From positions 23,274-87,273 of the forward strand of contig JAGLOJ010000044.1 of NCBI GenBank assembly GCA_023139045.1: a DNA stretch of 64,000 bases, in the 5' to 3' direction. This document shows positions 1 through 64,000 of the stretch, piece after piece. Source of the stretch: Candidatus Sabulitectum sp. GTDB taxonomy: Bacteria > Fermentibacterota > Fermentibacteria > Fermentibacterales > JCC-6. Position numbers and translations under genes: made by a program. The notes under the pieces were generated by a model. It did not search any database, was not told the DNA's origin, and saw nothing but the letters and a program-made list of their open reading frames with translations. Every line of letters starts with the position of its first letter. The first letter of the stretch is position 1.

Positions 1-23
1 GGGTTCTGGCTATACCGGGGCGA

Positions 24-2069
24 TCAAGATTCTCCCCTATCCCCTCCAGTATCAGTCTCACTCCCTGCTCCACTTTCTTCAGATCCATCATTCTTCACCT
101 CCTCTTCATCGCTGTCAGCATTATCTTTTTCTGCGGAATCCTTGTCATAATCAGGTGAGTCAAGCCCGGGAAATTCCATTCCAGGGCGAAGTTCAGCCAG
201 AATCCCTTTTATCTCAATACTGGAAACAGTCTCTTTTTCCAGTAGATCCTCCGAGAGTCTTTCAACAATATCCCGGTTCACTTCAAGAATGGCGAGAGCA
301 GCGTTGTAGGCCTCACCAATAATTCTTCTTATCTCATCATCTATCACTCTGGCAGTGTACTCACTGTAACTCTTTGTTCTTGCGAAGTCACGACCGAGAA
401 ACACAGGACCATGTTCTTCGGAGAATGATACGGGACCAATCTCGGGGCTCATTCCCCAGTTGCATACCATCTTCCGGGCAAGGTCTGTGGCTCGGTCAAG
501 ATCGTTGCCCGCACCTGTACTCAGTGTGTCCAGGAACAGCTTCTCTGCACCGCGACCACCCAGCAGACGAGCCAGCACACTTTCACAGTACTCAAGTGAG
601 TAATTGTGCCTTTCAGCTTTTGGCAGGAAGCTGGTTACGCCCAGTGCCTGGCCTCTGGGAACAATAGTAACCTTGTGGAACGGATCAGATTGCGGGCTGA
701 AAATATTCACAATGGCATGACCGCTCTCGTGAACAGCAGTAAGTTTTCTCTCTTCCTCCGACATGACCATGCTTCTTCTCTCGATGCCCATGATTATCCT
801 GTCCACTGCATTCTCAAAATCACGCATTTCAATGGAATCCGCATTTCTTCTTGCCGCGTGAAGAGCTGCTTCATTGGCAAGAGACTCAAGATCAGCCCCG
901 CTGAAGCCGGGAGTTCTTCTGGATATAACAGAAAGCTTAACCTCTTTGTGAAGGGGCATTCTGGCGGTGTGTACCTTCAGAATAGCCTCACGACCCTTTA
1001 CATCAGGCATGCCAACGGTGATTCTTCTGTCAAAACGCCCTGGACGAAGCAGAGCAGCATCAAGAACATCAGGCCTGTTTGTTGCCGCAATAACGATCAC
1101 ACCCTGGTTGTCAGCGAATCCATCCATTTCAACCAGAAGAGCATTAAGAGTCTGTTCCCGTTCGTCATGCCCCCCACCGAGACCGGTTCCACGCTGACGG
1201 CCTACCGCGTCAATCTCATCTATGAAAATAATGCTGGGAGACTTGGCTTTCGCCTGGACGAAAAGGTCACGGACACGACTGGCACCGACACCGACAAACA
1301 TCTCCACAAAATCAGAACCACTCATAGAGAAGAAAGGTACCTTTGCCTCACCCGCAACAGCTCTTGCCAGGAGGGTCTTTCCGGTTCCGGGAGGTCCGAT
1401 GAGAAGAACTCCCTTGGGAATCTTACCGCCAAGTTTCTGGAACTTTGCAGGTTCCTTCAGGAATTCAATAATCTCTTCAAGCTCCTGTTTTGCCTCATCA
1501 CATCCGGCAACATCTTCAAATGTGTTCTTGGGTCGATCTCCGGTAATGAGCTTCGCTTTACTCTTGCCGAAGCTGAATGCCTGGCCTCCACCGGACATCC
1601 TTCTCATTATGAATATCCAGAGAATTATGAAAAGAAGGATAGGCCCGATGTTTATCAGAATGGCCATAAGACCGCTGGGCCCCCTGCCGGAAACATCAAC
1701 GCCATGTTCTCTGAGCAGATCGATGGAGCCTGCATCCTCAAATGGTATAAAACTGGAATACTTCAGATATTCCTGTGCACCTTCACCGTTACCAATGATC
1801 TGTGGAGAACGGAACTCACCCTCAACATCTCCACCGGTGGAGAGAACTGCGTTCTCCACCTTTCCCTGACCTGCATACTCCAGCAGCTCGGAATAGGTTA
1901 TTGAGGCCCGGTCCGAACCTGATCCGAGAAAGATTACCAGCACATATGCAAGAAGCCCAAGCATAACCCACATTGTAATGGTTCGGAAACTGCATCCTCC
2001 AAGCCCCGGCGGAGGGGTTGGCAGGGGATTCTTCTTCTTCTTATCGGGAGGTGTTTTGTTTTCACTCAC
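24..2069 (-). CDS. ftsH: ATP-dependent zinc metalloprotease FtsH. The true start is probably the internal Met near 1973, after a Pro/Lys-rich leader.
   Basis: Walker A motif [21 protein letters not shown] second region of homology, and the HEXXH zinc site HESGHAIV. An acidic C-terminal tail is present. It closes the conserved tilS-hpt-ftsH order. Confidence 0.95.
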
Positions 2070-2613
2070 TGTGCATATTCTCCGTTTCTTCCCTCAGTGC
2101 AACAATATCAGGCAGATTTCTCCAGAAGCCACCAGGTCCATCCAGCCCGTACCCCACAACAAATTTGTCGGGGATTGTAAAGAGGGTTCTATGTAAATCC
2201 ACCTCCACCGTTCTTCTTGATGGTTTATCCAGAAGAACAACGCTGCGGATTGATCTCGGGTTTCTCGATTGAAGTAATTTCTGAATATACGCCAGTGTAA
2301 GGCCGGTGTCTACAATATCTTCCACAATAAGCACATTTTTGTCATGGAGTGGAAAGGAAGTATCAAGGGTCAGACGAACTTCACCGGATGAAACTGTCTC
2401 TTCCCCGTAGCTGGCTGCGCCCAGAAACTCTACCCGTATGGGCACATCCATGGCTCGAATCAGATCTGCCGCGAACACAAAGGCACCACGCAGAAGAGGA
2501 ATTACTACTACTTCCTCGCCGGTGTACAGTTCTGTAAGCTCTGCTCCAAGTTTCTTGATTTCTTTCGAAATCTCAGAAGCACTTACCAGAACATCGTACT
2601 TAACATTCATCAA
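2062..2613 (-). CDS. hpt: Hypoxanthine-guanine phosphoribosyltransferase
   Basis: PRPP-binding motif VLIVEDIVDTGLTL. Size of 183 aa fits. It overlaps ftsH and tilS in the operon. Confidence 0.9.
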   Translation of the reverse strand: MMNVKYDVLVSASEISKEIKKLGAELTELYTGEEVVVIPLLRGAFVFAADLIRAMDVPIRVEFLGAASYGEETVSSGEVRLTLDTSFPLHDKNVLIVEDIVDTGLTLAYIQKLLQSRNPRSIRSVVLLDKPSRRTVEVDLHRTLFTIPDKFVVGYGLDGPGGFWRNLPDIVALREETENMHSE

Positions 2614-3533
2614 AACCTCCCATGACCTCTGGCCTCAACACGAACCAGTTCGCCCTCTGCAACAAGCCTTTTCCCACCGGGGAGAATGTGTTTCCCTCTT
2701 CCTCCGCGATTGAGCCAACTCAATATTTTTTGAAATTCCTCAAAACCATTCCTTGGTTTTCCCGCCATCTGCCATAGAGTCAAAGCTCCCAGTACACCGG
2801 GCATCTCAATGAGTTCCCCTCTTTCAATGCTGTCGCCCTCTGTGAGTGCGGAAAGCTGATTCTGTAGATCCCTCCATCTGCTGAGAATAGCACCGGAACG
2901 GCAGATCCCTGATACGGCTTCCGGGAAATGACTCTCAAGTACAGGCATAACTTCAAGTCTTAATCTGTTTCTTTGAATGCCTGTGTTCCGATTGGAAAGA
3001 TCCTCGACCCAGTCATGCCCGTTCTCCCTGAGCCAGTTTCTTACCTCACTGCTGTGTACGTCAAGCATTGGTCTTCTAACCGGGCCAACCCCCCTGTAGT
3101 CCATTCCTCCAAGCCCGCGAAGTCCTGAGCCCTCGAACAGTCGCATCAAGAGTGTCTCTGCTCTGTCACTTGCAGTGTGGGCCACGGCAACAATCTCCGA
3201 CTGTTCAAGAAAGATGCTCTGGCGGATCGAACTCCACCTGCTTTCCATTGATCCAGTCTCACCGGAATCGGGACGCCGGCAACAGAAAGACAGTCCGAGT
3301 CGCTCAGACAGATTGCTGACAAAAAGCTCATCCTTGCGGGAATCTTCTCTGAGCCCGTGATTAATGTGCAACACATCCAACTGCCAATTCCTCGCAACTG
3401 CAAACCTCTTCAACAGATACAGCATTGCCACAGAATCAGCGCCCCCTGAAACAGCAGCAGTAACACAACTACCCCGGGGAAGCAGAGATTCCCTGGCAAC
3501 GGTTTCCAGAAATATCTTTTCCAATACCCTCAT
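2610..3533 (-). CDS. tilS: tRNA(Ile)-lysidine synthetase TilS. The start is chosen at the internal Met (MRVLEKIF...) because the longer ORF runs to 3659.
   Basis: PP-loop motif SGGADS about 28 residues from the chosen start. A 4-nt overlap with hpt is present, giving the canonical tilS-hpt-ftsH synteny. Confidence 0.85.
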   Translation of the reverse strand: MRVLEKIFLETVARESLLPRGSCVTAAVSGGADSVAMLYLLKRFAVARNWQLDVLHINHGLREDSRKDELFVSNLSERLGLSFCCRRPDSGETGSMESRWSSIRQSIFLEQSEIVAVAHTASDRAETLLMRLFEGSGLRGLGGMDYRGVGPVRRPMLDVHSSEVRNWLRENGHDWVEDLSNRNTGIQRNRLRLEVMPVLESHFPEAVSGICRSGAILSRWRDLQNQLSALTEGDSIERGELIEMPGVLGALTLWQMAGKPRNGFEEFQKILSWLNRGGRGKHILPGGKRLVAEGELVRVEARGHGRF

Positions 3534-3639
3534 AATTCTAATATAATCCCTAATGCGGGATGTCCATGAAAAACAGGATGAAACTTGAAGCCCGGCGTAC
3601 TGCAATGCAATACTGCGTGCGGGTAAAGGTGAAAGGTGT

Positions 3640-4050
3640 TTGATGATAACCGGTAACAACCCTGTCGAATTAGACAGGGGTATTATCTACAGGGAACCTG
3701 AAAAGAAAGCCGGGAAGAAACCGGCAAAAATTCCCTGGCCATACATGGCTGGTGCCATCGCCCTTCTTCTTATTGTCATACTTCTTTTCATAAACCCCGG
3801 AGATGGAGAATTCATCGAATCTCCGCCACCGGAAGAACAGGCAGAGAGGGATTCGATTTTTTCAGCAGCAGTCAGAATAGAACAATACCGGGATAACTCT
3901 GATTCACTCCCGGATCCGGCTGAAGTTTCACTTCCTGTTGATTTCACATACGAAAAGGAAGATGCGCTGTTGTGGTTTATTGAAACTGAATCCGGCCTTT
4001 ACTACACTTCCGACATGGGCATTGAGTCCTTCAGGCGGGGGGAAATATGA
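3640..4050 (+). CDS. Hypothetical membrane-anchored protein
   Basis: 136-aa ORF with one TM helix (AGAIALLLIVILLFI). It is divergent from tilS and its end overlaps the start of the next gene. Confidence 0.45.
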   Translation: MMITGNNPVELDRGIIYREPEKKAGKKPAKIPWPYMAGAIALLLIVILLFINPGDGEFIESPPPEEQAERDSIFSAAVRIEQYRDNSDSLPDPAEVSLPVDFTYEKEDALLWFIETESGLYYTSDMGIESFRRGEI

Positions 4051-4445
4051 ACCCCGCAGGAACAAAGGGTTTCACACTGATCGAGCTGATGATCGTCGTG
4101 GTTATCATTGGAATTCTTGCGGCAATTGCCATTCCAAAATTTCAGGATGTCACCGAAAGTGCCAAGTATGCATCCTGTCGATCAAACCTCAGGAATATTG
4201 CAGGAGCACTGAATTTGTACGCGGCTAACAACGGTGAATATCCCGGTGCTTTTCAGGGGCATAAATGGAGAAAACTAAATTACATTCCAGACTATGTTCA
4301 CACCGAATTACTCTGCCCTTCCACAATGACCCCTTACCGTTTCAGAATCACAGGGAAAGACTATGATCTTTTCCGGGTCAGAGGCTGGAACGGCAGCTGC
4401 AAAAGAAACCATGGAATGTACCGGAACAGTGTGTATCAACCATAA
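4047..4445 (+). CDS. Prepilin-type N-terminal cleavage/methylation domain protein, that is a type IV pilin or pseudopilin
   Basis: The N-terminus GFTLIELMIVVVIIGILAAIAIP is the class III signal and pilin motif. Size is 132 aa. Confidence 0.65.
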   Translation: MNPAGTKGFTLIELMIVVVIIGILAAIAIPKFQDVTESAKYASCRSNLRNIAGALNLYAANNGEYPGAFQGHKWRKLNYIPDYVHTELLCPSTMTPYRFRITGKDYDLFRVRGWNGSCKRNHGMYRNSVYQP

Positions 4446-4481
4446 TTGTAAAACAGTGACTGAACTATCGAGAGGATGTAA

Positions 4482-6404
4482 ATGAGGCCAGGTGGTTCTG
4501 GAAGCAATGAAAAAGCTACATTGCCGGAAACAAAGTGCTCCCCTGCGCAGCACGGGCAACCGGCTCTTCACAAAGCACTGAGATTTCCGGATCTCTTTGC
4601 CATTGCTACCGGAGCCATGGTAAGTTCAGGATTGTTTGTTCTCCCGGGTCTTGCCTACTACTACGCCGGTCCGGCAGCCATCGCAGCTTATGTACTTGCA
4701 GGTATTCTTATTCTTCCAGCGCTGTTCAGCAAAGCAGAGCTTACCACTGCGATGCCCAAAGCAGGAGGCGACTACTACTTCATTGACAGATCTCTGGGAC
4801 ACATGGCAGGTACCATTGCCGGAATCGCAGCCTGGGTAAGCCTGAGTATCAAGACCGCCTTTGCGTTTGTGGGTATCAGGGTGTTTCTGGAGGTTCTTGT
4901 TCCAGGGGGGAACAGTCTGGGTATAACGCTTGCTGCACTGGTTTTCTTTACTTTTCTGAACCTCCGTGGCGCAGCCCATGCGGGGAAAGCTCAGATTTTC
5001 ATGGTTGCAGGGCTTCTTCTCATTCTACTGGTATTCTCCGTTCTGGGCAATCTGCACACCTCCGCTGCAAGACTGGTTCCTTTCGCGCCAGGTGGAATCA
5101 AGGGTGTTCTTGAAGCAACAGCACTTATTTTTATTGCTTTCGGAGGGCTTACAAAAGCGGCAAGTGTTGCAGAGGAAGCTGCCAATCCCAAGCGTGACAT
5201 TCCTCTGAGCATGCTGACTTCACTGGCAGTGGTTACATTCCTCTACTTCACTTCGGTTATGGTCTGCGTTGGAACCCTGGATGGAAATGTGATGGCTGCA
5301 TCCATGACACCCCTATCCGATGCAGCTAAAACTTTTGCAGGAAATCCCGGATTCATTGTTCTTGCTCTTGCGGCTGTTTTCGCCTTTCTGTCCACTGCAA
5401 ATGCGGGAATTCTTGCCTCGGCAAGATTCCCTCTGGCAATGAGCAGAGATAGATTGATTCCATCGGTGGTTGGAAGAATCGGGTCAAAAAGAGGTACACC
5501 CTGGTTTTCTATTGTCCTCACAAGTGTATTCATCGCGGCCATGCTTTTTCTCGACTTCGTAAGACTGGTAAAAATGGCCAGTGCCATGCAGATATTCCTG
5601 TTCATGCTGTCGAACATTGTCGTAATAGTAATGCGGGAAAGCCGGATTCATACATACAAACCATCGTTCAAGAGCCCCTTGTACCCCTGGATGCAGATAG
5701 TGGGGGCGGCAACAATGTTCATGCTGCTGGTAATGATAGGCATGGAGGCACTGATTGCCTGTTCAGCAGTGGTGCTGGGTGGTTCAGTCTGGTACTTCCT
5801 CTACTCCAGAAAACGGGTGGAAAGAGATTCGGCACTGCTTCACCTTGCTGCAAGAATTTTTCCGAAAGAACTCAGGCGAAGAAATGAATCCATTACCCGG
5901 GAACTGAAAAAAGTTCTCATGGAGAGAGATGTAATCACAGAGGATCGTTTTGACAAACTTGTACTGGCCTCGGATATCGCAGACATTGAAGAACCGCTGG
6001 AACTGGAAGAATTTCTGAAGCTTGTCGCGGGCAGAATTGCCCCGTCCCTGGAAATGGAAGCAGATGAGTTGTTCCGTCTGCTTCTGGAAAGGGAAAGAAC
6101 ATCTCCTACCGCGCTGCGTCCCGGTCTTGCCATTCCACATATCATCATTCCCGGCACAGGAAAATTCACGGTGAACCTTGCACGATGCAAAGGCGGCATA
6201 AACTTCAGTGATGACACCGAACCGGTGCATATTATCTTCATTCTTGCCGGAACCATGGACGAACGAAATTTCCACCTGAAAGCACTGATGGCAATTGCAG
6301 AAATAACCACCGCCTCCGGATTCGACGATTCATGGAGAAAGTGTCTGACTGTGCAGGGGCTGAGAGACCTTGTTCTTCTTTCGAAAAGACGAAGAGAAGT
6401 GTGA
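4482..6404 (+). CDS. APC-family amino acid permease fused to a C-terminal PTS EIIA type-2 (fructose/Ntr-type) domain
   Basis: The first 440 aa or so form a multi-TM region typical of the APC superfamily. The C-terminal soluble domain has the phosphorylatable-His motif GLAIPHIIIPG and the segment HLKALMAIAE, as in PTS_EIIA_2. Confidence 0.75.
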   Translation: MRPGGSGSNEKATLPETKCSPAQHGQPALHKALRFPDLFAIATGAMVSSGLFVLPGLAYYYAGPAAIAAYVLAGILILPALFSKAELTTAMPKAGGDYYFIDRSLGHMAGTIAGIAAWVSLSIKTAFAFVGIRVFLEVLVPGGNSLGITLAALVFFTFLNLRGAAHAGKAQIFMVAGLLLILLVFSVLGNLHTSAARLVPFAPGGIKGVLEATALIFIAFGGLTKAASVAEEAANPKRDIPLSMLTSLAVVTFLYFTSVMVCVGTLDGNVMAASMTPLSDAAKTFAGNPGFIVLALAAVFAFLSTANAGILASARFPLAMSRDRLIPSVVGRIGSKRGTPWFSIVLTSVFIAAMLFLDFVRLVKMASAMQIFLFMLSNIVVIVMRESRIHTYKPSFKSPLYPWMQIVGAATMFMLLVMIGMEALIACSAVVLGGSVWYFLYSRKRVERDSALLHLAARIFPKELRRRNESITRELKKVLMERDVITEDRFDKLVLASDIADIEEPLELEEFLKLVAGRIAPSLEMEADELFRLLLERERTSPTALRPGLAIPHIIIPGTGKFTVNLARCKGGINFSDDTEPVHIIFILAGTMDERNFHLKALMAIAEITTASGFDDSWRKCLTVQGLRDLVLLSKRRREV

Positions 6405-6646
6405 TAAACACCGCGCTCCCTGCAGGACCTTTGCCGGGTTATACTATGATGTGCCCGGCAATGGGTGTTGAGTAGATATGATACACGGTCAAGATAGAAT
6501 TCTTGGTGGTTCGCAGAGAATAGTGTAACTATTTAACAATAATTTAAGAAGATTACGGCCGACTGTGTGGTTTTTGTGCCGGTGCTGCATTCCCGGGCAT
6601 GCTTCTGGTAAAGTCTGTTGAACCTTGTATTAACTGGAGGTTGAAA

Positions 6647-7054
6647 ATGGCAGAGGAAAACAAGCCAATCCGACTGGATGCCGGAATTGATGATTCCGCA
6701 TTTGGGAAAAAGACGGTTGCGCCGAAGAAAAAAAAGGATTCAAAACTGCTTCCCTATCTGCTTGGTGGTCTCATTCTTCTGACAGGATACTATTTAATCA
6801 GCGCTGGAGGAAGATCCGCCAGCAGCTTGGACCTTACCCCCGAACAGGAACAGATTCAAACAGAAGTTACCGGTGTTATTGACAGCTATGTAACAGAGAA
6901 TGGCTCACTCCCTGATGATCCCTCCAATTTGAATCTACCTGAGGGGTCAGAAATAATCATGGGAGACGACGGTTCCTGGATGGTCAGCACAGCAGACGGG
7001 CAACTGATTTTATCAGAGAACGCACTTCCGCCATTCGAAGATGGCCCGCAATAA
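6647..7054 (+). CDS. Hypothetical single-pass membrane protein
   Basis: Start chosen at MAEENKP, preceded by the ribosome-binding site GGAGG. It has a Lys-rich segment and then a TM helix. No recognised domain. Confidence 0.4.
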   Translation: MAEENKPIRLDAGIDDSAFGKKTVAPKKKKDSKLLPYLLGGLILLTGYYLISAGGRSASSLDLTPEQEQIQTEVTGVIDSYVTENGSLPDDPSNLNLPEGSEIIMGDDGSWMVSTADGQLILSENALPPFEDGPQ

Positions 7055-7255
7055 AGAATCACTGTGACTGTGACTGAAAATAGGTATTAAGCAGTAGTGC
7101 CTCACGGGCGAGATACAGAACGACTTGGGGATTACTACCCGAGAGCGTCCCGAGCGATAGCACGTAGAGCCAGCAAGATGCGATATTTTGGGCTGTACAG
7201 TGTATTAGTACTGATTCTCAGTCAAGGGAAACTGGCATAACAACAACAGGCAAAG

Positions 7256-7284
7256 GCGTCGAAAATAAATCGACGCCTTTTATA
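7256..7284. terminator. Hairpin GGCGTCGA-N-TCGACGCC followed by TTTT. It may act as a bidirectional terminator between the upstream gene and the tRNA.
   Basis: Perfect 8-bp inverted repeat with a T-run, read directly from the sequence. Confidence 0.4.
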
Positions 7285-7286
7285 AC

Positions 7287-7362
7287 TGGTAGCGGCGGAG
7301 GGACTTGAACCCCCGACCAGCGGATTATGATTCCGCTGCTCTACCAACTGAGCTACACCGCC
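7287..7362 (-). tRNA. tRNA with anticodon CAU. It is an elongator-type Met or the tRNA-Ile2 lysidine substrate, and is not initiator-like.
   Basis: A manual cloverleaf can be folded. The acceptor stem is GGCGGTG/CGCCGCT with two G-U pairs. The D-arm is GCTCAGTTGGTAGAGC, the anticodon stem-loop is GCGGA-ATCATAA-TCCGC, and the T-arm is GGGGG-TTCAAGT-CCCTC. Discriminator A and an encoded CCA are present. The 29-31/39-41 positions are not the GGG/CCC of initiator tRNAs. Confidence 0.85.
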
Positions 7363-7402
7363 ACTGCCGAAGTGAGGACAATACAGTCGAATTCCGGTTT
7401 TG

Positions 7403-7747
7403 TCAAGATTTTTCCGAGTTGCTGGAAGATTTGATTTTCCGAAGCATAATTGCGTCTCCAATTCGAACCCGCTTGAGAACTCCACCTCCGATAAACAGGC
7501 AAATCACCCAGGCAAGCAGAGAAGCACCAAGAATACCGAGTAAAATCATTGGTGGAACCGGAATGTAATAGCTGAACCAGAAGATTACTGCTAACAACAG
7601 AATCGCAATCACAGGTACAAGAATGAATTTAAGTGCTCTGGAAGTCATTTCTGTTCTCTTCTGAAACCAGTTCTCAAGCATTTCCAGTTTTTCTTTATCG
7701 GAAAAATCAAAAGAGCTAAAGTCATTTGAATAATCATTCATGGTCAT
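7403..7747 (-). CDS. Small membrane protein with two TM helices
   Basis: ORF downstream of, and overlapping, the stop of the 598-aa gene. Hydrophobic helices are present. No homolog recognised. Confidence 0.35.
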   Translation of the reverse strand: MTMNDYSNDFSSFDFSDKEKLEMLENWFQKRTEMTSRALKFILVPVIAILLLAVIFWFSYYIPVPPMILLGILGASLLAWVICLFIGGGVLKRVRIGDAIMLRKIKSSSNSEKS

Positions 7748-9530
7748 CCAGCCTTTCAGTGATTGCATCGAGAATGGCATCCCTTTTCTCCGATTCAAGA
7801 GCACGACCGTTTTCCTGCACCCTGAGCAGGACTGATACAGCACCTGACCATCTGATGATACTTGCAGTAACGGTAAAATCTCTCACCACTGCAAGAAGAC
7901 CTTCCATGTTTCGGCATTCACCCTTTCTGGCGCAACAGAAAAGAGTGGCCGCAGGTTTGTTTCTTCCCGGTACTTCTTCACAGACAACATTGCTAACCGG
8001 TCCATCGCGGGACAGAAGAGGGGAGATCGTCTCGAACAGAAGCCTGATATGCATGGAAAGCTCTTTCACAGGTACGGAGGCCCTCATGAAGTCCTCCAGA
8101 CTGTAATAGAAATCGGTTACAACAGTGTCTGGAATGTCAGAGAGTTCTTTTCTTATCTCATCAAGCTGGTTCACATCATTGAGGCGCATACCCTGATCAA
8201 AGTCTCTGAAGTCACCGAAACTATCCTGAATGGCCCGTTTCACAATGGAATAGGCGTCCTCCATCTGATCAAAGTGTTCCCGCTCTGCGACGAAATCAAA
8301 TACATCAACCCATACATCCTGTCTTCTGGAAGGTGACTTGAATGAATTGACTCCTATACCTCTTTGAATACTCAGATTCTTCACCAGCTTCAGTATCCGG
8401 GTGTCATGACCCTTGGCATCACTGTTCTGGTCTGCACTGGTAACAAGCAGCAGTTTCAGTTCGGCATTGAATGTTGTGATGTTCTCCAGGGCGATGTAAG
8501 CCTGGTTGATTCCGGTGGTTCTGCATTCTTTGATAAGCAGCGGGAGGAGAGCTCTGCCTATGTGCTCTGTTCCACCGTAATGGTGAATTCTGTGAAGTCG
8601 CTCAATACCCCTTGAAACCAGCAGCTTTCTGAGGTACTCCCGTATCATTTTCAAGTCAGTCCTGGTTGCACTCATGCCGTTGGGACCTGTCATTTCAACC
8701 CTGATGGAAACGATACCGTCATTGGTGGTGTATTTCCTCTGATGGCTTACTGTAGATCCTGGCCAGGAGACAGAAAGAGCTGTGGTAAGATCCTGAAAAG
8801 AAATGTCTCTCTCGTAGCCAACTATATTTATTCCGGTGAGATGCTCGCCGTTGGCTCTGATATTCCTGATCCTGTAGAAAGGGGCACCGCCCTTTGTCCT
8901 CACATTCTCAACAAGGTCGAAATTTGTCTTGACAATCCAGGCGAGATCGGATTTCTTTCGGGCAAGCAGATACTGATCGGATCTTGAACTTATGAATAGA
9001 ACAAGCTGCCCTTTCTTTCCGAGAATACCTTCTGGAATATCACCATTATAGATACGAGTAAGTTCTTCCAGAATCCCCTGATAACACTCAACTCTGTCTG
9101 CCGATCTGTCAAGAAGGGAGATTACTCCTGCCCTGCCAACTGCCAGTCTCTGCAGCAGCTCACTGAGCTTATTGGCATCTTCCCTGAATTTTCTTCCGCG
9201 CTCCTCAGAATCATTAATAGCGATTCCGGTTATGATGATACCTCTTCGGATTCCCTGTTTTTCAACAGTGAAACCCTCCAGAAGATCAAGATTCCATCCT
9301 GCATGGTGAAGTTCGCCAATGACAATTGAAGCCAGCCCGGCCCAGTCAACAGCGCTAACACCCAGCAGGGCAAGGCCGTCTCTCACATCAACAGTTATTG
9401 AAACATCTTCTTCAGAGTTGAAAAGGCAGGTATATATCTGTTGCCGCCTGTGACTCGGAATTACAACAACCGGGCAGGTTTCACCAAAACAACTCAACTT
9501 GTTCTTCTTGTTCTGTTCTTCTTTACGCAT
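7734..9530 (-). CDS. Hypothetical 598-aa protein, possibly with ACT-like regulatory domains
   Basis: Long ORF with no internal stops and coherent composition. I could not assign a family with confidence. Confidence 0.55.
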   Translation of the reverse strand: MRKEEQNKKNKLSCFGETCPVVVIPSHRRQQIYTCLFNSEEDVSITVDVRDGLALLGVSAVDWAGLASIVIGELHHAGWNLDLLEGFTVEKQGIRRGIIITGIAINDSEERGRKFREDANKLSELLQRLAVGRAGVISLLDRSADRVECYQGILEELTRIYNGDIPEGILGKKGQLVLFISSRSDQYLLARKKSDLAWIVKTNFDLVENVRTKGGAPFYRIRNIRANGEHLTGINIVGYERDISFQDLTTALSVSWPGSTVSHQRKYTTNDGIVSIRVEMTGPNGMSATRTDLKMIREYLRKLLVSRGIERLHRIHHYGGTEHIGRALLPLLIKECRTTGINQAYIALENITTFNAELKLLLVTSADQNSDAKGHDTRILKLVKNLSIQRGIGVNSFKSPSRRQDVWVDVFDFVAEREHFDQMEDAYSIVKRAIQDSFGDFRDFDQGMRLNDVNQLDEIRKELSDIPDTVVTDFYYSLEDFMRASVPVKELSMHIRLLFETISPLLSRDGPVSNVVCEEVPGRNKPAATLFCCARKGECRNMEGLLAVVRDFTVTASIIRWSGAVSVLLRVQENGRALESEKRDAILDAITERLDDHE

Positions 9531-9609
9531 GTGTAATTATGAAACAGAATTGATGCACTGACCAGTATTGACAGATAGACAGAAAATGAGTATTTATCAG
9601 CGGCACTGA

Positions 9610-9686
9610 GGGCGAGTAACTCAGTTGGCTAGAGTGCCTGCCTTACAAGCAGGACGTCGGGGGTTCAAGTCCCTCCTCGCCCACCA
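9610..9686 (+). tRNA. tRNA-Val (anticodon TAC)
   Basis: Acceptor stem GGGCGAG/CTCGCCC, anticodon loop CTTACAA, T-arm GGGGG-TTCAAGT-CCCTC, discriminator A and an encoded CCA. Confidence 0.9.
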
Positions 9687-9690
9687 GAAG

Positions 9691-9719
9691 ACCGGGGGGC
9701 AATGTCTCCCGGTTTTTTT
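9691..9719 (+). terminator. Rho-independent terminator downstream of tRNA-Val
   Basis: Stem ACCGGGG..CCCGGT followed by TTTTTTT. Confidence 0.55.
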
Positions 9720-10464
9720 ATTTTGCCATCCTGAATCCGGTGTACCAGGTGATATCTCCATGGCCTATCTGTCTGATAAATCCCAATGTCATGGCATTTT
9801 CCACCTGAGCCCAGCTACCACCCATAATGTGTATTGAACTGTCGGCGACGCAGAAAACCATTTCAGCAACATTCCCTGCCATATCAACGAGACCACCGTT
9901 TGACAGTGGGTAAGAACCACCAGGAGCAGTATACATGAAGCCATCCAGATCTCGCTGCTCCCAGATGTTCAGGGCCATATAGTTTGCCGGAACTCCTGGA
10001 ACCTCAGCTGAAGAAAGAGCTCCCCAGGGATATTGCTCGTTTATATTTCCAGTAAGACCGAGGGAGGCGGCATACTCCCACTCGTTTCTGGTCGGAAGCC
10101 TTGCACCGATGAGGGATGCGGCGGTTTCTGCTTTTCCCGGGCTGACATTCACCACTGGATAATCGGAAAATTCGTAGAAGTATCCATCCATTTCCGGAAA
10201 ACCCGGGTCTGCCGGATGAGGAAGTCCTGATTGGTCTGCAAGATACCGGTAAAGCCTGTTGTTCACCTCAACCTTCTGGAGCTGGAACGACTGTATTCCC
10301 ACAGTCTCACCGGTGGAATTAACAAAGGTGCCTCCGGGAATACTGATGAACACAGTATCCTCCACCTCAATGGGCAGAGCAGCAGAAACCGTTTCCTGTT
10401 CCTCTTCACAGGCAATAACCACCGTGCAGAATACCACCAGAATCACCCTCAGGTATCCCTTCAT
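9718..10464 (-). CDS. Formylglycine-generating-enzyme (FGE/sulfatase-modifying factor) family domain lipoprotein
   Basis: Signal peptide with a lipobox (VIAC). The C-terminal motif ...GGSW...WYTGFRMAK resembles the FGE-sulfatase family terminus (GFRCA). Confidence 0.55.
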   Translation of the reverse strand: MKGYLRVILVVFCTVVIACEEEQETVSAALPIEVEDTVFISIPGGTFVNSTGETVGIQSFQLQKVEVNNRLYRYLADQSGLPHPADPGFPEMDGYFYEFSDYPVVNVSPGKAETAASLIGARLPTRNEWEYAASLGLTGNINEQYPWGALSSAEVPGVPANYMALNIWEQRDLDGFMYTAPGGSYPLSNGGLVDMAGNVAEMVFCVADSSIHIMGGSWAQVENAMTLGFIRQIGHGDITWYTGFRMAK

Positions 10465-10695
10465 TTACTGCCTTTCCTTCTTGTCTCCCGGTTTCAGAAT
10501 AATCGCAACGGGAATTACTACGCAGTATCCCAGAATGAGCATTATCGGAGAGATGGAAATGTGACCTGCCCTGAGCAGAAACCATCCAGCTGTTATGATA
10601 ACAAGACCAACTGCAAAAAGTATGTAGTTGATATTACTGAAGGGCACAGTGTCCTGCCTGTTCAGAGAAGATACAGGCTTTTTATCTTTAGCCAT
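10465..10695 (-). CDS. Small membrane protein with two TM helices
   Basis: 76-aa hydrophobic ORF lying directly against the FGE-like gene. Confidence 0.35.
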   Translation of the reverse strand: MAKDKKPVSSLNRQDTVPFSNINYILFAVGLVIITAGWFLLRAGHISISPIMLILGYCVVIPVAIILKPGDKKERQ

Positions 10696-10733
10696 TTTCT
10701 TCCTTTCATTTTAAAATAAGCGAATCCAGCATG

Positions 10734-11966
10734 CTAATCTAAAACATCTTCTGCGGAATTGGGAAGTCCGTTTACCCAGCCGTGGGATACAGATTCGTTT
10801 ATTGCTTCCCCGACAACAAAGAACGAGCCTGTAACAACCATGGGGGAATTGTCAGCAATTTCTCTGCATCTGGCAACAGCATCCCCGATTACATCCTGAA
10901 CCTCCACCTGAAAACCCTCTTGTCTCATGTGCTCCGCAAGCACTGAGGCTGTGAGTTTTCTTTCACTGTCCGGTGTAGTTACAACCACAGTTCCAGCAAT
11001 GCCCTTGAGCAGATCAACCATTTGATGCCATGGCTTATCATCAAGGAATCCCACAACCATAGGCACCGGTTTTCTCCAGGATTGAATGTGTGCGACAAGA
11101 GCTTCCATGGACTGGGTATTATGAGCAACATCAAACAGTATAGATGGGCTTCCGTTCCTGTGATCCAGTCTCCCCGGCCATCGCAACGAAGCGCATGTTC
11201 TGTTGTAGGCAGCCTCTGTATCGCTCTCTGATCTGCCGAAAAGCTCCTGTGCTGCGGTATAGGCAAGTGCGCTGTTGTCCAACTGATGGGCGCCGGGCAG
11301 AGGGCTCTTTTTGACTGTAACCGGGAAAACACGCCTGAGTTTTCCTCTGTTCACAGCATCCATTACCACTTGTTCAACTCCGGGAGTCTGGGAAGCAGCA
11401 ATAAGTACCGTTCCCGGGGCTGCAATGGCGACCTTTTCCGCTGCAATTTTTTCCCTGGTATCCCCCAAAATCCTGCTGTGTTCCACTCTCACACCGGTAA
11501 AAATGGTTCCTGCCCCAATATAAGTTCTTGTTGCGTCAAGCCTTCCGCCAAGCCCTGCTTCTGCAGCCACCCATTTCACACCCATGGAAGCAAAATACCA
11601 GGCAGCCATGGCAGTGGTTATCTCAAAAAATGTAGCAGAATGCTTTCTTATGATGTGTCTGTAATCAGTTATGAACTCGGCCACGGCATCCTCGGGAATC
11701 CAGTTGCTGTTAACTGCAATTCTCTCTCTGAAATCAAGCAGGTGGGGTGACGTCCCGCGTCCCCAGGAGATGCCCAGTGCACCGGCAATTCCTGAGAGTA
11801 TGGCGGCAGTACTTCCCTTGCCGTTAGTGCCTACAATATGAACTGTCTTGAATTTCTTTTCGGGATGATCAAGTTCCTCCATCAATGAAAGCATTCTCTC
11901 AAGACCGTATTTCATCCCCATTCGTCGTCTGCTGAAGAGCCACTTTTCGGCTTCTCTGTAATTCAC
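10734..11966 (-). CDS. folC: Folylpolyglutamate synthase / dihydrofolate synthase
   Basis: Mur-ligase family P-loop VHIVGTNGKGSTAA. Size is 410 aa. Confidence 0.9.
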   Translation of the reverse strand: MNYREAEKWLFSRRRMGMKYGLERMLSLMEELDHPEKKFKTVHIVGTNGKGSTAAILSGIAGALGISWGRGTSPHLLDFRERIAVNSNWIPEDAVAEFITDYRHIIRKHSATFFEITTAMAAWYFASMGVKWVAAEAGLGGRLDATRTYIGAGTIFTGVRVEHSRILGDTREKIAAEKVAIAAPGTVLIAASQTPGVEQVVMDAVNRGKLRRVFPVTVKKSPLPGAHQLDNSALAYTAAQELFGRSESDTEAAYNRTCASLRWPGRLDHRNGSPSILFDVAHNTQSMEALVAHIQSWRKPVPMVVGFLDDKPWHQMVDLLKGIAGTVVVTTPDSERKLTASVLAEHMRQEGFQVEVQDVIGDAVARCREIADNSPMVVTGSFFVVGEAINESVSHGWVNGLPNSAEDVLD

Positions 11967-13180
11967 CTGGACAACCTCTCAAGAAGCTGGATTATCGACC
12001 TTTCCTGCTTTTTCCTGACTGTTTCCTGGGCGGAAAGAACCTCATCATGGCAAACGGAATCGCCACTCTCTGCAGCATTGGTTATAAGCGCCATGGCAAG
12101 AACTCTGCATCCCATAGATCTGAGTGCCAGTGCCTCCTGTGCAGTAGACATGGATACTGCGGATGCTCCGCTTTCCCGGATTAACTCAACCTCTGCCGCT
12201 GTCTCGTAGGCGGGACCCGAGACACATGCAAAGACTCCCTTGTGACAATTATTCATGTACTGCTCCGCCGTTCTCTGCAGAGAAGGGGAATACACATTGT
12301 TACCGATAAAGCAATCGGATGAATCGGGGATGCAGCCGGAAAAATTAATATGGTCCGTAAAAATCATTGCGTCCCCTACGGAATATGCCGGGTCTACTGC
12401 TCCGGCGGAACTGGTGAGAACCCAGGTTCCAACACCAAGAGCAGCCAGTGCAGCAGGCAGCAGGGTTATCTCTCTGCCGGAATAACCCTGATAATGGTGT
12501 CTTCTTCCCATAACAAACACAATTCTTCCGTCGGCACTGGTACGAAGTGTATGGGAATGCCCTTCAACTGCCTCGCCTGACATACCGGGGATATCAGAGA
12601 ATGGTATGGACTGTCCGTTACCGAAAGGCTCGGTTGCCCAGCCCAGTCCGGAGCCCAGAATCACTCCCACCTGAGGAATAGTTTTAAGACGGTTATAAAG
12701 GTAAAGTAAAGTATTCAGAGTATGCAAAAGCGGTTTAAGAGGTTTCTCCATGAATACTCCGTTTATGCCTTCACCATAGAAATCAGGAAGGGTTCTCTGA
12801 ACTGAAAAGTCGAGGCTGCTGTAAAACTCACCGGCAGAAACATTCTTCTCCCGTACCTCCAGCACTACCCTTTCCGCCTCCATGTGCCGACCCCAGTACA
12901 GAGCAGAGCCAAGAAGATCTCCGGCAATACCACGACGTCGGTATTCCGGATGAACACAGAGACTGATAACATGCAGAGTTCCCGGTTCAGAAAACGTGGC
13001 AGATATATAGCCGATTGCACAACCATCAACAAAAGCAGCAATTGTGTAGAGCACCGGATCCCTCTGAATAAGAGCCTGTATCTCTGCAAGATCCCACGGT
13101 CTGGGAAAACAAAGCTGCTCAAGTTCAAATAAGGAAGCAGCATCGCTCCTGGAAGGACGATAATATTCTGTAGTCTTCAT
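11963..13180 (-). CDS. Fusion protein: an N-terminal GNAT acetyltransferase (RimI-like) joined to a C-terminal purine nucleoside phosphorylase (PunA/XapA family)
   Basis: The N-terminal half has the GNAT motif A (HPEYRRRGIAGDLL) and sits immediately downstream of tsaB, as in the tsaE-tsaB-rimI arrangement. The C-terminal half has the GSGLG, GRRHHYQGYS and VSMSTAQE motifs of family-2 PNP. Confidence 0.8.
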   Translation of the reverse strand: MKTTEYYRPSRSDAASLFELEQLCFPRPWDLAEIQALIQRDPVLYTIAAFVDGCAIGYISATFSEPGTLHVISLCVHPEYRRRGIAGDLLGSALYWGRHMEAERVVLEVREKNVSAGEFYSSLDFSVQRTLPDFYGEGINGVFMEKPLKPLLHTLNTLLYLYNRLKTIPQVGVILGSGLGWATEPFGNGQSIPFSDIPGMSGEAVEGHSHTLRTSADGRIVFVMGRRHHYQGYSGREITLLPAALAALGVGTWVLTSSAGAVDPAYSVGDAMIFTDHINFSGCIPDSSDCFIGNNVYSPSLQRTAEQYMNNCHKGVFACVSGPAYETAAEVELIRESGASAVSMSTAQEALALRSMGCRVLAMALITNAAESGDSVCHDEVLSAQETVRKKQERSIIQLLERLSR

Positions 13181-13866
13181 TTTGGAAAAATCCTCTGGTT
13201 AAACTCGCGCAGGTACAAAGGTTCAACATCCTTGTCGAAACCGTATCTACCCGCAAGAGAGCAGGCGCAATCTGCAACAATTGAAGATCGGGGATGATCA
13301 AGAAGCGGATGAACCCATTTGAGTCCGGGGCATGTAATTTCACTTCTCCCGGAACCTGCCGCTGAAAAGATTCTATCTGATACCAGTTCCTCAAGAACCT
13401 CTGCAGAATAAAGGGATTGTGGAATAATTTCCTGAGATAAAGGGTCCGGTGAACTGAAAGCTCCGGCAAACACCTCTCCGGTTCTTGCTTTGACACAACC
13501 CAAAACAGGCCCTTCCGGCAATGACGCTGCAATTACCCGGAGAGTTGATACTCCCTTTACCGGAACTTCCCAGCCGGCAGAAAGACCCAGCACAGTGGAA
13601 AGACCGATTCGGAGCCCGGTGTATGAACCTGGCCCCAGAGAAACACCGATCCCCGACAAATCCTTGCCGCAAATACCCGATTGCTTCAAGGCCTTTTCTA
13701 TTGCGGGCAGAATCTTCTCCGAATGAAAACCGGTTACCGGCAGAATAGACTCTGTGAGCAGCACACCATCTTTCAGCAGTGCCACCCCGCCCATGGATGA
13801 AGTGGTATCAATACCCAGCCAGATTCCACTCAACTTGTACTCTCCTGCTGTCAGGTGAATCTCCAT
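13177..13866 (-). CDS. tsaB: tRNA threonylcarbamoyladenosine biosynthesis protein TsaB (YeaZ). The true start is probably later than the longest ORF.
   Basis: N-terminal motif GIDTTSSMGGVALL and a Kae1/YgjD-like inactive fold. It is adjacent to tsaE. Confidence 0.85.
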   Translation of the reverse strand: MEIHLTAGEYKLSGIWLGIDTTSSMGGVALLKDGVLLTESILPVTGFHSEKILPAIEKALKQSGICGKDLSGIGVSLGPGSYTGLRIGLSTVLGLSAGWEVPVKGVSTLRVIAASLPEGPVLGCVKARTGEVFAGAFSSPDPLSQEIIPQSLYSAEVLEELVSDRIFSAAGSGRSEITCPGLKWVHPLLDHPRSSIVADCACSLAGRYGFDKDVEPLYLREFNQRIFPK

Positions 13867-14245
13867 TGGAGATCAAAATTGTGCAACCCCTTCTTTCCTT
13901 GAAATCCTCCATGCGTTCGGGCCATTCAACCAGCACAACCGCATCTGATTCCAGAATCTCTTCAAATCCAAGCATAAGCATTTCTTCTCTGTAACCTTCC
14001 AGCCTGTAAAGATCCATGTGATGAACCTCCAGCCCCATCCCTGCAATACTATACACAGAATCCATAATAAAGGTCGGGCTGGGTATGGCACCTTTGACAC
14101 CGAGAGAACGGATGAATGCCCTGGCAAATGTTGATTTCCCAGCCCCAAGCGGACCTGAAAGAAAATACCTGTCGCCAGGTCTCACCGACCTGGCAAGTTC
14201 CCGAGCCAGTTTCTCAAGACCGGAGACGTCAAGTTTTTTCATCAT
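13808..14245 (-). CDS. tsaE: tRNA t6A ATPase TsaE (YjeE)
   Basis: P-loop FLSGPLGAGKSTFARAF. Size is 145 aa. Confidence 0.85.
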   Translation of the reverse strand: MMKKLDVSGLEKLARELARSVRPGDRYFLSGPLGAGKSTFARAFIRSLGVKGAIPSPTFIMDSVYSIAGMGLEVHHMDLYRLEGYREEMLMLGFEEILESDAVVLVEWPERMEDFKERRGCTILISNGDSPDSRRVQVEWNLAGY

Positions 14246-15804
14246 CCTCTATACTTCTTGGGTCTGAGTACCTCACAAGGTACAAGCATTTCCTCCAGGG
14301 AAACTCCACCATGCTGAAACGATCCCTTGAATTTGTACATATCTTCCCTGTTGAAACCATTCTGCATTAACAGGTAATCCTCTCTGGCAAACAGGTAAGT
14401 CTTCCTGGGGTTATCATCAGGAAGACCCCAGTCTGCGGGATTATTTACAACAATGGAATGTTTGGGATCTGCACTCAGAGAATGGCCGAACCTGTACCTG
14501 ACACTGTGCGACATTCCCCTGGCACCACGGACGGTGGTTATTCTGTTGGCCTGGGTTGAACCGTGATCACTTGTAACAATAATCGTCGCTCCGCGGGCAC
14601 TCAGGGTTTTTATCATCTCGAAAAGGAATGAGTGTTCAAACCATCCCTCTGCCAATCTTCTGAATGCTGAAACATCCGGTGCAATGTCTCTAATCAGATC
14701 CAGTTCCGACCTGCCATGGGTGAGGTGGTCAATAAAGTTCACCACTATGGCCATGAAGCCGTCTCTGAGAAAATGAGAAAGGCCGCGCTTCACATTCTCC
14801 CCTTCCTGGCGGGTAGACACTTTTGCGTAAACAACATCTTTGCCTGTCCGCCATCCAAGACGGCCAAGGGCGTCTCCAAGGAGTAACTGTTCGTAGGAGT
14901 TAAGCCCGGGACAGCCGTACTCTTCGATCCAGCGAGTTCTGTAAAATCTCCAGATATCTCTTGGAACCAACCCGCTGAAAATAGAGTTACGGCTGTATGG
15001 AGTTGCCGATGGAAGCCCGGCAACCATGAAACCCGGCTCGCGGTGATACCAGCGCTCTATGGACCTGGCCATGAGCAGCCACTGATCATGTCTCATGCAG
15101 TCAACAACAAGAAAAACTACCTCGTCTGTTCCCCTGAGAAGCTCGGGAACAACTTTTCTTCCAAGAACGTTGTGTGCCATAAGCGGAGCTGATTCAGGTG
15201 AGGCCAGCCAGTTGGGGTAGTTCTTTTCAATGAACCGGGAGAATCCCATTTCAACCTGATCCAGTCCTCCACCCTGAATTCCATGCAATTTCTGCTCAAG
15301 CTCTCCACCGAGGCTGATATCCTTTTCCATCCATGAATGATAGAGGTGGGTCCAGTCGGAAAGGCTGTTATCTCTGTTGTGGCGAATCTTTTCTGTTTCC
15401 GAAACAACCTCTATTGCTGCCTTGTTCACCTTCAGCTTACCGGACTCCAGCAGTCTCTTCAACACAAGAAGTATCTGACTGGGGTTAACCGGTTTGGTGA
15501 GGAAATCCGCAATAGTCCCAGCTAGAGCCTTATCCATCAATTCTTCTTCCTCGCTCTGGGTAACCATAACCACAGGCAGATCTTTGTAGCTTTTGCGTAT
15601 CTCATGAACGGTCTCAAGACCGTCCATACCCACCATCATCTGATCCATGAGAACCAGATCCACTCGTATGCTCCTGAGAATATCAAGAGCCTCCCGCCCG
15701 CTGCTGGCCGGGATAACCTCGTAGTTCCTTTTTCTCAGAAAACGAATATGAGCCTGTAGATGATCTATTTCATCATCAACCCACAGTATTGTTATCACTA
15801 TCAC
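14242..15804 (-). CDS. PorX-like response regulator: a CheY-like receiver domain fused to a PglZ / alkaline-phosphatase-superfamily domain
   Basis: The N-terminal receiver has ILWVDDE and the conserved Asp. The C-terminal region has the alkaline-phosphatase-superfamily metal-site motif TSDHGS. This is the same architecture as Porphyromonas PorX. The gene overlaps the histidine kinase gene. Confidence 0.75.
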   Translation of the reverse strand: MIVITILWVDDEIDHLQAHIRFLRKRNYEVIPASSGREALDILRSIRVDLVLMDQMMVGMDGLETVHEIRKSYKDLPVVMVTQSEEEELMDKALAGTIADFLTKPVNPSQILLVLKRLLESGKLKVNKAAIEVVSETEKIRHNRDNSLSDWTHLYHSWMEKDISLGGELEQKLHGIQGGGLDQVEMGFSRFIEKNYPNWLASPESAPLMAHNVLGRKVVPELLRGTDEVVFLVVDCMRHDQWLLMARSIERWYHREPGFMVAGLPSATPYSRNSIFSGLVPRDIWRFYRTRWIEEYGCPGLNSYEQLLLGDALGRLGWRTGKDVVYAKVSTRQEGENVKRGLSHFLRDGFMAIVVNFIDHLTHGRSELDLIRDIAPDVSAFRRLAEGWFEHSFLFEMIKTLSARGATIIVTSDHGSTQANRITTVRGARGMSHSVRYRFGHSLSADPKHSIVVNNPADWGLPDDNPRKTYLFAREDYLLMQNGFNREDMYKFKGSFQHGGVSLEEMLVPCEVLRPKKYRG

Positions 15805-17165
15805 TCCCCCCCTTCCAGAGGAAGAAGTATGCTGAAGATTGTGCCACGGTCAGGGGTACTTGAAAGCAGCCGGATAGAACCATTGTGGTATTCCTCGATT
15901 ATTCGCCTGGCGAGAGAGAGACCAAGACCCCATCCGCCTTCCCTGGTAGTAAAACCGGCCTGGAATATTCTACCCTGGGCGCCGTAAGGTATTCCACACC
16001 CGTTGTCAGAAATCCTGATTTCTATCTCTGTTGCTGCTGAATGGGCATACTCACAACTGACAGTTACTTTGCCTCCATCAGAACTGCCGGCGCAGGAAGC
16101 AACTGCGTTCTTTATCAGATTTTCAAGAACCCATCCAATCAACACCGAACTGCCATTAACAATGTGTTCCTCTGAACTCTGCTCAAATACAAGAACCACG
16201 CCACCTCCGAGAACACCTTTTCTTGCATTGAAATAGTCTACGATGTCAGAAACCGTACTTTCAATACTTATCGGTTTAAGCTTGGGTCGTCTTCCCATCT
16301 GACCATATCGCTGAGCAATACTGTTGAGTCTGTTCACATCGGCATCCATGTGCTCAAGCGCATCGCTGAGATCCGGAATGTCAGAAAGCTCCGGATCATC
16401 CTTCAACAATTCGATCCAGCCCATAAGCGAGGAAAGCGGGGTGCTTATCTGATGGGCAGTCTCCCTGGCAAATCCCACCCAGGACATGTCCTTGTCTCTG
16501 GAAATTTCTGCGCGAAGGAAGACGAACACAACAGCAGCAATGAGAAGAAGCAACCCAAGCTCAAGAAAAGGAATAAACCTCATCTCCGTATTCAATGGAG
16601 ATGTACCATAGAAAAGATGTCCAATGGTGTCTCCTCTTGCTATTATTGGAATCGCCTCATTCTCCTCCGCAAGGGCAACCATTTTCTTTCGGAACTCCGC
16701 TATCCCGTCGGTGGAAAAATCATCAATAACTTGGCCGTCAACTATCTGGGGAACATTGTTCTCGTCAGCAAAAATTGTGGGAAAGTCCAATCTGTTCACC
16801 AGATCCCCAAAAAGTCTTCTGGTAAAATCAATTGCCTCTACCCTCTCCTGCGGAAGAAGACGCACGGTATGAATGAAACGAGTTGTATCAGCACAGACCA
16901 GGCAGAAAAGAGATTCGCTCTCCAAAGAAAGATCCAACCTCTCACTGGGATGACCGCACTCTGTACATGACATAATTCCTGATTCATCTCCAACAATACT
17001 CAAAGGATATTGAACTCCTGCCCAGAGCCATGCGATTGTCTCACAATCCTTTCTGTTGGATTGATTCAACCTGTTTGCAAGATCGTGTGTATACCATAAA
17101 AACAGCCAGATTGTGATACTTGCAAACAGAAAAAAAGCTATTCGTCTTCTGAAAGTGTTATGCAT
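15801..17165 (-). CDS. PorY-like sensor histidine kinase
   Basis: Two TM helices flank a periplasmic loop. The H-box is ETAHQISTPLSS. The HATPase_c domain has the N, G1 and G2 boxes (DNGCGIP, GWGLGLS). Confidence 0.75.
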   Translation of the reverse strand: MHNTFRRRIAFFLFASITIWLFLWYTHDLANRLNQSNRKDCETIAWLWAGVQYPLSIVGDESGIMSCTECGHPSERLDLSLESESLFCLVCADTTRFIHTVRLLPQERVEAIDFTRRLFGDLVNRLDFPTIFADENNVPQIVDGQVIDDFSTDGIAEFRKKMVALAEENEAIPIIARGDTIGHLFYGTSPLNTEMRFIPFLELGLLLLIAAVVFVFLRAEISRDKDMSWVGFARETAHQISTPLSSLMGWIELLKDDPELSDIPDLSDALEHMDADVNRLNSIAQRYGQMGRRPKLKPISIESTVSDIVDYFNARKGVLGGGVVLVFEQSSEEHIVNGSSVLIGWVLENLIKNAVASCAGSSDGGKVTVSCEYAHSAATEIEIRISDNGCGIPYGAQGRIFQAGFTTREGGWGLGLSLARRIIEEYHNGSIRLLSSTPDRGTIFSILLPLEGGE

Positions 17166-18228
17166 TTTCTGTTTCCATTACCGGGAAAGAGAATCCGGCG
17201 TTTTCGATTACTGTTTTACACGAGTGCGGAGGAACACAAAAACCAAACTTCTTCATGTCAATTCCCGTCCTGAATGAAAGGCTGATCCTGTTTCTTATCT
17301 TCTGAAGCCGAATAGCAGCATGGTCACCGAACAGATATTCTTCATGGAAACGGGGAACGGCAATAGAAGCGGATGAGGCCAGAAGAAGACGCTCCATCTG
17401 ACTGGCCCCCAGCCCTTCGATGCAACCGGCAGCAAGAACCAGTTCTCCACCATCTTCTACGGCACTCTCCCACAAAAAAACTGCTTTCATCGCCTGGTAA
17501 AGGCTTATTTCCAGACTCCTGCCCGGTCGAATCTCCAGAGATGCATATCTTTCCTTCACCGAAACACCACACTCGACCGCTGCAACCTCAGATGCCTTGT
17601 AGAAGGAAGTGTCGAAAGAACCGCAGAAAACAGTATCACTTCTGAAAACCCCGTTTACCATGATGATTTCAGTTCGCTCAGCAAGAAATGCAGCACCCTC
17701 CATCATATCCTCGTGCACAGGATTTCCAGTCAGCTTGCCAGGCAGTGCTCCTGGAAGACAGGCAAGAAAATGGTTCTGCACAATAGTTTTCCGGGAAGAT
17801 ACCCCCGGCAGAAATGACTTCCGCCCGCCGGTAAATCCGGCAAAATAATGCGGTTCAACCGTATTCACAGCAAGAACCGGCCCTTCCAGCAGCCATGGAT
17901 GAATTTCCACTGCTGTTCCCCGGGATGTAGTACCAATATGAACATGAGTTCCATCAGTACACATGTTGCTCTCAGCAACAACATTTCCCGCAAAGCCCTC
18001 ACCTAGAATAGACCAGCCTTCTCTGCAGGTCACCGGTCTGTGAGTTCCAGTGGCAAAGAGAACCCTTGCTCTGCCTGCCAGTACCGGCTGCAAAGCAGCA
18101 AGATACCTGCGGGGAGATGGTCTGGTATCGTCATTTACAACGACGGTGATTTGCCCGGTCATGCCTGCAACTTGATCCTGAATCTCTGATATGGACATGG
18201 CTTCCCTCAATGGATAGACTACACTCAT
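17158..18228 (-). CDS. LarA-like family protein (nickel-pincer-nucleotide-dependent lactate racemase / epimerase family)
   Basis: VVVNDDTRPSP, ATGTHRPVT and EPHYFAGFTGGRKSFLPG match the LarA motifs (DHTRP, the catalytic His, and FAGFSGGRKS). It is shorter than canonical LarA. Confidence 0.7.
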   Translation of the reverse strand: MSVVYPLREAMSISEIQDQVAGMTGQITVVVNDDTRPSPRRYLAALQPVLAGRARVLFATGTHRPVTCREGWSILGEGFAGNVVAESNMCTDGTHVHIGTTSRGTAVEIHPWLLEGPVLAVNTVEPHYFAGFTGGRKSFLPGVSSRKTIVQNHFLACLPGALPGKLTGNPVHEDMMEGAAFLAERTEIIMVNGVFRSDTVFCGSFDTSFYKASEVAAVECGVSVKERYASLEIRPGRSLEISLYQAMKAVFLWESAVEDGGELVLAAGCIEGLGASQMERLLLASSASIAVPRFHEEYLFGDHAAIRLQKIRNRISLSFRTGIDMKKFGFCVPPHSCKTVIENAGFSFPVMETENA

Positions 18229-18254
18229 AAAAGCAACAGAAGAATATACGCACC

Positions 18255-20165
18255 ATGTGGAGGTTCAACATGAATTTCAGGAAGGGATTCTCCCCCTTTG
18301 TCATTTTTCTGCTTATTCTGCTGGTATTCACCGCAGGTATTGCCCTTGCAAGAGCAGGGGGCGGTCAGAGCTACGGAGGAAGCAGTTCAAGATCATCCAA
18401 CGGAGGTGGTGATGGACTTGGAATCCTGATCTATTTCCTTCTCCGCCTTTGCATTGAACAGCCAGCTATCGGAATCCCACTTGTGATAGTAATTATAGTG
18501 GTCTCTATCGGCGTTAAAAAGAAGAGGCTCAAAAAGCAGTACAGTACTATTCAGAGGGCAGGCAACAGGAATCTTAATCAGTCACAAGACTCAGTCGCAA
18601 CTCAGACTGCTCTTGCAAACATCAAACAGAGAGACCCTCAGTTTACAGCAGCAGCTCTGATCAAGAAAGCCGACGCTGCTTTTCTGGAGATACAGAAGGC
18701 CTGGTCTGACCAGAACCTTTCAAAGGTGAGAAGATTCATCAGCGACGGAGTAAATGAGAGATTCTCTCTGCAGATCGACATGCAGAAAAAGCAGGGTATC
18801 AGAAACGAAATGGAAGATGTCCAGATTCTGGGTACAGAGATAACCTCGATTGAAAGTGATTCGCACTTCGATTCAATACATCTGAAGATCACAGCCAGGG
18901 CCAAAGACACCGATGTAGATATTGTAACAGGCCGAAAGATCAGAGATAACTTCTCCGGCACTTTTGTGGAATACTGGAGTTTCCTAAGAAAACCAGGCGT
19001 TCAGACTCTTGCCGGTAAGGGTCTTGTTGAAGGCGTCTGCCCCAACTGCGGAGCACATCTTGAACTTTCTGATTCCGGCAAATGCCTGTACTGTGATGCT
19101 GTTATTACCAGTGGAGAGTATGACTGGGTGCTCAGCGAGATAACACAGTCCATCGAATGGAGTACTGCAGCAAATCCCTCGGCAGTTCCAGGATACACTC
19201 AAATGTTGGAGATTGATCCCGGCTTCAACCTTCAGACTATTGAAGATACGGCTTCCGTTATCTTCTGGAGATACATCAAGAGTTACTTTGACAACAGCGC
19301 TGACCCGGTAAGAAAAATGGCCACTGAAGGCTATTCGGATTCCCTCGCAAAAAGCCTGGGAAATGTCCGGGATGACAAGTCCCACCTTTTCTTCGCTGAC
19401 GCGGCTGTTGGTGCCGTTGAAGTCCAGACCATTGCTCAAAGCGCAGATTTCGACCGGATTCAGGTGCTGGTCAAGTGGTCTGCGGCAAACCGGTGGATCG
19501 ACCATACCGGTAAAGCGAAGGGCGGCGGGCCCAAAACCATAAGACCTCAGATTTTCACGCTACTCAGGAAACATGGAGTAGCCACCCTTGCAGCCACTCA
19601 ACTTAACAGTGCTCACTGCCCCGGGTGCGGAGCCCCTTATACCGGAGGTGACAGCGGGTCCTGCGAATACTGCGGCAGACCCCTGAATGACGGCAGCGGA
19701 GCATGGGTTCTCGAATCGATTGGGCCATTCAGCTCTGCACGAATCAACTCCGCAGGAGTGTCTCCAGTAGCAGGCACTTCAAATGTCTCTCCCGACATTC
19801 TTCTCATGGCCATGGCAAGCACAATGTATGCAGATGGAGTACTGGACGACAAGGAAATGGATATGCTCAGCTCCTTTGCAAGTCACAGAGGCATTTCGTC
19901 AGAACATCTTTCCGCAATTATTGCTTCGATCACTCAGCCGGACGCACAACTACCCCGACCGGCCAACACAGCCGAGGCAATGGAAGTTCTCAAGGCAATG
20001 GTGAGAATGTCTCTCGCTGATGGCAGAATCGACGATTCTGAAAAAGCACTTCTGCAAAACTATGCAGCTAGTGCCGGTCTGTCTAAATATGAGGTTTCCT
20101 CCACCATAGCCAAACAGAGAAGATATCTGTACAGGGAGGCAAAGAAAGCCACTAAGGCAAAATGA
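18255..20165 (+). CDS. Multi-domain membrane protein: an N-terminal TM and Gly/Ser-rich linker, a Tim44-like domain, two CxxC...CxxC zinc ribbons, and a C-terminal TerB/DjlA-N-like domain
   Basis: The TM-GS-TM N-terminus followed by the ANIKQRDPQF...WSDQNLSKVR segment is typical of bacterial Tim44-like proteins. There are two ribbons: CPNCG...CLYCD and CPGCG...CEYCG. The C-terminal ADGVLDDKEM...LADGRIDDSEKALL resembles the TerB repeat. Confidence 0.5.
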   Translation: MWRFNMNFRKGFSPFVIFLLILLVFTAGIALARAGGGQSYGGSSSRSSNGGGDGLGILIYFLLRLCIEQPAIGIPLVIVIIVVSIGVKKKRLKKQYSTIQRAGNRNLNQSQDSVATQTALANIKQRDPQFTAAALIKKADAAFLEIQKAWSDQNLSKVRRFISDGVNERFSLQIDMQKKQGIRNEMEDVQILGTEITSIESDSHFDSIHLKITARAKDTDVDIVTGRKIRDNFSGTFVEYWSFLRKPGVQTLAGKGLVEGVCPNCGAHLELSDSGKCLYCDAVITSGEYDWVLSEITQSIEWSTAANPSAVPGYTQMLEIDPGFNLQTIEDTASVIFWRYIKSYFDNSADPVRKMATEGYSDSLAKSLGNVRDDKSHLFFADAAVGAVEVQTIAQSADFDRIQVLVKWSAANRWIDHTGKAKGGGPKTIRPQIFTLLRKHGVATLAATQLNSAHCPGCGAPYTGGDSGSCEYCGRPLNDGSGAWVLESIGPFSSARINSAGVSPVAGTSNVSPDILLMAMASTMYADGVLDDKEMDMLSSFASHRGISSEHLSAIIASITQPDAQLPRPANTAEAMEVLKAMVRMSLADGRIDDSEKALLQNYAASAGLSKYEVSSTIAKQRRYLYREAKKATKAK

Positions 20166-20683
20166 AGCTGATAACCGACAAAGCACACTACAGCAGCATT
20201 GTTGAAGATGGTATGCTCAGGGCACAAAGCAGAATATGGATCGCGACAGCCAATGTAAAAGATCTGCACATTCCAGGGGGAAGGCATCGCAGTCTTCCCC
20301 TGCTTAATCACTTCGAAAAACTGCAGAGAAAAGGTGTGAATATCCGGATTCTTCACGGAGCAAAACCATCTTCTCCCTTTTTAAACACTCTTGCAGAACT
20401 AACAGAACTTCACCAGGGCGACGGATTTGAAATGCAGCTCTGCCCCAGAGTCCACTCCAAGATTGTCATTGTAGACAACCGTATGGCCTATACGGGCAGC
20501 GCGAATCTCACTGGTGCTGGAATCGGGGCAAAGTCAGATAAAAGAAGAAATTTTGAATGTGGAGTAATCACGGAAAACCCCAGGGAAATACAGCAGCTTG
20601 AGGAATACTTTGACAGCATCTGGATTGGCTTATTCTGCAAAGCCTGCGGCAGAAGAGATATCTGTACCAGCCCTGTGATCTAG
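20162..20683 (+). CDS. Phospholipase D (HKD) family nuclease, Nuc-like
   Basis: The HKD motif HSKIVIVDNRMAYTGSANLT fits HxK(x4)D(x6)GSxN. Size of 173 aa is like Nuc. The start overlaps the preceding stop as ATGA. Confidence 0.8.
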   Translation: MKLITDKAHYSSIVEDGMLRAQSRIWIATANVKDLHIPGGRHRSLPLLNHFEKLQRKGVNIRILHGAKPSSPFLNTLAELTELHQGDGFEMQLCPRVHSKIVIVDNRMAYTGSANLTGAGIGAKSDKRRNFECGVITENPREIQQLEEYFDSIWIGLFCKACGRRDICTSPVI

Positions 20684-20805
20684 CCTGTATTTCGGATTTA
20701 TCTATATTCTTAACATTTTGTTTGTGGCTCTGTTGTCTATCAGAGTAACAAGAAATAATTTGTGCTATTTTTAGCAATACTATGCATTTTTCTTTAAGAT
20801 TTCCG

Positions 20806-21408
20806 CTATTCCAAAACCATAAGCATTCTCTCGATTAACCTGTACACAGTCGTTGTACCTATTTTTCGAGGCCAATCTGCGCATTGAGGTTTGTCTCTGC
20901 TCTTCGCCCTAAGTATTGCCTTTTCGATCATCTCACTGGAAAACTGATTTTTTCTAATTTTTTTATTGTATTCGGGTAAGCGCTTCTTTAAACGATTAGA
21001 GCAGTTGTTGGAGCTGGAAATCCTTTTCCCGTCCTCGAAATGCAGAAGGAGCCAGAGTTCGAATTTGAGATTGCTTAATGCAAACCCATAATTCTCTTTT
21101 TCAAGAGACCATTCATAAAGTTCAGCCAAATGTTCATCGCTCCAGTTGTCTTTATCCACAACCAGCCAAGCTTCATCGGATTTCCGTAACGCCTCCCGAA
21201 CAAGATGGTCCCTCATTTTCTTAAGCACCTGTTTGGGAGAGCTGTGTTTACTCCTTAGGCATTTGATACAAAGAGCCGAAGTTTCTCTATCAAACAAGCC
21301 AAAATATTGAGGTTCCGTTACAGCTCCCTCAACAGCAATCACGAATAGTTTTCTGTATCTTCTTTCTCCTAAAGCGCGTCTAAACTTTCTTCTCTTCAAA
21401 GCGATCAA
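20806..21408 (-). CDS. RloB-like (Toprim/OLD-family) protein, the AbiLii-like partner
   Basis: The N-terminal motif [14 protein letters not shown] matches the RloB CEGEKTEPNYF signature. Size is 200 aa. It overlaps the upstream AAA_21 ATPase gene. Confidence 0.65.
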
Positions 21409-22733
21409 CCGTTCTTCACACTTTTTAAAGAAACGAATTGATTCGTCGATAGATGGGGAACTCCTCTCATTCTACCCTGAAGATAGCTCTTTCGAATGTC
21501 TTTATCATAGCGAACATCTTTATATTCACCAAAGGATATTAGACTGGAAACGCCAGATGGATCTCTCTCTGTAACCCACATCTCATCCCGCCGAAACAGT
21601 TGTTGATCCATTAGAAGCAAATCATGGGTAGTCACCACCAACTGCATTCTGCTCTCCTGGTTACAATTTGCCAGGTATACCTCAAGTAGTCTCGTTGTTA
21701 ACTGGGAGTGGAGACTGCGATCCAACTCGTCTATCAAATAAATCCTTTCTGAACTTTGTGATGCAAGATCCAGAAATGCAGGGAGCAGATCAATCAAACG
21801 CTGCGATCCGTCAGATTCCTGATATATCTCAAACCTGACTTCAGTGCCGTCAGACTTACGGTGGTAAGCAACCAATCTTTTTGCAATCAGATTGCCATTC
21901 TTACGCTGAACTATATAGCGCTCATTCATTGAGGAGACTATCCTTACTGCAATTCCCTCCTGAAGATCTTTTTGAAGATTTACTTTCATGCTTTCTGGAA
22001 AAGGAAGGCTTTCAAAAGAGACATCTTCCCCTGCCAGACGAATAATTCCAGTATCAAGCTCTGGGAGTAGATTATTCATGATTGCATAGAGTGGATTACT
22101 TTCATCCAGGAATTGTTCAAACGGTTCAAATCTCGAATCCGGTGCAATTAGTACAAGATTCTTTTTAAACCAGTCATAAATTGGCCGGAAAGTATCAACA
22201 TTCTGAGATACGGAGTTTGTCAGAAACAACTGATTCTCACGTGTTCCCTCGTTGACAAAAAAGAGAGTACGATCATCTGCCATTGAATTACTAAACTTCA
22301 TAGAATCAACTGTACGGTTAAAGAGCACACTTTCGCTAGTACTATTTATTTTTGTAAGTTTCTCCTCAAGAACTTTCTTTCTTGTTACGGTGAAACAGTA
22401 TTCATAAACAGTGTCGTTTATGAGAAGTTCAAACTCAAAACGGGAGGGACGCTCACTGGTAAATGAATCCAATCTGAAGGTCTCAACTGGAATCAGACTA
22501 TCAGGCTGAATTCCCCTGACAATCAGATCTTTTGCAAAATTGATCGCCTTAAAAAAACAAGTCTTTCCAGAAGCGTTACCACCATAAATTGCAGCAACGG
22601 GAAGAATCCTTATGGGGTACTTGTTTACCCTTGAAACACGCTCTCCATGCTGACGCTCTCTGCTGGCAATCATAGAAAAAGAAACACGATCACGGAATGA
22701 CATCCAGTTCTCAACAGAAAATGAAATTAACAT
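21405..22733 (-). CDS. AAA_21-family ATPase, the AbiLi/RloA-like partner
   Basis: Walker A motif [16 protein letters not shown]. The C-terminus has [11 protein letters not shown]...[12 protein letters not shown]...VVTTHD, which are the Walker B and D-loop of SMC-like AAA_21 ATPases. It is paired 5' of the RloB gene. Confidence 0.75.
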
Positions 22734-22890
22734 ATCAAGCTCTCCTAATGTGATTTTTTCTCATATTGCATTTGTATTATCGCATTATTGCAAAGTCGAG
22801 TCAATCCCCATGTGATTTTTTCTCTTTGCGCCATAGGGAGCCACTGTTGTGACTTCCTAAAAAGAAGAGAATTTACCCGACCCTGGCTGC

Positions 22891-23325
22891 TTAGTAGATC
22901 TGGCCCATGATGATTCCGTAAGCTTCCCCGACACCATCGAAGTGATATCTGATTTCCATTCTCCCGCTCTGTTTTGGATTGAACACCGAAGGATCAAACG
23001 CCATTATCAGAACCTTACCATTCACACAGGAGAATTTCACACTTCCGGCTTCTTTTGGATCAAAGGGGAGATGGATGATTCTCTTCCTGAATGCGTAACC
23101 CACAAGTCGCTTGTTTGATACGGCAAGGGAACCCCACAGACTCTCCCGCTTGCTGCGAATACTCCTGCCAGGTGCTTCCAGCCGGTGATACACAACAGTA
23201 ACACGAACCCTTTCAGCCGCGAAAAGAAGACCTTCATTTTCCATGAATGCACGGGTTTTAAAAGGGAGATCAAACGGTTTGAAGAAACCTGCCAGTTTCT
23301 GCTTCAGTGTACTCATTTGTGACAT
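22891..23325 (-). CDS. Hypothetical protein
   Basis: 144-aa ORF in the same AT-richer patch. No family recognised. Confidence 0.4.
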   Translation of the reverse strand: MSQMSTLKQKLAGFFKPFDLPFKTRAFMENEGLLFAAERVRVTVVYHRLEAPGRSIRSKRESLWGSLAVSNKRLVGYAFRKRIIHLPFDPKEAGSVKFSCVNGKVLIMAFDPSVFNPKQSGRMEIRYHFDGVGEAYGIIMGQIY

Positions 23326-23372
23326 CCTAACATATCTTGTGCTTTCTCTGAACCGGAAAGACGGAACTGAGG

Positions 23373-23891
23373 TCAGTCCGGGGAAATCATTTTCCAGTTT
23401 CCGGCTTTGAGATACCTGCCAAGAAGCACTGATGAAATCACAACAAGTGGAATGGATACAAGCAACCGAACCAGTGTGAACTTTACCCCCATAAAAGATG
23501 CCTCAAAGATTATCATCGGTATTCGGCAAACAGCTGCAAATCCCACATAAGCCAGAACAACCTGTAATCTCGCTCCTTTCTCATGAAGAGCCCAGGCTAC
23601 GGGAAACGCCACATAAAGACCGCCCACCGTGGTTCCGGCCAACAGCAGCACCCAGAGAAAACTCATAATTGAGGAATTTTCGCCAAGATGTTTCTCCACC
23701 CTCTCCCGGCTGACCCAGACCTGAAACAACCCGATAAGAATAAAGGCGCCTGGCAGAATCTTCAGCATGGAAAGAGTAAAAGAGAGAAAGTTAGTGCCAA
23801 TGTCTTTTCCCGGTTGATACCCGAATGCAAGTGAAAAGATGATAAACGCTGTATAAGCGGTGATAAGTATTACTGGAAATTTTGTCTTCAT
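23373..23891 (-). CDS. Predicted permease, second subunit of a split two-gene permease (DUF318-like)
   Basis: Start chosen at MKTKFPVIL, which forms an ATGA overlap with the upstream half. The protein is a multi-TM protein. Confidence 0.5.
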   Translation of the reverse strand: MKTKFPVILITAYTAFIIFSLAFGYQPGKDIGTNFLSFTLSMLKILPGAFILIGLFQVWVSRERVEKHLGENSSIMSFLWVLLLAGTTVGGLYVAFPVAWALHEKGARLQVVLAYVGFAAVCRIPMIIFEASFMGVKFTLVRLLVSIPLVVISSVLLGRYLKAGNWKMISPD

Positions 23892-24370
23892 TGCATTACC
23901 TCTGCAAACACCAGTCCTGTAGCAAAAGCGACAATTACAGCAATGATAAGACCAATGCCATTTCGAATCAGGGCGGTTTTCATACCAAAATATGCCTTCT
24001 CTACTGGAAGAGTAACCAGTCCCACCATCATCAGGGTGGTTGTAAATCCGGAAAGAACCATGTATGGAACTCCCTGCTCCCTGAGAATTCCGCACAGTGG
24101 AAACACAATGAAGCCGGGCATAAGGGCAATTGAACCCACCAGCATGGCAATTCCCATCCCTTTCAAGAGATCTTCCTCACCGAGGTATTCCCTTATCAGC
24201 TCCTGAGGGAGCAGGTAAAGGGAAACAGAAACCAGAACAAGCATCACAATAAACATCGGCAGGATGTTGCTGAATTTCCTCCAGGCGATCTTCAGCGCCC
24301 TGATCGTCTTTTTCCTGTCAGCAAAGAAAGATGTCAGCAGAAGAATCACGGTGACGCTATAAAAAAACAT
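23888..24370 (-). CDS. Predicted permease, first subunit (DUF318 / YraQ-like)
   Basis: 160-aa protein with four TM helices and a short GxxxG-rich stretch. It is translationally coupled to the next ORF. Confidence 0.5.
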   Translation of the reverse strand: MFFYSVTVILLLTSFFADRKKTIRALKIAWRKFSNILPMFIVMLVLVSVSLYLLPQELIREYLGEEDLLKGMGIAMLVGSIALMPGFIVFPLCGILREQGVPYMVLSGFTTTLMMVGLVTLPVEKAYFGMKTALIRNGIGLIIAVIVAFATGLVFAEVMQ

Positions 24371-24373
24371 TGG

Positions 24374-25390
24374 TTATCTCCTCGTGCTGTCGCCCGGGAC
24401 GCCCTTGGGTAGTAATCCCCAAGTTGCTTTCCGTGCCTTTATGCAGAAAAAAGAACTTGCGCCCCATGAGCGATACCAGGTTCCATTTTCAAGATTGTCT
24501 CTGCACATCTTCCTGTATTCTTCGTTTATTTGATCAGCTTTTTTCATACTCCTGTAGTAAGAGGACAATGAACCTCCACCGGCAAGAAAGTATTCTTTGA
24601 ACTCCCGTTTGTGCCTTCTTTGATCATCTTCATTCTCTTCAATATACTTTTTTGCTGTCTCCATGCGATATTTCTGCACCGGAGTTTCATACGGAGGCTG
24701 CACGAAATTGCATATATCGTTGCACCGTGAATCTATCTCAACCAGTCCAAGATCATACATCATCATAGGGAGCTTTACAGCAATGGAGAAATCTCCATGA
24801 CCAAGTTTCTTTCTGCCCCGGACCCAGGTCATCATAGTGCGATGGCGCTGAAGGATGTAATCGTCAGCAACATCGTTTTCTGAGAAGTCAACAACCATCA
24901 TGGATGCTGAAAGATTGTCCGGCTCATTGCACATGATCAATCCTCCCGGCTTTGTCACTCTGACCATCTCAGCAAGAGCCCTCTCCGGGAATTCAAGATG
25001 CATCAAAAGGGTCTGACACATAGTCCAGTCGGCATAGTTGTCTGGAAACGGGAGGGCATATGCATCTCCCTGTTGAAAGGACACCTTACCGCCTTGAGCC
25101 CATTCCTCTGCCATGACACAAGCTTCTTCAATCAAATCCGAGGATTTATCAACTCCGCAGTATTTGCCACCTTCACTAAAATATTTCCAATAGGTCCAGC
25201 CAAGGTAACCAAGACCGCATCCAGCATCAACAACGGTCATCCCCTGCTTCAACCCCATCCAACGGGAGTACATTTCAATTGTGTCATCACGCCACATGTG
25301 CTTCCTTTGCTCAACTATCATCCTTTTCAGATAATCCTCTGACCAGTCCTTGTTCTGCATAAAACCTCCGCGTTGCAGTCCTGTGCCCAT
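24374..25390 (-). CDS. Class I SAM-dependent methyltransferase
   Basis: Motif I VVDAGCGLGYLG and an acidic residue after beta-2. Confidence 0.75.
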   Translation of the reverse strand: MGTGLQRGGFMQNKDWSEDYLKRMIVEQRKHMWRDDTIEMYSRWMGLKQGMTVVDAGCGLGYLGWTYWKYFSEGGKYCGVDKSSDLIEEACVMAEEWAQGGKVSFQQGDAYALPFPDNYADWTMCQTLLMHLEFPERALAEMVRVTKPGGLIMCNEPDNLSASMMVVDFSENDVADDYILQRHRTMMTWVRGRKKLGHGDFSIAVKLPMMMYDLGLVEIDSRCNDICNFVQPPYETPVQKYRMETAKKYIEENEDDQRRHKREFKEYFLAGGGSLSSYYRSMKKADQINEEYRKMCRDNLENGTWYRSWGASSFFCIKARKATWGLLPKGVPGDSTRR

Positions 25391-25486
25391 CTATAATACT
25401 TTAACGCTGTTGTGTGCACTTGACTGGAACAAGCTATTGGGCTATGAACAGCAGAATGGTTCTTAACCCCTAAGGAAAGGAAGAGA

Positions 25487-26152
25487 ATGAAATATCTTTT
25501 AATTGCAATGACGCTTCTTCTGGTGTCAGTCGCAACAGCGGATTGGCCCTGGCTCGAGAATTTTGATGCATACTCCGCTGGAACCGGCATCATTGGCCAG
25601 GGTAACTGGGAAGGCTGGGGTGGCAGTTCTGCCCCCGACGCTTACATATCTGATGCACAGGCACTGAGTGCCCCTCACTCCCTTGATGTTGAACCTACCT
25701 CTGATGTTGTTCAAGAATTTAACATCACCGAAGGACAGTGGGTTATCACAGCCTGGCACTACATTCCATCAGGCTCCACAGGCAAGCAGTTCTTCATTCT
25801 GCTTACTCTCTACGATGGTACTAATAGCAAATGGGCTCTTCAGCTCAAATTCGATTCAGATCTGGGTCAACTGAAGGTCACTGAGGGAACAGTTACCACC
25901 GCCATTATCTATGACCAGTGGACTGAAGTTAAAGTTGAAATCGACCTTGGTACAAGCATGCAGACCATCTCTTACAACGGCACCGAATTAGAAACCATCG
26001 CATGGGGAACCGGCACTTACATAGAGTTTGATGCTCTGGATCTGTTCAGTGACGGCGGAAGCTCGATCTACTGGGACGATATCAGCCTCGTAGAGATAGA
26101 AGAGGCCCTTGCACCCAGCACATGGGCAGCCATCAAGACTTCACTCAAGTAA
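25487..26152 (+). CDS. Secreted hypothetical protein, possibly a lectin/LamG-like beta-sandwich
   Basis: Signal peptide MKYLLIAMTLLLVSVATA, a beta-rich composition, and a terminator directly downstream. Confidence 0.5.
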   Translation: MKYLLIAMTLLLVSVATADWPWLENFDAYSAGTGIIGQGNWEGWGGSSAPDAYISDAQALSAPHSLDVEPTSDVVQEFNITEGQWVITAWHYIPSGSTGKQFFILLTLYDGTNSKWALQLKFDSDLGQLKVTEGTVTTAIIYDQWTEVKVEIDLGTSMQTISYNGTELETIAWGTGTYIEFDALDLFSDGGSSIYWDDISLVEIEEALAPSTWAAIKTSLK

Positions 26153-26168
26153 AATCGAATTATCTAAA

Positions 26169-26200
26169 GGGGGAGCTGGGGCCACCAGTTCCCCCTTTTT
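26169..26200 (+). terminator. Rho-independent terminator
   Basis: Stem GGGGGAGCTGG-loop-CCAGTTCCCCC followed by TTTTT, immediately after the stop at 26152. Confidence 0.7.
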
Positions 26201-26930
26201 CGTTGTGAGAATGGAAGCAAGGACAATCAGGATGAGAATCCTTCCGCCCCTTTAACAACCGGTAAAAAATACAAGCAGCCCCATATCATCTACCGCAACT
26301 GTGCCGGTCGTATTACAAGCCACGCCTGGCGCACTGATGAATCCGGTATTGAGGAAGTTTATTCAACCCGGAAAACAGTTGAAACCGGAAAACTGGTGGT
26401 TCTGTAATCAATCTGAGGTAATTTATAGAAAATGACGGGGCAGCGCCAGGAGAGTGTGGCTGACAATAGGCGCTGTGCAGTTACGACGCCGGATCGAGTC
26501 AGAATCCGTGCGGATTTGAAGAGATTAACAACGCTATTTGATGATAATGCGTGCCCCCCTGGCTTGTTACGATAGGGTTCTTTCAGTCATAAATTTCTAT
26601 GTCGCCGTTGACTGTTTCAATCTTCACAATTACATCAGTTGTCAGGTCGACAGTTATTTCGCCATTTACTCCAGAGAGATACAGATCGTTTTTCAGTTCA
26701 CTAACCGTGCGGGTGATATCACCGTTAACGATGCTCTCTTCTCTTACAACATCTTCACCAAAGGCGGAACCGAAAAAAAACAGACAGTCAACACAGCAAA
26801 CAGCAATTTCACAACAAGATATATAAGCAGTTTGCCAATATGTCATATCCACTTGATATTTTGTAACTGTCCTTTATGCTATTTGATTGATGTGCCGGTT
26901 TTCTCAGTCGCTCTGCTTCTTCTCTTCTTT

Positions 26931-28130
26931 CTAAACTTCCGTGTAAAGTAATACGTGGCACTCTTTCAGGAGTTTGATGATGTCAAGATGCTGAGGGCAG
27001 TGCTCGATGCATCTACCACACAATGTACACTTTGCAGCATTATTCTCTTCACCCAGAGATGCATAGTATGCTTTTGCTGTTGGGAGATCACTGTAGATTC
27101 TTGCAGTGTTGAAATAGTCAAACACAGAAGGGATTTCAACGCCCTGCGGGCAGGGCATACAATACCAGCAATCGGTACAAAGTATTGGTGCTTTTGATTC
27201 ATAAGCTTTCCGCGTATTGGCAATTGCTTTAAACTCGATACCTGTAAAGCTCCTGATTTTCGCATTTTCCACAGTATGCAGATTCTGCCTGAGTTGCTCC
27301 ATTGTATTCATTCCGCTGAGTACAACTGAGATATTGTCCTGGTTCCATAGCCATCTGAAGCTCCATTCCGCAGGGGATCTGCCGGGAACAGCATCCTCCA
27401 GGATCTGCTTGACATCCTCAGGTGGTTCTTTGGCAAGCTGCCCGCCTCTGAGGGGTTCCATCACCACTATGGCCAGGCCCTTGTCCGCGGCATAGTCGAT
27501 ACCCTGCAGTCCGGCTTCTCTGTCAGCGTCCATATAGTTGTGCTGCACCATGGCCAGGGCCCAGTTGTCGTAGTCATCGATTATCTGCTTGAACAGGGGA
27601 AATTTGTCATGGAAGGAAAATCCAAGATGCCCGATAACGCCATCGGTCATTTTCTTTTCTGCCCAGTCAAGAAAGTGGAATCTCTTCATTTTGTCCCACC
27701 AGTCCTGCTGCAACGCATGAAGCAGGTAAAAGTCAATGTGATCTATCTGCAGTCTTTCCATCTGAGCATCGAAAAATCGATCAAGATCCCCAGGTTTCTC
27801 GACCATCCAGGTTGGCATCTTTGTTGCTATCTTCACCTTTTTCCTGTAACCGTCAGCAAGAGCGTTCCCAAGAAATCCCTCACTGTTCTCCCTGTGATAG
27901 ATCCAGGCAGTATCAAGGTAGTTCACTCCGTTGTCTATTGCATGGCGAATGAGGGTTCTTGCTTCTTCAGTGCGAATCTTCCCGTAGTCTTTTCCCTCTG
28001 TGGGCAGGCGCATTGCACCAAATCCAAGGGCAGAAACCTCCCAGTCCAATTTGCCGAACTTACGATACTTCAATGCAACCCCCCCTGTAATGTCTTGACC
28101 AGTGAAATGACAATGCTGCATTCTCGGCAA
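26931..28130 (-). CDS. Aldo/keto reductase fused to a C-terminal 4Fe-4S ferredoxin-type domain
   Basis: The AKR N-terminus is KYRKFGKLDWEVSALGFG. Cys clusters CTDCWYCMPCPQG and CTLCGRCIEHCPQ lie at the C-terminus. Confidence 0.8.
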   Translation of the reverse strand: MPRMQHCHFTGQDITGGVALKYRKFGKLDWEVSALGFGAMRLPTEGKDYGKIRTEEARTLIRHAIDNGVNYLDTAWIYHRENSEGFLGNALADGYRKKVKIATKMPTWMVEKPGDLDRFFDAQMERLQIDHIDFYLLHALQQDWWDKMKRFHFLDWAEKKMTDGVIGHLGFSFHDKFPLFKQIIDDYDNWALAMVQHNYMDADREAGLQGIDYAADKGLAIVVMEPLRGGQLAKEPPEDVKQILEDAVPGRSPAEWSFRWLWNQDNISVVLSGMNTMEQLRQNLHTVENAKIRSFTGIEFKAIANTRKAYESKAPILCTDCWYCMPCPQGVEIPSVFDYFNTARIYSDLPTAKAYYASLGEENNAAKCTLCGRCIEHCPQHLDIIKLLKECHVLLYTEV

Positions 28131-28199
28131 AACTATCGCTCAGAGTGTTGACTCTCTCAATATATCTTCAGTGGCAAAAGAATTGCAAAAAACCAGTCT

Positions 28200-29108
28200 C
28201 TATGATTCTATGAAATCTGCAAGATTTACCAGAATGAGCAAAACCTCTTTTTCCAGTTCCTTCGCTTCCTTGAGAAGTTCTATTTTCTTCTTTTTTTCAA
28301 GCTTCTTGTCGCTCACTGTCAGAAGAATATCACCAATCACGTCGAATAAACTCTGCAGTTTCAATGCAATCAATGAAGAGGTGGGATAAGCACCGGCAAT
28401 CTCACCAAAGTAAAGTGCTCCCTGTTTTCTGCACTCAGACCAGACTGTCCCATTCCACCAGTTGCCGTGCTCTGTACCATAACCTTTCCTTACACCCCGA
28501 AGCCAGGCATCATAGGCAGCCATCCCGCAGGCGTAGGGCTTCACGGTATAGCCTGAGGGATTTTCGTTCAGATCTCTTACAAATTGAAGACTCTGCCGAA
28601 TTGCACAATCAGGATCAGGAAGTTCGATGCTCTCAAAGCTGAAGAAGCAGGCGTGAATCTCATCTTTCCACTCAGCCCAGTTTCCGAATGAAAGGTGTGC
28701 AGGGGGAAAATCCATATCCCAGGGCTGAGAGCAAATAAAACCGGTATCATCGAATCCGGTTACAAGCTGATAATCCATATTCACCACACAGCAGGGATTC
28801 CCCATTTCAAGCTCTGCCTTAATGGATTTCTCCAGAATGTTCCTCTCCTCCACGGCACTTTCACCGGAGAAGAAACCATGTTTCTTCATGTGGATTCCAC
28901 AATTCTCAAGCAGAGCAATGAAGGGATCAATATTCCAGCAGTAAGGCCCGCTCGGGCAGATTGCCTCATGGATGTTCATGAAAAAGGCATGCCCTGATCT
29001 TCCGTAAAGAGCAGGTGTACTCAAATCTATTTCCAGATGATCGGCAACACCGCGGATCACTCCCATAAGAGATGTATTGAAAGGGGCTTGAGTAATATCC
29101 ATTTTCAT
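28200..29108 (-). CDS. Hypothetical protein
   Basis: 302-aa ORF with no recognised motif. It is co-directional with the AKR gene. Confidence 0.45.
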   Translation of the reverse strand: MKMDITQAPFNTSLMGVIRGVADHLEIDLSTPALYGRSGHAFFMNIHEAICPSGPYCWNIDPFIALLENCGIHMKKHGFFSGESAVEERNILEKSIKAELEMGNPCCVVNMDYQLVTGFDDTGFICSQPWDMDFPPAHLSFGNWAEWKDEIHACFFSFESIELPDPDCAIRQSLQFVRDLNENPSGYTVKPYACGMAAYDAWLRGVRKGYGTEHGNWWNGTVWSECRKQGALYFGEIAGAYPTSSLIALKLQSLFDVIGDILLTVSDKKLEKKKKIELLKEAKELEKEVLLILVNLADFIES

Positions 29109-29362
29109 TGTTCATCCTCCCTTTTGTCATATTGAAGAAACTCCACAGGTGCCCCATTACACACAATCAAGGCTGTTGTAACACCTTCAGACGGGCCGTT
29201 CGAACCTATCAGAATATCTTTGCCCTTTATCTTCGTCAGAAGATTATCTGTTTCAAATGCGATATGAGGAACTTTCGGAACAAGCTCTGGAATCAGTGAA
29301 TCCGCAGTAAATCCGATCAACTCTATCCCGTAAGAATTGGTACCTAAACCAACTACATACAT
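29105..29362 (-). CDS. VOC/glyoxalase-family domain protein. The start is uncertain and may extend to about 29440.
   Basis: PHIAFETDNL resembles the glyoxalase HIAFEVDD metal-site strand. The longer ORF overlaps the GNAT gene in another frame. Confidence 0.4.
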   Translation of the reverse strand: MYVVGLGTNSYGIELIGFTADSLIPELVPKVPHIAFETDNLLTKIKGKDILIGSNGPSEGVTTALIVCNGAPVEFLQYDKREDEQ

Positions 29363-29429
29363 ACCGGACTTCTCAAGATAATTTTTACTTCCCACGGGAG
29401 TATTCCGGGGAATTTCCAGATGCTGATAT

Positions 29430-29912
29430 TCAAAAATGCTCACCACTCTCCTCCAGACTCTTAACCATGATAAGACAGGGATTTTCAGCACCCCATAAAT
29501 CAGACATTTCCTCAAGAGGGGAAAAACCCGTGGACAGATAGAATTTTCTTGTTTCAGCATAATCTTTGTTTGGACTGGATGGGCTGAGTGTTTTAACCTG
29601 AAGAAACTTGACTCCCTGTGCCACAAGATCAAGCTCAGCTTCTCTCTGAAGGGCTCTTCCAATACCCATCCTGTGAAATTCAGGCAGGATTCCCATTACA
29701 TGAATCTCTGCACTCTCAGAATAATGTCTTTCCACAGAGAGAAAACCAATGATCCTTTCCTCGATAACAGCAGTGTAAGTGGGCAGGTAATCAACTTTGT
29801 TCACATAGGCCCGAAGGGCACTTTCAATTCCAAACCATTCCGGCAGATCGCGGAGAACAGCCTCACATTGAGATCCCAGTCTCAGCTCTGCAGCTCTTAT
29901 CTCAAAATCCAT
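29430..29912 (-). CDS. GNAT family N-acetyltransferase
   Basis: Motif A HRMGIGRALQ. Size is 160 aa. Confidence 0.8.
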   Translation of the reverse strand: MDFEIRAAELRLGSQCEAVLRDLPEWFGIESALRAYVNKVDYLPTYTAVIEERIIGFLSVERHYSESAEIHVMGILPEFHRMGIGRALQREAELDLVAQGVKFLQVKTLSPSSPNKDYAETRKFYLSTGFSPLEEMSDLWGAENPCLIMVKSLEESGEHF

Positions 29913-30038
29913 AATTCATTCCTCATGAAAAGGTTACAGATAAACATAGGAGCGAAAAGAAAGAAAACAAGGGGGGGTTGACACGATTGTACTACTTTGC
30001 TATTACAGTGGTACAATTTTGACAGAGGAGGAAATGTA

Positions 30039-30425
30039 ATGCTCAAAATTGATGCCGGCTCAGCAGTGCCTGTATACGAGCAGTTGAAAAGACAGATAAA
30101 ACTGAGGATAGTTTCCGGTAGGTATCCCTCCGATCACCGAATGCTCTCAATCAGGCAGCTTGCCTCGGAGCTTACGATTAATCCCAACACAATTGCCAAG
30201 GTTTACCGTCAGCTGGAGGGAGAGGGGTTTCTCATGTCAAAGACAGGTTCAGGATTCTTCGTAAAGCTCGAAAAGGAGCAAATGGGAACTACCAGAAGAA
30301 AACTGCTGGCTGAATTAACCGATGAATTCATCTCTCGGGTAGTTGAGCTTGGCTTCACGCCTGACGAACTAATAAACACTCTGTCTGAAAAGCTTGAGAG
30401 GAAATCTGCCGATGATCAAACTTAA
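30039..30425 (+). CDS. GntR-family (YtrA-like, short) transcriptional regulator
   Basis: The ribosome-binding site AGGAGG lies 8 nt upstream of the ATG. The wHTH is SIRQLASELTINPNTIAKVYRQLEGEGFL. A short C-terminus is typical of the YtrA subfamily that regulates adjacent ABC exporters. Confidence 0.8.
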   Translation: MLKIDAGSAVPVYEQLKRQIKLRIVSGRYPSDHRMLSIRQLASELTINPNTIAKVYRQLEGEGFLMSKTGSGFFVKLEKEQMGTTRRKLLAELTDEFISRVVELGFTPDELINTLSEKLERKSADDQT

Positions 30426-31212
30426 TAATTTAACCTGCGGCTATGGGAAGAATCCTGTTCAGTCAGATATATCCTTCGATATCAATGAAGGCGATGTTGT
30501 GATGATCACCGGACCCAACGGTGTGGGCAAATCAACCCTGCTCAAGGTTCTTGCAAACATTCTGTACCCGACCGCCGGAACAATAGACTACGGCTGGCCT
30601 GACACAAAAGACCCACGGCAACTCATTGGTTATCTGCCGGACAGTCTCAGCATCTACAAATCAATGAAAGTAAAAGATCTGGCAGAACTCCACTGGGGCG
30701 CATTCGGTGTAAAACCTGCACCTCTCCCCCTTCTCAAGGAAGCCTCCATTGACTGGAATTCAAGAATCAGCGAACTCTCAGTAGGGCAGAAAGCAATCTT
30801 CCACCTTTCACTGATACTCTCCACAAACCCGAAACTCATCCTTGTGGACGAAATACTGCACTCCGTTGACCCTCACCTTCGCAACCTGGCACTGGAAACA
30901 CTGGTAAAGACCATGGCAGACAGCAAACCAACTGTAGTCATGGTAAACCTGAATTACAACGAAGTTGAACACCTGGTTAACAGGGTAATCTTCCTGACGA
31001 AAACCGGCATCCTGCTGAATGAATCCACCGAGTACCTCCTGGAGAACGCCAGACTGGTTGTTGCCGACGAGGCCCCGGAAAATGCAAATGTACTCGCCAC
31101 CAGAAGTTATACAGGCAGAACCGAACACCTTGTTCTTCCAGGTGAAGGTGAGCAGATGAAACTCTCGGAAATTCTGACAATGCTCATGGGCAGCACCTAC
31201 CAGTCAGTGTAA
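30412..31212 (+). CDS. ABC transporter ATP-binding protein
   Basis: Walker A GPNGVGKSTLLKVL, signature LSVGQKAIFHLS, and Walker B LILVDE. Confidence 0.85.
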   Translation: MIKLNNLTCGYGKNPVQSDISFDINEGDVVMITGPNGVGKSTLLKVLANILYPTAGTIDYGWPDTKDPRQLIGYLPDSLSIYKSMKVKDLAELHWGAFGVKPAPLPLLKEASIDWNSRISELSVGQKAIFHLSLILSTNPKLILVDEILHSVDPHLRNLALETLVKTMADSKPTVVMVNLNYNEVEHLVNRVIFLTKTGILLNESTEYLLENARLVVADEAPENANVLATRSYTGRTEHLVLPGEGEQMKLSEILTMLMGSTYQSV

Positions 31213-31228
31213 GAAAGGAGTACCAGAC

Positions 31229-32029
31229 ATGTGGAAAAATGAAATCATGGACACCCTGAAGCAGACTGCGCTGGTGCTCAGTTTTTCTCTGCTGATCCCG
31301 ATAATTTATGGTATTAACAGCATGAGATTTCCAGAGGAAAATTTGTTCTTCACATGGTACATCGATTGGGGATTGACCTACCTGATCCCTATCCTGACAC
31401 TCTATCTGGCATACAACATGTTTGCCTCTGAAGATTCTGACGGGGCGTTGGAATACATGAAAAGTCTCCCTGTTAATAAATGGGAATTACTGGCCATCAA
31501 GATTCTTCCAAGGCTTGCTGTAACGCTTGTTCTTATGCTTATCTATACTTATCTTGTTATGGGTCATTATCTACCTCGTCAATTGGGAGTGTCCTGGCTG
31601 AGCACTTTGCTTCTACGCTTTTCCCTTCTCCCCAATGCCATCAGCATTGGTTTTCCCCTGATGGTTCTGATCTCAGGCTTCATGCTGGGAATCTCTAACA
31701 GAAAAAATCAATTTCTTGTTCTGGCCCTGGCAATACCAATACTGTACATGATTTACAGCCAGGGGTTCCTGGGCGTTCGATTCTCCCTTTACCACTTCTG
31801 GTGGAAGCTTTTCCAAACCGATCAATACAATCACATAATGCGACTTCTAAGTTCAGTTATCCAAATATACATTCCAGCAATGATACCTTTAGTTGTTCTG
31901 ATTCCTGTTTTCAAATCATGGGATTGCTCTTCAGGCAGAGCAAGAAGCGAGAGAATGCTGAAACGAATGGCCGGTCCACTGGGGTTGCTGATTGTTTTAT
32001 ACGCTGTCGGTCAACTCCATTTGCTTTAG
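31229..32029 (+). CDS. ABC-2-type permease, paralog 1 of 4
   Basis: Six-TM protein with the shared N-terminus M(W/L)K(N/K)EIMDTLKQTALV and the shared C-terminal motif SWDCSSGRxRSxRxLKRxAGP. Confidence 0.7.
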   Translation: MWKNEIMDTLKQTALVLSFSLLIPIIYGINSMRFPEENLFFTWYIDWGLTYLIPILTLYLAYNMFASEDSDGALEYMKSLPVNKWELLAIKILPRLAVTLVLMLIYTYLVMGHYLPRQLGVSWLSTLLLRFSLLPNAISIGFPLMVLISGFMLGISNRKNQFLVLALAIPILYMIYSQGFLGVRFSLYHFWWKLFQTDQYNHIMRLLSSVIQIYIPAMIPLVVLIPVFKSWDCSSGRARSERMLKRMAGPLGLLIVLYAVGQLHLL

Positions 32030-32041
32030 GAAGGTACAAAA

Positions 32042-32806
32042 ATGTTGAAAAAAGAAATCATGGATACTCTGAAGCAGACTACGCTGGTACTCAGCTTTCT
32101 CCTGCTGATCCCGATTGTGTTCTGGGTCAATAATATGATACTCCAGGACAATCCTCCGTTTTCGTTCTACCTCACCTCAGGAGTTATGCTGGGTATCACT
32201 CTTCTTGCATTTAGTCTGGCATACACAATGTTCAGCTCAAAAAGAGATGAATTTAAAAATTTGTTAAGTACAGCTTCCTCAAAATGGGAACTCCTTGCTG
32301 TAAAAACACTTCCAAGACTTACTGTGGTATGGATACTCATGTTAGCCTTCCTGATTATCGGTGCCATGCCTCCAGAGCAGATTGCAGGAAGCGCCTTTAT
32401 GCGCATTTTAGGCATCCGCCTGGGAGAATTTCTTGTGATATTCAGCGTGCCCCTGCTGATTATGCTGTCCGGTTTTTTCCTGGGTATGGCTGACAAAAAG
32501 AGCCCTCTTCTTATCGGTTGCTTCCTGCTGGCAATGACTTATCCTCTTCTTACCGGTCCAAAAATACTTATCAATGTGTTTGACAAGGTATTCATACCAT
32601 TGAGAATTACAGCAATCGCTACTCTTGATGTGGCAACGATAATAACTGTTTTGCTGCCTTCTGCTTTAGTCGTCTGTGTACTTATCCCCTTCTACAAATC
32701 ATGGAATGCTTCCTCGGAAAAAATAAAAAAAGAGAGAATGCTGAAACGAATGGCGGGGCCAGTGGGACTGATCATTCTTCTTTCCGCATACGCACTGGTG
32801 TCGTAA
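32042..32806 (+). CDS. ABC-2-type permease, paralog 2 of 4
   Basis: Same conserved N- and C-terminal motifs as paralog 1, with a diverged middle. Confidence 0.7.
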   Translation: MLKKEIMDTLKQTTLVLSFLLLIPIVFWVNNMILQDNPPFSFYLTSGVMLGITLLAFSLAYTMFSSKRDEFKNLLSTASSKWELLAVKTLPRLTVVWILMLAFLIIGAMPPEQIAGSAFMRILGIRLGEFLVIFSVPLLIMLSGFFLGMADKKSPLLIGCFLLAMTYPLLTGPKILINVFDKVFIPLRITAIATLDVATIITVLLPSALVVCVLIPFYKSWNASSEKIKKERMLKRMAGPVGLIILLSAYALVS

Positions 32807-32819
32807 GAAGGAGACTGGC

Positions 32820-33626
32820 ATGCTGAAAAAAGAAATAAAAGACACCCTGAAACAGACAGCTCTGGTTTTCAGTTTTATGCTGCTGATTCCAATTATTTTT
32901 GGTATCAATAATTTGAGATTTCCAGAAGAAGATCTTTCCTTTCTATGGTACATAGAGTGGGGTGTGAGTTACCTTATTTCTTTCCTGACTCTCTATCTGG
33001 CGTACAATATGTTTGCGTCAGAAGACTCTGATGGGGCATTGGATTACATAAGAAGTCTCCCTGTAAACAAATGGAAACTACTTGCTATCAAGATTCTTCC
33101 AAGGCTCGCTGTTACTCTGCTTCTTGTTTTTGCTTACAGATATCAGATTGAATACCGCTATACTCTTGGAGTGGCGGGAATTTCACAGAGTGGTATGCTT
33201 CTTTATCACTTCTCCTTTCTGCCCAACACAGGAATTTTCCTCATGATAATGATCGCAGGTTTCCTACTGGGAATATCAAACAGGAAGAATCCCTTTCTTG
33301 TTGTTGCCCTCGCAATGCCAGTGCTGTACATGATTCTCGGCAAGGCATCTCTTCCAGGACCAATGTATAGAAGTATTTATTATTGGTGGTATGGTCACTT
33401 TGGTTACATGTCCCACAATGTCTATCGTTCAATGATGTTCCTCTTTACTACTTTCCTTCAGGTCTACCTTCCATCAATACTATCATTCACAGTACTAATT
33501 CCAGTCTTCAATTCGTGGGATTGCTCTTCCGGAAGAATCAGAAGTCAGAGGATTCTAAAGCGAATAGCCGGTCCTCTGGGAATGATCATTGCTTTGTACA
33601 CAATCAGTAATTTCCGTTTTCTGTAG
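32820..33626 (+). CDS. ABC-2-type permease, paralog 3 of 4
   Basis: Same conserved N- and C-terminal motifs. It is closest to paralog 1. Confidence 0.7.
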   Translation: MLKKEIKDTLKQTALVFSFMLLIPIIFGINNLRFPEEDLSFLWYIEWGVSYLISFLTLYLAYNMFASEDSDGALDYIRSLPVNKWKLLAIKILPRLAVTLLLVFAYRYQIEYRYTLGVAGISQSGMLLYHFSFLPNTGIFLMIMIAGFLLGISNRKNPFLVVALAMPVLYMILGKASLPGPMYRSIYYWWYGHFGYMSHNVYRSMMFLFTTFLQVYLPSILSFTVLIPVFNSWDCSSGRIRSQRILKRIAGPLGMIIALYTISNFRFL

Positions 33627-33638
33627 AAAGGAGCTGGA

Positions 33639-34388
33639 ATGCTGAAAAAAGAAATCATGGATACTCTGAAGCAGACAGGAGCAATTTTAAGTTTCATGCT
33701 GCTGATTCCAGTAATACACCAGGTTAATGAGATCAGGCTGGGTGGTACTTCGTCTCTAGGTAACTATTTCATAAAAGGTGCATCACTGAATTTTATGTTA
33801 CTTATTGTCGGACTTGCATATATGATGTTCTCATCTGAAGATAATGATGATGCAATGGAGTATTTGAAATCTCTGCCTGTCTCAAAGTGGGAACTGCTCA
33901 ATATAAAGATACTTCCAAGGCTTGCAGTTCTATCTGTTCCCATACTGGGTTTTACTATTTTCTCTGCTCTAACGGCTCCTTCCGACATAACCGATTACTT
34001 CTTTCTGTTGGTAGCGCCAGTTGCACTTACAGTAATAATTGCTCTGATCTCCGGATTCTTCCTGGGAATATCAGACAGGAAGAATCCGATTCTTATAGGA
34101 GCAATGACCCTTCTTTCTTCATATCCAATATTCCTCGGATCCATTATTGTGCATAGAATTTCTCGATACATCGTTCACCAGACCCAAGCAGAAATCCCTC
34201 TCTACTTATACGCTCTTGTGCACTTTGTAACTGTAACGATCCCTGTATTGATCCCGTTGTGTCTTCTCATCCCAGTTTACAGATCATGGGATTGCAGATC
34301 CGGAAAAGTTAGAAGCCAGGCTATCCTGAAACGACTGGCAGTTCCTTCAATCCTGATTGTAATACTCTGGGGAGTACTTTCACCCTGA
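33639..34388 (+). CDS. ABC-2-type permease, paralog 4 of 4
   Basis: Same conserved N- and C-terminal motifs (MLKKEIMDTLKQT... and ...SWDCRSGKVRSQAILKRLAVP). Confidence 0.7.
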   Translation: MLKKEIMDTLKQTGAILSFMLLIPVIHQVNEIRLGGTSSLGNYFIKGASLNFMLLIVGLAYMMFSSEDNDDAMEYLKSLPVSKWELLNIKILPRLAVLSVPILGFTIFSALTAPSDITDYFFLLVAPVALTVIIALISGFFLGISDRKNPILIGAMTLLSSYPIFLGSIIVHRISRYIVHQTQAEIPLYLYALVHFVTVTIPVLIPLCLLIPVYRSWDCRSGKVRSQAILKRLAVPSILIVILWGVLSP

Positions 34389-34430
34389 TAAATCTTAAAG
34401 GCAGACTTAATCGACAACAAGGAGAAGTTA

Positions 34431-35567
34431 ATGAAAATGAAGCAGGAATTGATTCTTTTTACAGTTACGGCAGCAATCTTTTCGGGATGCGGAGAAAGCC
34501 CGCCGGAAGAAGTATCTGTAATAGAAACAGTGGAAGAAGTACCGGTTATACCCGATTCTGTGGCACAGTGGATTGAGTGGGCGGAAGAAAGCGGAGACGG
34601 GCTCTGGGAAGATGGCAGCCACAGGTTCATTCTGAAAGAATCCCTTGTTTACGGCGGACAGGAAATACCGCCTTTCTTCAATGTTGAAGGATTCGACTTC
34701 AAGGGTGATACACTGTTTGTAAGCGATCCTGCGGACCAATCTCTTGCTGCTGCCTCACTTACAACCGGAGAGCAGATCTGGAAAGTGGGGGAACAGGGAG
34801 GGGGGCCCGGGCATTTCAACGGTATCTGCGAAATTGCAGCAGGATCTTCCCGAATCGCTGTATGCGACATGGGCAACAACAGAGTTTCACTATTGAACTT
34901 TTCCGGTGAGTTTCTTACCGAAATTTCTATCCAGTGCCCGTTCGATGTCATGTGGAAAGGTGATACTTTATTTGTTCTCAGTCTTGCCGAAAGCAAACCT
35001 CTGAACATGTACAATGCAGATGGTGAGTTTCTTGACTCGTGCGGTGAATTGCCGGAAGAATTGGATATGCTTGCTTATTCAAACAGGCACCTCCACGGGG
35101 TAGTGGCTCCGAACGGTCATGTACTGGTTATTTCACGATTCCTTGCCGGAATATGGAAAATTGATCCTGCCACTGGTTCAACTGAATTGTTTTCTGAAAT
35201 TTCATTCCCCCAGGGTGAAATGGTAAATGATATTGCCAGTGGGTCATTTATGGTTCTCTCCAGAGACATCTTCATCGGCCCTGACGGAATGGTAAATGTG
35301 ATACTGCCTGTTTTCTCTGAAAATGGCGGGCCATTGTCTGACGGTAGTGAAATGCTTAAAACAACCGCAGTTCACAGGTACAACTGGGATGGTGAGTATC
35401 TGGACAGCTGGGTAATCGATGGTACTGTGGGTGTTGTGCTGATGCACAACGGGCAACTCTTCTCCGCAGACAGATATGCTGACGGTGTTGTAATTGATCA
35501 CGGTGTAATTCCGCTGAATCGGAGTGCAGAGCATGATATGAACGATGTGAGGTCGCAGTCCACATAA
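34431..35567 (+). CDS. NHL-repeat / six-bladed beta-propeller lipoprotein
   Basis: Lipobox FSGC. NHL-like repeats are present (GDTLFVSDPADQS...GGGPGHFNGICEIAA...IAVCDMGNNRV). It is a paralog of the genes at 57145 and 62689. Confidence 0.65.
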   Translation: MKMKQELILFTVTAAIFSGCGESPPEEVSVIETVEEVPVIPDSVAQWIEWAEESGDGLWEDGSHRFILKESLVYGGQEIPPFFNVEGFDFKGDTLFVSDPADQSLAAASLTTGEQIWKVGEQGGGPGHFNGICEIAAGSSRIAVCDMGNNRVSLLNFSGEFLTEISIQCPFDVMWKGDTLFVLSLAESKPLNMYNADGEFLDSCGELPEELDMLAYSNRHLHGVVAPNGHVLVISRFLAGIWKIDPATGSTELFSEISFPQGEMVNDIASGSFMVLSRDIFIGPDGMVNVILPVFSENGGPLSDGSEMLKTTAVHRYNWDGEYLDSWVIDGTVGVVLMHNGQLFSADRYADGVVIDHGVIPLNRSAEHDMNDVRSQST

Positions 35568-35727
35568 GTCCCTTCATATTTTTAAGCAATCCTGGGCACC
35601 TGCATTGAATCTAAAAGCGGGTGCTCAGGAATATTCGACATTGCACTGCACCTGAAAAGCGTGTTTCAAAACTGTTATTTTCTCACCTTTGACCGTACAC
35701 CACCCAAAAACATTGCCAGAATTGGCT

Positions 35728-35756
35728 TTGACATTAACTCTCCGTGCATGTATCTA
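35728..35756 (+). promoter_or_regulatory. Putative sigma70-like promoter of mazE: TTGACA, a 17-nt spacer, then TATCTA
   Basis: A -35 and -10 pair about 25 nt upstream of the mazE ATG. The -10 element is weak and matches only TAT in its first half, so this is tentative. Confidence 0.3.
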
Positions 35757-35779
35757 CAATGTAGAAACGGGGATCGAAA

Positions 35780-36019
35780 ATGCAAACAATCATTAAAAAA
35801 TGGGGAAACAGTCTTGCCGTGAGGATTCCGAAGGCAATTGCCGAAGATCTTCGCATCGAGAACAATTCAAAGGTTGAACTCTATACCGAAAATAATTGTC
35901 TCGTGGTTAAATCGATAGAAATTGAATACAGCTTAACTGAACTTCTCTCAAAGGTGACTGAGGAAAACCTGCACAAGGAGATTGATACTGGAAGAAGTGC
36001 AGGGAGGGAAGAATTGTAA
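35780..36019 (+). CDS. mazE: MazE/AbrB-type antitoxin
   Basis: IIKKWGNSLAVRIPKAIAEDL is a SpoVT/AbrB swapped-hairpin motif. Size is 79 aa. Confidence 0.75.
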   Translation: MQTIIKKWGNSLAVRIPKAIAEDLRIENNSKVELYTENNCLVVKSIEIEYSLTELLSKVTEENLHKEIDTGRSAGREEL

Positions 36020-36039
36020 TTCCACCTGATCGTGGTGAA

Positions 36040-36341
36040 TTGGTCTGGATTTCCTTTGACCCTCAGGCTGGCCACGAGCAAGATGGAAGAAGACCTGCAC
36101 TGGTTCTATCACCGAAAGAATACAATGCCAGAGTTGATCTTGCTCTTTTGTGCCCTGTCACATCCAGAATAAAGGCTATCCATTTGAGGTTCTTCTTCCG
36201 AAAAGCTGTCTTATTACAGGTGTTGTACTATCCGATCAGGTAATAAATCTTGATTGGCGGGCAAGAAATGCAGAGATTGCAGACAGGGTACCAGATTCAA
36301 TACTTCATGAAGTTCTATGTAAACTTGGAACATTGCTGTAA
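36040..36341 (+). pseudogene. mazF: MazF/PemK-family toxin interrupted by a +1/-1 frameshift near 36150-36240
   Basis: Frame 1 gives GELVWISFDPQAGHEQDGRRPALVLSPKEYN...CPVTS. Frame 3 continues as KGYPFEVLLP...GVVLSDQVINLDWRAR...LHEVLCKLGTLL. Joined together, these make a complete MazF. Confidence 0.6.
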
Positions 36342-36346
36342 CAACT

Positions 36347-36823
36347 TCAGTGCAGTCCCATTTCCATAACAAATTCGGATATGGCTCCGGTTTCAAGATC
36401 AGATGTGCTGGTTCTTGATTTCTTGATGATAAACATGATAAGCTTCTCGACAAGGTTCAACTTTTCCCAGTAGATTTCATCACCGAAGAGTTTCTTTGAT
36501 ACAGCGTGCGTATGAAGTTCTTCGCCAAAGAGCTTCAGATATCTTCTGCCTGTTTCACTGTGGTCTCCACAGCATATAAACAGACCAAGTTTCTTTTTGA
36601 GAAGCTGTTGCCTGTTCTTTGTGCAGAATGCAGTCATCTCCTTCTGAATCTTTCCCACATAGACTGAAGAGCCGAGGATTATTTTATCGAAAGGCTCAGT
36701 ATCAAAATCCGGTTTTTCCGCAAGATCCACTGTTTTTATTTCCCCGGATGCTTTTTCTCTGAGAATTCCAGCACATTTTGCTGCGGTGCCGTGCTTCGTG
36801 GTGTAAAGGATGACAGTATTCAT
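36347..36823 (-). CDS. Flavodoxin-like domain protein
   Basis: N-terminus MNTVILYTTKHGTAAKCAGIL is the flavodoxin FMN phosphate loop. Size is 158 aa. Confidence 0.6.
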   Translation of the reverse strand: MNTVILYTTKHGTAAKCAGILREKASGEIKTVDLAEKPDFDTEPFDKIILGSSVYVGKIQKEMTAFCTKNRQQLLKKKLGLFICCGDHSETGRRYLKLFGEELHTHAVSKKLFGDEIYWEKLNLVEKLIMFIIKKSRTSTSDLETGAISEFVMEMGLH

Positions 36824-36837
36824 GCTTTCTCCTTTTC

Positions 36838-38463
36838 TCAGTGAGGGCCGATGGCTCTGCAGTTGTCCGGCGGCAGTGAATCAACAGCCATGTAACCATC
36901 AGGCACATTGCCTGTAAATTCGTAGATGATGGTGTTGTCGGATTCTGTTCTCCAGACTTCCGTGATGAATGGCGGGGGATCGATTACATCCCAGGAAGTG
37001 CCATCGGGAGATCTTCTCCAGCACCTGGAAAGCCAGGGCCTTAAAGTCGGGAGGTCTCTGTCGACCACCATATACTGCACATTGTGTTTCTCAAGATAGG
37101 GCCAGAGGAGCATTTCGTAGTCGTTGGGCCAGGCAAGAGTTGGCTTCCGGTAGATCCAGTGAAACAGTTCCACATTCGGATAGGTGCAGACCCATGCCGA
37201 GTCAGAAGCATTCTCCTCTACCCATACGGCGACCACCCTGGCCTCTGCGGCTCTCGCCCTGCTTTCCGTCTGCATTACCCTGATGAAAGGGGCGGCAAGA
37301 ATCAGAATACATATCAGTATTATCCAGTACAGAAGAACTCTTCCCTGTGGTCTTTGTATTGTTTCCTTGAATCCTGCAGCTCCAATTCCAACAACTGCTG
37401 GAACGGCGATGGTCAGATATCTGCCGGCGTGCTGGTGCAGAACAAGAGCAAGAAGTACCGGTCCAATGGCAATTAGCGGAAGAAGCATTTTCCGTCTGGT
37501 TTTTAGAGAAAGCAAGGCGATCATTCCCGGCACCATGAAGAGTACGAGGGTGGGCTGCCCAAATATTTCTCCCCGGTGAGTACTGCCCAGCGTAAAGGGC
37601 TCTATCACTCTGAGAATACCTGCACCGAGATATTTTGCAACCGCTGCAGACCCCTGATTGTTCCACATGTCTGAAGGGGATGGGGCTGTCTCACGAACAC
37701 TCCATGCAGACCAGTGGTTCTCGTTGAGAAGAAACTGACCATTCTGGCTGTGAGTAGGGCTTCCAAATTCATTCATGTTCCTGATCAACCACGGAGATAC
37801 AATAATCAGAGCTGTCACTCCGCAGAGGATGGCCTTCAGCCACTTTTTTTTACCGCCCTTCAGAAGTATCCACACGCCCATTGCGGGCACAGCAAGCACT
37901 CCCTGGGTTCTGGTCAGATAGAGAAAACCGGACATAGCCCCAAGAACGAATGCCCTCTTCCAGGATATCTCTTCCCTGTCAGCCACGATGAGTATCAGAT
38001 AAAACAGAGCTAGGTAAAGCATCAAGCTGTCCGGTTGAGTGGAGAACCATACGAATGGCGGATCCACCGCCAGATAACCAAACACCACCAGGGCAGCCTC
38101 TCTGCCGAATAGTTTTTTTGCCCAGTAAGCGCAGAAAAACATGGCCAGCAGTCCGTGGAACAACACCACCATTTGTGCCTGAACTATGCCAGTACCGAAA
38201 AGGGCAAATGCCGGCATCAGCAACAAAGCCATTGCTGGCTGCCTGTTTGCCTCCGGCCTCAGAAACTCATCCGATGGATCGTAAAGGGTCCATTTTACGA
38301 ATGTCTTAAACCCAAGACCCCTCTTAAGGTTGTCTGCCAGAAGAATATGTGAGGCCATGCCATCACCGGCTGGAATCGGGTTACGAAGAACCACCCATCC
38401 GCGGATAAGAACTCCGACTAACAGTATGAGAACTGTCGCAAGAAGAAAAGTTTTTTTACTCAT
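36838..38463 (-). CDS. Membrane glycosyltransferase of the ArnT/PMT type (GT39/GT83-like)
   Basis: 541-aa polytopic protein. An N-terminal TM is followed by the loop RNPIPAGDGMASH. Many TM helices fill the N-terminal two thirds, and a soluble C-terminal domain follows. Confidence 0.6.
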   Translation of the reverse strand: MSKKTFLLATVLILLVGVLIRGWVVLRNPIPAGDGMASHILLADNLKRGLGFKTFVKWTLYDPSDEFLRPEANRQPAMALLLMPAFALFGTGIVQAQMVVLFHGLLAMFFCAYWAKKLFGREAALVVFGYLAVDPPFVWFSTQPDSLMLYLALFYLILIVADREEISWKRAFVLGAMSGFLYLTRTQGVLAVPAMGVWILLKGGKKKWLKAILCGVTALIIVSPWLIRNMNEFGSPTHSQNGQFLLNENHWSAWSVRETAPSPSDMWNNQGSAAVAKYLGAGILRVIEPFTLGSTHRGEIFGQPTLVLFMVPGMIALLSLKTRRKMLLPLIAIGPVLLALVLHQHAGRYLTIAVPAVVGIGAAGFKETIQRPQGRVLLYWIILICILILAAPFIRVMQTESRARAAEARVVAVWVEENASDSAWVCTYPNVELFHWIYRKPTLAWPNDYEMLLWPYLEKHNVQYMVVDRDLPTLRPWLSRCWRRSPDGTSWDVIDPPPFITEVWRTESDNTIIYEFTGNVPDGYMAVDSLPPDNCRAIGPH

Positions 38464-38555
38464 GACTGCTAATTTACTTCAAACACCCTTCGCTGGCAAA
38501 GTCACACCTTGACTTGATATGGTGGTTGACGGTAGAGAATGGTGGGAGGTGTCTG

Positions 38556-39326
38556 ATGGAACTTAAGATTGCCACCTGGAATGTAAACTCCGTGAGGGCA
38601 AGAATACCGGTAATTACCAACTGGATTGAAAAGGAAAAACCTGATATCCTGTGTATGCAGGAATTGAAAGCTACTGACAAACAGTTTCCCCTGAAAGAAT
38701 TCAGCGCTCTTGGTTACCACTCGGCTGTGAATGGACAGGTAAGGTGGAATGGTGTTGCCATCATTTCAAAAAATCCCATTAGCGATATTCAAACCGACCT
38801 GTCCGGTTTTCTTCCCGAGCAGAGCAGAATGATCTCAGCCTCTGTTTACGGAATCAAACTGATCAATGTGTATGTACCCAACGGCGGTGATGTTGATCAA
38901 CCAAGGTTTCAGGAGAAACTCAGTTACTACGAGATACTGAGGGAATATGCTCTTGCCTTCCCCGGGCCGACTGTAATACTGGGCGACTTCAATGTAGCCC
39001 CCGGTCCAATTGACACACACTCCCCGGAGGAGCAGGATGGTATGCTGTGTTACCATCCCCTGGAACGGGAGCAGATTCAGAAGTTTGCAGAAGCAGGTTT
39101 CACAGATGTCTTCAGGCAATTCCACCCTGAAGGGCAGGCATACAGCTGGTGGGACTACCGGGCTGCCTCCTTCAGGCGCAAGAGAGGTATGAGGCTTGAC
39201 CTTGTACTGGCCGACAATTCTGCCGGCAGAATGATAACCCATTGCTCCATAGACACGGAACCAAGGGGCTGGGAGAGACCTTCCGATCACACCCCGGTAG
39301 TATTCAATATTCAAGTTTCGGAATAG
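38556..39326 (+). CDS. xthA: Exodeoxyribonuclease III
   Basis: N-terminus LKIATWNVNSVRARI...ILCMQELK. The motifs GDFNV and SDHTPV are present. The ribosome-binding site GGGAGG lies upstream. Confidence 0.9.
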   Translation: MELKIATWNVNSVRARIPVITNWIEKEKPDILCMQELKATDKQFPLKEFSALGYHSAVNGQVRWNGVAIISKNPISDIQTDLSGFLPEQSRMISASVYGIKLINVYVPNGGDVDQPRFQEKLSYYEILREYALAFPGPTVILGDFNVAPGPIDTHSPEEQDGMLCYHPLEREQIQKFAEAGFTDVFRQFHPEGQAYSWWDYRAASFRRKRGMRLDLVLADNSAGRMITHCSIDTEPRGWERPSDHTPVVFNIQVSE

Positions 39327-39381
39327 AAGATAGTTCAGGATAGTATCAGAATTATAGACAGTTCACCGAAAGGATTGAAAA

Positions 39382-40317
39382 GTGAAAAACGTGCTGCTGG
39401 CAATACTTGTACTCAGTGCAATCGCATGCAGTGAGACAGATACAGAGATAGAGCGAGAACTCGCACCTGTTCAGGTTCATGAATGGGGTGTACTTACCTG
39501 GAGCGGGGATAATCCGGTTCTCTCTGCTGTGCCGGGAACTGCTTCTCCTGAATCCCTGCTGCCCGATCATCCAATTACCGATGAAGATGGTTTCCTGCTC
39601 AGAGCTCCAGTCCTCTACTTTCATGGCCCGGCATTCTCCGGATCTGTCACTGTGAAAACGGACAATGGCTCCATATTCGACATCTACCCCCCTGTCCCCG
39701 ATGAGGACAGAAACTACAACTATTGCACCTGGACAGCGGACTTTGGCTATGAGCCTGTTGAAGAGTATCCCAATTTTAACGGGATGGCTCCAGGTGAATG
39801 GAATTACGATCTCTGGAGAACGAGTGATGCCCTCAGCATCAGCCGGGCCGATGGCTGGGCTGACAAGTTTCTCTACTATGAAACTGCTCCGGCCAGTACA
39901 GACTTCCTGCCCTACAGACCGGGCATGGAATCTCTGTGTGAAGAACACATGGATATCAAAGCACTTGTAATAAAAAATGGGCGCGACGGTGTTTTCTACT
40001 CACACTGCACCCTTCGGGATATTGTGTATGGCGGAGATATTGAGGCAAAAGACATGAAATCTGACGACATCCTGAGAATCCTGTACGACTGGTCGATTGA
40101 TGTAATCTATTTCGAAGAAGTTGATGCACTGTGGAACACATGGTCAAGCTGGGTACTGCGTGATCACATGAATGAACCCGCCTACAGCAACGGCCTTGTA
40201 ATGTACGTGATTCCTGCTGAACTTACTGAAAAACTCAGCACTATCTCTGTTGTTCCAGATGGTTCTCACTACACTGTTGATATTTCACGCTACCTTATCG
40301 TAGCAATGCCCCTGTAG
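39382..40317 (+). CDS. Secreted protein of unknown function, paralog A of a tandem triplet
   Basis: Signal peptide and lipobox-like AIAC. Shared motifs VHEWGV, PVLYFHG, WR and KFLYYE. Confidence 0.6.
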   Translation: MKNVLLAILVLSAIACSETDTEIERELAPVQVHEWGVLTWSGDNPVLSAVPGTASPESLLPDHPITDEDGFLLRAPVLYFHGPAFSGSVTVKTDNGSIFDIYPPVPDEDRNYNYCTWTADFGYEPVEEYPNFNGMAPGEWNYDLWRTSDALSISRADGWADKFLYYETAPASTDFLPYRPGMESLCEEHMDIKALVIKNGRDGVFYSHCTLRDIVYGGDIEAKDMKSDDILRILYDWSIDVIYFEEVDALWNTWSSWVLRDHMNEPAYSNGLVMYVIPAELTEKLSTISVVPDGSHYTVDISRYLIVAMPL

Positions 40318-40328
40318 AGGAGGAGACA

Positions 40329-41288
40329 ATGCTACCACTTCTGTTCCCATTCATTGCAGATACGGTCATAGCTCCACCGCCGGATTACGAGGATCTGTTC
40401 GTTAACGAATGGGGAGTTGTTGTGTTCACTTCAGAGGGAACAACTCTGGCGGGTGCTCCTGACGAAAACGGAAATGTTTACTACGGCAGGGAAGTCTTCG
40501 GACCACTGCTTGTAGACGCCCCGGTCATATGGATCCATGGAGCATTCTTTGAAGATGCAACCTTTACAGTAAAAGCAGCTCAGGGATGGCTTACTACCCT
40601 GTTCCCCCAGCCAGATGTCACGTTAGGCGATGACAGGCCTGTAGTTGCTTCCTGGAACATTTCCGCACCCCCTCCCTATCCACGACGAGAAAGACCTGAA
40701 TTAATTGTTCCGCCTGATACCCCATTTGGCTGGGCAATGGGATTCTGGAGGCAGGTACCAAGTCTGGATCTTTTCTCCGCAGGCAGCGGTGAGTACATGG
40801 CCAACTTTCTCTACTACGAAGCAGGTATTTCCTACTGGGAGGTTCCTGATGGTATCTACGATGCGAAGATTCTTGCCGCAAACTATGCTTCAGATGGTCT
40901 ACTGATTACCACTGGTAATGAACCGCAAGTAAAAAGAATCCAGTTGATACCCCTTCCTGACGGATCCGGTATACCGGGCAACCAGACGGATCGGCTCTCC
41001 GACGAGGAGATATGTGAAGTTATTTGCGGCTGGGCTGCAGGCAACCTTAAATCTCAGGAGATCACGGCTCTCTGGCAGACCTGGGAACCATTTTTCTCCA
41101 CATCCATCGTGGATATGAACGATGAATATGTTCACGACCGCAGGGGAATAGAAGAGAAATGGATTCTCTTCCCGCTGCCCTGGGATGTTGTGGAGGAAAT
41201 CAGCACCATTCACCTTGAAGTTCACGACTCAGTTGACAGAAATATCACTTACAACAGACTCTTCCTGGGTCTGGTAAGGGTGTACTGA
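40329..41288 (+). CDS. Secreted protein of unknown function, paralog B
   Basis: Shared motifs VNEWGVV, PVIWIHG, FWRQV and NFLYYE. Confidence 0.6.
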   Translation: MLPLLFPFIADTVIAPPPDYEDLFVNEWGVVVFTSEGTTLAGAPDENGNVYYGREVFGPLLVDAPVIWIHGAFFEDATFTVKAAQGWLTTLFPQPDVTLGDDRPVVASWNISAPPPYPRRERPELIVPPDTPFGWAMGFWRQVPSLDLFSAGSGEYMANFLYYEAGISYWEVPDGIYDAKILAANYASDGLLITTGNEPQVKRIQLIPLPDGSGIPGNQTDRLSDEEICEVICGWAAGNLKSQEITALWQTWEPFFSTSIVDMNDEYVHDRRGIEEKWILFPLPWDVVEEISTIHLEVHDSVDRNITYNRLFLGLVRVY

Positions 41289-41289
41289 C

Positions 41290-42144
41290 ATGATCACGAC
41301 TACACTGCTTATTCTATTGGCAGGGCTTCAAGTACACGAGTGGGGTGTTATCACACAAACACCACTTGCATTCGGCGGGGCTATCCCGGAGTTGCAACCA
41401 TGGGAAAATGAGTTTGAAGATAAAGCCCCGGTTATCTACTTCCATGGAGATCCCTGCACAGTAACAGTCAGGATCAATTTTCCGAGAATGGGATATGCGA
41501 CCAGCGTGCTTCCTGAAGCAGATGAAGGAGGTTCAAACTCCACTTACATCGTATGGAAAGATCTTGAACTCACAGAATCACCAGAGCCTGATCTCACCGA
41601 AGGATGGGCTCAGTGTGAGGATCTGGAATACCCGATTCCTCTCTGGCGACAGGTTGATGCACTTTGCGTAACAGCAGGCGACAGATACGATCGCTTCCTG
41701 TACTACGGGTGTGTTCCCGGCAGTCCGGGAGATCTGCCATTCATTAGTGAATCCGGTAATCAATCCTTCCGGATGCCCTATGGAGAGATCCCCTGTCTGG
41801 TACTCAAATCAGCTGGCGGAAGACCAATGTTTGGAGTCTTCACTCTGGCAGATATTATTACCAGTATACCCAAAGGTCTTCAATTCCTTGATGACCCGGT
41901 ACAACTGAAGCGAGAGCTGTGGCGCTGGGCAGAAGGTGATTTGACTGAGGGCGAATTCAACAGTTTCTGGAACACCTGGGAAAGTAAATTCCTCTCTGAC
42001 TCCTCCACCGATGTGATGATCCTTTACCGGGTTCCCGAAGAGATCGTTGAACGTATAGCAACAATAGAAATAATTCCAGACACCCGGATGGATGTTGAAA
42101 TTAAACGCTTCATCGTTGCAGAGTTACCTTACAGAACACCATAA
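41290..42144 (+). CDS. Secreted protein of unknown function, paralog C
   Basis: Shared motifs VHEWGVI, PVIYFHG, LWRQV and RFLYYG. Confidence 0.6.
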   Translation: MITTTLLILLAGLQVHEWGVITQTPLAFGGAIPELQPWENEFEDKAPVIYFHGDPCTVTVRINFPRMGYATSVLPEADEGGSNSTYIVWKDLELTESPEPDLTEGWAQCEDLEYPIPLWRQVDALCVTAGDRYDRFLYYGCVPGSPGDLPFISESGNQSFRMPYGEIPCLVLKSAGGRPMFGVFTLADIITSIPKGLQFLDDPVQLKRELWRWAEGDLTEGEFNSFWNTWESKFLSDSSTDVMILYRVPEEIVERIATIEIIPDTRMDVEIKRFIVAELPYRTP

Positions 42145-42530
42145 CCCATGTAAATGACACTGCAGAGGAGTCCGATCGATTCCTCTGCAGTTTGTCCTTA
42201 TATAGGACCGCTTATTGCTTGTGTATTATTGCCATATTATGTATTTGCTTCTCAATTACTATCATTTTTCTACCTACTGTTATGTTTTTTTACGCTGTTT
42301 ACAATTCTTCATTTACAAGAGCAGCACACAACATAACCATGAATTTATGGCTGGTGGAAAACGTCTCTCGTTGATATAACATACTACTGCGATACGTATT
42401 TATGGATCAGGGTAGAATCTATCAAAACAATAAAAAGATGTGTATTCCACACACATTTTTTATATATTCACAGTGCTGCTTGAGAATTTAGAGGTTACAA
42501 CACATAGTCATTGAACAGTTGGAGCTCAAC

Positions 42531-43895
42531 ATGAAAGCATACGATGTAATTATTATCGGCGGTGGCCCCTCAGGGATCATAACCGGAGTTACCGCACAGA
42601 AGCAGAATCCTGACAGATCATTTCTGATGATCAAGGAAGAAGAAAAAGAGCTTGTACCCTGTGGTATTCCATATGTCTTTCACGATCTGGATGATGTATC
42701 CCAAAACAAGATGGGACCCGCTCCATTTGTTAAAGCTGGCGGCGAGGTCATTGTTGATAAGGTTACAGATATCAATATCATGGCAAAAACACTCCGGACT
42801 TCAACCGGCGCAGAGATGTCTTACCGTAAACTTATTTTCGCAACCGGTTCTGTCCCGATAGTTCCGACTTTCATCAAGGGCTACGATCTTGAAAATGTCG
42901 AACTCATTCCTAAAAGCTATGATTACATCGCTGGCTTGAAAGATAGAATACTTTCTTCAGAAAATATTGTTGTTATCGGTGGCGGGTTCATCGGTGCTGA
43001 GGTTGCGGAACAGATAGCCAAACACAAGAACAAGAAAGTAACTCTGGTTGAGATACAGGATCACTGCCTTGGCCAGGCATTTTCACCTGATTTTGCAGTG
43101 CTTGCTGACAAAAATCTAAGGGAAATAGGAGTGCGTGTTCTCACTGGAAATACTGTTGAAGAATTAATCGGCAGCGATGGAAAAGTACACTCTGTTAAGC
43201 TGAAAAGCGGTGAGACGATTGAAACAGACATGGTTATTTCTGCAATTGGATACAAACCCAACACTGATCTTGCAAAAAGGGCAGGCCTGCCGCTTGCAAA
43301 GAACGGAACTATCAGAGTAGACAAATTCATGCGTACAGATGAAGAAGACGTATATGCAGTAGGTGATTGTTCCCAGACATTCGGTTTCATTACCGGTAGA
43401 ACAGACAACATCATGCTGGCATCAACGGCAACTGCCGAAGCGCGCATTCTCGGGTATAACCTCTATAAAATTGGAATTCTCAGAACATTCTCCGGAACTC
43501 TTTCTGTATTCTCAACGGAACTGAATGGTTATGCCTTTGCCTCAGCAGGAGCTATTGAGCAAACTGCCGAGGCAGACAGGGTGGATTATGTAACCGGTAG
43601 TTTCGCAGACGTGGACAGACACCCGGGAGCATTGCCCGGTGCAAAGGAAATCCGTATAAAGATAATTGTCTCGCCCAAGAACGGTGAAATCATCGGTGGC
43701 GAAATTTACGGTGGAAAATCGATAGGTGAGATGATTAACATCATTGCCCTGGCAATTCAGAAATACGTAACAGTGTATGAACTTGTTTCTTTCCAGGTGG
43801 GAACACATCCCCTTCTCACCACAGCACCGACCAAGTACTCACTTATCAAAGCATGCGAAGATGCAATTTCCAAGATAAACTGTATTCAGCAATAG
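42531..43895 (+). CDS. FAD-dependent pyridine nucleotide-disulfide oxidoreductase (NADH oxidase / CoA-disulfide reductase family)
   Basis: FAD site VIIIGGGPSG. NAD site VVIGGGFIGAEVAEQ. An AVGD motif is present. Confidence 0.85.
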   Translation: MKAYDVIIIGGGPSGIITGVTAQKQNPDRSFLMIKEEEKELVPCGIPYVFHDLDDVSQNKMGPAPFVKAGGEVIVDKVTDINIMAKTLRTSTGAEMSYRKLIFATGSVPIVPTFIKGYDLENVELIPKSYDYIAGLKDRILSSENIVVIGGGFIGAEVAEQIAKHKNKKVTLVEIQDHCLGQAFSPDFAVLADKNLREIGVRVLTGNTVEELIGSDGKVHSVKLKSGETIETDMVISAIGYKPNTDLAKRAGLPLAKNGTIRVDKFMRTDEEDVYAVGDCSQTFGFITGRTDNIMLASTATAEARILGYNLYKIGILRTFSGTLSVFSTELNGYAFASAGAIEQTAEADRVDYVTGSFADVDRHPGALPGAKEIRIKIIVSPKNGEIIGGEIYGGKSIGEMINIIALAIQKYVTVYELVSFQVGTHPLLTTAPTKYSLIKACEDAISKINCIQQ

Positions 43896-43898
43896 TTG

Positions 43899-43966
43899 CT
43901 CTATCTGCTCGATTGAGTTTATTTTTTGGGAGGGGGGGGGAGAGCGATCGGCTCCCCCCCCCTCAT
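43899..43966. terminator. Homopolymer-rich hairpin between convergent genes: T6-GGGAGGGGGGGGG-AGAGCGATCGGCTC-CCCCCCCCCCTC
   Basis: A G-run and a C-run form a long GC stem around a small internal palindrome. It sits directly after the nox stop. Confidence 0.45.
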
Positions 43967-44152
43967 CACTGAGTTCAGACTAAATCATTAACTGCCACTG
44001 TAATCTCTCAGTGCAGTATCAGTATTCTCATTTCCTTCGACAGGCAACAGGTTACAGTAAGTGATGTTGCAGCCCATGATGAAGGAAATGTACCAAATGA
44101 AAAGAATCAGGCAGGCGGTAGTATTATTCCCACCCACCGCTTGTCAGTCTGA

Positions 44153-46198
44153 TCAGTTGGTTACAACCAGCTTGCTTACTGCCGCAGCGGAACCCGCTTC
44201 AAGTCGAACAAAGTAAATTCCAGGCTGAACAGCGTCAGTACGACCACTTGTGTTCCAGATAACTGCGCATGAACCTTCAAGAGTCTGATTCCAGACGAGT
44301 CTTCCGGAAACATCAAAGATGGAAATCTTTCCTGCAGAGGCTGTGAAGTTTGCAGCGAAAGACACAGACTCTCCGGCGGCCACCGGGTTTGGGAAGGGCC
44401 CGGAAAGAGAAATTGCAATGGGGCTGATTAGTCCATGTGCAGCTTCTTCTATCCCGGTAGATCCATCCCGGGGAATTAATGTGGGATCATGGAAGCCGTG
44501 CCAGTTCAGAATACAGTACAGCTCTCTGTCATAGCCACCTGTCCAAAGAGGAACTCTACGGTCTTTAGACGTGGCAAATGCTTCGCCTATAAAGGAATTA
44601 CCATTTTCGTAAACTTCTTCTGTGAGGTAAACGCACATCCACTCACTAACGCCCATTTCAGGGATGTTGCCCTCCCAGCCATAACTGGTGTTGAACATTA
44701 CCGATACCGCGCCACCATCTACATTGTGCACGAGAGCCTCAGCACAGCATTCACCGTCATGGAAGGCTCCAGGCATACATGCTATGCTGTGATGAACACC
44801 GGCTTTATCGCCATTGGTCAGGCTCTGAGCAATTGAATTAGTCATCATGGATGAAGGTGAACCCTCCCAGTAAATACCGCTGGTATTGCCATGTCCAGCA
44901 TAGTGTACCCAGTTGGTTCCGCTGTTGATAATATCTGTCGGAGTGGTGAAGCCATCACCGGACCTGGCTGTTTCATAGGCTTTATTCACAATCCATCCGG
45001 TTGGAAGATTAACTGCGATTGAATCACAAACCCTCGCTCCTGTATACCCGGGAAACAAGCCTGCTCCGCAGAGCATGGCAGTTGTCTGCCAGTCTCCAGC
45101 AGGAGGTGAACTCTCATACATCATGGTTCTCTCCACAAAAAGAGCTGCTTCACCGACTGTGTCAAACAGGGCTCTGCCAACGGACACATCTGCATAAAGA
45201 TCCAGATCATCATTGGTCTGACCGTAACTGTGGTCACCACTGGCATCCCATGTGCCATCCAGGTCGCTGAAGTAAAGATCAATCGGCACATTATCAGTGT
45301 ATCCCTCGCATGACAGATTAACCATTCGTACAGGAATGATATTCTGATCCCCGGCAAGGAGAACATGTTGAATGCCATCATTGCTGTATCTTTCAATGAT
45401 GTAATTCCTGAGCTTCTCCGCATCATCATATCCCGAAGTGCCGGAGAGAACATCAGCGATGTCAACCAGTTCTGTGCTGATCCCCTGTGAATTCTTGAAT
45501 ACGACAAAAGCAGTGAAGAGATCGGAATAATCACCGGCAGTAATCACAACGTAATCCACTGCATCAAAACCAAGTGGTGACGGACTGTACTGCTGAATAT
45601 CTTCAGGATTATCAATCCATCCCCTGAGCTGTTCCCCGGCACTCTCCACCTGAGCAGGAGAAACAGTACTGGAGATTCCTTCGCTCCAGGTCACAGTTAC
45701 ATCAACTGATTCGACAAACTCAAGCTCTCTGGAAACCGGATTGTACCTGTAGGGATACACCAGAAAACTTACAATGGCATAGCCCGATTTGTTACCGGTT
45801 CTCAGATTCTGTACCCGTTCCGCCGGCCAGAACTCATTAATCCCGTAGATTGATGGATTCCCACGGATAATCTCGGCAGTTGCAGGAACTGCGCTGAAAG
45901 GTCTCGGAACAGCGACTGGTTGAACAATACCTGATACTGCAACGGTTCCCCCATCCGCAGTTGTTGCAGAAAGAGACACATTTTCAGCACCGGCTGGAAC
46001 AACAAGCGCAACGACTCTTGCGGGAAGCAGCGGCTCGCCCGGCAATCCTGCAGATTGACAGTTGGAGAACTGGATTCTGGTATAACCCCTGTAGCTATGC
46101 TCAGTCAGTACATCATTCTGAAAATCAACATGGTAAGTAAGCTGCCCGGCAAAAGATGAAAGACAACTCAACAGAAGAACTGCAATAATCCTGCTCAC
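44153..46198 (-). CDS. Peptidase C25 (gingipain-like) with a type IX secretion system C-terminal sorting domain
   Basis: A signal peptide is present. The segment VLLAGDQNIIPVRMV, the His in YAGHGNTSG and the Cys in SIACMPGAF resemble the gingipain catalytic dyad region. The last 80 aa or so (KISIFDVSGRLV...GIYFVRLEAG...KLVV) match the Por_Secre_tail CTD. Confidence 0.75.
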   Translation of the reverse strand: MSRIIAVLLLSCLSSFAGQLTYHVDFQNDVLTEHSYRGYTRIQFSNCQSAGLPGEPLLPARVVALVVPAGAENVSLSATTADGGTVAVSGIVQPVAVPRPFSAVPATAEIIRGNPSIYGINEFWPAERVQNLRTGNKSGYAIVSFLVYPYRYNPVSRELEFVESVDVTVTWSEGISSTVSPAQVESAGEQLRGWIDNPEDIQQYSPSPLGFDAVDYVVITAGDYSDLFTAFVVFKNSQGISTELVDIADVLSGTSGYDDAEKLRNYIIERYSNDGIQHVLLAGDQNIIPVRMVNLSCEGYTDNVPIDLYFSDLDGTWDASGDHSYGQTNDDLDLYADVSVGRALFDTVGEAALFVERTMMYESSPPAGDWQTTAMLCGAGLFPGYTGARVCDSIAVNLPTGWIVNKAYETARSGDGFTTPTDIINSGTNWVHYAGHGNTSGIYWEGSPSSMMTNSIAQSLTNGDKAGVHHSIACMPGAFHDGECCAEALVHNVDGGAVSVMFNTSYGWEGNIPEMGVSEWMCVYLTEEVYENGNSFIGEAFATSKDRRVPLWTGGYDRELYCILNWHGFHDPTLIPRDGSTGIEEAAHGLISPIAISLSGPFPNPVAAGESVSFAANFTASAGKISIFDVSGRLVWNQTLEGSCAVIWNTSGRTDAVQPGIYFVRLEAGSAAAVSKLVVTN

Positions 46199-46245
46199 TG
46201 GAACACCTCTTTCAAAAAAGCGTGCGGGACGCTATTTATTAAAAC

Positions 46246-46712
46246 TTATTTAAATTCATCAGCTGCTTTCGAGTCCTTGGGAAACTCGCCGGAAACTGCA
46301 GGTTCGTTACGGCTGAACAACTCCTTAACAGAATCACTCTGAAGGGTCACGAGAGTAAAGACTCCCAGAATTGTTCCCATTGGCAGAAATATGCAAAGAA
46401 CTCCTGCCCCAAACAGGCAGACCTGGTAATCAGCTGTCTGTCCAGATTCCTTCCCGCAAGAAAAACAAGAACTGCCAGCCCCCACCCAGTCAGGATTATC
46501 AAACCGGCAACGGCAGAAAAAATTGCACCCGCAAACCCGAGAACAGGCAGATTCTCGCTGAATCCGCCAACAGTCATGGTGATACCCAAAGCAAGATGAA
46601 TCAGAGGTATGCATGCAATGAAAGCTATAATTCCTGCCATGATGTAGTGAAAGATCGAGAGTATATGAAGCGTGTCCCTGTCTGCGGTACTCATTAGTTC
46701 TCCTTCGAACAA
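46246..46712 (-). pseudogene. Small four-TM membrane protein, a paralog of the next gene, interrupted by a frameshift near 46440
   Basis: The N-terminal 121-aa ORF (MFEGELMSTADRDTLHIL...) and the C-terminal end of the overlapping 180-aa ORF (...DYQVCLFGAGVLCIFLPMGTILGVFTLVTL...) each align to one half of the intact paralog at 46745..47191. Confidence 0.5.
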
Positions 46713-46744
46713 GTACTGGTATTTTCTTCAGCCTGGAACTGAAA

Positions 46745-47191
46745 CTAATTGTTTCTTGAATCCTCTGACAGTTCACCGGAAGCTTCATTCCTGTTGAACA
46801 GTGCTTTCACCGAATCTTCCTGAAGAGTTATCAGTGTGAAAACTCCGAGAATAGTACCGAGAGGCATGAATATGCAGAGCACACCTGCCCCGATCATGCA
46901 GAACTGATACTTTGTCTGCCTGTCCAGATTCCTGCCGACAAAGAATATGAAAACAGCCAGCCCCCAGCCAATCAGAATAATCAGTGCTGCAACCAGGGTG
47001 AAAACGGCCCCAACTATCCCAAGAACAGGTTCATCACCTGTAATCGCTCCGACTGTGAGCGAAAGACCGACGGTGAGATGAATCAGAGGAATACAGGCAA
47101 CAAGGGCAATAAGCCCTGCGATAACGTAATGGAAGACAGCAAGCATGTGAAGGGTGTCTTTTCCCGGCACACTCATTAGTTCTCCTCTCAA
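46745..47191 (-). CDS. Small four-TM membrane protein of unknown function
   Basis: 148-aa intact ORF that is hydrophobic with a polar tail. It is the intact paralog of the frameshifted copy immediately downstream. Confidence 0.5.
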   Translation of the reverse strand: MRGELMSVPGKDTLHMLAVFHYVIAGLIALVACIPLIHLTVGLSLTVGAITGDEPVLGIVGAVFTLVAALIILIGWGLAVFIFFVGRNLDRQTKYQFCMIGAGVLCIFMPLGTILGVFTLITLQEDSVKALFNRNEASGELSEDSRNN

Positions 47192-47295
47192 ATATGATAC
47201 CGCATTAAACTAATTGTTTTCTCGCTGCATTCCAAATTTGACCGATTGTTTCAACCTTAATGACAAGGCATATTGCTAACAACAAAGGAGAAATC

Positions 47296-48087
47296 ATGAG
47301 AGAATGGAAAAAGAACAGGGAAATGATGAAATCTCACTTTGATTCAGATGCTTTTGCAGGTGAAGAGTCGGATCAGACTCTCGGAATGAAACAGCCGCCT
47401 CTGGAAATTGAACCACTGCCTGACTCAAGAATAATTGATCTTCCAGAGTCATCTGCTGCAGAATTGACGGAGCAGAACATCTACAAGTGCTTTCTCAAAC
47501 GGAAAAGCAGGCGAAAGTATTCGGAAGAATCAATCAGCCTGAAGGAACTCTCCTATATGCTGTGGGCCACCCAGGGACTGAAGAGGATTGTACCTGCCTA
47601 CTCAATGACCGGAAAAGCAACTCTCAGAACTGTTCCTTCAGCAGGCGCCCGTCATACCTTCGAAACCTACCTGGCAGTAAACGATGTAACAGGCCTGGAA
47701 TCAGGTATCTATCGATACTCCGCACTTAACCACAACATTGTGTTCCTTTTCAAAATAGCAGATATGAAGAAAAAACTTACTGAAGCTGCTGTTGGTCAGA
47801 GTTATGTGGGCAGGGCTCCTGTGATTTTCCTATGGGCCTGCAAACCTTACCTCGGAGAGTGGCGATACAAGGGCGAATCTCACAAAGCAATGCTTCTTGA
47901 TGCAGGCCATGTCTGCCAGAATCTTTATCTGGCCGCTGAATCGCTTAACCTTGGTACCGTGGCAATTGCGGCGTACTCTCAGAACAAGGTGGACGAACTG
48001 CTGAGGCTGGATGGAAACGATGAGTTCATAGTATACCTGGCTCCCGTTGGAAAGGTGGAGAACGCTTATCGACACCAGCATGATTAA
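47296..48087 (+). CDS. SagB-type dehydrogenase domain protein (nitroreductase superfamily)
   Basis: RTVPSAGARHTFETYL is the SagB/ThcOx signature (PSAGA..P). The C-terminus is GHVCQNLYLAAESLNLGTVAIAAY. The ribosome-binding site AAAGGAG is present. Confidence 0.75.
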   Translation: MREWKKNREMMKSHFDSDAFAGEESDQTLGMKQPPLEIEPLPDSRIIDLPESSAAELTEQNIYKCFLKRKSRRKYSEESISLKELSYMLWATQGLKRIVPAYSMTGKATLRTVPSAGARHTFETYLAVNDVTGLESGIYRYSALNHNIVFLFKIADMKKKLTEAAVGQSYVGRAPVIFLWACKPYLGEWRYKGESHKAMLLDAGHVCQNLYLAAESLNLGTVAIAAYSQNKVDELLRLDGNDEFIVYLAPVGKVENAYRHQHD

Positions 48088-48189
48088 GCTCGCAGGAGAT
48101 CAAGCAGTGAGCCCCGGCCATGTCACTGTTGAACAGACTCTTTTCCTGAAGTTGCAGCCACCCTTACTCAAGCAGTTCAGGGAGCTTAG

Positions 48190-50400
48190 TTGAGTACTTC
48201 AAACGTAGATACAGCTCCTAAATTTGGCACTTTCCTTGGTGTTTTCACACCGAGTGTCTTAACCATCCTTGGTCTTGTTCTTTACCTCAGAATCGGATGG
48301 GTAGTAGGTAACCTCGGGCTGGCTCAGACCATCCTGATTGTGTTGATAGCAAGTTCCATTACATTCATCACCGGGCTGAGCGCCTCAGCAATAGCCACGA
48401 ATATTCGGATCGGTGTAGGTGGCGAGTACTACATGATCTCACACAGCCTCGGGCTTGAATTCGGGGGAGCTATCGGCATTCCACTGTACCTTTGCCGTAC
48501 TTTAAGCTTGACCTTCTACAGTTTCGGGCTGGCTGAGGGAGTTCAACTTATGATGACCAGGTGGCATGGGCCAATGGCTGAATATACCGTCCCTCTTATT
48601 GCAGCGGCCATCATTGTTGTTGTTACCACCCTCTCGGGGAAAAGTGCTTCACTGGCACTTAAGCTTCAGATACCAATAATGATTGCAGTAGCAGTATCAA
48701 TTGCTGCTTTGATAATCGGTGCTGTTTCCTCCGGTTTCAGGGCACCTGAAATGATCTCCACCTACAGAACAGCACCCCAGGGCTTCTGGTATGTCTTCGC
48801 AATATTTTTTCCTGCTGTAACTGGTTTCACCGCAGGAATCGGAATGAGCGGTGACCTGAAAAACCCCAGCAAAAGCATCCCCAGAGGAACACTTATTGCA
48901 GTTCTGACTGGAGCAATAATCTATGTTATTGTTCCCATCATTTTTTCAATCACCAACTCTGTAAGTTTTGAAGAGCTTGCAAAGCCTGGAATGAACGCCT
49001 GGACCACAACCGCTTTCCTTGGAAGTGTTCTTGTGTTTGCAGGAATGTGGGGGGCAATACTCTCATCGGCATTTGGCAGTGCTCTTACCGGTCCCAGAGT
49101 TCTGCAGGCTCTTTCTGAAGACGGCCTTGCACCCAGGCTCCTTTCCCGCCTTTCAAACAATGGGCAACCGACAGTTGCCACCTGGATAACAGGTGCTCTT
49201 GCTCTTACTGCCGTTCTTCTTGGTTCTCTGAATGCTGTGGCACAGTTTGTAACAATCCTGTTCCTTACTCTCTATGTTATCATAAATTTCAGTGCTGCAA
49301 TAGAAAAACTGGTTCGCGATCCGTCCTATCGACCCACCATAAATGTTCCCTGGTATGTATCAATACTTGGATCTCTGGGTGCAATATTTGTTATGCTGCT
49401 GCTTAATCCCTTCGCGTGTTTTATGGCCATCGTAATTGAAATGATTATTTACTTCATACTTCGCAGAAAAGCTCTTGGGAAACGGTGGGGTGATGTGAGG
49501 GCGGGTTTCTGGTTTGCCCTTACAAGACATGCCCTGATCAAACTTGAGGGGCACAGCATAGATCCCAGAAACTGGCGCCCCAACATTACTGTTTTTACAG
49601 AAGAGATTGAAGAAGAAATTGATATGGTTTACCTGGCAACCTGCTTCAACCAGAAGATGGGGGTTGTAAATGTCTGTCGGATATTCGAAGGGCGGCTCAG
49701 TAGAGAGAACATTGATATCAGAAAGATGGAATCATTCATGAAAAAAATTCTATCTGACCATAATCTTTCCGCCTTCTGCAAGGTAAATGTTTCACCTGAT
49801 TTCATTCAGGGAGCAATTGATGTGGCTCAGATAAACGGTATTGGGCATCTCCGTTCAAATACTGTGATGTTCGGATGGCCCAGTGATGATGTCAAGCTTG
49901 ATCTGATGCTTATGATCATGCGCACGATTTCCACCATAGGCAGAAGCACAATTATTACCAAATTGAAAGAGTTGAAGAACAGAGGCTTTTACAGACAGAT
50001 CGATATCTGGTGGGGCGGAATGGAAAACAACGGAGACCTGATGCTTCTTCTGGCGCACCTGCTGCGTATGAATCCAATGTGGAGAGAAGCGAGAATAGTG
50101 CTCAGGTCCATAGTGGAAGATCCTGCAAGGAAGACAGAAGTAGAACAGAGCCTGTCTGATACCATCAGCTCTGTAAGAATCAAGGCTGAAGGAGAGGTCA
50201 TTGTAAATGATTCCCGGGCCAGCATCGCAGAAGTAATCAGAGACAACAGCCGGCAGGCAGACATCACCTTCATGGGGTTGATGATACCTGAAAGCGGATA
50301 TGAGCACGAATACAGTAAAAAACTGATTGAACTTTCAGAAGGCCTTCAATCCGTCGTCTTTGTGCGAAACGCCAGTGAATTCTCCGGCAAACTCCTGTAA
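48190..50400 (+). CDS. APC-superfamily transporter (amino acid permease / cation-chloride-cotransporter-like) with a large cytoplasmic C-terminal domain
   Basis: About 12 TM helices fill the first 450 aa or so, and then a soluble domain of about 280 aa follows. This layout is like bacterial SLC12 homologs. Confidence 0.65.
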   Translation: MSTSNVDTAPKFGTFLGVFTPSVLTILGLVLYLRIGWVVGNLGLAQTILIVLIASSITFITGLSASAIATNIRIGVGGEYYMISHSLGLEFGGAIGIPLYLCRTLSLTFYSFGLAEGVQLMMTRWHGPMAEYTVPLIAAAIIVVVTTLSGKSASLALKLQIPIMIAVAVSIAALIIGAVSSGFRAPEMISTYRTAPQGFWYVFAIFFPAVTGFTAGIGMSGDLKNPSKSIPRGTLIAVLTGAIIYVIVPIIFSITNSVSFEELAKPGMNAWTTTAFLGSVLVFAGMWGAILSSAFGSALTGPRVLQALSEDGLAPRLLSRLSNNGQPTVATWITGALALTAVLLGSLNAVAQFVTILFLTLYVIINFSAAIEKLVRDPSYRPTINVPWYVSILGSLGAIFVMLLLNPFACFMAIVIEMIIYFILRRKALGKRWGDVRAGFWFALTRHALIKLEGHSIDPRNWRPNITVFTEEIEEEIDMVYLATCFNQKMGVVNVCRIFEGRLSRENIDIRKMESFMKKILSDHNLSAFCKVNVSPDFIQGAIDVAQINGIGHLRSNTVMFGWPSDDVKLDLMLMIMRTISTIGRSTIITKLKELKNRGFYRQIDIWWGGMENNGDLMLLLAHLLRMNPMWREARIVLRSIVEDPARKTEVEQSLSDTISSVRIKAEGEVIVNDSRASIAEVIRDNSRQADITFMGLMIPESGYEHEYSKKLIELSEGLQSVVFVRNASEFSGKLL

Positions 50401-50426
50401 CCGCCCTTTCCTGCAATGACAATTCG

Positions 50427-51809
50427 TCATTTAATCTGCTGAAACAGTCTTGGAAGTTGCTCAATCAAATACAACGGCAGAGAGAGTAAATCACATTCAA
50501 CCTGCACAGTCGCGCCGGCTTGAGCAAGCCCGTGACTTATGTGCTGTAGAGATGGCGGGTTAAGATCGAAACGCACCGCTCTGGTGCATTTCTTCTGAGA
50601 AACAAACTGAAGTAGAGATTTTAGAGATCCGCTTTTCCCCGCCTTCACTTCAACCGGCACTATTGACTGGTCAAGCTGAATCAGGAAATCAACCTCTGCA
50701 TTTGCCGTTCTTCCCTCTCGCAACCAGTATGTAAGTGATTTAAAACCGGATGTTCTACCCATACTGCAAAGATGCTGGGCAATAAACTGTTCGGTGATTT
50801 TTCCCCTATTTATAAATGAAACAGTCTGTAACTCCTCCAGCGATATTCTGGTAACTCCGCACATGTGATTAACTAAACCGCAATCCAGAAAGTAGGGCTT
50901 GAATATGCGTTCATTAATTGTTGCTCCCAAAGGCAATCCCGACCCATCAGTGTGGTATGTCTTCACTATCAACTGGGCTTTCACCAGCAACTCAAGCGCT
51001 GTACGAACATCCCGCGCATGTGAATCAGGGCTGACTCGGAAATACTTGAACTTTTCACCAATTCCACGGGGCACATACTCAAATATCCTGTGGATCATCT
51101 GCAAAGCAGACCTGCGGGAATACTTGGCAAAGTCGTCCTTGTATGTCTCAGTGATAGAGGCATGAACATCTGTCACCTGGCTGAAATCCTCACCTGATTC
51201 GATGTACCGCTGTACAGCTTCAGGCATGCCTCCTGTAAGAAAATACTTCCTCTGCAGATCCAGAAGCCGGGCATGGGCTGTACCTGGAAAATCATCGCCA
51301 ATCTGATGCGTTCTCAAGAGGGCAAGAAGATCATCCTGAGACATTGCCTCAAGTACTTCTTCAAAACTCATAGGATAAAGGAAAAGGTATTGTATTCTAC
51401 CCACAGGCATTGAAATACTGTGTTTTGCCAGAGTAAACTCCAGAAGAGAACCAGCTGCAATCAGAGGGATATGAGGATGCTCCTCAAAGAAGTAGCGCAA
51501 AGATTGAATTGCTTCGGGAATGGCTTGAATCTCATCCAGAAATATGAGATCTTTTCCGGTGCGAATACTGCCTTTTCCGCAGAGATATTCCAACTCCTGG
51601 ATGATTCTACCAGGATCATTTGTTTTAAACACAGAAACTAGAGTGGGATGCCGCTCCAGATTGACTTCATGTAAATTAAGACCATTCTTTTCTGCGAATT
51701 GCCGAACCAGAGTTGATTTCCCAACCTGTCTTGCGCCGTGAATCACAAGTGGCTTTCTGGATGATGCTCCCAGCCAGCGGAATAGATTTTTCTCAGCAAA
51801 GCGTTTCAT
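50427..51809 (-). CDS. AAA-family ATPase with a DUF4143-type C-terminal domain (COG1373)
   Basis: P-loop IHGARQVGKSTLVRQ and Walker B LIFLDEIQ. Size is 460 aa. Confidence 0.7.
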   Translation of the reverse strand: MKRFAEKNLFRWLGASSRKPLVIHGARQVGKSTLVRQFAEKNGLNLHEVNLERHPTLVSVFKTNDPGRIIQELEYLCGKGSIRTGKDLIFLDEIQAIPEAIQSLRYFFEEHPHIPLIAAGSLLEFTLAKHSISMPVGRIQYLFLYPMSFEEVLEAMSQDDLLALLRTHQIGDDFPGTAHARLLDLQRKYFLTGGMPEAVQRYIESGEDFSQVTDVHASITETYKDDFAKYSRRSALQMIHRIFEYVPRGIGEKFKYFRVSPDSHARDVRTALELLVKAQLIVKTYHTDGSGLPLGATINERIFKPYFLDCGLVNHMCGVTRISLEELQTVSFINRGKITEQFIAQHLCSMGRTSGFKSLTYWLREGRTANAEVDFLIQLDQSIVPVEVKAGKSGSLKSLLQFVSQKKCTRAVRFDLNPPSLQHISHGLAQAGATVQVECDLLSLPLYLIEQLPRLFQQIK

Positions 51810-51912
51810 TCATCACCTCCTGAACTTGATATTGGCCATATCATACCCCTCTTTTCACCACTCAATGTACATATCATACCCTTATTATACACACTATGCA
51901 ATATTTCAGTTT
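51700..51912. repeat. Direct repeat copy 1, about 213 bp. It covers the 5' coding end, the start codon and the upstream region of the COG1373 ATPase gene.
   Basis: It is near-identical to 53670..53884, with a handful of mismatches read by eye. Confidence 0.85.
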
Positions 51913-52223
51913 TGCTGAGTCTCGATCTTTCATCCCATTGTCCAAAAACAGTAGAAGCAAGACGACTACAGTATCTGCACTGCTCACTTTAGATCTGTCA
52001 TCAAATTCAAAGGCTATGATCACTTGAGGCAGGAACCGATCTCGCAAGGGAGGGTACAAAGAAATGCCTTTGCAACTACGGCAGATCTGGTTTCCTGATT
52101 CTTGAACAGCTCAGATCCAAAGGGTATAGAGTTCCCTTGAGCTCTTCACAGCTCAGTGCTTTAAAGGCTTCATTCTTGAATGGTTGCGGCAACGACTTAC
52201 AGATTGTGTCCAAATTAGCACTT

Positions 52224-53576
52224 TCAATATCCAAAAGCCTGGGCCCCAGCAGGAGCATCTTCATTTCTCAGTAGCCACTTCCATGCTGGAATTATATCTA
52301 TCTTACCACTGTATGTTTCAATTGTTTCTTCATCATGAAGAGAAATGACAGTACTCTTTGAAAGCTTCAGCTCTTCCATTGCCTCACTAAGTGCCCGAAT
52401 TTCTCGATTTCGAGTTTTCAAGTTTGTTAAGTCTGCACAAACTTGGATGAGTTCAAAAACAGTGTTTGTTTCCGGATCACCTGTAATGAAATCAACTTCA
52501 TGTTTGCTGTTAGTGATATAGTAACTGATCGAGGCATCACGACGGAAGTAAAATCGTTTTCGCAGATTCAGAAAAACACAGTTTTCTAGTCTCGATCCCA
52601 GATTTGAGACTCCAGCAGATGAGACAGAAAAAGACAAACCTGGATCGATGGTGTAGATCTTCCTGGGGTTAACCTCTCTAACTCTTAAAGATCTGTTGAA
52701 TACAGAAATTGGAAACAAAAGAAAAGCGTCCTCAAAATGTGCAACAAGGTTATACAGCATTTCTTTACCTACTGAGATTCCTCTTGATTTGAAATCGTAA
52801 AAAACTCTATTAACTGAAAACAAGGAACCAGAGTTTTGCAGAAGCATTCGGGCGAAAGATCTAACTGCATTGATATTCTTTATTGAGTACCGCTCAATAA
52901 TGTCTCTTACTAAAACCAGCTCAACATAATCCTGTAAAACTTGATTTCTTTGATAATCATTCATTGATTGAATCCCTGGAAAACCACCCTGGTCAAGATA
53001 CTTCTTGAATAGATCCTCCATATCAAAAACTGTTTTACCCGGAGGATATTCTGGTGGCAGTTCTATTTCATGGAAAAGCAGGAATTCTTCAAAACTCAAC
53101 GGAAACAGCTCCCTTGCAAATCCCCTTCCTCTGAATTCAGTTGCCACTTCTGTAGAAAGCAATTTTGCTGAAGAACCTGTAACATAAAGACTGGCACTGG
53201 GATTATCCGTTATCCTCCGGGCGAATCGACTCCATCCTGAAATACTCTGAATCTCATCTAAAAACAGATGAAAGCTTCCCTCCCTGGCTTGTGGACTAAT
53301 CCGAAAGAAAGCATCCAGCAGATCTGACAGAATCCCAGATCCGTATGGATGTAATCTGTCGTCTTCAAGATTCAAGTATAAAATCGTTGAAGGATCCACT
53401 CCTTCTGAAATCAGTTTGTTTATGTGTTGAAACAATCGAAAAGTTTTACCTGTTCGCCTCATTCCAATAATAACCGAGGCCATGCCAGCCACTGGACTGA
53501 TATCCAAAATGCGAGGCCTGAGATCAGGAATCGGCCGAAACAACGAATCTGCTACGAATTGTTCTATGTGATTCAC
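52224..53576 (-). CDS. AAA-family ATPase with a DUF4143-type C-terminal domain (COG1373), a divergent paralog
   Basis: P-loop GMRRTGKTFRLFQ and Walker B HLFLDEIQ. Size is 450 aa. Confidence 0.7.
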   Translation of the reverse strand: MNHIEQFVADSLFRPIPDLRPRILDISPVAGMASVIIGMRRTGKTFRLFQHINKLISEGVDPSTILYLNLEDDRLHPYGSGILSDLLDAFFRISPQAREGSFHLFLDEIQSISGWSRFARRITDNPSASLYVTGSSAKLLSTEVATEFRGRGFARELFPLSFEEFLLFHEIELPPEYPPGKTVFDMEDLFKKYLDQGGFPGIQSMNDYQRNQVLQDYVELVLVRDIIERYSIKNINAVRSFARMLLQNSGSLFSVNRVFYDFKSRGISVGKEMLYNLVAHFEDAFLLFPISVFNRSLRVREVNPRKIYTIDPGLSFSVSSAGVSNLGSRLENCVFLNLRKRFYFRRDASISYYITNSKHEVDFITGDPETNTVFELIQVCADLTNLKTRNREIRALSEAMEELKLSKSTVISLHDEETIETYSGKIDIIPAWKWLLRNEDAPAGAQAFGY

Positions 53577-53669
53577 AATGTTTCCTTTCTATAAGGAAAC
53601 ATTACCTCAATTGTATACCTCTGTCAAGAGAACATGTACAAATATGAGACTGTAAGAACCTCTGTCAGA

Positions 53670-53884
53670 TTGCCGAACCAGAGTTGATTTCCCAACCTGT
53701 CTTGCGCCGCGAATCACAAGTGGCTTTCTGGATGATGCTTCCAGCCAGCGGAATAGATTTTTCTCAGCAAAGCGTTTCATTCATCACCTCCTGAACTTGA
53801 TATTGGCCATATCATACCCCTCTTTTCACCACTTGATGTACATATCATACCCTTATTATACACACTATGCAATATCGCAGTTTC
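53670..53884. repeat. Direct repeat copy 2. It contains a 5' remnant of about 37 codons of a COG1373 ATPase gene (53670..53780, minus strand) plus the duplicated upstream region.
   Basis: It aligns with 51700..51912. The remnant reads MKRFAEKNLFRWLEASSRKPLVIRGARQVGKSTLVRQ and then loses homology. Confidence 0.85.
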
Positions 53885-54133
53885 GAATCGGGATCAATTC
53901 AAGCCTTGCTGGATACCGATCTTTCTTCACGCAAATCAGAAACAGGCAGAAACAAGACCACAACATTAATTTCGCTATATTTCAGGTATGCCGGTTTATT
54001 TATTTGTAGTTCTTCTTTCCCCTATACCAGAATACGAGTTTTACATATTTTGCCTATCAAGCTCCATTCAGATTCAAGTAGAAGCCGTTTGCAGAGTAGA
54101 TCTGAATTGAAAAACAGCAGTACCACTTCCAAC

Positions 54134-55825
54134 ATGAGGAAACTCTGGCAAGACCGCAGGCTGCTTTTTCGCACCCTGACATTCCTCAAGCCATGGCTCA
54201 AATGGCATGCTCTTGGGCTTTTCCTCACAATTCTGGCTGCTGGTCTTGCTCTGGTTCAACCCTGGGTGACCAGGCTTCTTATTGATAAGGTTCTAATAGA
54301 TGGCAATACAGACCTGCTTCTTAAAATCTGCTTTGCCTATTTAGGAGCTGTACTTCTTGGTTCCCTCGTAGGTATGGCAATGTCGATTCTGTTCTCCTGG
54401 GTTGGCCAGAGCGCAGCAATAGACTTGAAGATGGCCCTGTACAAAAAGTTGAATACCCTGTCCATGGCCTTTACCGGCAGGAAAAGGGTGGGAGAACTGA
54501 TGGCGGGGTTTACCAGTGATATCCCCGTTATGCAGAGTTTGTACTCTTCAACCCTTTCAAGTACAATCAGTGAGGTAATCAGGTTCTTCGTAGTACTGGC
54601 AGTAATGATTTCTATTAACCCGCGACTTACCCTCCTGGCTGTACCATCCATTCCCCTGTTCGCCATAATTATTGCATTGGCAGGAACCATGCTGAAAAAG
54701 GCCAGTGCTGAAGTTCAAGAGAAAAGAGCTTTCTTCACTGCTACGCTTCAGGAACAGCTTTCAGGTCTCCGCACATCTGCTGCCTTCAATCTTGAGAACC
54801 GGGAAAGCGTTAAGTTCAAGAACTCCATGACAGATCTTATGCACTCAAGTATTCGCCTTACAGTTAAAGGCTTTGTAATGAATGCCGGTTCCCTGCTGGC
54901 ATCAACTACTCTCATTCTTGTGATATGGCTGGGTGGAAAAGAAGTAATTCAGGGCAGGATGGACGTTGGTGTACTGATTGCTTTCATCAGCTATTTCGGT
55001 ATGCTGTTTGGCCCTGTAGGCTCCATTGCCGGAATCGCCACACAGATTCTGAAAGCTATGGGTGCCGCAGAGAGGGTATTCACAGTCATAGATACAGAAC
55101 CCGCCGTGACAGAGCTTCCCGGTGCAGCAGAACTCACTGGTGTTAAGGGTAAGGTTGAATTCAAAAACATCAGTTTTTCCTACTCGGAAGAGTCTCCAGT
55201 TCTGAAGAATTTCAACGAGGTTATCCATGCAGGTGAAACAGTAGCCCTGTCCGGTGACAGCGGATCAGGCAAAACCACTCTGATATCTCTGTTGCTCCGT
55301 TTCTTCGATCCGGATAGCGGTGAAATTCTGATTGATGGAAACTCAACAAAAAACTTCACCCTTGAATCCCTCAGGAGAAACATCGGCGTGGTTTTTCAAG
55401 ATCCGTTCCTTTATCACTGTTCCGTGGCACAAAACATTCTTCTTGGCAGTCCTGAAGCATCAATGGACGAAATTGAAAAAGCGGCAAGGGCAGCCCATGC
55501 CCATGAGTTCATCACAACCTTGCCTGATGGTTACGATACTCTTGTCGGGGAACGGGGCAGCAGTTTATCCGGTGGGCAGGTTCAGAGGCTTGCCCTTGCC
55601 AGAGTATTCCTGAAGGATCCACCCATCGTTGTACTTGATGAAGCCACCAGCGCGCTTGACAGTAAAAGCGAGTCCAAAATACAGGATGCTGTTTCTCATC
55701 TTTTACAGAGCAGAACATGCCTTGTTATTGCTCACAGGCAATCTACTGTGGAGTCTGCTGACAGGGTAGTATCAGTTCCGCTTTTATCGGGCAATAACGA
55801 CATTACTCCCCTTGCTGCCAAATGA
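54134..55825 (+). CDS. ABC exporter, a fused transmembrane domain and ATPase (MsbA-like). The start is chosen at MRKLWQ.
   Basis: Six-TM ABC transmembrane domain, Walker A LSGDSGSGKTTLISLL, signature LSGGQVQRLALAR, and Walker B IVVLDEATSALD. Confidence 0.85.
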   Translation: MRKLWQDRRLLFRTLTFLKPWLKWHALGLFLTILAAGLALVQPWVTRLLIDKVLIDGNTDLLLKICFAYLGAVLLGSLVGMAMSILFSWVGQSAAIDLKMALYKKLNTLSMAFTGRKRVGELMAGFTSDIPVMQSLYSSTLSSTISEVIRFFVVLAVMISINPRLTLLAVPSIPLFAIIIALAGTMLKKASAEVQEKRAFFTATLQEQLSGLRTSAAFNLENRESVKFKNSMTDLMHSSIRLTVKGFVMNAGSLLASTTLILVIWLGGKEVIQGRMDVGVLIAFISYFGMLFGPVGSIAGIATQILKAMGAAERVFTVIDTEPAVTELPGAAELTGVKGKVEFKNISFSYSEESPVLKNFNEVIHAGETVALSGDSGSGKTTLISLLLRFFDPDSGEILIDGNSTKNFTLESLRRNIGVVFQDPFLYHCSVAQNILLGSPEASMDEIEKAARAAHAHEFITTLPDGYDTLVGERGSSLSGGQVQRLALARVFLKDPPIVVLDEATSALDSKSESKIQDAVSHLLQSRTCLVIAHRQSTVESADRVVSVPLLSGNNDITPLAAK

Positions 55826-55976
55826 GACTGTCGCTGGACAGATTATGATGCGTGAAGTGGAGCCCTTTTCAGACAGGAGCTATCTATTGCGGAAAAATAG
55901 AGGTATTGACACTCGAAAGTGGGGGGGGGTATATACGGTGGTGCTATTCACTAATTAACTTTTGGAAAGGTGAGAT

Positions 55977-57152
55977 TTGCCAGAGATGAAAATTGATTAT
56001 TATCTGCTTGCCGTAAGTACCTTACTGCTTTCCTGCAGTAAAGGGTATGAAGAGATGGATCCGGTCGCCTATCAGATAATTGAAAATCCTTCGGAAGTCA
56101 CTGTTGAACAGATAGCTGATATTCCATACATGTTTGCACATGATGGTTTGTTAATTCCTGGCAGCATTGATTCCTCTGATGATGTTATAGTTCTGGGGTT
56201 CTGTGGTGATTCTACGACTGCCGGTATATCAGCTTATGACTGGGAAGGAAAACTGCTCTGGTCAACAGAATATGGTACATATGGATATGCCTCAGCCGTA
56301 TGTGTTGATGGAAACAGGGTACTCTTTTCTGTTACTGATGAGATTCCGGTTCTTGATTCTGCCACAGGTGAAATGATTGAAACAATCAGCGCAGAAGGGC
56401 TCAGTGATATTCTTGTACTACCCGAGGCACCCGATGGACAGTCTATGCCAGACTTTAGACTCGCTCAGGGGATGGAAATACAAAGCGAGATTATGCTCTG
56501 GAATAAGCCGGAGTGTGATTTAAATTTCTCATATTGTGGATTCTTATCTGATTTGCACTGTTCCTTCCAAAGGTATCTCAGGGTTACACGAATCGATGGA
56601 TTATGGTATATCGGCATGACAGAGGGACATTACGAGCGCCTCAGTATTTATAAGGTACCGGATTTCCAGCATTCATTGCGACCAAAGGTATTCGATATTG
56701 CTCTGACAGACACATCGGTCGTCGCTATTCTTTCGTTTAGAGACATGGTGATGGAGTTTGCTTTTGATGGCAGGCTTATCAGAACGACATATTTTGGTCA
56801 TGAGCTTGAAGGTCCTATAAGTTTCACATACGACAGTTTTATGGGTAGTACAATTTTCAGGTATTTAATCGCTGATATTGATACCGATGACGAAGGCTGT
56901 ATTTACCTGCTTTACTCCGGTTACGGGGTTGGTCAAAACGGTAACGCCGAGATTTGGAAGGTGAATACTGTTTCCCTTACTGCTTCTATGGCCAGGCTGG
57001 ACCATTCCGCAGTGGCTTTCACGATTTGCGGCAGCAGAGCGGCCGTTGTGGAGCAGCAGCATGAGCCTGGCGAGGGTGATGAAATAGTATTAACCGGAAC
57101 CCCTTCGATTCATGTTTATCAGATAGAATGGGAGGACAGTACAAGTGTCTGA
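55977..57152 (+). CDS. Beta-propeller-like lipoprotein, a distant paralog of the NHL lipoproteins
   Basis: Lipobox LLSC. Composition is beta-rich. Its end overlaps the next lipoprotein gene. Confidence 0.55.
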   Translation: MPEMKIDYYLLAVSTLLLSCSKGYEEMDPVAYQIIENPSEVTVEQIADIPYMFAHDGLLIPGSIDSSDDVIVLGFCGDSTTAGISAYDWEGKLLWSTEYGTYGYASAVCVDGNRVLFSVTDEIPVLDSATGEMIETISAEGLSDILVLPEAPDGQSMPDFRLAQGMEIQSEIMLWNKPECDLNFSYCGFLSDLHCSFQRYLRVTRIDGLWYIGMTEGHYERLSIYKVPDFQHSLRPKVFDIALTDTSVVAILSFRDMVMEFAFDGRLIRTTYFGHELEGPISFTYDSFMGSTIFRYLIADIDTDDEGCIYLLYSGYGVGQNGNAEIWKVNTVSLTASMARLDHSAVAFTICGSRAAVVEQQHEPGEGDEIVLTGTPSIHVYQIEWEDSTSV

Positions 57153-58257
57153 TTCTTCTATTTTCTTCCTGCTGTGCATTATTCTTTGTACTGCCGGGCT
57201 ATCTTGCCAGTCAAATGTTGACAGCGATGTTTCCGTTTGCGAAGAACTGATCGAGTGGAGAGAATGGCTCGAAGCGTCCAGTCCTCCTGAAGTAGAAACT
57301 GACATGCCGTTTTACATTCCTTCCGATACGATACTGTCACCGGAGACGTGTGAGTATGAGTATTTCATGATAGAGAGTTTTGTGATTGATGACAACAGGA
57401 TATTTCTCAGCGATGGAAAATCCAGCACTCTTCTAGCTTTTAGCTTTGATGGGGAACTTCTCTGGAAAACCGGTGGCAAGGGAGAGGGTCCCGGTCTCTT
57501 CAGTGGTATAGGGAATATAGCCTGCAAGGGTGATACTCTCGCAGTATGTAATCATGCTGTAGGTCGCGTAGATTATTTCGACTGTAACACTGGTGAGTGG
57601 ATATCATCCATATCAATACTATGGCCGTATGACCTTTGTTTTCTTCCGAATGGTAATCTGGTTGTTGTAAGTCTAATGCAGAATGATCTTGTTACAGTAT
57701 TTACGCCATCAGGGGAAAAAGTTTTTAGCTCAGGTTCATGGAATGCACCAGGAGAGGAAGCCTTCCATTTTTTGTTCTCAGCAGGCAACAGGAATATGCG
57801 TTCAACTCTCGTATGTGACAGCGTACTGGCGGTCAATTCCTATTTTTATAACTGGTGTCAATTATACAATACCAACTCTGGAGAATTGATCAATGCGTTC
57901 AAACGTGAACTGCCTTTTCCCGAAATGGAGTTTGAAGAAATAAACGGGGTGTTTGTCGGGAAAATCTATGCAATTGATATTGCGTCGTTCGGGAGTATGA
58001 TTGCGATTTTACATAGGCCTCCAGAGGATAGTTGGGATATTTCATCAAGGTATGATGAAATTCCTTTTTATGAAATCGATTTTGCAATGGTTGATATCTG
58101 GGATACTGAAGGAGAGTACATAGGCAGTTTTGCCTTCCCTCGTGGGGTAGGACGTATCCTCTGGCACGATGGAATAATGTACGGTGCAACTGATGGGTCA
58201 GGAGAGCTGATTCGATATACTGAGATCACTTTCGATTCAGAAAGAAATCTGGAGTAA
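57145..58257 (+). CDS. NHL-repeat / six-bladed beta-propeller lipoprotein
   Basis: Lipobox GLSC. The motif block DNRIFLSDGKSSTLLAFSFDGELLWKTGGKGEGPGLFSGIGNIACKGDTLAVCNHAVGRV is parallel to those in the 34431 and 62689 proteins. Confidence 0.65.
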   Translation: MSDSSIFFLLCIILCTAGLSCQSNVDSDVSVCEELIEWREWLEASSPPEVETDMPFYIPSDTILSPETCEYEYFMIESFVIDDNRIFLSDGKSSTLLAFSFDGELLWKTGGKGEGPGLFSGIGNIACKGDTLAVCNHAVGRVDYFDCNTGEWISSISILWPYDLCFLPNGNLVVVSLMQNDLVTVFTPSGEKVFSSGSWNAPGEEAFHFLFSAGNRNMRSTLVCDSVLAVNSYFYNWCQLYNTNSGELINAFKRELPFPEMEFEEINGVFVGKIYAIDIASFGSMIAILHRPPEDSWDISSRYDEIPFYEIDFAMVDIWDTEGEYIGSFAFPRGVGRILWHDGIMYGATDGSGELIRYTEITFDSERNLE

Positions 58258-59007
58258 ATTCTGAAGTTTCCTGGGTTCTCAACCTTGGGAACGGTGTTCT
58301 GGCCCATGGTACAAGTTTTCCTCCAGCAGCAAATGTATGTCCGAAGCAGCCACCAAGACAGTACCTAAACAAATCACACTGTGAATCTCGGTAAATCGTC
58401 TGTCTGTTGCTGTCAGCATACCTTACATCGTGTAAGACCGAAAAATTTTCCCACGACCTGACACAGAGAAGGAACAGAGGGTCCAGTCGCTTTCGCAGAT
58501 CATCTATAGTCTGCTGTAAATCGCACATTCATCACTTCTTTTGTGTCTGATTTCATAATTACGGATCTGCCGTGTTTTTTCTCTTGATTCTTTCCCAATC
58601 ACGAGTTTCTTCCACCCAGGCAGCTCACCAAACAATTTGCTGCACACAACTTCTCCCCGGGAATCATTCATAATTACTGCTTTATCAATCTCTCTTTTAA
58701 CCCCATCGTAGTAGAGCAGATAAACTGGTTCTATCTCCAGCATCGCCGGGAACTTCACCTGAACCGGTGTCAACGGTTGGTTAAATTTTCCGATATCATA
58801 AAACCCTGTATATCCTGTGCCATGAATTGTACATATTGCAGTTTCGATTTAGAGCCTCAATTCCTCTCTTTGTTGAAATCAATCATTCTTCCCTGAATTC
58901 GGAAACAGCAGAATCAAGACAACAGCATCAATTTCGTTATACTTTAAAGGATGTCGATTTATTTATAAATCCTCTTTCTCAATATCAGAATGTGAGGTTT
59001 ACATCTT

Positions 59008-60102
59008 TTGCCAGTCAAAACCCGTTCAGAAGCGCTATTATTAACAGTAATTATCTCAATGCTCTGTATGCTGGCATGCGATTCAGCGACCGAAATGAGT
59101 GTTGTGGAACAAAGGCATCTTGTAGTTGTTGATTCAATTGGATCACTGTATGGGAATGATTATGAAATGTTCGGAAATATAAATGGTGCTTATTTTGTTG
59201 ATGATTCTACATTCGTTGTCCTGGACAAGGGGTACAATGAGTTGCGTGTTTTTGATAGAGAATGCAATTTCATAAAGACTGTTAATTGTCAAGGAAATGG
59301 TCCTTGGGAGTGTCAGGATGCAGCATATTTGTCTTCACTTGACAATACTATAGCTGTATTTGAATTTCTCATGCCACCAAGAGCTGTATTTTTTGATAGT
59401 GCAGTTAATCCCAAACGCTCAGTTGTTCTATCTGGATACACTGCTTTAATGGAACCATCGTTAGTGGATTCATTAACAATCATTGGGAGTGTCGGAAGTT
59501 TTTCAGAACAAAATGGGAATCAATTCGCCGGTATTGATGTGTGCTCTTGGAGCACAATAACAGGTGAAAAGTTATGTGAATATTTCTCAAATTCGATTCA
59601 AATAGATTCTAGAGAAGGTTTATACAGTAGACTGGTCAGCTTAGAACTCACTATTGCTGCATCAAGTAGCGGTTATGTATACGTAGCCCCAAGTAAGAAT
59701 GATTACAAGATTCTTATATACTCATCAGAAGGAATGTTGATAGATTCAATTTATCAAACTCACGAACGCGCAATGCGAAGTCAGGAGGAGATACTAGCAG
59801 AGTGGGAGTGGCGAAAATTGAGAGATATTCATTTGGGAGATTGGATACCATCTGAATACGAACTTGAGGTTACGCAACTTCAAGTTCAAGATTCATTAAA
59901 GTACTTGTGGGTCAGTCATGGATCATATTTCAATCCATCATTTGATGTATTTAACCTACTTGGTGATTTAGAATTTACATGTACTGTTGAAGGATTGCCA
60001 GAAAATGAGATTATTCGATTTGGAATAAATGACAATGGCATATTGGCGTACACTGATTACTGTGCTACTTATCCAAGATTGTATATCCTGGAATTTCGAT
60101 AG
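59008..60102 (+). CDS. Beta-propeller-like lipoprotein paralog. The gene is visibly AT-richer than the rest of the window.
   Basis: Lipobox MLAC. The motif YFVDDSTFVVLDKGYNELRVFDRECNFIKTV follows the NHL-like blade pattern. Confidence 0.55.
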   Translation: MPVKTRSEALLLTVIISMLCMLACDSATEMSVVEQRHLVVVDSIGSLYGNDYEMFGNINGAYFVDDSTFVVLDKGYNELRVFDRECNFIKTVNCQGNGPWECQDAAYLSSLDNTIAVFEFLMPPRAVFFDSAVNPKRSVVLSGYTALMEPSLVDSLTIIGSVGSFSEQNGNQFAGIDVCSWSTITGEKLCEYFSNSIQIDSREGLYSRLVSLELTIAASSSGYVYVAPSKNDYKILIYSSEGMLIDSIYQTHERAMRSQEEILAEWEWRKLRDIHLGDWIPSEYELEVTQLQVQDSLKYLWVSHGSYFNPSFDVFNLLGDLEFTCTVEGLPENEIIRFGINDNGILAYTDYCATYPRLYILEFR

Positions 60103-60189
60103 CGTAATCCTGCCTTGCCAAAGTAAATCTAGAGTTTCGCTTGACTGTGGGCTCAGGAATCAGACATTCACGGGTGTACCGTCCTGACC

Positions 60190-60292
60190 TCTCTCATCTT
60201 TGCAGAACATGCCTTGTTATTGCTCACAGGCAATCTACTGTGGAGTCTGCGGACAGAGTAGTATCAGTTCCACTGTTATCGACTATCGGCGC
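60190..60292 (+). repeat. Duplicated 3' fragment of the ABC exporter gene. It is a copy of 55697..55795.
   Basis: The fragment is tctcatcttt...cagaacatgccttgttattgctcacaggcaatctactgtggagtctgc.gacag.gtagtatcagttcc. It encodes RTCLVIAHRQSTVESADRVVSV and has only a few mismatches against the source. Confidence 0.8.
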
Positions 60293-60357
60293 AGTCACAG
60301 GTCTGAGTTGAACCGCCATCAATGACCTCCGAAGTAGTTCACTGATCAATTCTTGAT

Positions 60358-61104
60358 TCATTGATCAGATCGATTGAGTTTCATAAGAGAAGCTGTAATC
60401 AGAAAAGCACTCCAAAGAAATGGATAGATATTTTGTGCAATCCCGCTAAAGTTGGGTAGCTCTCCTATGATTTCAATTCCGGAAGACGGGGGGGGAAGGT
60501 GTCCTGCTGCGACATTACTGTATCCAATTCCAACAGGAAACAATGCGTTGCATACTGTTTTTGCTATTGCAGGATTCGAACCCAGAGAACTCCTGAAGAA
60601 GACAATTAGCGTAATAATAGGAAAAACAATATTGAAAGCCGGGAAAAACTTGTTATGAAAAAATGAGTTGCCAGCAATTGAAAATGCTGCCAATGCGATG
60701 GTTACCTGAATGATTCCAAATGCGGCTAAAAATAAATCAGCGGGAAAGTAGCCAGAGTACAATGGAAAGATCAAGCATGGTACGAAAAAAAGAATCACCG
60801 CCACAACAAGCCCCACTTGGGTAAGTTTGACAAACAGATCAAAATAGTATTTTTGCCTGCTCACTGGTGCAGTCACCCACATACGAATTCTTCCGCTTTG
60901 CAGTTCTTCGCCAATGCTCTTGTAAGTTGTTACCGAAAAGTAAAAAGAAAGGGCAAATATTACTGCAAACAACTGCCCGCCAATACCCAGATAGCAGCCT
61001 TCACTGCCTGCGCGCAAATCCATACCAACAGCAAGGAACATCAAAAGTGAATACCAGATTAGAGTCCCCAGCACGGAACTCCGGGTGTTTCTACGCCCCA
61101 GCAT
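60358..61104 (-). CDS. ABC-2-type permease, locus 2, second permease
   Basis: Six-TM protein. The motif RMWVTAPVSRQKYYF is shared with its neighbour. Confidence 0.6.
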   Translation of the reverse strand: MLGRRNTRSSVLGTLIWYSLLMFLAVGMDLRAGSEGCYLGIGGQLFAVIFALSFYFSVTTYKSIGEELQSGRIRMWVTAPVSRQKYYFDLFVKLTQVGLVVAVILFFVPCLIFPLYSGYFPADLFLAAFGIIQVTIALAAFSIAGNSFFHNKFFPAFNIVFPIITLIVFFRSSLGSNPAIAKTVCNALFPVGIGYSNVAAGHLPPPSSGIEIIGELPNFSGIAQNIYPFLWSAFLITASLMKLNRSDQ

Positions 61105-61808
61105 CAGTACCCTCTCTTATTTACCGCAACGAGAAGCACGCCAAAAACTCCCAGAGACCATAATGTGATATATAAAAAGTCTGACATCGTAATCACCGAT
61201 GGACTGATCAGCGGGAATACGCCATTGTACACAGATCGAATCCCGATTGCAATGGGCATTATGCTGTAAAGGACTCTCTTATGCTGCTGCATAATACCAG
61301 GGTCCAGCTGCATTACCAATAATATCCATGGGATAAATATCATTAAGGGAAGAGATAGATTCCCTCTGACTGATATGGAAACAAGAAATACAAACAAAAC
61401 CAGTACCACTGTTGTTGAGGCAACACCTCCTACTATCAAAAAGTAATTGACGGGGAGCATTCGATACTTCAGAAAGAAAAGCAAGACAACGATAGCAGCC
61501 CAGATAGTACTGCTCAGAACTACCCTTAGCAGTATCTTTTTGATGCTGGAGATGAACAGTTGTGCTTTAGATACTGGAGCAGTAACCCACAACCTCATAC
61601 GATTTGTGCTGATTTCCTCGTTGAACATAGAACTCACAAGAGAAGCGGTATAAGAAACAAAAGCCAGCATTACTATTTCCTGCAAAAATGCAAGAGATGA
61701 CGGATGCCTGCTGGATAAAACCTTAAATAACAATGCAGCGGAATACAGAAGAAAAAAGAACATTACAATCACCCTGTGCTTTTTATCGAGACTTCTGCTG
61801 AGCATCAT
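61104..61808 (-). CDS. ABC-2-type permease, locus 2, first permease
   Basis: Six-TM protein with the motif RLWVTAPVSKAQLF. It overlaps the ATPase gene stop. Confidence 0.6.
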   Translation of the reverse strand: MMLSRSLDKKHRVIVMFFFLLYSAALLFKVLSSRHPSSLAFLQEIVMLAFVSYTASLVSSMFNEEISTNRMRLWVTAPVSKAQLFISSIKKILLRVVLSSTIWAAIVVLLFFLKYRMLPVNYFLIVGGVASTTVVLVLFVFLVSISVRGNLSLPLMIFIPWILLVMQLDPGIMQQHKRVLYSIMPIAIGIRSVYNGVFPLISPSVITMSDFLYITLWSLGVFGVLLVAVNKRGY

Positions 61809-62647
61809 TGACCAACCGTTGCAAAGTAGAAGTCTTCCATGGTTACCGAAGAGACAGTGCTGTAATCAATTGGAAAGCTGTTCAGTGTCTGTTTTTCAAT
61901 AATGACAAAAGAATCGAAACTGAAACTAACCTTAGACTCTGGTATGTTCAATTCCTGCTGTATTTTTCTGGATAGTTTCCGGTAGTTTGAGAGAGATTCA
62001 AACTCTCCGGTGGCTATATTTCGTCCATCATGAATTATAAGGAAATTGCCCTGGTGCATTTCTACTTCATGCACCCTGTGCGTACTCTGCAGCACGGTAG
62101 TACCGGACTCGCAGAGCGTCTTTATCCGCTTCCGAACCTTTCTGATATTTATAGGATCCAAACCCTCCAATGGCTCATCCAGTATCAGGAATTCTGGTTT
62201 ACCGGAAAGCATCAGGGAAAGGAGCATCAACTGTTTCTCTCCTTTTGATTTCCCCTTATAGTACTGGTTGAGAAGATCCTCGCAGCCAAAATAATCGAAC
62301 ATGTCAGCTACATCAGAAAAGTTAATATCTTCTCTGTACCGCCCATACTCCTCAGTCATATCGGCAGTATTGCAATATACCGGCAGAATCACAGACTCAG
62401 GAAGATACCTTACAAACTTACGGGATTCAGGTTTCCGGCAGTCCACACCATTAATTAGAATAGTTCCACTGTCAGCAGAAATCAGATTCATTGCGATATT
62501 CATCAGGGTGGATTTACCCGCTCCATTACTCCCGAGAAGAATAGTGTTTTCACCTTTTCTTATATCACAGGAAAAGCCCTCGCGAAGACCTCTTGTTCTT
62601 CCGTAATACTTTTTCAGGTTTTCAGTTCTCAAGGCAAATCCACTCAT
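61805..62647 (-). CDS. ABC transporter ATP-binding protein, locus 2
   Basis: Walker A LGSNGAGKSTLMNI, signature SKGEKQLMLLSLML, and Walker B FLILDEPLEGLD. Confidence 0.85.
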   Translation of the reverse strand: MSGFALRTENLKKYYGRTRGLREGFSCDIRKGENTILLGSNGAGKSTLMNIAMNLISADSGTILINGVDCRKPESRKFVRYLPESVILPVYCNTADMTEEYGRYREDINFSDVADMFDYFGCEDLLNQYYKGKSKGEKQLMLLSLMLSGKPEFLILDEPLEGLDPINIRKVRKRIKTLCESGTTVLQSTHRVHEVEMHQGNFLIIHDGRNIATGEFESLSNYRKLSRKIQQELNIPESKVSFSFDSFVIIEKQTLNSFPIDYSTVSSVTMEDFYFATVGQ

Positions 62648-62688
62648 AAATAAATCTCCAAGCTGTAAGCTGTCTCTAAGCTCCTTCT

Positions 62689-63780
62689 CTACACAAACGC
62701 TGGAATAATTTCATAAATCCTGATGAACCCTTCTAAGCAATCAATGGCATAAATGTAATCACCGTTGATTTCGATTGTACCGCAGCATGTTTCCGGGGCA
62801 AGAACCGTATCGCAATATCGCCCATCCAGTGTGTATCGGTCAATCAAACCGATACTGGCGATGCGAGGCATGTCGCCCCGGCAAGTACTCAGAGTTTTAT
62901 CAATGGTAACTACAGGTAAGAGAACATAAAGCAGACTATCCGAAGAACTGCAGATATCGTTGCAGTGTATATACAGTATCCCTCCTTCGTTAGCAGGAGG
63001 AGTCAGGGGAGTATTACGGAAAAAACTTGTTTCAATCTGCTCATTCTTTAAATCATAAATCGTTATAACGCTTTCGTAAAATGATCCCACTGCAATTCGG
63101 GAATCCGGTAATGGAGTCACATATAAATTTCGGTTAGAGTAAACCACATTCTGCTCAAGAGTTGTTTCCCACTCACCAAATGCATCAATTTTCTCAAGGG
63201 TAACAGTATGATACAGATTAATCAGTTTTCCCTCTGCAAGACTCAGTACCACCAATACGGTATCATTTACCACAGTCAGGTCGTATGGAGTAGCAATGCT
63301 GATATCGCCCTGATAATCTCCGTGCTTATCAAGCACCGTAATACGTGAGTTTTGTTGATTATTCACAAATACTCTGGAGTTTGAAACTGCAATATGGGTT
63401 ATTCCTGAAAAATGCCCCGGTCCTTCCCCAGGTTCTCCAAATTTCCAGATGAGTTCATTTGTAGCAGCATTCAAACAGACAACACTCTCTGTAGAAGAAT
63501 CAGTCACGAAAAGAGTGTCACCGGAAATTGCAATATCCACCGGGCTGTAAAACAATGCAAATGCATCTCCACCAAGTGTTGAAACTTCCCTGAGAACAAC
63601 CTGTCTCTCAGGACTGTTTACCCACAACCCCTCGTCACTTGCCTGAGCCCACTCCTTCCATACAGCTAATGTGTACTCAGCAAGTGAGGTGTTTCCGCCC
63701 TGCGCTCCGGCAAATTCAGCATCTGATGTACAGGACAAAATAGCAAATAAACAGGATAACAAATAAATAGGAAACTTCAT
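62689..63780 (-). CDS. NHL-repeat / six-bladed beta-propeller lipoprotein, the locus 2 partner
   Basis: Lipobox ILSC. The motif block GDTLFVTDSSTESVVCLNAATNELIWKFGEPGEGPGHFSGITHIAV is nearly collinear with the 34431 protein. Confidence 0.65.
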   Translation of the reverse strand: MKFPIYLLSCLFAILSCTSDAEFAGAQGGNTSLAEYTLAVWKEWAQASDEGLWVNSPERQVVLREVSTLGGDAFALFYSPVDIAISGDTLFVTDSSTESVVCLNAATNELIWKFGEPGEGPGHFSGITHIAVSNSRVFVNNQQNSRITVLDKHGDYQGDISIATPYDLTVVNDTVLVVLSLAEGKLINLYHTVTLEKIDAFGEWETTLEQNVVYSNRNLYVTPLPDSRIAVGSFYESVITIYDLKNEQIETSFFRNTPLTPPANEGGILYIHCNDICSSSDSLLYVLLPVVTIDKTLSTCRGDMPRIASIGLIDRYTLDGRYCDTVLAPETCCGTIEINGDYIYAIDCLEGFIRIYEIIPAFV

Positions 63781-64000
63781 CTCTCACCTCTTTTTTAAAT
63801 AGTTCTGTCTTGTACGATGTGCAATAACTTTGGCATAATTCACCCGAATCCAACGACAACTGCATCAGCGTTTGTATTTGATGGAAAATTTCACATCTGC
63901 ACTAGTGTAATAGCACAGTAGTACAATCTTGTCAACCGGCATGAAGAATTGCTGGCCTGGGTGAAGAAGGGAATGTCTGTAACTCTGCTGAATGGCAGAA

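Follow-up and report, generated by a model that had tools for sequence, protein, structure and literature searches.

A putative AbiL-type abortive-infection cassette between core genes of Candidatus Sabulitectum

Two adjacent genes, one for an ATPase and one for a small putative nuclease, lie in a low-GC stretch of Candidatus Sabulitectum DNA that was analysed over 64,000 nucleotides (the window). The locus raises the question of which system the pair belongs to, how it came to this chromosomal site and how it might act. The host is uncultured and is known as a MAG (GCA_030634765.1). The AbiL family was described in the 1990s, and the AbiL system of Lactococcus lactis (AbiLi/AbiLii) reportedly goes back to Deng et al. 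1999. AbiL has been grouped with the systems that combine an ABC ATPase with a TOPRIM protein (PMC11464382; PMC13064643). The reading preferred here, with a probability of roughly 75%, is a self-contained, horizontally acquired cassette of AbiL type, made up of its own predicted promoter, an abiLi ATPase gene and a coupled abiLii gene for a putative nuclease, the mechanism being proposed by analogy.

Insertion between two core genes

The cassette occupies window positions 20684-22890 (2,207 nt), between the stop codons of a PLD-like gene (20162-20683, plus strand) and of orf144 (22891-23325, minus strand). The gene order LarN-Tim44-PLD-orf144/permease is retained, with the AbiL genes absent, at 15 loci from related Fermentibacteraceae and Sabulitectum MAGs, and the PLD-like and orf144 stop codons are 4-20 nt apart at 11 of the 12 relatives' loci that retain orf144. 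Since the flanks are conserved, the two stops usually lie this close together and none of the 15 relatives carries AbiL, the interval 20684-22890 represents an insertion. Horizontal acquisition, which an earlier note on this DNA had suggested from base composition, is thus confirmed, and the empty-site comparison with the 15 relatives is far stronger evidence for it than the mild dip in GC.

That dip had been described as marked; it is real but modest, the mean over the window being 0.461 (sd 0.028) and the operon having a GC content of 0.408, with 4.6% of equal-sized segments equally low. The third-position GC content of abiLi is the third-lowest among 52 ORFs (z -1.8), whereas that of abiLii is unremarkable (z -0.4). 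The low-GC stretch spans 20684-22890 and so falls short of the extent given earlier (20700-23330), the remainder of which is taken up by orf144, a conserved core gene of normal GC (0.469).

Three neighbours were considered as possible parts of a larger system and rejected. orf144 itself is present in relatives that have no AbiL genes, and its GC content is normal. The adjoining PLD-like nuclease gene is translationally coupled to a Tim44/TerB-like gene and is kept in all relatives, which argues against a defence partner. A nearby RR-PglZ protein, which might be taken as a sign of BREX, belongs to a response regulator and histidine kinase pair among housekeeping genes.

In agreement with the earlier note, the 10 kb to either side of the cassette contain no called integrase or transposase gene. 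No tRNA gene was found near it and no direct or inverted repeats at its termini, and its non-coding ends have no similarity to other loci. The AT-rich 3' flank (20684-20805, minus strand; GC 0.295) folds weakly (z -2.0); a terminator scan of these positions returned no canonical intrinsic terminator, and they do not resemble the sequences that flank other cassettes. The locus would provide a clean, minimal defence cassette, a promoter and two genes, placed between the stops of convergent core genes without recombinase or repeats, and would add a defence system for the poorly known phylum Fermentibacterota.

The two proteins and their family

The ORFs of 442 and 200 amino acids reported earlier were recovered in place on the minus strand, together with the motifs quoted for them (GGNASGKT, IYLIDELD, TTHD and VEGAVTE). 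The first, abiLi (21405-22733), starts with ATG and encodes a predicted ABC-type (AAA_21) ATPase. Its product matches the PADLOC AbiLi model (PDLC02335) over residues 1-434 with an E-value of 3.7e-77, the second-ranking PADLOC model being 44 orders of magnitude weaker, and Pfam AAA_21 at 3.4e-36. The recognisable elements are a Walker A motif (GGNASGKT, residues 51-58; 22560-22583), a Q-loop-like NQLFLTN (22215-22235), a signature-like SDGSQR (21798-21815), a Walker B/D-loop (IYLIDELD, residues 331-338; 21720-21743) and an H-loop (TTHD, residues 368-371; 21621-21632), all encoded on the minus strand. The residues of the Walker A, signature, Walker B and H-loop motifs are invariant or near-invariant across 49 homologues, and the elements for nucleotide binding and hydrolysis are intact. 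An NCBI protein from a Candidatus Sabulitectum MAG has exactly the same sequence. The AlphaFold model of AbiLi was too poor (pLDDT 55) to identify a sensor domain or to compare with AriA.

The second gene, abiLii (20806-21408, minus strand; first possible start TTG), encodes a 200-residue protein of the RloB family, putatively a metal-dependent nuclease with Toprim-like motifs. It matches Pfam RloB (PF13707) at 2.5e-34 over profile positions 1-195 of 195, with a score of 119.6 against a gathering threshold of 31.5, and AbiLii (8.1e-23) was the sole PADLOC model matched. Its conserved elements, again on the minus strand, are VEGAVTE (residues 26-32, including E27 and E32; 21313-21333), a DxD motif, VVDKD (21148-21162), and a 10-residue motif containing E117 (21034-21063). 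Among 65 diverse members of the RloB family E27, G28, E32, Y35, D85 and E117 are invariant and D87 is near-invariant. In an AF2 model (pLDDT 74) the core is of beta-alpha-beta type, with E27 placed after strand 1 and the DxD motif at the end of strand 3. The glutamate and DxD motifs and the modelled strand order fit a Toprim-like core, and the fold searches did not discriminate: Foldseek found no PDB structure with an E-value below 0.01 for the model, and a search of BFVD returned only another RloB protein. Alignment with hhalign of close and of diverse RloB profiles to the Toprim domain of P2 Old was not significant. When homologues of the P2 Old domain were sought for a Toprim_OLD profile, four near-identical matches were obtained, and tblastn with this domain found nothing in plasmids and P2 itself alone in phages. 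HMM searches of both the AbiLi and the AbiLii families recovered no relative with a solved structure. The protein begins with an Arg/Lys-rich tail (residues 1-20; 21349-21408, minus strand), which is conserved within the subfamily.

With an AbiLi-type ATPase, a small protein of the RloB family and adjacent, co-oriented genes of which the ATPase gene comes first, the pair is, by its sequence, an ordinary new member of the AbiL (AbiLi/AbiLii) family of abortive-infection cassettes, of a widespread kind, and the two-gene architecture proposed earlier has held up. AbiL-type pairs are common; this one would be picked up by standard defence finders, and NCBI already lists its two proteins as annotations of MAGs. 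Clustered at 50% identity, the RloB family has about 7,500 representatives. Many phyla, and at least 19 viral contigs (IMG/VR), contain homologues at 61-67% identity, always as the same pair, and the pair alone recurs in unrelated contexts, such as a prophage-like element that also encodes a primase, an integrase and a terminase, and a site adjacent to IS605.

For comparison with lactococcal AbiL the pair ORF55/56 of the Lactococcus prophage proPhi7, annotated as abortive phage resistance proteins, was used in place of the original AbiL of pND861; a tblastn search of PLSDB with AbiLii gave no Lactococcus match. The proPhi7 pair has the same AbiL model scores as the window pair and aligns with it at an identity of only 26-27%, the coverage reaching about 96% in the ATPase and about 75% in its smaller partner. 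In both pairs the genes are co-oriented, that of the ATPase leading, and the motifs EG, DxD and (S)N..E.WLLLHFE are common to them. The window pair differs in its host, a Fermentibacterota MAG and not a Firmicute, in its location on the chromosome between core genes, and not on a plasmid or prophage, and in belonging to a subfamily in which the predicted nuclease has a conserved basic tail and the promoter and operator-like sites follow an arrangement of their own.

Control region, proposed mechanism and gene junction

Upstream of abiLi, on the minus strand, lies a sigma-70-like promoter (22776-22804) composed of TTGACT, a 17 nt spacer and GATAAT with an extended -10 TG, matching the consensus at 10 of 12 positions. 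The region shows no general enrichment of promoter-like sites, and for this reason the call rests on conservation: a TTGAC -35 box occurs at the same offset from an upstream site in 11 of 14 homologous cassettes. This operator-like site 1, GAGAAAAAATCACAT (22810-22824, minus strand), ends 5 nt upstream of the -35 box; its core AAnGAGAnnnnnTCnCnT is invariant in 12 aligned cassettes, its distance from the ATG is fixed at -90 to -95 in 14 of 14, and in most homologues it is palindromic (TTAAMGAGAwwwwwTCTCwTTAA). An exact 15-nt repeat, site 2 (22748-22762, minus strand), stands 1 nt upstream of the abiLi Shine-Dalgarno sequence AGGAG (22742-22746), and a comparable second copy is found at -28 to -31 in about 10 of the 14 cassettes. 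The window holds these two exact copies against 0.4 expected by chance (allowing up to two mismatches). The exact pattern of site plus -35 box has 29 occurrences in the viral collection, 15 of them directly upstream of abiLi. The palindrome was considered as the operator of a general phage regulator, and this was rejected as the occurrences in viruses either adjoin abiLi or look like chance sites.

The two palindromic sites that bracket the promoter probably serve to control transcription, and may mediate autoregulation of the kind known from type II toxin-antitoxin operons. Neither protein contains a recognised DNA-binding domain that would explain these sites. A speculative proposal, rather unlikely as it stands, is that both sites are operators bound by the AbiLi-AbiLii complex itself, through either the basic tail of AbiLii or the ABC ATPase dimer. 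If it were true, how the cassette is expressed would depend on whether the sensor-nuclease complex is intact, and a toxin-antitoxin-style feedback without a canonical DNA-binding domain would be a general, undescribed trait of this AbiL subfamily.

The mechanism proposed for the AbiL-type cassette is modelled on a validated pair of RloB-type toxin and ATPase antitoxin, on PARIS and on P2 Old. An oligomer of the ATPase would hold the nuclease inactive and serve as the infection sensor, until a phage-derived trigger, combined with the binding or hydrolysis of ATP, sets the nuclease free or switches it on. The enzyme would then cleave host nucleic acid, so that translation halts and the infection is aborted. 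The substrate would more likely be tRNA or another RNA than DNA, because PARIS AriB and P2 Old are tRNases (bioRxiv 2026.07.10.737580 for the latter) and lactococcal AbiL acts after phage transcription. PARIS, in which AriA sequesters AriB until triggered (bioRxiv 2024.01.02.573835), is a plausible guide to how the nuclease might be sequestered, the trigger sensed and tRNA cleaved.

The palindromes also bear on the best surviving alternative, according to which the pair is chiefly a toxin-antitoxin addiction module that stabilises mobile elements, here stranded in a chromosome and with little or no anti-phage role in its host. The sites resemble those of type II toxin-antitoxin autoregulation, close homologues reside inside prophage-like and IS-associated elements, and in E. 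coli a toxin of the RloB node was neutralised by its own AAA ATPase, the two acting as a toxin-antitoxin pair (PMC10440598); this NetFlax pair is the only experimental evidence of RloB-type toxicity neutralised by an ATPase (PMC10440598), and a related pair, likewise neutralised by an AAA partner, failed to protect against phages in a coliphage screen. The alternative is nevertheless judged improbable, as lactococcal AbiL was defined by phage resistance, which deletion of abiLii is reported to have abolished, and the family is included in defence-system model sets. Moreover, toxin-antitoxin behaviour and abortive infection are not exclusive, PARIS being both.

Expression of the AbiL-type cassette would further depend on the junction of its two genes, which overlap or abut at 21405-21408 (minus strand). 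The 4-nt overlap (TTGA) described in the earlier note stands if the TTG at 21408 is the start of abiLii; it is lost if the gene starts one codon later, at ATC, as in the NCBI record. Homologous cassettes have the same gene order and a conserved TGATG junction, in place of which the window has TGATC, and the GGAGG that precedes the junction in 9 of 10 homologous subfamily cassettes is GAAGAACGG in the window. Judged from this arrangement, abiLi and abiLii appear to be translationally coupled, and the exact start of abiLii is uncertain. The change from TGATG to TGATC, along with the degraded internal Shine-Dalgarno sequence, may weaken the abiLii start, so that the nuclease would be weakly expressed or the module attenuated. 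A reading of the whole locus as an attenuated or decaying copy, with an intact ATPase and a nuclease barely translated after loss of its start codon and ribosome-binding site, is improbable. Both substitutions at the junction would speak for it, but abiLii retains a complete reading frame and all of the conserved residues, the TTG one codon upstream overlaps the stop and would permit coupled re-initiation, and the identical ATPase protein occurs in a second assembly of this organism. For work on the regulation of AbiL, concrete handles are provided by the conserved arrangement of operator-like sites and by the TGATG coupling junction.

Relation to other ATPase-nuclease systems

The RloA/RloB pair of Campylobacter jejuni, likened here by family and from descriptions, likewise combines an RloB protein (PF13707) with an AAA ATPase, and is described within hsd loci. 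The window pair could accordingly be read as an accessory, of RloA/RloB type, to a type I restriction-modification locus, a reading with very little in its favour beyond these shared families: the 10 kb to each side contain no hsdR, hsdM, hsdS or other restriction-modification gene, the adjacent genes belong to the core and are kept in relatives without the cassette, and homologous cassettes elsewhere also do not adjoin hsd genes.

That the pair is a PARIS (AriA/AriB) system and not AbiL is scarcely credible, since the match of the ATPase to the PADLOC AriA model (1.6e-33) shares 304 positions and its match coordinates with Pfam AAA_21 and is thus generic, the AbiLi model is 44 orders of magnitude better, and, the common layout of an ATPase gene followed by a small nuclease gene notwithstanding, no match to DUF4435 (PF14491) or AriB was found in the window protein, in 57 close or in 65 diverse family members at E-values up to 10. 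The comparison of RloB with DUF4435 that the earlier note had proposed as a check therefore settles on AbiL, the RloB match standing at 2.5e-34 with no DUF4435 match among the RloB alignments. PARIS (OLD class 4) resembles the window pair in joining an ABC ATPase with a separate small Toprim-type nuclease, but its effector AriB is a DUF4435 protein, whereas the effector in the window is an RloB protein without detectable similarity to DUF4435. The authors of the PARIS study regarded AbiL and RloAB as structurally distinct from PARIS (bioRxiv 2024.01.02.573835), and according to a review AbiLii and AriB superimpose poorly.

In its combination of domains the AbiL-type cassette is like the NetFlax pair TOPRIM_OLD(D44, RloB-like):AAA(D29) of Clostridium algidicarnis, for which no phage defence was shown. 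P2 Old and Gabija GajA (OLD classes 1 and 2) also contain an ABC ATPase of AAA_15/21 type and a Toprim nuclease, but these are fused in one polypeptide, in contrast to the two separate ORFs of the window, and GajA additionally requires the helicase GajB. The profile PF20469 (OLD-like_TOPRIM) matched neither the window protein nor the RloB family members, while P2 Old itself matched it at 1.2e-17. The VEG.(K)TE motif of the RloB proteins resembles LLVEGKTE of P2 Old, and a DxD motif is present in both.

Family assignment of the gene pair

The minus-strand genes abiLi (21405-22733, a 442-aa ORF with an ATG start) and abiLii (20806-21408, a 200-aa ORF whose first possible start is TTG) are an unexceptional AbiL system, one not characterised before, of a type that is known and abundant; standard tools would detect it. 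Only the empty-site evidence, a conserved operator-like architecture and an altered coupling junction go beyond routine annotation. AbiLi scored 3.7e-77 on the PADLOC model of the same name and 3.4e-36 on Pfam AAA_21. AbiLii matched the whole Pfam RloB profile PF13707 (2.5e-34; 119.6 bits, cut-off 31.5) and, as its sole PADLOC match, the AbiLii model (8.1e-23); no NCBIfam model was found for either protein. The second-ranked PADLOC match of AbiLi, the AriA model of PARIS, is generic, since it covers the same 304 positions, with the same match coordinates, as AAA_21. No match to DUF4435/AriB or to OLD-like_TOPRIM was detected at E up to 10 in AbiLii, 57 close relatives and 65 diverse ones, and PARIS was therefore rejected. 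The RloB versus DUF4435 comparison proposed in the earlier note thus separates in favour of AbiL, and both the observation and the interpretation of that note were essentially correct.

All the motifs it quoted are present: Walker A GGNASGKT (AbiLi residues 51-58), the Walker B/D-loop IYLIDELD (331-338), the H-loop TTHD (368-371) and, in the small protein, VEGAVTE (AbiLii residues 26-32). Among 49 ATPase homologues there is little or no variation in the residues of Walker A, the signature-like SDGSQR, the Walker B/D-loop and the H-loop, and AbiLi has every one intact. Across 65 RloB proteins, taken from 50%-identity cluster representatives, E27, G28, E32, Y35, D85 and E117 never vary, and D87 hardly does. 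As a lactococcal comparator, ORF55/56 of the proPhi7 prophage (Lactococcus), which carry abortive phage resistance annotations, matched the AbiL models at 4.4e-76 and 4.7e-18. The proPhi7 ATPase is 26% identical to AbiLi over 96% of the ATPase, the small protein is 27% identical to AbiLii over about 75%, and EG, DxD and WLLLHFE motifs are common to both pairs.

At an E cut-off of 0.001 the RloB family comprises 7,495 cluster representatives, of which 363 remain at 1e-30. One representative, P0342 (450 aa), has the RloB N-terminal half at residues 305-432; it may represent either a fusion of the ATPase with RloB or read-through across the overlapping junction. Beyond RloB, DUF4276 was the only Pfam family matched by more than one of the 65 aligned proteins (three members, best E 0.044). 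DUF4276 too comprises effectors that accompany AAA_15/21 ATPases, and this weak signal may hint at a distant relationship.

Operator-like sites and the coupling junction

Outside the finding of the earlier note, an operator-like region was identified at 22740-22830 (minus strand), found also upstream of abiLi homologues in the compared cassettes L002, L008 and L039-L054. Two exact 15-nt copies of GAGAAAAAATCACAT, at 22810-22824 and 22748-22762 (minus strand), stand on either side of a sigma-70-like promoter that fits well (TTGACT-17-GATAAT). Homologous cassettes share this layout, with a TTGAC -35 box 5 nt beyond the end of a palindrome, TTAAMGAGAwwwwwTCTCwTTAA. Site 1 occupies a constant place, 5 nt upstream of the -35 box and -90 to -95 relative to the ATG, in 14/14 cassettes, and its core, AAnGAGAnnnnnTCnCnT, does not vary in the alignment; about 10 of the 14 also have a similar site 2 at -28 to -31, beside the Shine-Dalgarno. 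The exact site-plus-(-35) pattern occurred 29 times in the viral collection, 15 of them preceding an abiLi homologue by about 107 nt; the other occurrences have no flanking features and look like chance. The element is therefore part of the cassette, and its sites are most naturally read as a putative operator pair for a dimeric DNA-binding factor, which might be the AbiL complex itself.

The genes are arranged as an operon, with a Shine-Dalgarno AGGAG 8 nt ahead of the abiLi ATG and the abiLi stop overlapping the abiLii start in TTGA. Most homologous cassettes carry a TGATG stop/start overlap preceded by GGAGG; at 21399-21410 (minus strand) the junction reads TGATC with a degraded Shine-Dalgarno, and the canonical abiLii ATG is lost. 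Candidate starts are a TTG one codon upstream, the ATC chosen in the NCBI record, and a TTG three codons further downstream; the start must be the upstream TTG or another TTG slightly downstream. The 4-nt overlap reported earlier holds only if the upstream TTG is the start. Given the altered junction and degraded Shine-Dalgarno, AbiLii may be translated less efficiently from this copy. Nothing else suggests decay of the cassette, and both ORFs are full length relative to homologues.

The Toprim question and a probable mechanism

The AlphaFold model of AbiLii (pLDDT 74) has a beta-alpha-beta core in which E27 directly follows strand 1 and strand 3 ends with D85-K-D87, as in the Toprim arrangement. 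Foldseek against the PDB gave no match below E 0.01, a BFVD fold search returned only another RloB-like protein, hhalign found no significant similarity of RloB profiles to the Toprim domain of P2 Old, and no solved structure among relatives of either protein was detectable by sequence. As these fold searches do not single out Toprim, the assignment is based on motifs, topology and published analyses: RloB was related to OLD_TOPRIM by HHpred (PMC10440598), and a predicted AbiLii structure superimposes over 123 residues on the OLD nuclease 6NJV (PMC13064643).

AbiLi would act as sensor and antitoxin and AbiLii as a nuclease toxin. A trigger would release or activate AbiLii, and the active protein would cleave RNA, probably tRNA, causing translational arrest. 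This scheme is favoured by several precedents. In E. coli, a Clostridium algidicarnis RloB-type protein acts as a toxin that its AAA ATPase neutralises (PMC10440598). In PARIS, AriB is sequestered by an AriA hexamer until a phage protein triggers its release (bioRxiv 2024.01.02.573835), after which it cleaves tRNA-Lys (PMC11464382; bioRxiv 2024.01.02.573835). P2 Old is also a tRNase, activated via a change in oligomeric state (bioRxiv 2026.07.10.737580), and lactococcal AbiL acts after phage transcription (PMC13064643). Alternatively, AbiLii might cleave DNA, as in Gabija. Details may differ from PARIS, since its authors describe AbiL and RloAB as structurally distinct from it (bioRxiv 2024.01.02.573835).

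Insertion between core genes, distribution and neighbours

Horizontal acquisition, suggested earlier from AT-rich surroundings, is borne out by synteny. The composition is mildly low: GC is 0.408 for both genes and flanks, where the window averages 0.461 (sd 0.028; 4.6% of equal-sized windows equally low), and abiLi ranks third-lowest in GC3 among 52 ORFs. In GC3 abiLii is unremarkable, and composition alone is weak evidence. The synteny comparison is decisive. In 15 loci of other Fermentibacteraceae/Sabulitectum MAGs the order LarN-like, Tim44/TerB-like, PLD-like is kept. Most carry on with orf144, a pair of permease genes and a methyltransferase, although orf144 or the permeases are missing from some, and none of the 15 carries an AbiL gene. 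The orf144 and PLD stops are 4-20 nt apart in 11 of the 12 loci keeping orf144, and 186 nt apart in the remaining one (L022). Positions 20684-22890 (2207 nt) are therefore an insertion between two convergent core genes. The extent first proposed, 20700-23330, covers the AbiL pair but also orf144 (22891-23325, minus strand), rejected as part of the system because it belongs to the core and its GC is normal. The insertion is accompanied by neither a tRNA nor terminal repeats nor, over 10 kb on either side, by an integrase or transposase, in line with the earlier reading for the last two.

Both proteins already have NCBI entries, annotated 'ATP-binding protein' and 'RloB domain-containing protein', from contig DAOWAD010000001.1 of the Candidatus Sabulitectum sp. 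MAG GCA_030634765.1. The pair is mobile: homologues sharing 61-67% identity are spread over MAGs and genomes from many phyla, among them Desulfobulbus, Methylosarcina, Planctomycetota, Nitrosomonas and Chlamydiia, and the ATPase-RloB pair is the only constant among these loci. It lies in one lineage within a prophage-like element, flanked on one side by a DnaG-type primase and on the other by an integrase plus terminase, adjoins IS605 remnants in Methylosarcina, and is present on 19 IMG/VR viral contigs.

The orf144/permease junction (23326-23372) is also variable among relatives (L011 12879-13994, L022 13140-14177, L012 3495-5001, L024 12841-13515), with a DUF7309/DUF6930 protein in two MAGs and a beta-propeller lipoprotein plus a small RHH-like protein in one, so the stretch around orf144 looks like a local gene-insertion hot spot.

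On the other side, 18255-20683 (plus strand) encodes a membrane protein of 636 aa (Tim44-like, double zinc-ribbon and TerB/DUF533-like domains) and, with a 4-nt overlap, a PLD-family protein of 173 aa (Nuc/DrmC-like); being conserved in 15/15 related loci, the pair is core and was rejected as mobile defence genes. At 14242-17165 (minus strand) a histidine kinase precedes a response regulator with a PglZ domain, presumably a PorX/PorY-like pair, and this pairing led to rejection of a BREX reading. Two ORFs exceed the AbiL genes in AT content and are candidates for other horizontally acquired genes: 59008-60102 (plus strand), a protein of 364 aa that matched nothing in Pfam (GC 0.375, GC3 0.29), and 52224-53576 (minus strand), a 450-aa AAA_14 plus DUF4143 ATPase (GC 0.40, GC3 0.34).

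Follow-up and report, generated by a model that had tools for sequence, protein, structure and literature searches.

What do a GntR regulator, an ABC ATPase, four ABC-2 permeases and an NHL-propeller lipoprotein do together at 30039-35567, and does the lipoprotein belong to the transporter? The window (the whole stretch of DNA analysed, 64,000 nucleotides) comes from Candidatus Sabulitectum, an uncultured sediment bacterium. A sequence-only reading had proposed this gene set, and the seven open reading frames are all present on the + strand, behind a promoter:

29978-30015, +, promoter/operator of operon 1: TTGACA (-35), 17 nt, TATTAC (-10), with an overlapping palindrome
30039-30425, +, YtrA-subfamily GntR repressor, 128 aa, first gene of the operon (PF00392, 45 bits)
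30412-31212, +, ABC ATPase 1, 266 aa, overlapping the GntR gene by 14 nt (PF00005, ABC_tran, 76 bits)
31229-32029, +, permease P1, A-type, 266 aa, above the Pfam threshold for ABC2_membrane_2 (PF12679)
32042-32806, +, permease P2, B-type ("middle" clade), 254 aa, assigned by alignment and tree; motif SWNASSE
32820-33626, +, permease P3, A-type, 268 aa, 58-60% identical to P1; PF12679 at 22.5 bits, sub-threshold
33639-34388, +, permease P4, B-type ("last" clade), 249 aa, assigned by tree; the "last" clade adjoins the lipoprotein in five loci
34431-35567, +, Lipo1, six-bladed NHL beta-propeller lipoprotein, 378 aa, lipobox Cys20

With intergenic gaps of -14 to 42 nt on a single strand, 29978-35567 is a single operon, autoregulated through a predicted operator. 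Its promoter is of the sigma-70 type and is overlapped by this predicted operator, a 28-bp palindrome (TGTACTAC-N12-GTGGTACA) located at 29988-30015 by inverted-repeat detection. A 28-bp palindrome TGTACTAC-N12-GTAGTACA overlapping the -35/-10 promoter precedes every GntR gene: promoter and operator align in 8/8 GntR upstream regions (the window and 7 distinct loci), while DNA farther upstream does not. With 3 mismatches or fewer allowed, 310 kb of loci contain the palindrome solely before GntR genes and before the second locus described below; the window holds two matches for a chance expectation of 0.00.

The GntR protein gives full-length matches to short YtrA-type structures (4r1h, 3neu, 4ham, 2du9), and its best short NCBIfam matches, PmtR and the Rv1152 family, are both under cut-off. 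Regulators of the YtrA type usually come first in an ABC transporter operon, have long palindromes with distant half-sites and are able to repress a second locus (PMC6746942); PmtR is one of them, released by the exported peptide (PMC5080381). The proposed YtrA-type logic agrees with what we found, i.e. best solved relatives of the short YtrA type (4r1h, 2du9/2ek5), a regulator gene leading the operon and a palindromic operator with distant half-sites.

The suggested recurrence of a lipoprotein next to a transporter proved real, at 60358-63780 on the - strand:

63898-63935, -, promoter/operator of operon 2 (TTGACAagatTGTACTACtgtgcTATTACaCTAGTGCA), architecture as at 29978-30015
62689-63780, -, Lipo2, propeller lipoprotein paralogue, 363 aa, 31% identical to Lipo1
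61805-62647, -, ABC ATPase 2, 280 aa, Glu at the Q-loop position (YLPES, "E-loop"), H-loop His present
61104-61808, -, ABC-2-like permease, 234 aa, one of a pair with orthologues in L018
60358-61104, -, ABC-2-like permease, 248 aa, the other member of that pair

The promoter-operator of operon 1 thus also precedes a regulator-less operon (60358-63935): it lies ~120 nt upstream of the Lipo2 start (palindrome at 63898-63925), and no regulator gene is adjacent to operon 2. Because the same promoter-operator precedes both loci, operons 1 and 2 are probably, judging from their sequence, one regulon. The two permeases of operon 2 match PF12698 and PF12679 weakly. In L018 the Lipo2 orthologue (42% identical) is found in the gene order of operon 2 between other flanks. 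Past the window end, beyond operon 2, lies an Mbh/Mrp-type cluster.

The homology of the four tandem permeases was confirmed by alignment. P2, P3 and P4 are 40, 60 and 43% identical to P1 respectively, within a pairwise range of 36-60%. P4, as P3, matches ABC2_membrane_2 below the Pfam threshold; P2 has no Pfam match, and its homology to P1, P3 and P4 is clear by sequence. The N-terminus and C-proximal motif claimed to be common to all four were found, the latter in the form SW[DN]xSS..R..LKR.A.P. The conserved Cys pair read into this motif (WDCSSG) was not: there is a single Cys, missing in P2, and in orthologues M, V, T, A or L takes its place; a special role for such a pair is not supported. 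The conserved part of the motif is W-D and the basic residues only. Along the permeases the majority-residue frequency falls from 0.80 in the segments predicted to be cytoplasmic to 0.58 in the TM segments and to 0.35 in the outside loops. Conserved among the predicted cytoplasmic segments are the TM2-TM3 loop, the interfacial helix at the N-terminus and the basic loop SWD..R..LKR, which bears the WDCSSG-type motif.

As had been supposed, the duplication is old and has been retained. The paralogues differ synonymously at 5-10 of the first 26 codons, which rules out recent gene conversion, and are closer to relatives in other genomes than to own-genome copies: P2 is 81% identical to L009_2, and P4 is 68% identical to L009_4 and 57% to L002_4. 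The copies are not four equivalents. The array comprises two subunit types, A-B-A-B, with 2-4 copies in relatives, the appearance expected if the ABC-2 membrane domain is a heterodimer and some of the subunits are spare or alternative. A-type permeases predate the species and have been gained and lost: between the window and L009 they are 48-51% identical, the ATPase 88% and the lipoprotein 80%, and P1 (W_P1) is closer to L002_3 (60%), from a more distant genome, than to the A-type copies of L009.

The ABC_tran match bears out ATPase 1 as an ABC ATPase. Its Walker A, Walker B and catalytic Glu are intact and its signature is LSVGQ. An Asp replaces the Q-loop Gln (YLPDS) and a Leu the H-loop His (VNLN), as positioned by phmmer alignments to PoxtA and OpuCA-type NBDs (D vs Q, L vs H); both replacements are present in 8/8 versions compared (the window and 7 orthologues). 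Lacking the H-loop His, ATPase 1 may therefore hydrolyse ATP poorly. For both ATPases the top NCBIfam match is GldA (88 and 108 bits, cut-off 402.6), and TIGR03740 gives 64 and 98 bits (cut-off 309.75); the curated HMMs for LanF-type, PmtA and PmtR proteins all score far under their cut-offs.

Lipo1 is an NHL-propeller lipoprotein, as first read, with six blades and a conserved N-terminal helix (W-x2-W-A-E-x-S-x-G-L-W). The family has 120 invariant columns (18 orthologues), and the invariant residues cluster in the D-A and B-C loops of every blade; ~40 full-length relatives were found among the top 150 matches (1.84 billion representatives). Lipo1 is also the slowest-evolving part of the operon, 61-66% identical between Sabulitectum-type loci and Aegiribacteria; in the same comparison the ATPase reaches 42-45% and the permeases about 30%.

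The GntR-ATPase-(2-4 permeases)-lipoprotein block was found in all related loci with enough sequence, from Sabulitectum through Fermentibacteraceae to Aegiribacteria, and is kept despite differing flanks; at L005, L006 and L015 both flanks differ and the block is still intact. The lipoprotein adjoins the permeases in 11/11 distinct related loci holding upstream DNA, including Aegiribacteria with different flanks. Its gene starts 3-60 nt after the last permease, and no strong promoter of its own is detectable. This synteny, the second, paralogous pairing kept in opposite gene order in a different genome (L018) and the promoter-operator common to both window loci argue that the lipoprotein is a genuine component of the system, as had been proposed. 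What stands of the sequence-only reading is thus, for its observations, the gene content, the paralogy and the second association and, for its interpretation, the old paralogues, the YtrA logic and the lipoprotein as component; the conserved Cys pair does not stand.

Further lipoprotein paralogues lie in a third module of the window:

53867-60102, +, third module, an ABC exporter followed by lipoprotein paralogues
53867-55825, +, MsbA/HlyB-type ABC exporter
55977-57152, 57145-58257 and 59008-60102, +, lipoprotein paralogues

Upstream of the nearest lipoprotein paralogues (28-37% identical) lie Cys-rich ORFs of 52-62 aa and genes resembling radical-SAM/SPASM maturases. A lipoprotein pair of the third-module type comes after genes for a Cys-rich peptide and a radical-SAM/SPASM protein in both L020 and L007; L020 also carries an ABC exporter, there preceded by the lipoprotein paralogues.

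We tentatively read operon 1, with a confidence that stops a little short of even, as an inducible immunity or resistance module, by analogy with LanFEG-LanI or PmtR-Pmt, against a membrane-active peptide or RiPP-like compound. This function is deduced from architecture and analogy. As the lipoprotein has paralogues in radical-SAM/SPASM peptide clusters, the evidence points to peptide-type compounds as the target, not to cell-wall antibiotics. The GntR protein would occupy both operators, covering the -10 element until an inducer frees the DNA. Two ATPase subunits and a permease of each type would make up the pump, and the second A/B pair would provide alternative membrane domains on the common ATPase; such a design would explain the conserved predicted cytoplasmic segments and the variable outward loops. 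The pump would remove the compound from the inner membrane, and the lipoprotein may bind or inactivate it outside via the invariant propeller face. The working principle would be that of LanFEG-LanI or PmtR-PmtABCD with parts unrelated or very distant; the module is a lineage-specific version of a known design and the system type itself is not new. Against the immunity reading, no peptide-biosynthesis genes were found beside either window ABC-2 operon, and the lipoprotein fold is unrelated to that of NisI-type LanI. The strong conservation of Lipo1 fits an enzyme or fixed partner better than an arms-race immunity protein, and possibly poor ATP hydrolysis is unexpected in a high-flux exporter. 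The low scores of the LanF-type, PmtA and PmtR HMMs also speak against it.

An unlikely alternative, yet one of some weight, is a machine for extracytoplasmic delivery or mechanotransduction, comparable to NosDFY-NosL, LptB2FG or CcmAB, that expels no toxin. The ABC-2 complex would extract membrane or cytoplasmic cargo (a lipid-linked molecule, a metal, a cofactor) or pass ATP-driven motion to the lipoprotein, which would serve a dedicated envelope pathway as its enzyme or acceptor. The loss of the H-loop His would suit such a slow, switch-like motor, but the operon has no NosD-, LptC- or CcmC-like partner, 2-4 permeases with A-type turnover among close relatives are unexpected for housekeeping, the predicted autorepressed YtrA-type promoter suggests an on-demand response, and the fold scores are weak.

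We consider improbable a dedicated secretion system (Pmt/AlbCD model) for an endogenous product, e.g. a peptide made elsewhere in the genome, that would free the repressor, with the lipoprotein acting post-export as receptor, chaperone or tailoring enzyme. PmtR-Pmt operates in such a manner, lipoprotein paralogues occur inside radical-SAM/SPASM peptide clusters beside an exporter, and at 53867-60102 three lipoprotein genes come after an exporter gene in the window itself. A search of the 64-kb window and of the 10 kb past its end, however, found neither a precursor nor a maturase gene, and the type-1 operon is kept in many genomes with no linked biosynthetic genes seen on contigs of up to 305 kb; in the present data, secretion and self-protection look alike. 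That the lipoprotein is a mere conserved neighbour of an ordinary GntR-ABC-2 exporter (GldAF-like or a generic drug pump) is very hard to credit, even though all related loci belong to one family-level lineage, so that synteny could be inherited, family members L019, L021 and L025 have no ABC neighbour and GldA heads the ATPase matches, since the block survives changed flanks, the paralogous pairing is independent and reversed, the same operator precedes both operons, the gene closely follows the last permease, and the GldA scores are far under cut-off with GldG absent.

In favour of the immunity or resistance reading, LanFEG pumps carry an acidic "E-loop" where the Q-loop would be, have membrane chains of two kinds and work with a partner lipoprotein (bioRxiv 10.1101/2025.10.09.681468; PMC5786555). 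The window system resembles LanFEG-LanI (e.g. NisFEG with NisI) in its single ATPase gene, its two different ABC-2-type chains and its partner lipoprotein, in the acidic residue for the Q-loop Gln (Glu in ATPase 2, Asp in ATPase 1) and in the link of the lipoprotein's paralogues to ribosomal-peptide clusters. It differs in its lipoprotein (an NHL propeller, not NisI-type), in TIGR03740 scores far under cut-off, in having no lanthipeptide genes, in its host (a diderm FCB bacterium), in its up to four permeases, in a YtrA-type repressor instead of LanRK and in an ATPase without the H-loop His. In PmtR-PmtABCD of Staphylococcus aureus, as here, a YtrA-subfamily repressor heads an ABC-2 exporter operon and the operator overlaps the promoter; both PmtR and PmtA rank among the top NCBIfam matches, though far under cut-off (53.5 vs cut-off 200 and 72.6 vs 350). 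Pmt is induced by the peptide that it exports, and export and protection are functions of one pump (PMC5080381). Unlike the window system, Pmt comprises two ATPases and two permeases and lacks a lipoprotein, and PmtR controls its own operon only.

The Bacillus subtilis ytrABCDEF operon likewise starts with a YtrA regulator followed by ABC genes including paralogous permeases, a likeness at the level of gene content. Ytr has two ATPases and YtrF, a membrane protein with an external domain, and is not known to have a propeller lipoprotein. The ytrABCDEF operon is described as inducible by envelope stress (PMC6746942). The likeness to NosDFY-NosL lies in NosY, the top but weak Foldseek match of the permease (TM 0.37-0.40), and in PF12679, the family matched by P1; NosY, an ABC-2 permease, is reported to work alongside periplasmic proteins, a lipoprotein among them (PMC8457098). 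Neither NosD nor NosZ nor any copper-related gene is present here, and NosY is a homodimer whereas the window operons have two to four different chains. Set beside NHL-repeat propellers and the DUF5128/"6-bladed beta-propeller" lipoproteins (PF17170), the Lipo1 group forms a small family apart, marked by an N-terminal helix of its own and a constant ABC-2 partner.

The locus is organised as an operon (operon 1) of seven ORFs on the + strand at 30039-35567, with permease gene gaps of 12-16 nt:

30039-30425, + strand, GntR protein (128 aa)
30412-31212, + strand, ABC ATPase (ATPase 1), sharing 14 nt with the GntR gene
31229-32029, + strand, permease P1
32042-32806, + strand, permease P2
32820-33626, + strand, permease P3
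33639-34388, + strand, permease P4
34431-35567, + strand, lipoprotein (Lipo1, 378 aa), beginning 42 nt past P4 with an AAGGAG site of its own

Pfam supports the GntR, ABC_tran and ABC2_membrane_2 assignments, and the counts of intrinsic terminators and internal promoters within the operon do not exceed the shuffle expectation.

In every related locus holding upstream DNA, a permease of the same family lies 3-60 nt ahead of the lipoprotein orthologue (loci L001, L002, L003/L004, L005/L006, L009, L010, L011, L013, L014, L015 and L016), and the complete order GntR-ATPase-permeases-lipoprotein is found wherever the contig is long enough. In the Aegiribacteria loci (L005, L006, L015) the block is intact and the upstream flank is different, as is the short downstream stretch of L005, where Flavodoxin_5 and PMT_2 genes were not seen. 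In Sabulitectum, Sabulitectum-like and Fermentibacteraceae loci these two genes follow the operon syntenically. Orthologues were found only in Fermentibacteraceae, by genome and protein searches biased to close relatives; the scan of the genome collection depends on exact peptide patterns and thus yields only close relatives.

In the window the Flavodoxin_5 gene and the PMT_2-type glycosyltransferase gene (541 aa) occupy 36347-38463 on the - strand. Between them and the Lipo1 gene sit a MazE antitoxin gene (35780-36019) and a MazF/PemK toxin gene in two frames (36040-36243 and 36150-36341), a split that reflects either a frameshift or a fault of the assembly. The lipoprotein and flavodoxin/PMT_2 genes are immediately adjacent in L002, L003 and L011.

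The sequence-only reading had noted that the lipoprotein-transporter pairing recurs at 60.3-63.8 kb. It does, as a second operon (operon 2):

62689-63780, - strand, lipoprotein (Lipo2)
61805-62647, - strand, ABC ATPase (ATPase 2)
61104-61808, - strand, ABC-2-like permease
60358-61104, - strand, ABC-2-like permease

Here the order is reversed, the lipoprotein coming first, and the same order is found in L018, a locus of a different organism with unrelated flanks and 42% lipoprotein identity. The partnership of lipoprotein and transporter is conserved. Some distant members of the lipoprotein family (L019, L021, L025) have no ABC neighbour.

The GntR protein carries an N-terminal winged helix-turn-helix (PF00392, 45.4 bits for a cut-off of 27, residues 13-75). 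The YtrA subfamily is distinguished by a very short C-terminal domain (PMC5080381, PMC6746942); with 128 aa the protein falls within this class (C-terminal domain of ~50 aa, protein of ~120-130 aa). Its residues 9-115 align near full-length to the short regulators 4r1h, 3neu, 4ham and 2du9/2ek5 (Cgl2947), its best relatives of known structure being short proteins of the YtrA type. Genes of YtrA-type regulators stand first in their operons, which often include ABC transporters, and the regulators use long palindromes with distant half-sites (PMC6746942); the GntR gene likewise heads an operon that contains ABC transporter genes and is preceded by such a palindrome. Length, solved relatives, gene position and palindrome together uphold the YtrA-type assignment made before any database search.

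A promoter (TTGACA, 17 nt, TATTAC) lies 5' of the GntR gene and its -10 element is spanned by a predicted operator palindrome, TGTACTAC-N12-GTAGTACA, also given as TGTACTAC-N12-GTGGTACA. The promoter-palindrome is alignable in all eight GntR upstream regions (8/8, Aegiribacteria included), the DNA farther upstream being unalignable. A like architecture, TTGACAagatTGTACTACtgtgcTATTACaCTAGTGCA, lies at 63898-63935 (- strand), ~120 nt ahead of the Lipo2 gene, with 0.00 expected by chance. Within 310 kb of related-locus sequence the palindrome (≤3 mismatches) is restricted to the GntR upstream regions and operon 2. Both operons share this predicted operator. There is no regulator gene in operon 2, the 10 kb past the window end holding an Mbh/Mrp-type cluster, and a search for a riboswitch or structured leader ahead of operon 2 gave no Rfam match and a fold z-score of +1.1. 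One YtrA-type regulator also represses a second locus (PMC6746942). Taken together, the palindrome conserved at both operons, the lack of a regulator in operon 2 and the YtrA-type precedents point to one repressor for the two: the GntR protein would repress both operons, which would be inducible. The half-site octamer TGTACTAC occurs five times in the window for 0.57 expected; three of these copies (41699, 56414, 56845) are intragenic and without a partner half-site, and the lipoprotein gene 55977-57152 contains two of the three.

P1-P4 had been read as paralogues on the basis of a common N-terminus and C-proximal motif. Alignment bears this out: P2, P3 and P4 are 40, 60 and 43% identical to P1, the motif is SW[DN]xSS..R..LKR.A.P, and all four are mutually homologous despite uneven PF12679 (ABC2_membrane_2) scores (P1 35.6 for a threshold of 27.2; P3 22.5 and P4 25.9, below it; P2 no match). 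The conserved Cys pair ascribed to the same motif does not exist, since WDCSSG has one Cys, P2 reads SWNASSE and the orthologues have M, V, T, A or L at this position. Synonymous differences affect 5-10 of the first 26 codons. The duplication is thus old, as had been proposed, and the alike N-termini are held by protein-level selection; recent duplication or gene conversion was rejected.

In the P1 model (pLDDT 81.7) an N-terminal helix continues into TM1, and there are seven long helices in total; the ABC-2-like fold of type V/VI exporters has six membrane helices beside a separate ATPase. Hydropathy and the positive-inside rule predict that the N-terminus, the TM2-TM3 loop, SNRKN and the SWD..R..LKR loop are cytoplasmic, which gives the motif a predicted topology, a point that the sequence-only reading had left to be checked. 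The majority residue has a frequency of 0.80 in the predicted cytoplasmic segments, against 0.58 for the TM helices and 0.35 for loops on the outside. On the simplest interpretation, every permease must dock on one common ATPase, the outward parts being free, or driven, to diverge.

The permeases are of two subunit types. In a neighbour-joining tree a long A-type clade (P1, P3) stands against two B-type clades, P2-like and P4-like, and the P4-like B-type adjoins the lipoprotein in five loci. The order is A-B-A-B in the window and in its closest relative, L009, and A-A-A-B in L002; L001, L003 and L013 have two permease genes of the A and B types, and the Aegiribacteria loci two permeases each, but in a separate clade. 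The first, A-type permease of L003 (7479-8254) is split into ORFs of 83 and 178 aa, either because the copy is decaying or through an error in sequencing. Between the window and L009 the ATPase is 88% identical, the lipoprotein 80% and the B-types 81% and 68%, but the A-types only 48-51%, and P1 of the window is closer (60%) to an A-type of L002 (L002_3), a more distant genome than L009. The A-types thus predate the species, and gain and loss have sorted them. The membrane domain may be an A/B heterodimer for which alternative subunits are available.

ATPase 1 has an intact Walker A (GPNGVGKST) and a Walker B with its catalytic Glu (LILVDE), and the signature LSVGQ. Phmmer alignments to solved NBDs place an Asp at the Q-loop Gln and a Leu at the H-loop His, so that the full canonical set (Walker A, Gln, LSGGQ, Walker B with Glu, His) is incomplete. 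Both substitutions are found in 8/8 ATPases (window and orthologues in L001, L002, L003, L005, L009, L013 and L015). The Q-loop position reads YLPDS in ATPase 1 and its seven orthologues and YLPES in ATPase 2, which retains the H-loop His. Loss of this His, which should slow ATP hydrolysis, is unusual in a presumably homodimeric NBD. An ATPase with both Walker motifs but neither Gln nor His, in such a setting, is a useful natural test case for the ABC mechanism.

Lipo1 has a signal peptide and a lipobox, MKMKQELILFTVTAAIFSG-C (FSG-C), whose Cys20 does not vary across 24 orthologues and paralogues, as expected of a bacterial lipoprotein with predicted lipidation. Its AlphaFold model (pLDDT 79) has six four-stranded blades, and the closest structures are NHL domains; the NHL-repeat propeller recognised from sequence is thus a six-bladed beta-propeller. 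Identity among the orthologues is 63-87%, and 120 alignment columns are invariant. Strand order assigns the invariant polar residues to the D-A and B-C loops, in each of the blades:

N84
N130
Q168, C169 and D172
N218, H220 and H222
R236
R278 and D279
D347, R348 and Y349

Placed by strand order, and not by 3D distances, these residues would lie on one propeller face, the usual site of action in propeller enzymes and binders. The full-length family is small: ~40 single-stretch relatives appear among the best 150 of 1.84 billion representatives, the other matches among those 150 being giant NHL-repeat proteins. A helix motif (W-x2-W-[AL]-x2-S-x2-G-L-W) ahead of the propeller, at residues 44-59 of Lipo1, is also found in the paralogues 62689-63780 and 57145-58257 and in P0064, P0065 and P0069. 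It occurs in subfamily members paired with transporters or behind a maturase, is absent from 59008-60102 and 55977-57152, and may be a docking element.

All the parts come from known superfamilies, and the logic of a YtrA regulator, an ABC-2 pump and an accessory lipoprotein is already known; what is lineage-specific is how they are combined, together with the propeller partner, the proposed regulon of two operons and the motif-poor ATPase. Membership of LanFEG, PmtABCD, GldAFG and NosDFY was rejected on sub-cut-off curated scores or missing defining partners. For LanFEG, TIGR03740 scores ATPase 1 at 63.6 bits and ATPase 2 at 98.3 bits for a cut-off of 309.75, the window has no lanthipeptide genes, and the partner lipoprotein is an NHL propeller, not LanI-type. 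LanF proteins are described as having, as a hallmark, an acidic E-loop where other ATPases have the Q-loop (bioRxiv 10.1101/2025.10.09.681468); its Glu is present in ATPase 2, whereas ATPase 1 has Asp. PmtR scores 53.5 against 200 and PmtA 72.6 against 350, and PmtABCD has two ATPases and two permeases whereas operon 1 has one ATPase gene. GldA scores 88.1 and 107.6 against 402.6 and GldF 16.6-22.8 against 288.5, with no GldG-like gene; the NosD beta-helix partner and nos context are missing from both operons and the related loci. A substrate-binding-protein importer was also rejected, the lipoprotein fold being a propeller and the membrane domains of ABC-2 type.

We tentatively favour, by analogy, an inducible envelope-protection module working like LanFEG-LanI or PmtR-Pmt, although we put it at slightly under even chances. 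The pump would remove a membrane-active, probably peptide-like compound, which the lipoprotein would bind or inactivate outside; PmtR is released by an exported peptide (PMC5080381). The main rival, which we consider rather unlikely, is a NosDFY- or Lpt-like delivery machine serving the lipoprotein as enzyme or acceptor. In favour of such a machine are the fold matches, the unusual ATPase and the extreme degree to which the lipoprotein is conserved, but it accounts poorly for a variable permease set and an on-demand regulator. Secretion of an endogenous product appears improbable. That the lipoprotein is a chance neighbour is very improbable, since adjacency in all loci with upstream DNA, the pairing in L018 and the common predicted operator support the original proposal that it is a component of the system.

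The nearest lipoprotein paralogues outside the orthologous group are in L020 (1-5740) and L007 (1-3932). Each is a lipoprotein pair with a Cys-rich ORF of 52-62 aa and a radical-SAM/SPASM maturase-like gene upstream; in L020 a type-I ABC exporter follows the pair. This looks like an undescribed type of ribosomal-peptide cluster in Fermentibacterota-like organisms. The window has a matching exporter-lipoprotein module but without maturase or precursor:

53867-55825, MsbA/HlyB-type ABC exporter without C39 peptidase domain
55977-57152, propeller-lipoprotein paralogue behind the exporter
57145-58257, propeller-lipoprotein paralogue behind the exporter
59008-60102, propeller-lipoprotein paralogue behind the exporter

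No convincing Cys-rich precursor ORF was found in the 58257-59008 gap. With these modules besides operons 1 and 2, propeller lipoproteins accompany ABC transporters in three module types, one of which is evidently a ribosomal-peptide cluster.

A bolder extension, which we regard as unlikely, is a modular 'chassis and cartridge' immunity specific to Fermentibacterota, with a constant ATPase and a near-invariant propeller, interchangeable, old polymorphic A-types, and propellers as an unrecognised class of ABC partner in ribosomal-peptide systems. Recognition of a particular exported Cys-rich radical-SAM peptide, or of some other membrane-active compound, would be determined by the A-type permeases, and the three module types (ABC-2 type 1, ABC-2 type 2, exporter with radical-SAM) would include at least two under one YtrA-type repressor. 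If propellers are general ABC partners in peptide systems, they would be a new accessory-protein class for ABC-2 exporters and a handle for finding cognate peptides; should the module be no more than a drug pump of this lineage with a lipoprotein as its neighbour, the finding would be an ordinary one. The Fermentibacterota, anaerobes of sediments and digesters, have not been cultured and, to our knowledge, almost nothing is known of how they defend or build their envelope. The locus offers a clean testable unit: a predicted repressor with its 28-bp operator at both promoters, a pump that may draw on alternative membrane subunits, and a propeller protein, highly conserved, at the surface or in the periplasm.

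Two AAA_14/DUF4143 ATPase genes are present in the window (50427-51809 and 52224-53576, both on the - strand), and in Aegiribacteria a gene of this family is the immediate upstream neighbour of the GntR operon (L005, 4596-5867).

Follow-up and report, generated by a model that had tools for sequence, protein, structure and literature searches.

In the window, the whole 64,000-nt stretch of Candidatus Sabulitectum sp. DNA analysed here, an MsbA-like ABC exporter gene (exporter E) is followed by three lipoprotein genes and a convergent ABC-2 operon (Table 1). The start of the exporter is called at 53906 by NCBI; a TTG at 54107 may be the true start. The protein is 100% identical to P0001 and its C-terminus (...ADRVVSVPLLS followed by a tail) is typical of its family, whose more than 50 members compared (P0002-P0052) all end in ...ADR[VI][VI]x[VI]PLLS and a short variable tail. 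Judged by its sequence, exporter E is whole and not truncated. Its tail (tail A, GNNDITPLAAK*) is shared with its nearest relative, at locus L004, and exporter E with tail A is therefore regarded as the native gene. An intact paralogue, E2, which is 93% identical, is present in the same genome bin, so that the exporter family is multi-copy, although E2 might come from a co-binned strain.

Table 1. Features of the exporter-lipoprotein locus and its surroundings (window coordinates).
Feature	Position	Strand	Remarks
R1	51698..51912	-	5′ 112 nt of ATPase1 and 103 nt upstream, in place
Leader″	51922..51975	+	Weak third leader trace directly after R1; marginal
R1′	53669..53883	-	Relic copy of R1; 209/215 identical to R1
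Leader	53872..54072	+	Exporter 5′ leader, promoter-proximal region; conserved upstream of exporters in L004 and L028/L029
Exporter E	54134..55825	+	Intact MsbA-like ABC exporter, 563 aa; Pfam ABC_membrane and ABC_tran
Copy A	55687..55789	+	Conserved 3′ end of exporter E, codons ~519-552, in place
Lipoprotein-1 and lipoprotein-2	55977..58257	+	8-nt overlap; downstream of exporter E, same orientation
Spacer	58258..58832	-	Decayed minus-strand ORF pair
Leader′	58833..59030	+	Relic copy of the exporter leader; homology to 53872-54072
Lipoprotein-3	59008..60102	+	6-bladed beta-propeller-like; body 59031-60102 low-GC
82-nt piece	60103..60184		Between lipoprotein-3 stop and copy B
Copy B	60185..60311	+	Probable 3′ relic of another exporter copy; homology 60185-60281, core 60202-60281
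Tail B	60282-60311	+	Tail of copy B, TIGAVTGLS*

A self-scan of the window recovers the duplication of roughly 100 bp that a preliminary description of this DNA had reported. Positions 55710-55789 and 60202-60281 form a direct repeat in which 76 of 80 nt are identical, with a perfect core of 49 nt (55710-55758 = 60202-60250). Allowing for a 6-nt in-frame deletion (TACAGA out of copy A) adds 10-13 nt of match on the left, TCTCATCTTT, and extends the repeat to about 55687-55789 in copy A and 60185-60281 in copy B, close to the limits given earlier (55697-55795 and 60190-60292). The two copies are the sole such pair for that sequence in the window, and chance repeats in the same scan measure 20-27 nt at 70-80% identity. 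Copy B translates as ...SHL-C-RTCLVIAHRQSTVESADRVVSVPLLS, in agreement with the earlier translation, and corresponds in frame to exporter residues ~519-552 (tblastn E = 8e-11), resembling exporter E and not the paralogue E2. The repeat was previously taken to comprise the very last codons of the exporter, which has to be corrected, since the 11 codons and the stop of tail A lie outside it and copy B ends in a tail of its own (tail B); the end of the repeat is the exact point where conservation in the exporter family stops. The mismatches between the copies (T/G, G/A, G/A, T/G) are all synonymous third-codon changes (4/4), a result with a p of about 0.005 given that 27% of possible single changes are synonymous, to be read as coming from a small sample of four sites. 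Thus, copy B appears to have diverged inside a working gene. Between 55826 and 60184 no other exporter homology was detected, even at E < 1, and the 56-aa ORF over copy B has no Pfam match. As the rest of the gene (transmembrane domain, Walker A/B and signature motif) is absent, copy B is a gene relic, a start-less 3′ fragment rather than a functional ORF, just as the preliminary description held.

An origin of this arrangement in assembly, through a strain chimera or a collapsed or expanded repeat, is very improbable. In its favour, the sequence is a metagenome-assembled genome (MAG) and the 5% difference between the copies falls within strain variation. The junctions were compared with an independent assembly, the k=31 Logan contigs of run SRR13892605, which may however derive from the same reads as the MAG. 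Two contigs, L034 (window 55729-60231) and L002 (window 60221-64000), agree with the window at 100% identity, and each of them ends precisely at the 49-nt core, as a true two-copy repeat predicts. Every unique junction is reproduced by them, from the right part of copy A through tail A to lipoprotein-1, from lipoprotein-3 through the 82 nt into the left end of copy B, and from the right part of copy B through tail B to the ABC-2 gene. Contigs with k=31 cannot bridge the 49-nt core, the pairing across which comes from the MAG assemblies alone, but the exporter and the left end of copy B have only ~10 nt in common, too few for a k-mer join. In addition, a second MAG, whose proteins are 99% and not 100% identical, carries the same gene order, with consecutive accessions for the exporter through to the spacer ORF and lipoprotein-3. 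At the level of contigs, the assembly artefact considered earlier is not indicated.

The interval between the copies was said to carry exactly three lipoprotein genes, but it also contains a gap of 750 nt (58258-59007) with a decayed ORF pair and a relic of the exporter leader. The lipoproteins share only 14-21% pairwise identity and are therefore not recent duplicates. The spacer ORFs have no match in Pfam, NCBIfam, PADLOC or PHROG; about 300 nt of the spacer (58527-58830) recur in L061 (5197-5561) at 83-85% nucleotide identity, in unrelated genomic surroundings. That match in L061 lies near a DDE transposase. Lipoprotein-3 differs from the exporter in composition (GC 37.5%; GC3 29%, versus 48% in the exporter) and forms the lowest-GC 1.1-kb stretch in the window. 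Its relatives, at 47-49% identity, are found elsewhere between rpsG and fusA, in unrelated contexts, and carry unrelated signal-peptide N-termini. The body of lipoprotein-3 is probably a foreign, horizontally acquired insert in an exporter shell.

The 5′ side of this shell is leader′. The exporter leader contains two conserved blocks, TTTnGnTATAyT and ATAyCAGAATGyGAG, and a profile of it matches only exporter upstream regions and leader′ (nhmmer E = 1e-51). Leader′ is identical to the leader at 148 of 204 positions, with a Smith-Waterman score of 119 against 19.5 ± 2.1 (maximum 27) in 300 shuffles. It holds a -10-like block and a GAGG Shine-Dalgarno sequence, supplies lipoprotein-3 with its TTG start (59008) and initial 8 codons, and would drive expression of that gene. 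Only with this TTG as its start does the protein have a signal peptide, which supports the call.

Leader′ and copy B share one orientation, with leader′ 1.15 kb upstream. The presence of a 5′ leader relic in the right order and orientation means that an exporter gene was duplicated and not a 100-bp target. On balance, copy B is likely to be the relic of a once-intact, translated extra exporter (E′) that lost its interior and now holds lipoprotein-3; leader′ and copy B would once have been parts of one gene. About 1.6 kb of E′ would have been lost with a lipoprotein gene taking its place, either in a single replacement event or by deletions in an E′-lipoprotein(-E″) arrangement, against a background of gene gain, duplication and deletion through recombination at, or close to, the conserved ends of genes. 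The outcome would be an exporter shell whose leader, ribosome-binding site, TTG and first 8 codons have come to serve lipoprotein-3, while the last ~32 conserved codons of E′ remain behind it as dead sequence. Both the order and the mechanism of these events are what we infer from the present arrangement. The interior of the shell and the 82 nt before copy B retain no trace of an exporter, and those 82 nt match nothing anywhere. Relative to exporter E, E′ has 90-95% identity at the 3′ end and 73% in the leader, and the L004 orthologue has 92% and 76%, respectively; given these matching patterns, one age for both relics would fit. Nonetheless, separate events could have given rise to leader′ (73%) and to copy B (95% over 80 nt). 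The existence of E′ is deduced from two relics only, since no genome with an intact E′ and no exporter ending in TIGAVTGLS was found among the homologues and loci searched. Neither was an intact second exporter found at this position in the related genomes and syntenic loci compared, an arrangement that would have spoken against the remnant proposed earlier.

Of the two origins put forward in the preliminary description, an insertion that brought along target-site sequence fits poorly, given the lack of a transposase, an integrase or terminal inverted repeats, the silent-only differences and the separate leader relic, whereas recombination between exporter paralogs comes close to the evidence, as the family is multi-copy and coding selection acted on copy B while it diverged. 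An unlikely variant of the former is an insertion that duplicated a homologous anchor of ~100 bp. The donor would be circular or linear DNA with an exporter 3′ fragment, tail A and lipoprotein genes, entering either through a Campbell-type single crossover or through homology-facilitated illegitimate recombination whose illegitimate end fell upstream of the anchor. The original 3′ end of the recipient would in that case survive as copy B with tail B, and leader′ would be an older, unrelated relic within the insert. Such an event would account for direct repeats that flank the block exactly, and two functional strain alleles, of donor and recipient, would also differ only synonymously; moreover, copy B, tail B and the 46 nt that separate them from the convergent ABC-2 gene resemble a plausible native end, and the neighbouring R1-ATPase2-R1′ arrangement has the same bracket form. 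In contrast, L004 shares the exporter body as well as tail A, so that exporter E looks native and contiguous, the fusion of leader′ with lipoprotein-3 requires a separate, unexplained exporter copy and only happens to adjoin copy B in the right order and orientation, and the pre-insertion state (exporter-tail B-ABC-2) is seen in no relative compared.

Scans of all ORFs in 55826-60184 against Pfam, NCBIfam, PADLOC and PHROG revealed no transposase, and tblastn with a DDE transposase as query gave no match. Terminal inverted repeats were not found either (score 18 versus 16.5 ± 2.4 in shuffles), and neither the interval nor the scanned ORFs of the 36-64 kb region yielded an integrase domain. A target-site duplication by a transposon or insertion sequence was rejected, since 2-14 bp of exact repeat would be expected rather than ~100 bp at 90-95% identity, as was an attL/attR-bounded integrative element, because a site-specific recombinase is absent from the interval and the scanned 36-64 kb ORFs. 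The locus resembles such elements in having direct repeats around an accessory block, one of them a gene 3′ end, but differs in its long imperfect repeat, its coding-constrained differences and the missing enzymes and inverted repeats. The near-identical pair of ~100 nt, with one copy at a gene 3′ end, also recalls the template and variable repeats of a diversity-generating retroelement that would target the exporter C-terminus. This is vanishingly improbable, as the mismatch pattern, all silent and not adenine-specific, rules it out, and no reverse transcriptase was found in the window (Pfam; tblastn with a group II intron reverse transcriptase, which could miss a divergent one of this type).

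It is extremely unlikely that copy B is kept for a function, whether as an RNA antisense to the exporter 3′ end, made by read-through of the convergent ABC-2 operon, or as a substrate for RecA-mediated loop-out. Eighty nucleotides at 95% identity with a 49-nt core would suffice for RNA pairing or homologous recombination, and no terminator-like site was found between the end of the ABC-2 operon and copy B. However, no relative compared conserves such a fragment, Rfam at gathering threshold returns nothing for the leader or copy B (two tRNAs only in the whole window), and the changes follow a coding history and not RNA structure.

Orphaned 3′ regions are known from C-terminal displacement in Rhs, in CdiA orphan modules and in the T6SS effector-immunity arrays of Vibrio cholerae, for which the proposed mechanism is recombination with its anchor in conserved sequence, perhaps of the homology-facilitated illegitimate kind (PMC5361080). 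As in those systems, a conserved gene is followed by acquired genes and then by a downstream 3′ leftover in the same orientation (copy B), and a gene-end direct repeat brackets the acquired genes. This likeness is one of architecture only: toxin tip and immunity gene are both missing, the exporter tails have 9-11 residues with beta-propeller lipoproteins downstream, and a single relic takes the place of an array, with a 5′ leader kept and re-used by the incoming gene. Campbell-type integration and homology-facilitated illegitimate recombination, the latter reportedly treated by de Vries and Wackernagel and by Prudhomme and colleagues in 2002, give transposase-free insertions beside or between homologous anchor copies, but by themselves do not explain the leader relic. 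The closest resemblance is to birth-and-death pseudogenes, copy B being truncated, start-less, very similar in sequence to an intact paralogue and placed in a region of variable content. It is an ordinary pseudogene fragment from the turnover of a multi-copy family in a genomic island, from which nothing essential differs.

A broader reading, which must be regarded as rather doubtful, is that the exporter ends (the leader of ~200 nt and the final ~100 nt of the coding region) serve as natural homology arms for swaps of foreign cargo in Fermentibacteria. If so, the cargo would immediately gain the exporter promoter, ribosome-binding site and start codon as well as a chimeric signal peptide, made of the leader-derived MPVKTRSE and the hydrophobic region and lipobox of lipoprotein-3 itself, and the repeat would allow loop-out or exchange between strains of the whole lipoprotein block. 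No new mechanism or element emerges from the locus, which is an ordinary genomic scar in the genome of an uncultured member of the Fermentibacteria. It also offers a small and clean case, from an uncultured phylum, of an incoming gene capturing a promoter and a start codon. For annotation, the 56-aa ORF (60141-60311) and the opposite-strand 31-aa call should be entered as a pseudogene fragment.

The scar lies in a variable, rearrangement-prone island that holds further relics, R1′ and leader″, and that brings together candidate defence ATPases (PDC-S01), diverse beta-propeller lipoproteins and ABC-2 operons around the multi-copy exporter. The syntenic locus L028 reads SLC12 - exporter - peptide - radical SAM - ... 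- Fer4/Complex-I-like genes, from which everything else around the exporter is taken to be variable. In relatives, the exporter adjoins radical-SAM/RiPP-like genes. L004 shows the ATPase1-exporter arrangement without the duplication, whereas here R1 and R1′ bracket the low-GC ATPase2 gene, and a 57-aa ORF in R1′ is an N-terminal ATPase fragment. The marginal leader″ scores 33 against 18 ± 2.5 in shuffles, none of 500 reaching 33, and aligns to leader′ as well.

Comparison of the window with itself bears out the claim of the preliminary description that a 3' fragment of the MsbA-like ABC exporter (E) is duplicated: the repeat scan returned a direct repeat with 76 of 80 nt identical between 55710-55789 (copy A, the 3' end of E in place) and 60202-60281 (copy B, its relic downstream), while chance repeats in the same scan were 20-27 nt long at 70-80% identity. 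The first 49 nt of the two copies are identical, and removal of TACAGA from copy A brings about 10-13 nt more into register (SHL-LQS-RTC vs SHL-C-RTC). To the right of ...TTATCG the copies are unrelated, copy A continuing into tail A (GNNDITPLAAK-stop) and copy B into tail B (TIGAVTGLS-stop).

Features of the exporter locus and its surroundings, in window coordinates
Feature	Position	Strand	Remark
SLC12-type transporter (preceded by a nitroreductase)	48190-50400		
ATPase1 and ATPase2 (AAA_14/DUF4143)	50427-51809 and 52224-53576	minus	
R1	51698-51912		5' end of ATPase1 (112 nt) with the 103 nt before it
Leader''	51922-51975 (alignment), 51903-51973 (profile)		weak third exporter-leader trace, after R1
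N-terminal ATPase fragment	53607-53780		57 aa
R1'	53669-53883		57-aa fragment adjoining the exporter
Leader	53872-54072		upstream region of E
MsbA-like exporter E	54134-55825	plus	
Copy A, homologous tract including gapped part	about 55687-55789		
Lipoprotein-1, -2 and -3, then copy B		plus (lipoproteins)	
Decayed ORF pair	58504-58773, 58226-58528	minus	in the 575-nt spacer before leader'
Repeated spacer segment	58527-58830		~300 nt
Leader'	58833-59030		relic copy of leader
Copy B, homologous tract including gapped part	about 60185-60281		
Convergent operon: two ABC-2 permeases, ABC ATPase, lipoprotein-4	60358-63780	minus	
Fer4/Pyr_redox and Complex-I-like genes			beyond the ABC-2 operon

That this arrangement was created by the assembly is very improbable. 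In the independent Logan assembly of run SRR13892605, contig L034 covers 55729-60231 and contig L002 covers 60221-64000, both at 100% identity to the window, and they are cut off precisely at the first and last 31-mers common to copies A and B, as expected of a genuine two-copy repeat in a k=31 graph. The unique junctions are reproduced, L034 running from copy A through tail A into lipoprotein-1 and from lipoprotein-3 through 82 nt to the left edge of copy B, and L002 from copy B through tail B into the ABC-2 genes. A second MAG (133.5-kb contig, locus tags KAR40_) implies the same gene order through its consecutive accessions, MCK5132177 for the exporter, ...180 for the spacer ORF (99%, not 100%, identical to that of the window) and ...181 for lipoprotein-3. 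The pairing across the 49-nt core comes solely from the MAG assemblers; as far as can be judged from assemblies rather than reads, the arrangement is no artefact.

PDB alignments of E end at '...ADRVV' (residue ~546 of 563), where Sav1866 goes on for ~30 residues. Truncation of E by an insertion was considered and rejected, since more than 50 family members share the same end point. All of the homologues P0002-P0052 (54-94% identical) finish in ...IAHRxSxVxxADR[VI][VI]x[VI]PLLS with 0-12 unconserved residues after it, and all but a few measure 554-569 aa, which makes the short C-terminus of E a family trait; the right edge of the repeat is the end of the family-conserved coding sequence. The family lacks the ~30 C-terminal residues found after the H-loop strand in Sav1866/MsbA-type transporters, and its tail is hypervariable, differing even among 90%-identical proteins. 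The nearest relative, L004 (94% identical), has tail A (...PLLSGNND...) and then an unrelated 124-aa gene, and by this comparison E with tail A is the native gene.

This bin has more than one gene of the exporter family: both MAG assemblies contain, on a further contig (12.5 and 12.8 kb), an intact exporter with 93% identity to E (E2; P0141 / P0145), which may be a genuine paralogue or come from a co-binned strain. Copy B as a piece of E2 was rejected, because the C-terminus of E2 (RTCIVIAHRQSTVESADRIVEISVNNSSL) differs while copy B matches E residue for residue. In L041 (10001-10974, JGI Ga0255383_1125), forward-running exporter residues 1-198 adjoin residues 552-458 read from the other strand; either the gene has been rearranged or the contig end is chimeric.

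The four differences between copies A and B (55759 T/G, 55765 G/A, 55780 G/A and 55783 T/G) are all third-codon and synonymous (GCT/GCG, AGG/AGA, CCG/CCA and CTT/CTG, respectively). Of all single changes that the tract allows, only 27% would be synonymous (p ~0.005 for four of four), and this pattern indicates that copy B diverged inside a translated, selected exporter gene; it is not expected of a duplicated target site under neutral decay. The earlier interpretation, in which an insertion or duplication carrying target-site sequence with it, or recombination between exporter paralogs, had left a gene relic, is supported in part: the relic survives and the decaying target site does not. An insertion with anchor duplication seems rather unlikely. 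Copy B is closer to copy A (90% identity with the indel counted) than to L012 (86%) or L004 (84%). No other exporter remnant was found at E-value < 1 in 55826-60184 and upstream of copy B; the 8-mer CGCTTGAC, shared at 36/44 nt upstream of the repeat, does not keep the frame and is at chance level (~0.08 expected), so it is not counted as a remnant.

A relic of the other end of the exporter module, leader', was recognised because the DNA upstream of the L028 exporter matches two places in the window. Leader' is homologous to the leader of E at 148 of 204 positions, with a Smith-Waterman score of 119 vs 19.5 +/- 2.1 (max 27) in 300 shuffles, and a profile of exporter leaders matches the regions upstream of the exporters in the window, L004 and L028/L029, leader' and, weakly, leader'', and nothing else. 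Both blocks conserved in all exporter leaders, TTTnGnTATAyT (-10-like) and ATAyCAGAATGyGAG, are retained in leader', which furthermore carries GAGG 10 nt upstream of a TTG at 59008; the homologous tract includes this TTG and the seven codons after it (MPVKTRSE), and the corresponding exporter-leader frame reads (L)PIKLHSD. The homology ends at 59030, where the hydrophobic core of the lipoprotein-3 signal peptide (ALLLTVIISMLCMLAC) starts, and the relatives of lipoprotein-3 (42-51% identical) have unrelated N-termini. No other 1.1-kb stretch of the 64-kb window is as poor in GC as the lipoprotein-3 ORF (37.5% GC, 29% GC3; window mean 46.1%, sd 3.1%), and E has 47.7% GC and 47.7% GC3; lipoprotein-3 looks foreign. 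Its nearest relatives (47-49% identical; L035 8001-9092, L036 8001-9089) come from two other Fermentibacteraceae MAGs, where they are inserted in the str operon region between rpsG and fusA. Lipoprotein-1, -2 and -3 share just 14-21% identity with each other, so recent tandem duplication is not the origin of the array.

The 5' to 3' order is thus leader', the low-GC lipoprotein-3, 82 nt for which no match was found and the last ~32 conserved exporter codons with their own tail, and we are inclined to see in it the shell left by a former exporter copy, E'. The interior of E' would have been swapped for a lipoprotein gene or, by an alternative route, deletions would have fused its leader to a downstream lipoprotein gene. 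The relics are 73% (leader) and 90-95% (3' end) identical to E, the L004 orthologue 76% and 92%, a parallel by which one source at about species-level divergence can explain both relics. It appears that the promoter-proximal leader and the start codon of the dead exporter were captured by the incoming lipoprotein gene, a mildly interesting twist on a gene relic; copy B itself is filed as an ordinary relic of a multi-copy gene that undergoes birth-and-death turnover within a variable island.

Judged from related sequences, the exporter locus is a rearrangement hot spot. In the comparison with syntenic loci, for which the preliminary description had called, L028 (exporter 87% identical) is syntenic in both outer flanks and has between them only the exporter, a 48-aa peptide and a radical-SAM enzyme. 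None of 15 related loci holds a second exporter relic, which leaves a recurrent, dedicated mechanism unsupported. In other relatives, the exporter neighbours are wholly different. A second bracket lies left of E, where R1 and R1', repeats of the ATPase1 5' end (209/215 identical), flank ATPase2, the second-lowest-GC gene of the window (GC3 34%); in L004 ATPase1-exporter is unduplicated and a decayed ATPase2 lies on the far side. Both ATPases match the PADLOC candidate defence family PDC-S01 (E-values 3.6e-145 and 3.6e-97), which fits an island setting with the exporter beside candidate defence genes. Leader'' aligns to leader and leader' (score 33 vs 18 +/- 2.5, reached by 0/500 shuffles). The 12-nt 'ATAT[CT][GT]CAGTTT' is shared by 51901-51912, 53872-53883 and 58833-58844, where R1/R1' homology ends and leader/leader' homology begins, and the exporter module has 'TATCG' at each end (53873-77, 55785-89); such sharing, noticed post hoc, could be microhomology or chance.

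The repeated spacer segment, which ends where leader' begins, is 83-85% nt-identical to L061 5197-5561, with a 59-nt indel; the chromosomal context there is unrelated, and a DDE transposase lies at a distance of 1.4 kb. The segment may once have been a small gene, now decayed, or may be a short repeat or mobile sequence; no family was found for the spacer ORFs, only two partial homologues, one of them beside a DDE transposase.

No transposase, integrase or reverse transcriptase turned up, either in the interval or among the ORFs that were scanned from 36 to 64 kb, terminal inverted repeats are missing at the interval ends, the Rfam scan of the window returned only two tRNAs and copy B has no terminator-like site. 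IS insertion with target-site duplication and integrase att sites were tested and do not fit, nor is the A/B mismatch pattern DGR-like. The architecture resembles Rhs/CdiA C-terminal displacement, with its orphaned 3' regions, and Vibrio cholerae T6SS effector-immunity arrays (PMC5361080); unlike these systems, the locus has no toxin tip and no immunity gene, and it is therefore not one of them.

Close exporter relatives in L028 (5277-6895) and L030 (763-7116) adjoin small peptides and radical-SAM/SPASM, PqqD and methyltransferase genes, RiPP-like clusters which suggest that the family exports modified peptides; E in the window has no such neighbours. In another metagenome, a 90%-identical exporter (L027 1039-3187) has a BrnT toxin gene and a group II intron reverse transcriptase as neighbours, another sign of mobile or variable neighbourhoods around such exporters. 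A second operon like the convergent one, at 30394-35567, combines an ABC ATPase with a tandem array of four paralogous ABC-2 permeases (31229-34388; the repeat segments reported among them, 50 to 300 nt long, are 63-85% identical) and with a beta-propeller lipoprotein that shares 32% identity with lipoprotein-4.

Follow-up and report, generated by a model that had tools for sequence, protein, structure and literature searches.

The interval 55977–60102 of an uncultured Fermentibacterota genome contains three lipoprotein genes (B, C and D) whose products are NHL-type six-bladed β-propellers, predicted from a Sec signal and lipobox to be exported and anchored to the membrane. They belong to three anciently separated subfamilies, so that what looked like a lineage-specific expansion of paralogs is a set of old subfamilies united by rearrangement. 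B and C are a conserved pair that appears to stem from a radical SAM/SPASM peptide cassette. The preliminary description of this DNA had missed both this origin and a pseudogene remnant of the enzyme between C and D; in the window (the whole 64 kb stretch analysed) the cassette itself is a ruin. D is a compositional outlier and probably a later insertion. Two further family members, A and E, lie in ABC-2 transporter loci on either side of the interval. The genes concerned are as follows.

55986–57152, plus strand: B, lipoprotein, divergent six-bladed NHL-like propeller, invariably paired with a C-type gene that lies 3′ of it
57145–58257, plus strand: C, lipoprotein, NHL/DUF5128 propeller with a GKGEGPGLF motif
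59008–60102, plus strand: D, lipoprotein with a six-bladed NHL propeller, from another subfamily; its composition is atypical and it was probably inserted later
29997–35567, plus strand: locus 1, with a short GntR regulator, an ABC ATPase, four ABC-2-like permeases and lipoprotein A (34431–35567)
60358–63780, minus strand: locus 2, with lipoprotein E (62689–63780), an ABC ATPase (61805–62647) and two ABC-2-like permeases (61104–61808 and 60358–61104), assigned with Pfam and NCBIfam

Fold and relationships of the lipoproteins

The three genes had been recognized as such in the preliminary description, and B starts at 55986 in the public annotation of the source contig. A–E are predicted lipoproteins of about 360–390 residues; in each, a hydrophobic N-terminal signal precedes the lipobox that had been claimed. 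The PROSITE PS51257-type pattern is matched by A, B, C and E, with the cysteine at residue 17–21, and the MLAC lipobox of D (Cys24) misses the strict pattern solely through a cysteine at position −4. Of 14 D homologs, all of which read [A/S]C, at least 90% retain Cys24, and the lipobox cysteine is conserved to the same extent (at least 90% of homologs) in B and C.

The AlphaFold2 model of D (pLDDT 87.9) has six blades and matches the Brat NHL domain in Foldseek with an E-value of 2e-12. The models of D and B both superpose best on the NHL domains of Brat, TRIM and Mei-P26, with six four-stranded blades closing into a ring. Sequence profiles agree with this assignment for C and D: the C/E/A family profile matches the TRIM3 NHL domain at 1.4e-21 and the D family profile matches NHL domains (Thin NHL) at 1.6e-11. 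C also scores 24 bits against PF17170 (DUF5128; cut-off 22.9), which D, E and A individually do not reach. The NHL-like signature reported earlier for C, GKGEGPGLFSGIGNIA, occupies residues 111–126, and the C/E/A alignment shows no variation in its G-x-G-P-G-x-F core. B belongs to no Pfam or NCBIfam family and its profile gives no NHL match, the NHL/DUF5128 signal being undetectable in its sequence; it is a six-bladed NHL-like propeller by its predicted fold. A protein that previously had no family annotation thus gains a fold and, as described below, a fixed partner.

The description of the five proteins as paralogs holds to different degrees for its members. Searching the whole window with the A–E proteins (tblastn) returned no extra copies or fragments, so five is the full count. 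A, C and E are clear paralogs (BLAST identity 27–32%, E-values 1e-21 to 1e-46). D has no direct BLAST link to these three and is joined to the family through a DUF5128 intermediate (P0014; E-value 5e-20), by hhalign (82%, E-value 1e-5) and by its NHL profile matches. The sequence link for B is weak (hhalign 57%, E-value 1e-4) and is complemented by fold and gene order. All five represent subfamilies that separated long ago, and each of these has orthologs of its own in other genomes.

This divergence bears on the earlier suggestion of a recent local expansion of one surface-lipoprotein family under diversifying selection, for instance in nutrient capture, as phage receptors or for variation in immunity. 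Five members within 64 kb, three of them adjacent, could give that impression, and paralog clusters also occur in relatives (e.g. L099, L104, L118 and L119). However, paralogs that share no more than 32% identity or escape BLAST detection, in subfamilies with separate orthologs in other genomes, largely refute recency, and the pairwise dN/dS values against L085, which are gene-wide measures only, are 0.14 for B and 0.18 for C. Orthologs of both genes are under purifying selection. Recent expansion with diversification is therefore very unlikely.

The B–C pair and its cassette

B and C constitute a conserved, usually overlapping two-gene unit. B lies directly 5′ of C in the window and in L085, L086, L092, L093, L094, L115, L117, L118 and L119. 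The start of C overlaps the stop of B by 8 nt in the window, L085, L094, L115, L116 and L117, and the genes are 3 nt apart in the others. Orthologs of C in Candidatus Sabulitectum/Aegiribacteria genomes are 73–85% identical, the range that B orthologs also reach, whereas no D ortholog above 51% was found.

Intact cassettes containing the pair were seen in two short metagenome contigs only (L092 and L117). Their order is a Cys-rich precursor (CX3CX3CG...CG), a radical SAM/SPASM enzyme, B and C, followed in L092 by an ABC exporter. The precursor was assigned from two ORFs, one per contig; over 1.73 Mb in six frames, the motif CX3CX3CG-X(5-16)-CG occurs only just 5′ of these two radical SAM genes. 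The L092 enzyme matches Pfam Radical_SAM (2.6e-21) and SPASM (6e-8), and its closest NCBIfam models are ScmE (4e-38) and StsB (1e-34), all far under cut-off.

Between C and D, the window carries the following traces of this enzyme.

58226–58528, minus strand: radical SAM/SPASM pseudogene remnant (matched part 58301–58453), with the C-terminal SPASM motif C-x5-C-x3-C kept
58504–58773, minus strand: 89-residue ORF, a gene in the public annotation, with no Pfam, NCBIfam or PDB match

The remnant was found with the L092 enzyme as a tblastn query against the whole window, where residues 382–432 align at 47% identity (E-value 5e-12); searched alone, it has no Pfam or PDB match. These 51 residues run convergently with C, opposite to the orientation seen in the intact cassettes; the 89-residue ORF may be their frameshifted continuation. 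Neither an intact radical SAM core (CxxxCxxC) nor a precursor homolog or precursor motif match is present in the window. Comparable traces occur elsewhere: a radical SAM remnant directly upstream of B in L115 and an exporter remnant directly after C in L116 and L090. Each of the three B–C clades includes a radical SAM-linked member or a remnant. The pair also follows ABC-2/A operons directly, with no radical SAM trace, in L085, L118 and L119, so that it may simply be mobile. L118 and L119 are orthologous to locus 1 and carry B–C between A and mazEF, whereas the window has no pair at that position.

Composition and surroundings of D

That D is AT-rich was noted earlier and is borne out. Its GC content is 0.375 and its GC3 0.290, against window means of 0.461 and 0.458 (z −2.5 and −3.3), both the lowest among 50 ORFs. 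Its synonymous codon choice, conditioned on the amino-acid sequence, is likewise the most atypical of the 50 (z −4.7; next −2.9), and its dinucleotide signature is only moderately atypical (top 6% of tiles). D is also followed by a duplicated fragment of the exporter gene upstream of B, as had been described. The features around D are as follows.

58800–60150, no strand: low-GC segment (0.36–0.39 in a 300-nt sliding profile), comprising D and about 200 nt upstream
53906–55825, plus strand: MsbA-like ABC exporter with fused membrane and ATPase domains, source of the duplicated fragment
55694–55789, plus strand: copy 1, inside the 3′ coding region of the exporter, from the H-loop to near the C-terminus
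60192–60281, plus strand: copy 2, a 90-nt exporter gene fragment 3′ of D

The GC trough is confined to this segment, which sits where the 5′ two-thirds of the SPASM pseudogene are missing. Its nearest homologs share no more than 51% identity with D and occupy unrelated, non-syntenic sites. D thus appears to be inserted, since the low-GC segment takes up the place of the missing 5′ part of the pseudogene and the homologs of D are distant and placed elsewhere. Among the loci compared, none of which shows full synteny with the window, C is not followed by D in L085, L116 or L090, and the gene behind the exporter in L005 is a different one; in L115 the contig stops shortly after C.

The exporter itself (Pfam ABC_membrane 3e-47 and ABC_tran 4e-32; NCBIfam MsbA_rel 1e-127, below cut-off) has orthologs that are 93% identical in L005 (Candidatus Sabulitectum) and 86% identical in L006, with the same short C-terminus. 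Copy 2 is 95% identical to copy 1 over 80 nt; an alignment of 96 columns, which includes a single 6-nt gap, gives 90%. Copy 1 is the original because the tail that follows it (GNNDITPLAAK) is orthologous to that of L005; this ancestral tail is absent from copy 2. The four substitutions in the 80 nt are all synonymous in the exporter frame and three are derived on copy 2, which argues that the fragment comes from a once-functional, diverged exporter copy.

Alternatively, D could be native, with an AT-richness caused by relaxed or unusual selection (low expression or AT-rich regulation) and flanking fragments that are unrelated debris. Its reading frame is intact, and neither an integrase, transposase or tRNA (among called genes and ORFs) nor direct or inverted repeats bracket it, the sole repeat being the exporter fragment. 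A search for a donor found none, the best outside match being the 51% homolog, and homologs elsewhere also have a GC content 0–0.03 below their flanks (0.03 in L002 and L003). The deviation of D (GC −0.09, GC3 −0.17) far exceeds that of these homologs, however, the sharp edges of the trough coincide with the gene and its upstream region, and D occupies the place of a truncated gene and is missing beside C in the three relatives named above. A native origin consequently appears unlikely. Acquisition of D fits the outlier composition, the flanking rearrangement scars, the lack of synteny and the absence beside C in relatives. The earlier proposal of an insertion is supported to this extent; the fragment that helped to prompt it does not support a simple or very recent event.

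Possible function and comparison with known systems

In the history that we propose, B–C would originally have stood within a cassette of Cys-rich precursor, radical SAM/SPASM enzyme and exporter. Enzyme and exporter genes have decayed repeatedly in the Sabulitectum lineage while B–C stayed intact under purifying selection, leaving in the window only a C-terminal SPASM pseudogene fragment, and D would have been brought in by a later insertion or replacement from a donor of lower GC content. Gene neighbourhood suggests that the propellers probably act outside the cytoplasm as ligand-binding partners of ABC transporters, most plausibly binding or neutralizing exported, modified peptides. B–C would then be orphan immunity or receptor genes retained once the production genes had gone, and A and E may have the same role beside ABC-2 pumps. 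We regard this proposal as a whole (orphaned B–C from a decayed cassette, D as a later arrival and propellers as transporter partners) as evenly poised between right and wrong. The narrower suggestion that B–C represents an undescribed class of paired NHL-type lipoproteins, partners (as immunity proteins, receptors or subunits of a holo-complex) of a new CX3CX3CG...CG radical SAM/SPASM-peptide family in Fermentibacterota, with the Sabulitectum copies orphaned, is tentative and somewhat doubtful. Were it correct, an NHL-lipoprotein pair with a radical SAM/SPASM enzyme and a conserved Cys-rich small ORF could mark a new modified-peptide system in an uncultured phylum, and the keeping of accessory genes as biosynthetic genes decay may bear on the evolution of peptide-based antagonism or immunity.

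Among Foldseek matches are the propeller lipoproteins BtuG (E-value about 1e-7, TM-score 0.35–0.43), which could indicate surface-exposed nutrient capture feeding an outer-membrane transporter, as in Bacteroides. The six-bladed NHL domains rank far above these matches. Genes for TonB-dependent receptors adjoin none of the family members examined, whose neighbours are instead ABC exporters, ABC-2 pumps or radical SAM genes; such a role is extremely improbable.

PF17170 (DUF5128, '6-bladed beta-propeller') is an uncharacterized family of bacterial lipoproteins, which the present proteins resemble in the PF17170 score of C, the C/E/A and D profiles, the D and B models, size and lipobox. They differ in the obligate pairing of B with C and in the radical SAM/SPASM link, and the literature searched contained no paper on DUF5128 or on such a gene association.

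Like sactipeptide/ranthipeptide-type cassettes, L092 and L117 combine a Cys-rich small ORF with a radical SAM/SPASM enzyme, and in L092 also with an exporter. Their enzymes fall outside the named maturase families (far below NCBIfam equivalog cut-offs) and they differ in containing two NHL-type lipoproteins; the version in the window, with neither core nor precursor, is non-functional.

Quinohemoprotein amine dehydrogenase (qhpADCBEF) has a small, thioether-crosslinked Cys-containing subunit and a propeller subunit, together with a radical SAM/SPASM maturase and an ABC exporter without a peptidase; the B–C cassette assembles the same kinds of component. The propellers could by analogy be structural subunits of a periplasmic holo-complex, or else enzymes that tailor a modified peptide (NHL/PAL/lactonase-type). 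Here, however, a dihaem α subunit and a subtilisin-like protease were not seen, the propellers are NHL lipoproteins with six blades, and the top structure matches listed include no chain of this dehydrogenase. The invariant residues form NHL structural motifs and include no His triad or obvious catalytic set. B–C has moreover outlasted the radical SAM gene and exporter under purifying selection, which would hardly be expected of obligate partners unless these are encoded elsewhere. An enzymatic or subunit role is thus improbable, and partnership with transporters remains our preferred reading.

That reading finds its closest architectural parallels in immunity and export loci. The order of E and the ATPase is kept in L097, L098 and L100, with the permeases present in L097 and L100, and locus 2 has the I-F-E-G layout of LanI with LanFEG (SpaIFEG, or NisI with NisFEG), namely a lipoprotein, an ATPase and two ABC-2-type permeases. 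Its ATPase scores 98 bits on the lantibiotic-protection ATPase model TIGR03740 (cut-off 310). Locus 1 likewise resembles the PmtR-regulated Pmt ABC-2 exporter, with a short GntR regulator similar to PmtR (2.4e-14, below cut-off). The likeness to LanI and LanFEG is architectural only: lanthipeptide genes are absent, the permeases and lipoproteins of the loci have no NCBIfam match to the LanF, LanE/G or LanI families, the general searches brought up no resemblance in sequence to LanI, NisI or SpaI, and LanI proteins are not known to be propellers. Immunity genes are nevertheless known to outlive production genes, which would fit an orphaned B–C pair.

Gene layout and the lipoprotein family

The nearest genomes to the window are Candidatus Sabulitectum and Fermentibacteraceae metagenome-assembled genomes (MAGs). 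Its five lipoprotein ORFs, designated A–E, are arranged as follows, and tblastn with all five proteins identified no sixth copy of the family in the window.

34431-35567, plus strand: lipoprotein A
55977/55986-57152, plus strand: lipoprotein B
57145-58257, plus strand: lipoprotein C
59008-60102, plus strand: lipoprotein D
62689-63780, minus strand: lipoprotein E

B, C and D are flanked by an MsbA-like ABC exporter gene (53906-55825) and by the convergent locus 2 operon, which is ordered E, ATPase and two ABC-2-like permeases. Locus 1 comprises a short GntR regulator, an ATPase, four ABC-2-like permeases and, as its last gene, A. The run of one ATPase and four consecutive permease paralogs (30394-34388) is unusually rich in permeases, the third of which gives no significant Pfam hit. 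Promoter and terminator scans performed no better than on shuffled sequence, and Rfam gave no hit.

The exporter ends about 31 residues past its H-loop (IAHR) and seems to be without the strand and helix that usually close ABC ATPase domains at the C-terminus. Since its orthologs in two related MAGs (L005 2174-3982 and L006 10016-11722) are equally short or shorter, this is a trait of the lineage and not a truncation caused by insertion. Upstream of the exporter lie two DUF4143-type AAA ATPase genes (50427-51809 and 52224-53576); the GC3 of the downstream one (0.337) is the lowest but one in the window, and only fragments of this gene are left in the close relative L005.

The lipoboxes ascribed to these proteins in the preliminary description fit a PS51257-type pattern in A, B, C and E; that of D (MLAC) is off by one residue, its cysteine being conserved across homologs. 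The NHL-like motif quoted for C is present and is invariant in an alignment of C, E and A. These three proteins share 27–32% pairwise identity, C passes the Pfam DUF5128 model, and a profile of C, E and A matches solved NHL domains at 1e-21. BLAST gave no link between D and the other four lipoproteins. The homologs of D include a DUF5128 protein, P0014, which aligns over the whole length at 25% identity (E 5e-20), and the profile of D matches NHL domains at 1.6e-11 and aligns with the C/E/A profile at equivalent positions (hhalign, 82% probability); the AF2 model of D (pLDDT 87.9) has six blades and Brat NHL as its best match. All five thus count as propeller lipoproteins of the NHL type, and they are old subfamilies rather than recent duplicates. 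The earlier observation is confirmed and its interpretation partly supported: the fold, the paralogous relationship and the foreign appearance of D are upheld, a recent expansion and diversifying selection are not.

Searched by profile, a set of 1.84 billion representatives yielded 32,753 NHL-containing proteins; among the best 150 of these matches only a few tens are full-length relatives of about 360 residues. Literature searches on DUF5128, NVEALA/BF3164, SPASM with an NHL repeat, and radical SAM with propeller and lipoprotein returned nothing relevant.

The B–C pair and a radical SAM/SPASM cassette

B lies directly upstream of a C-type gene, with an 8-nt overlap or a 3-nt gap, in every comparison locus with enough sequence (L085, L086, L092, L093, L094, L115, L117, L118 and L119). 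In two contigs the pair is part of an intact cassette with a radical SAM/SPASM enzyme, the two enzymes being 46% identical.

L092 cassette: small Cys-rich ORF, radical SAM/SPASM enzyme, B, C, ABC exporter, 541-residue protein without an assigned family
L117 cassette: small Cys-rich ORF, radical SAM/SPASM enzyme, B, C
L092 269-430, upstream of the intact enzyme gene: candidate precursor peptide, MNDLTAIDLTQGMSGGGTDGEICFIKCTASCGQGVGNGQWGGCGQGVTDGDTC
L117 2786-2932, upstream of the intact enzyme gene: candidate precursor peptide, MTLKVDARELQAMVDDTDAMECIGWCSSKCGRRDGGGYTGICGDE

The L092 enzyme matches Pfam Radical_SAM (2.6e-21) and SPASM (6e-8), and its nearest NCBIfam models are ScmE and the sactipeptide maturase StsB, both far below cut-off. 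Both candidate precursors contain CX3CX3CG-X(5-16)-CG, which has no other occurrence in the six frames of the 1.73 Mb examined; the window holds no homolog of the candidate precursor. It does hold a trace of the enzyme, revealed solely by tblastn with the L092 protein.

58301-58453, minus strand: remnant of a SPASM C-terminus (51-residue match, 47% identity, E 5e-12)

This remnant lies inside ORF 58226-58528 and keeps a C-x5-C-x3-C motif. The 89- and 100-residue ORFs on the minus strand of the C–D interval matched nothing in Pfam, NCBIfam or the PDB, whether singly or joined. Comparable decay is seen elsewhere: L115 has a radical SAM remnant directly upstream of B, and L116 and L090 carry the C-terminal 49 residues of an L092-type exporter directly after C.

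What this adds to the earlier account is the recognition that B–C is probably an orphaned module of a radical SAM/SPASM peptide cassette, with a pseudogene remnant in the window. The B–C pairs form three clades, each with a radical SAM-linked member or remnant, and the most economical history is ancestral linkage to the cassette followed by repeated loss of enzyme and exporter. Alternatively, B–C could be a mobile module, as its position directly after ABC-2/A operons in L085, L118 and L119 would suggest. Locus 1 has its true orthologs in L118 and L119 (identities: ATPase 75%, permeases 63–77%, A 74–78%, mazE 62–67%), in both of which a B–C pair belonging to another clade separates A from mazEF and the mazF toxin gene is intact. 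In the window mazE comes immediately after A, with no B–C between.

35780-36019, directly after A: mazE antitoxin gene
36040-36243 and 36150-36341, after mazE: mazF/pemK toxin gene, broken in two by a frameshift

L085 was ruled out as a locus 1 ortholog, its ABC genes being 36–48% identical. In L086 (5155-8580) a TPR protein and two TldD/PmbA-family genes follow B–C, and L093 has the same arrangement; the TldD/PmbA protease family is known to process the modified peptide microcin B17.

Diversifying selection had been suggested for the lipoproteins. At ≤32% identity the five paralogs are too divergent for a meaningful dN/dS, and it was taken from orthologs, in which dS is saturated in all but the closest pairs. 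Against the L085 orthologs (75–77% identity) the values are 0.14 for B and 0.18 for C, as gene-wide measures at dS 0.7–1.1 that could mask local positive selection. Both are higher than those of the exporter (0.06) and AAA ATPase (0.08) against L005, and selection on B and C is clearly purifying.

Composition and history of lipoprotein D

The AT-richness reported for D is borne out: its GC (0.375, z −2.5) and GC3 (0.290, z −3.3) are the extreme of 50 ORFs, and its synonymous codon choice has a z of −4.7 in simulations keeping the amino-acid sequence, the next lowest ORF being at −2.9. The GC trough around it is sharp (about 58800-60150) and its dinucleotide signature is only moderately unusual (top 6% of tiles). 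Codon-usage fit is also low in C, B and both locus 2 permeases (z −2.1 to −2.9), and the whole 56–62 kb stretch (genes 55986-61808) is mildly atypical for the window.

The nearest homologs of D outside this organism are 42–51% identical, unlike the orthologs of B and C in related MAGs (73–85%). The arrangement around D in the window is repeated on a second contig. The outside homologs of D lie in contexts that have nothing in common with the window, and their GC differs from that of their own flanks by only 0–0.03.

L002 10001-11092 and L003 9545-10633: D homologs between rpsG (S7) and fusA (EF-G) in two Fermentibacterota MAGs
A D homolog adjoining a restriction-modification system and an IS1595 transposase
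D homologs clustered with A-like genes

In L002 and L003 the D-type gene, a nitroreductase and other genes interrupt the normally tight str operon.

The duplicated fragment noted beyond D is real, 60192-60281 (copy 2) being a copy of exporter segment 55694-55789 (copy 1), and is not a target-site duplication. Four substitutions in 80 nt separate copy 2 from the resident gene, each of them synonymous when read in the frame of the exporter; polarised against the outgroups L005 and L006, three of the four arose on the fragment lineage. Because copy 2 has its own synonymous changes and the ancestral exporter tail follows copy 1 and not copy 2, the fragment is what remains of another exporter copy that was once functional, either a paralog or an allele from a relative. 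Site-specific integration duplicating the exporter 3′ end was rejected on the same two observations.

A full-length minus-strand radical SAM gene ending at 58226 would extend to about 59600, and the low-GC segment with D, in opposite orientation, fills the space expected for it. No mobility gene or tRNA accompanies D, and no repeat brackets it. In our reading D probably entered by insertion or replacement once the radical SAM gene was already expendable, and the event need not be recent.

Possible function of the propellers

Members of the family repeatedly adjoin ABC transporters: A is the last gene of GntR/ABC-2 operons, type-1 exporters adjoin B–C in the window and in L092, and the order E–ATPase is found again at three other loci, permeases being present at two. 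B–C has also been kept under purifying selection where the production genes decayed. Together with an immunity-operon-like gene order, these features point, as the best-supported reading, to propellers that would be membrane-anchored, extracytoplasmic proteins, binding exported modified peptides or serving as their immunity or receptor partners. The propellers might instead be tailoring enzymes or part of a holo-complex like that of quinohemoprotein amine dehydrogenase; the invariant residues, however, show no evident catalytic set. No literature was found on DUF5128 or on an association of propeller lipoproteins with a radical SAM cassette.

Among known systems, the regulator of locus 1 resembles PmtR, the locus 2 ATPase gives a sub-threshold match to a lantibiotic-protection model, and the gene order of locus 2 is that of lipoprotein-plus-FEG immunity operons.
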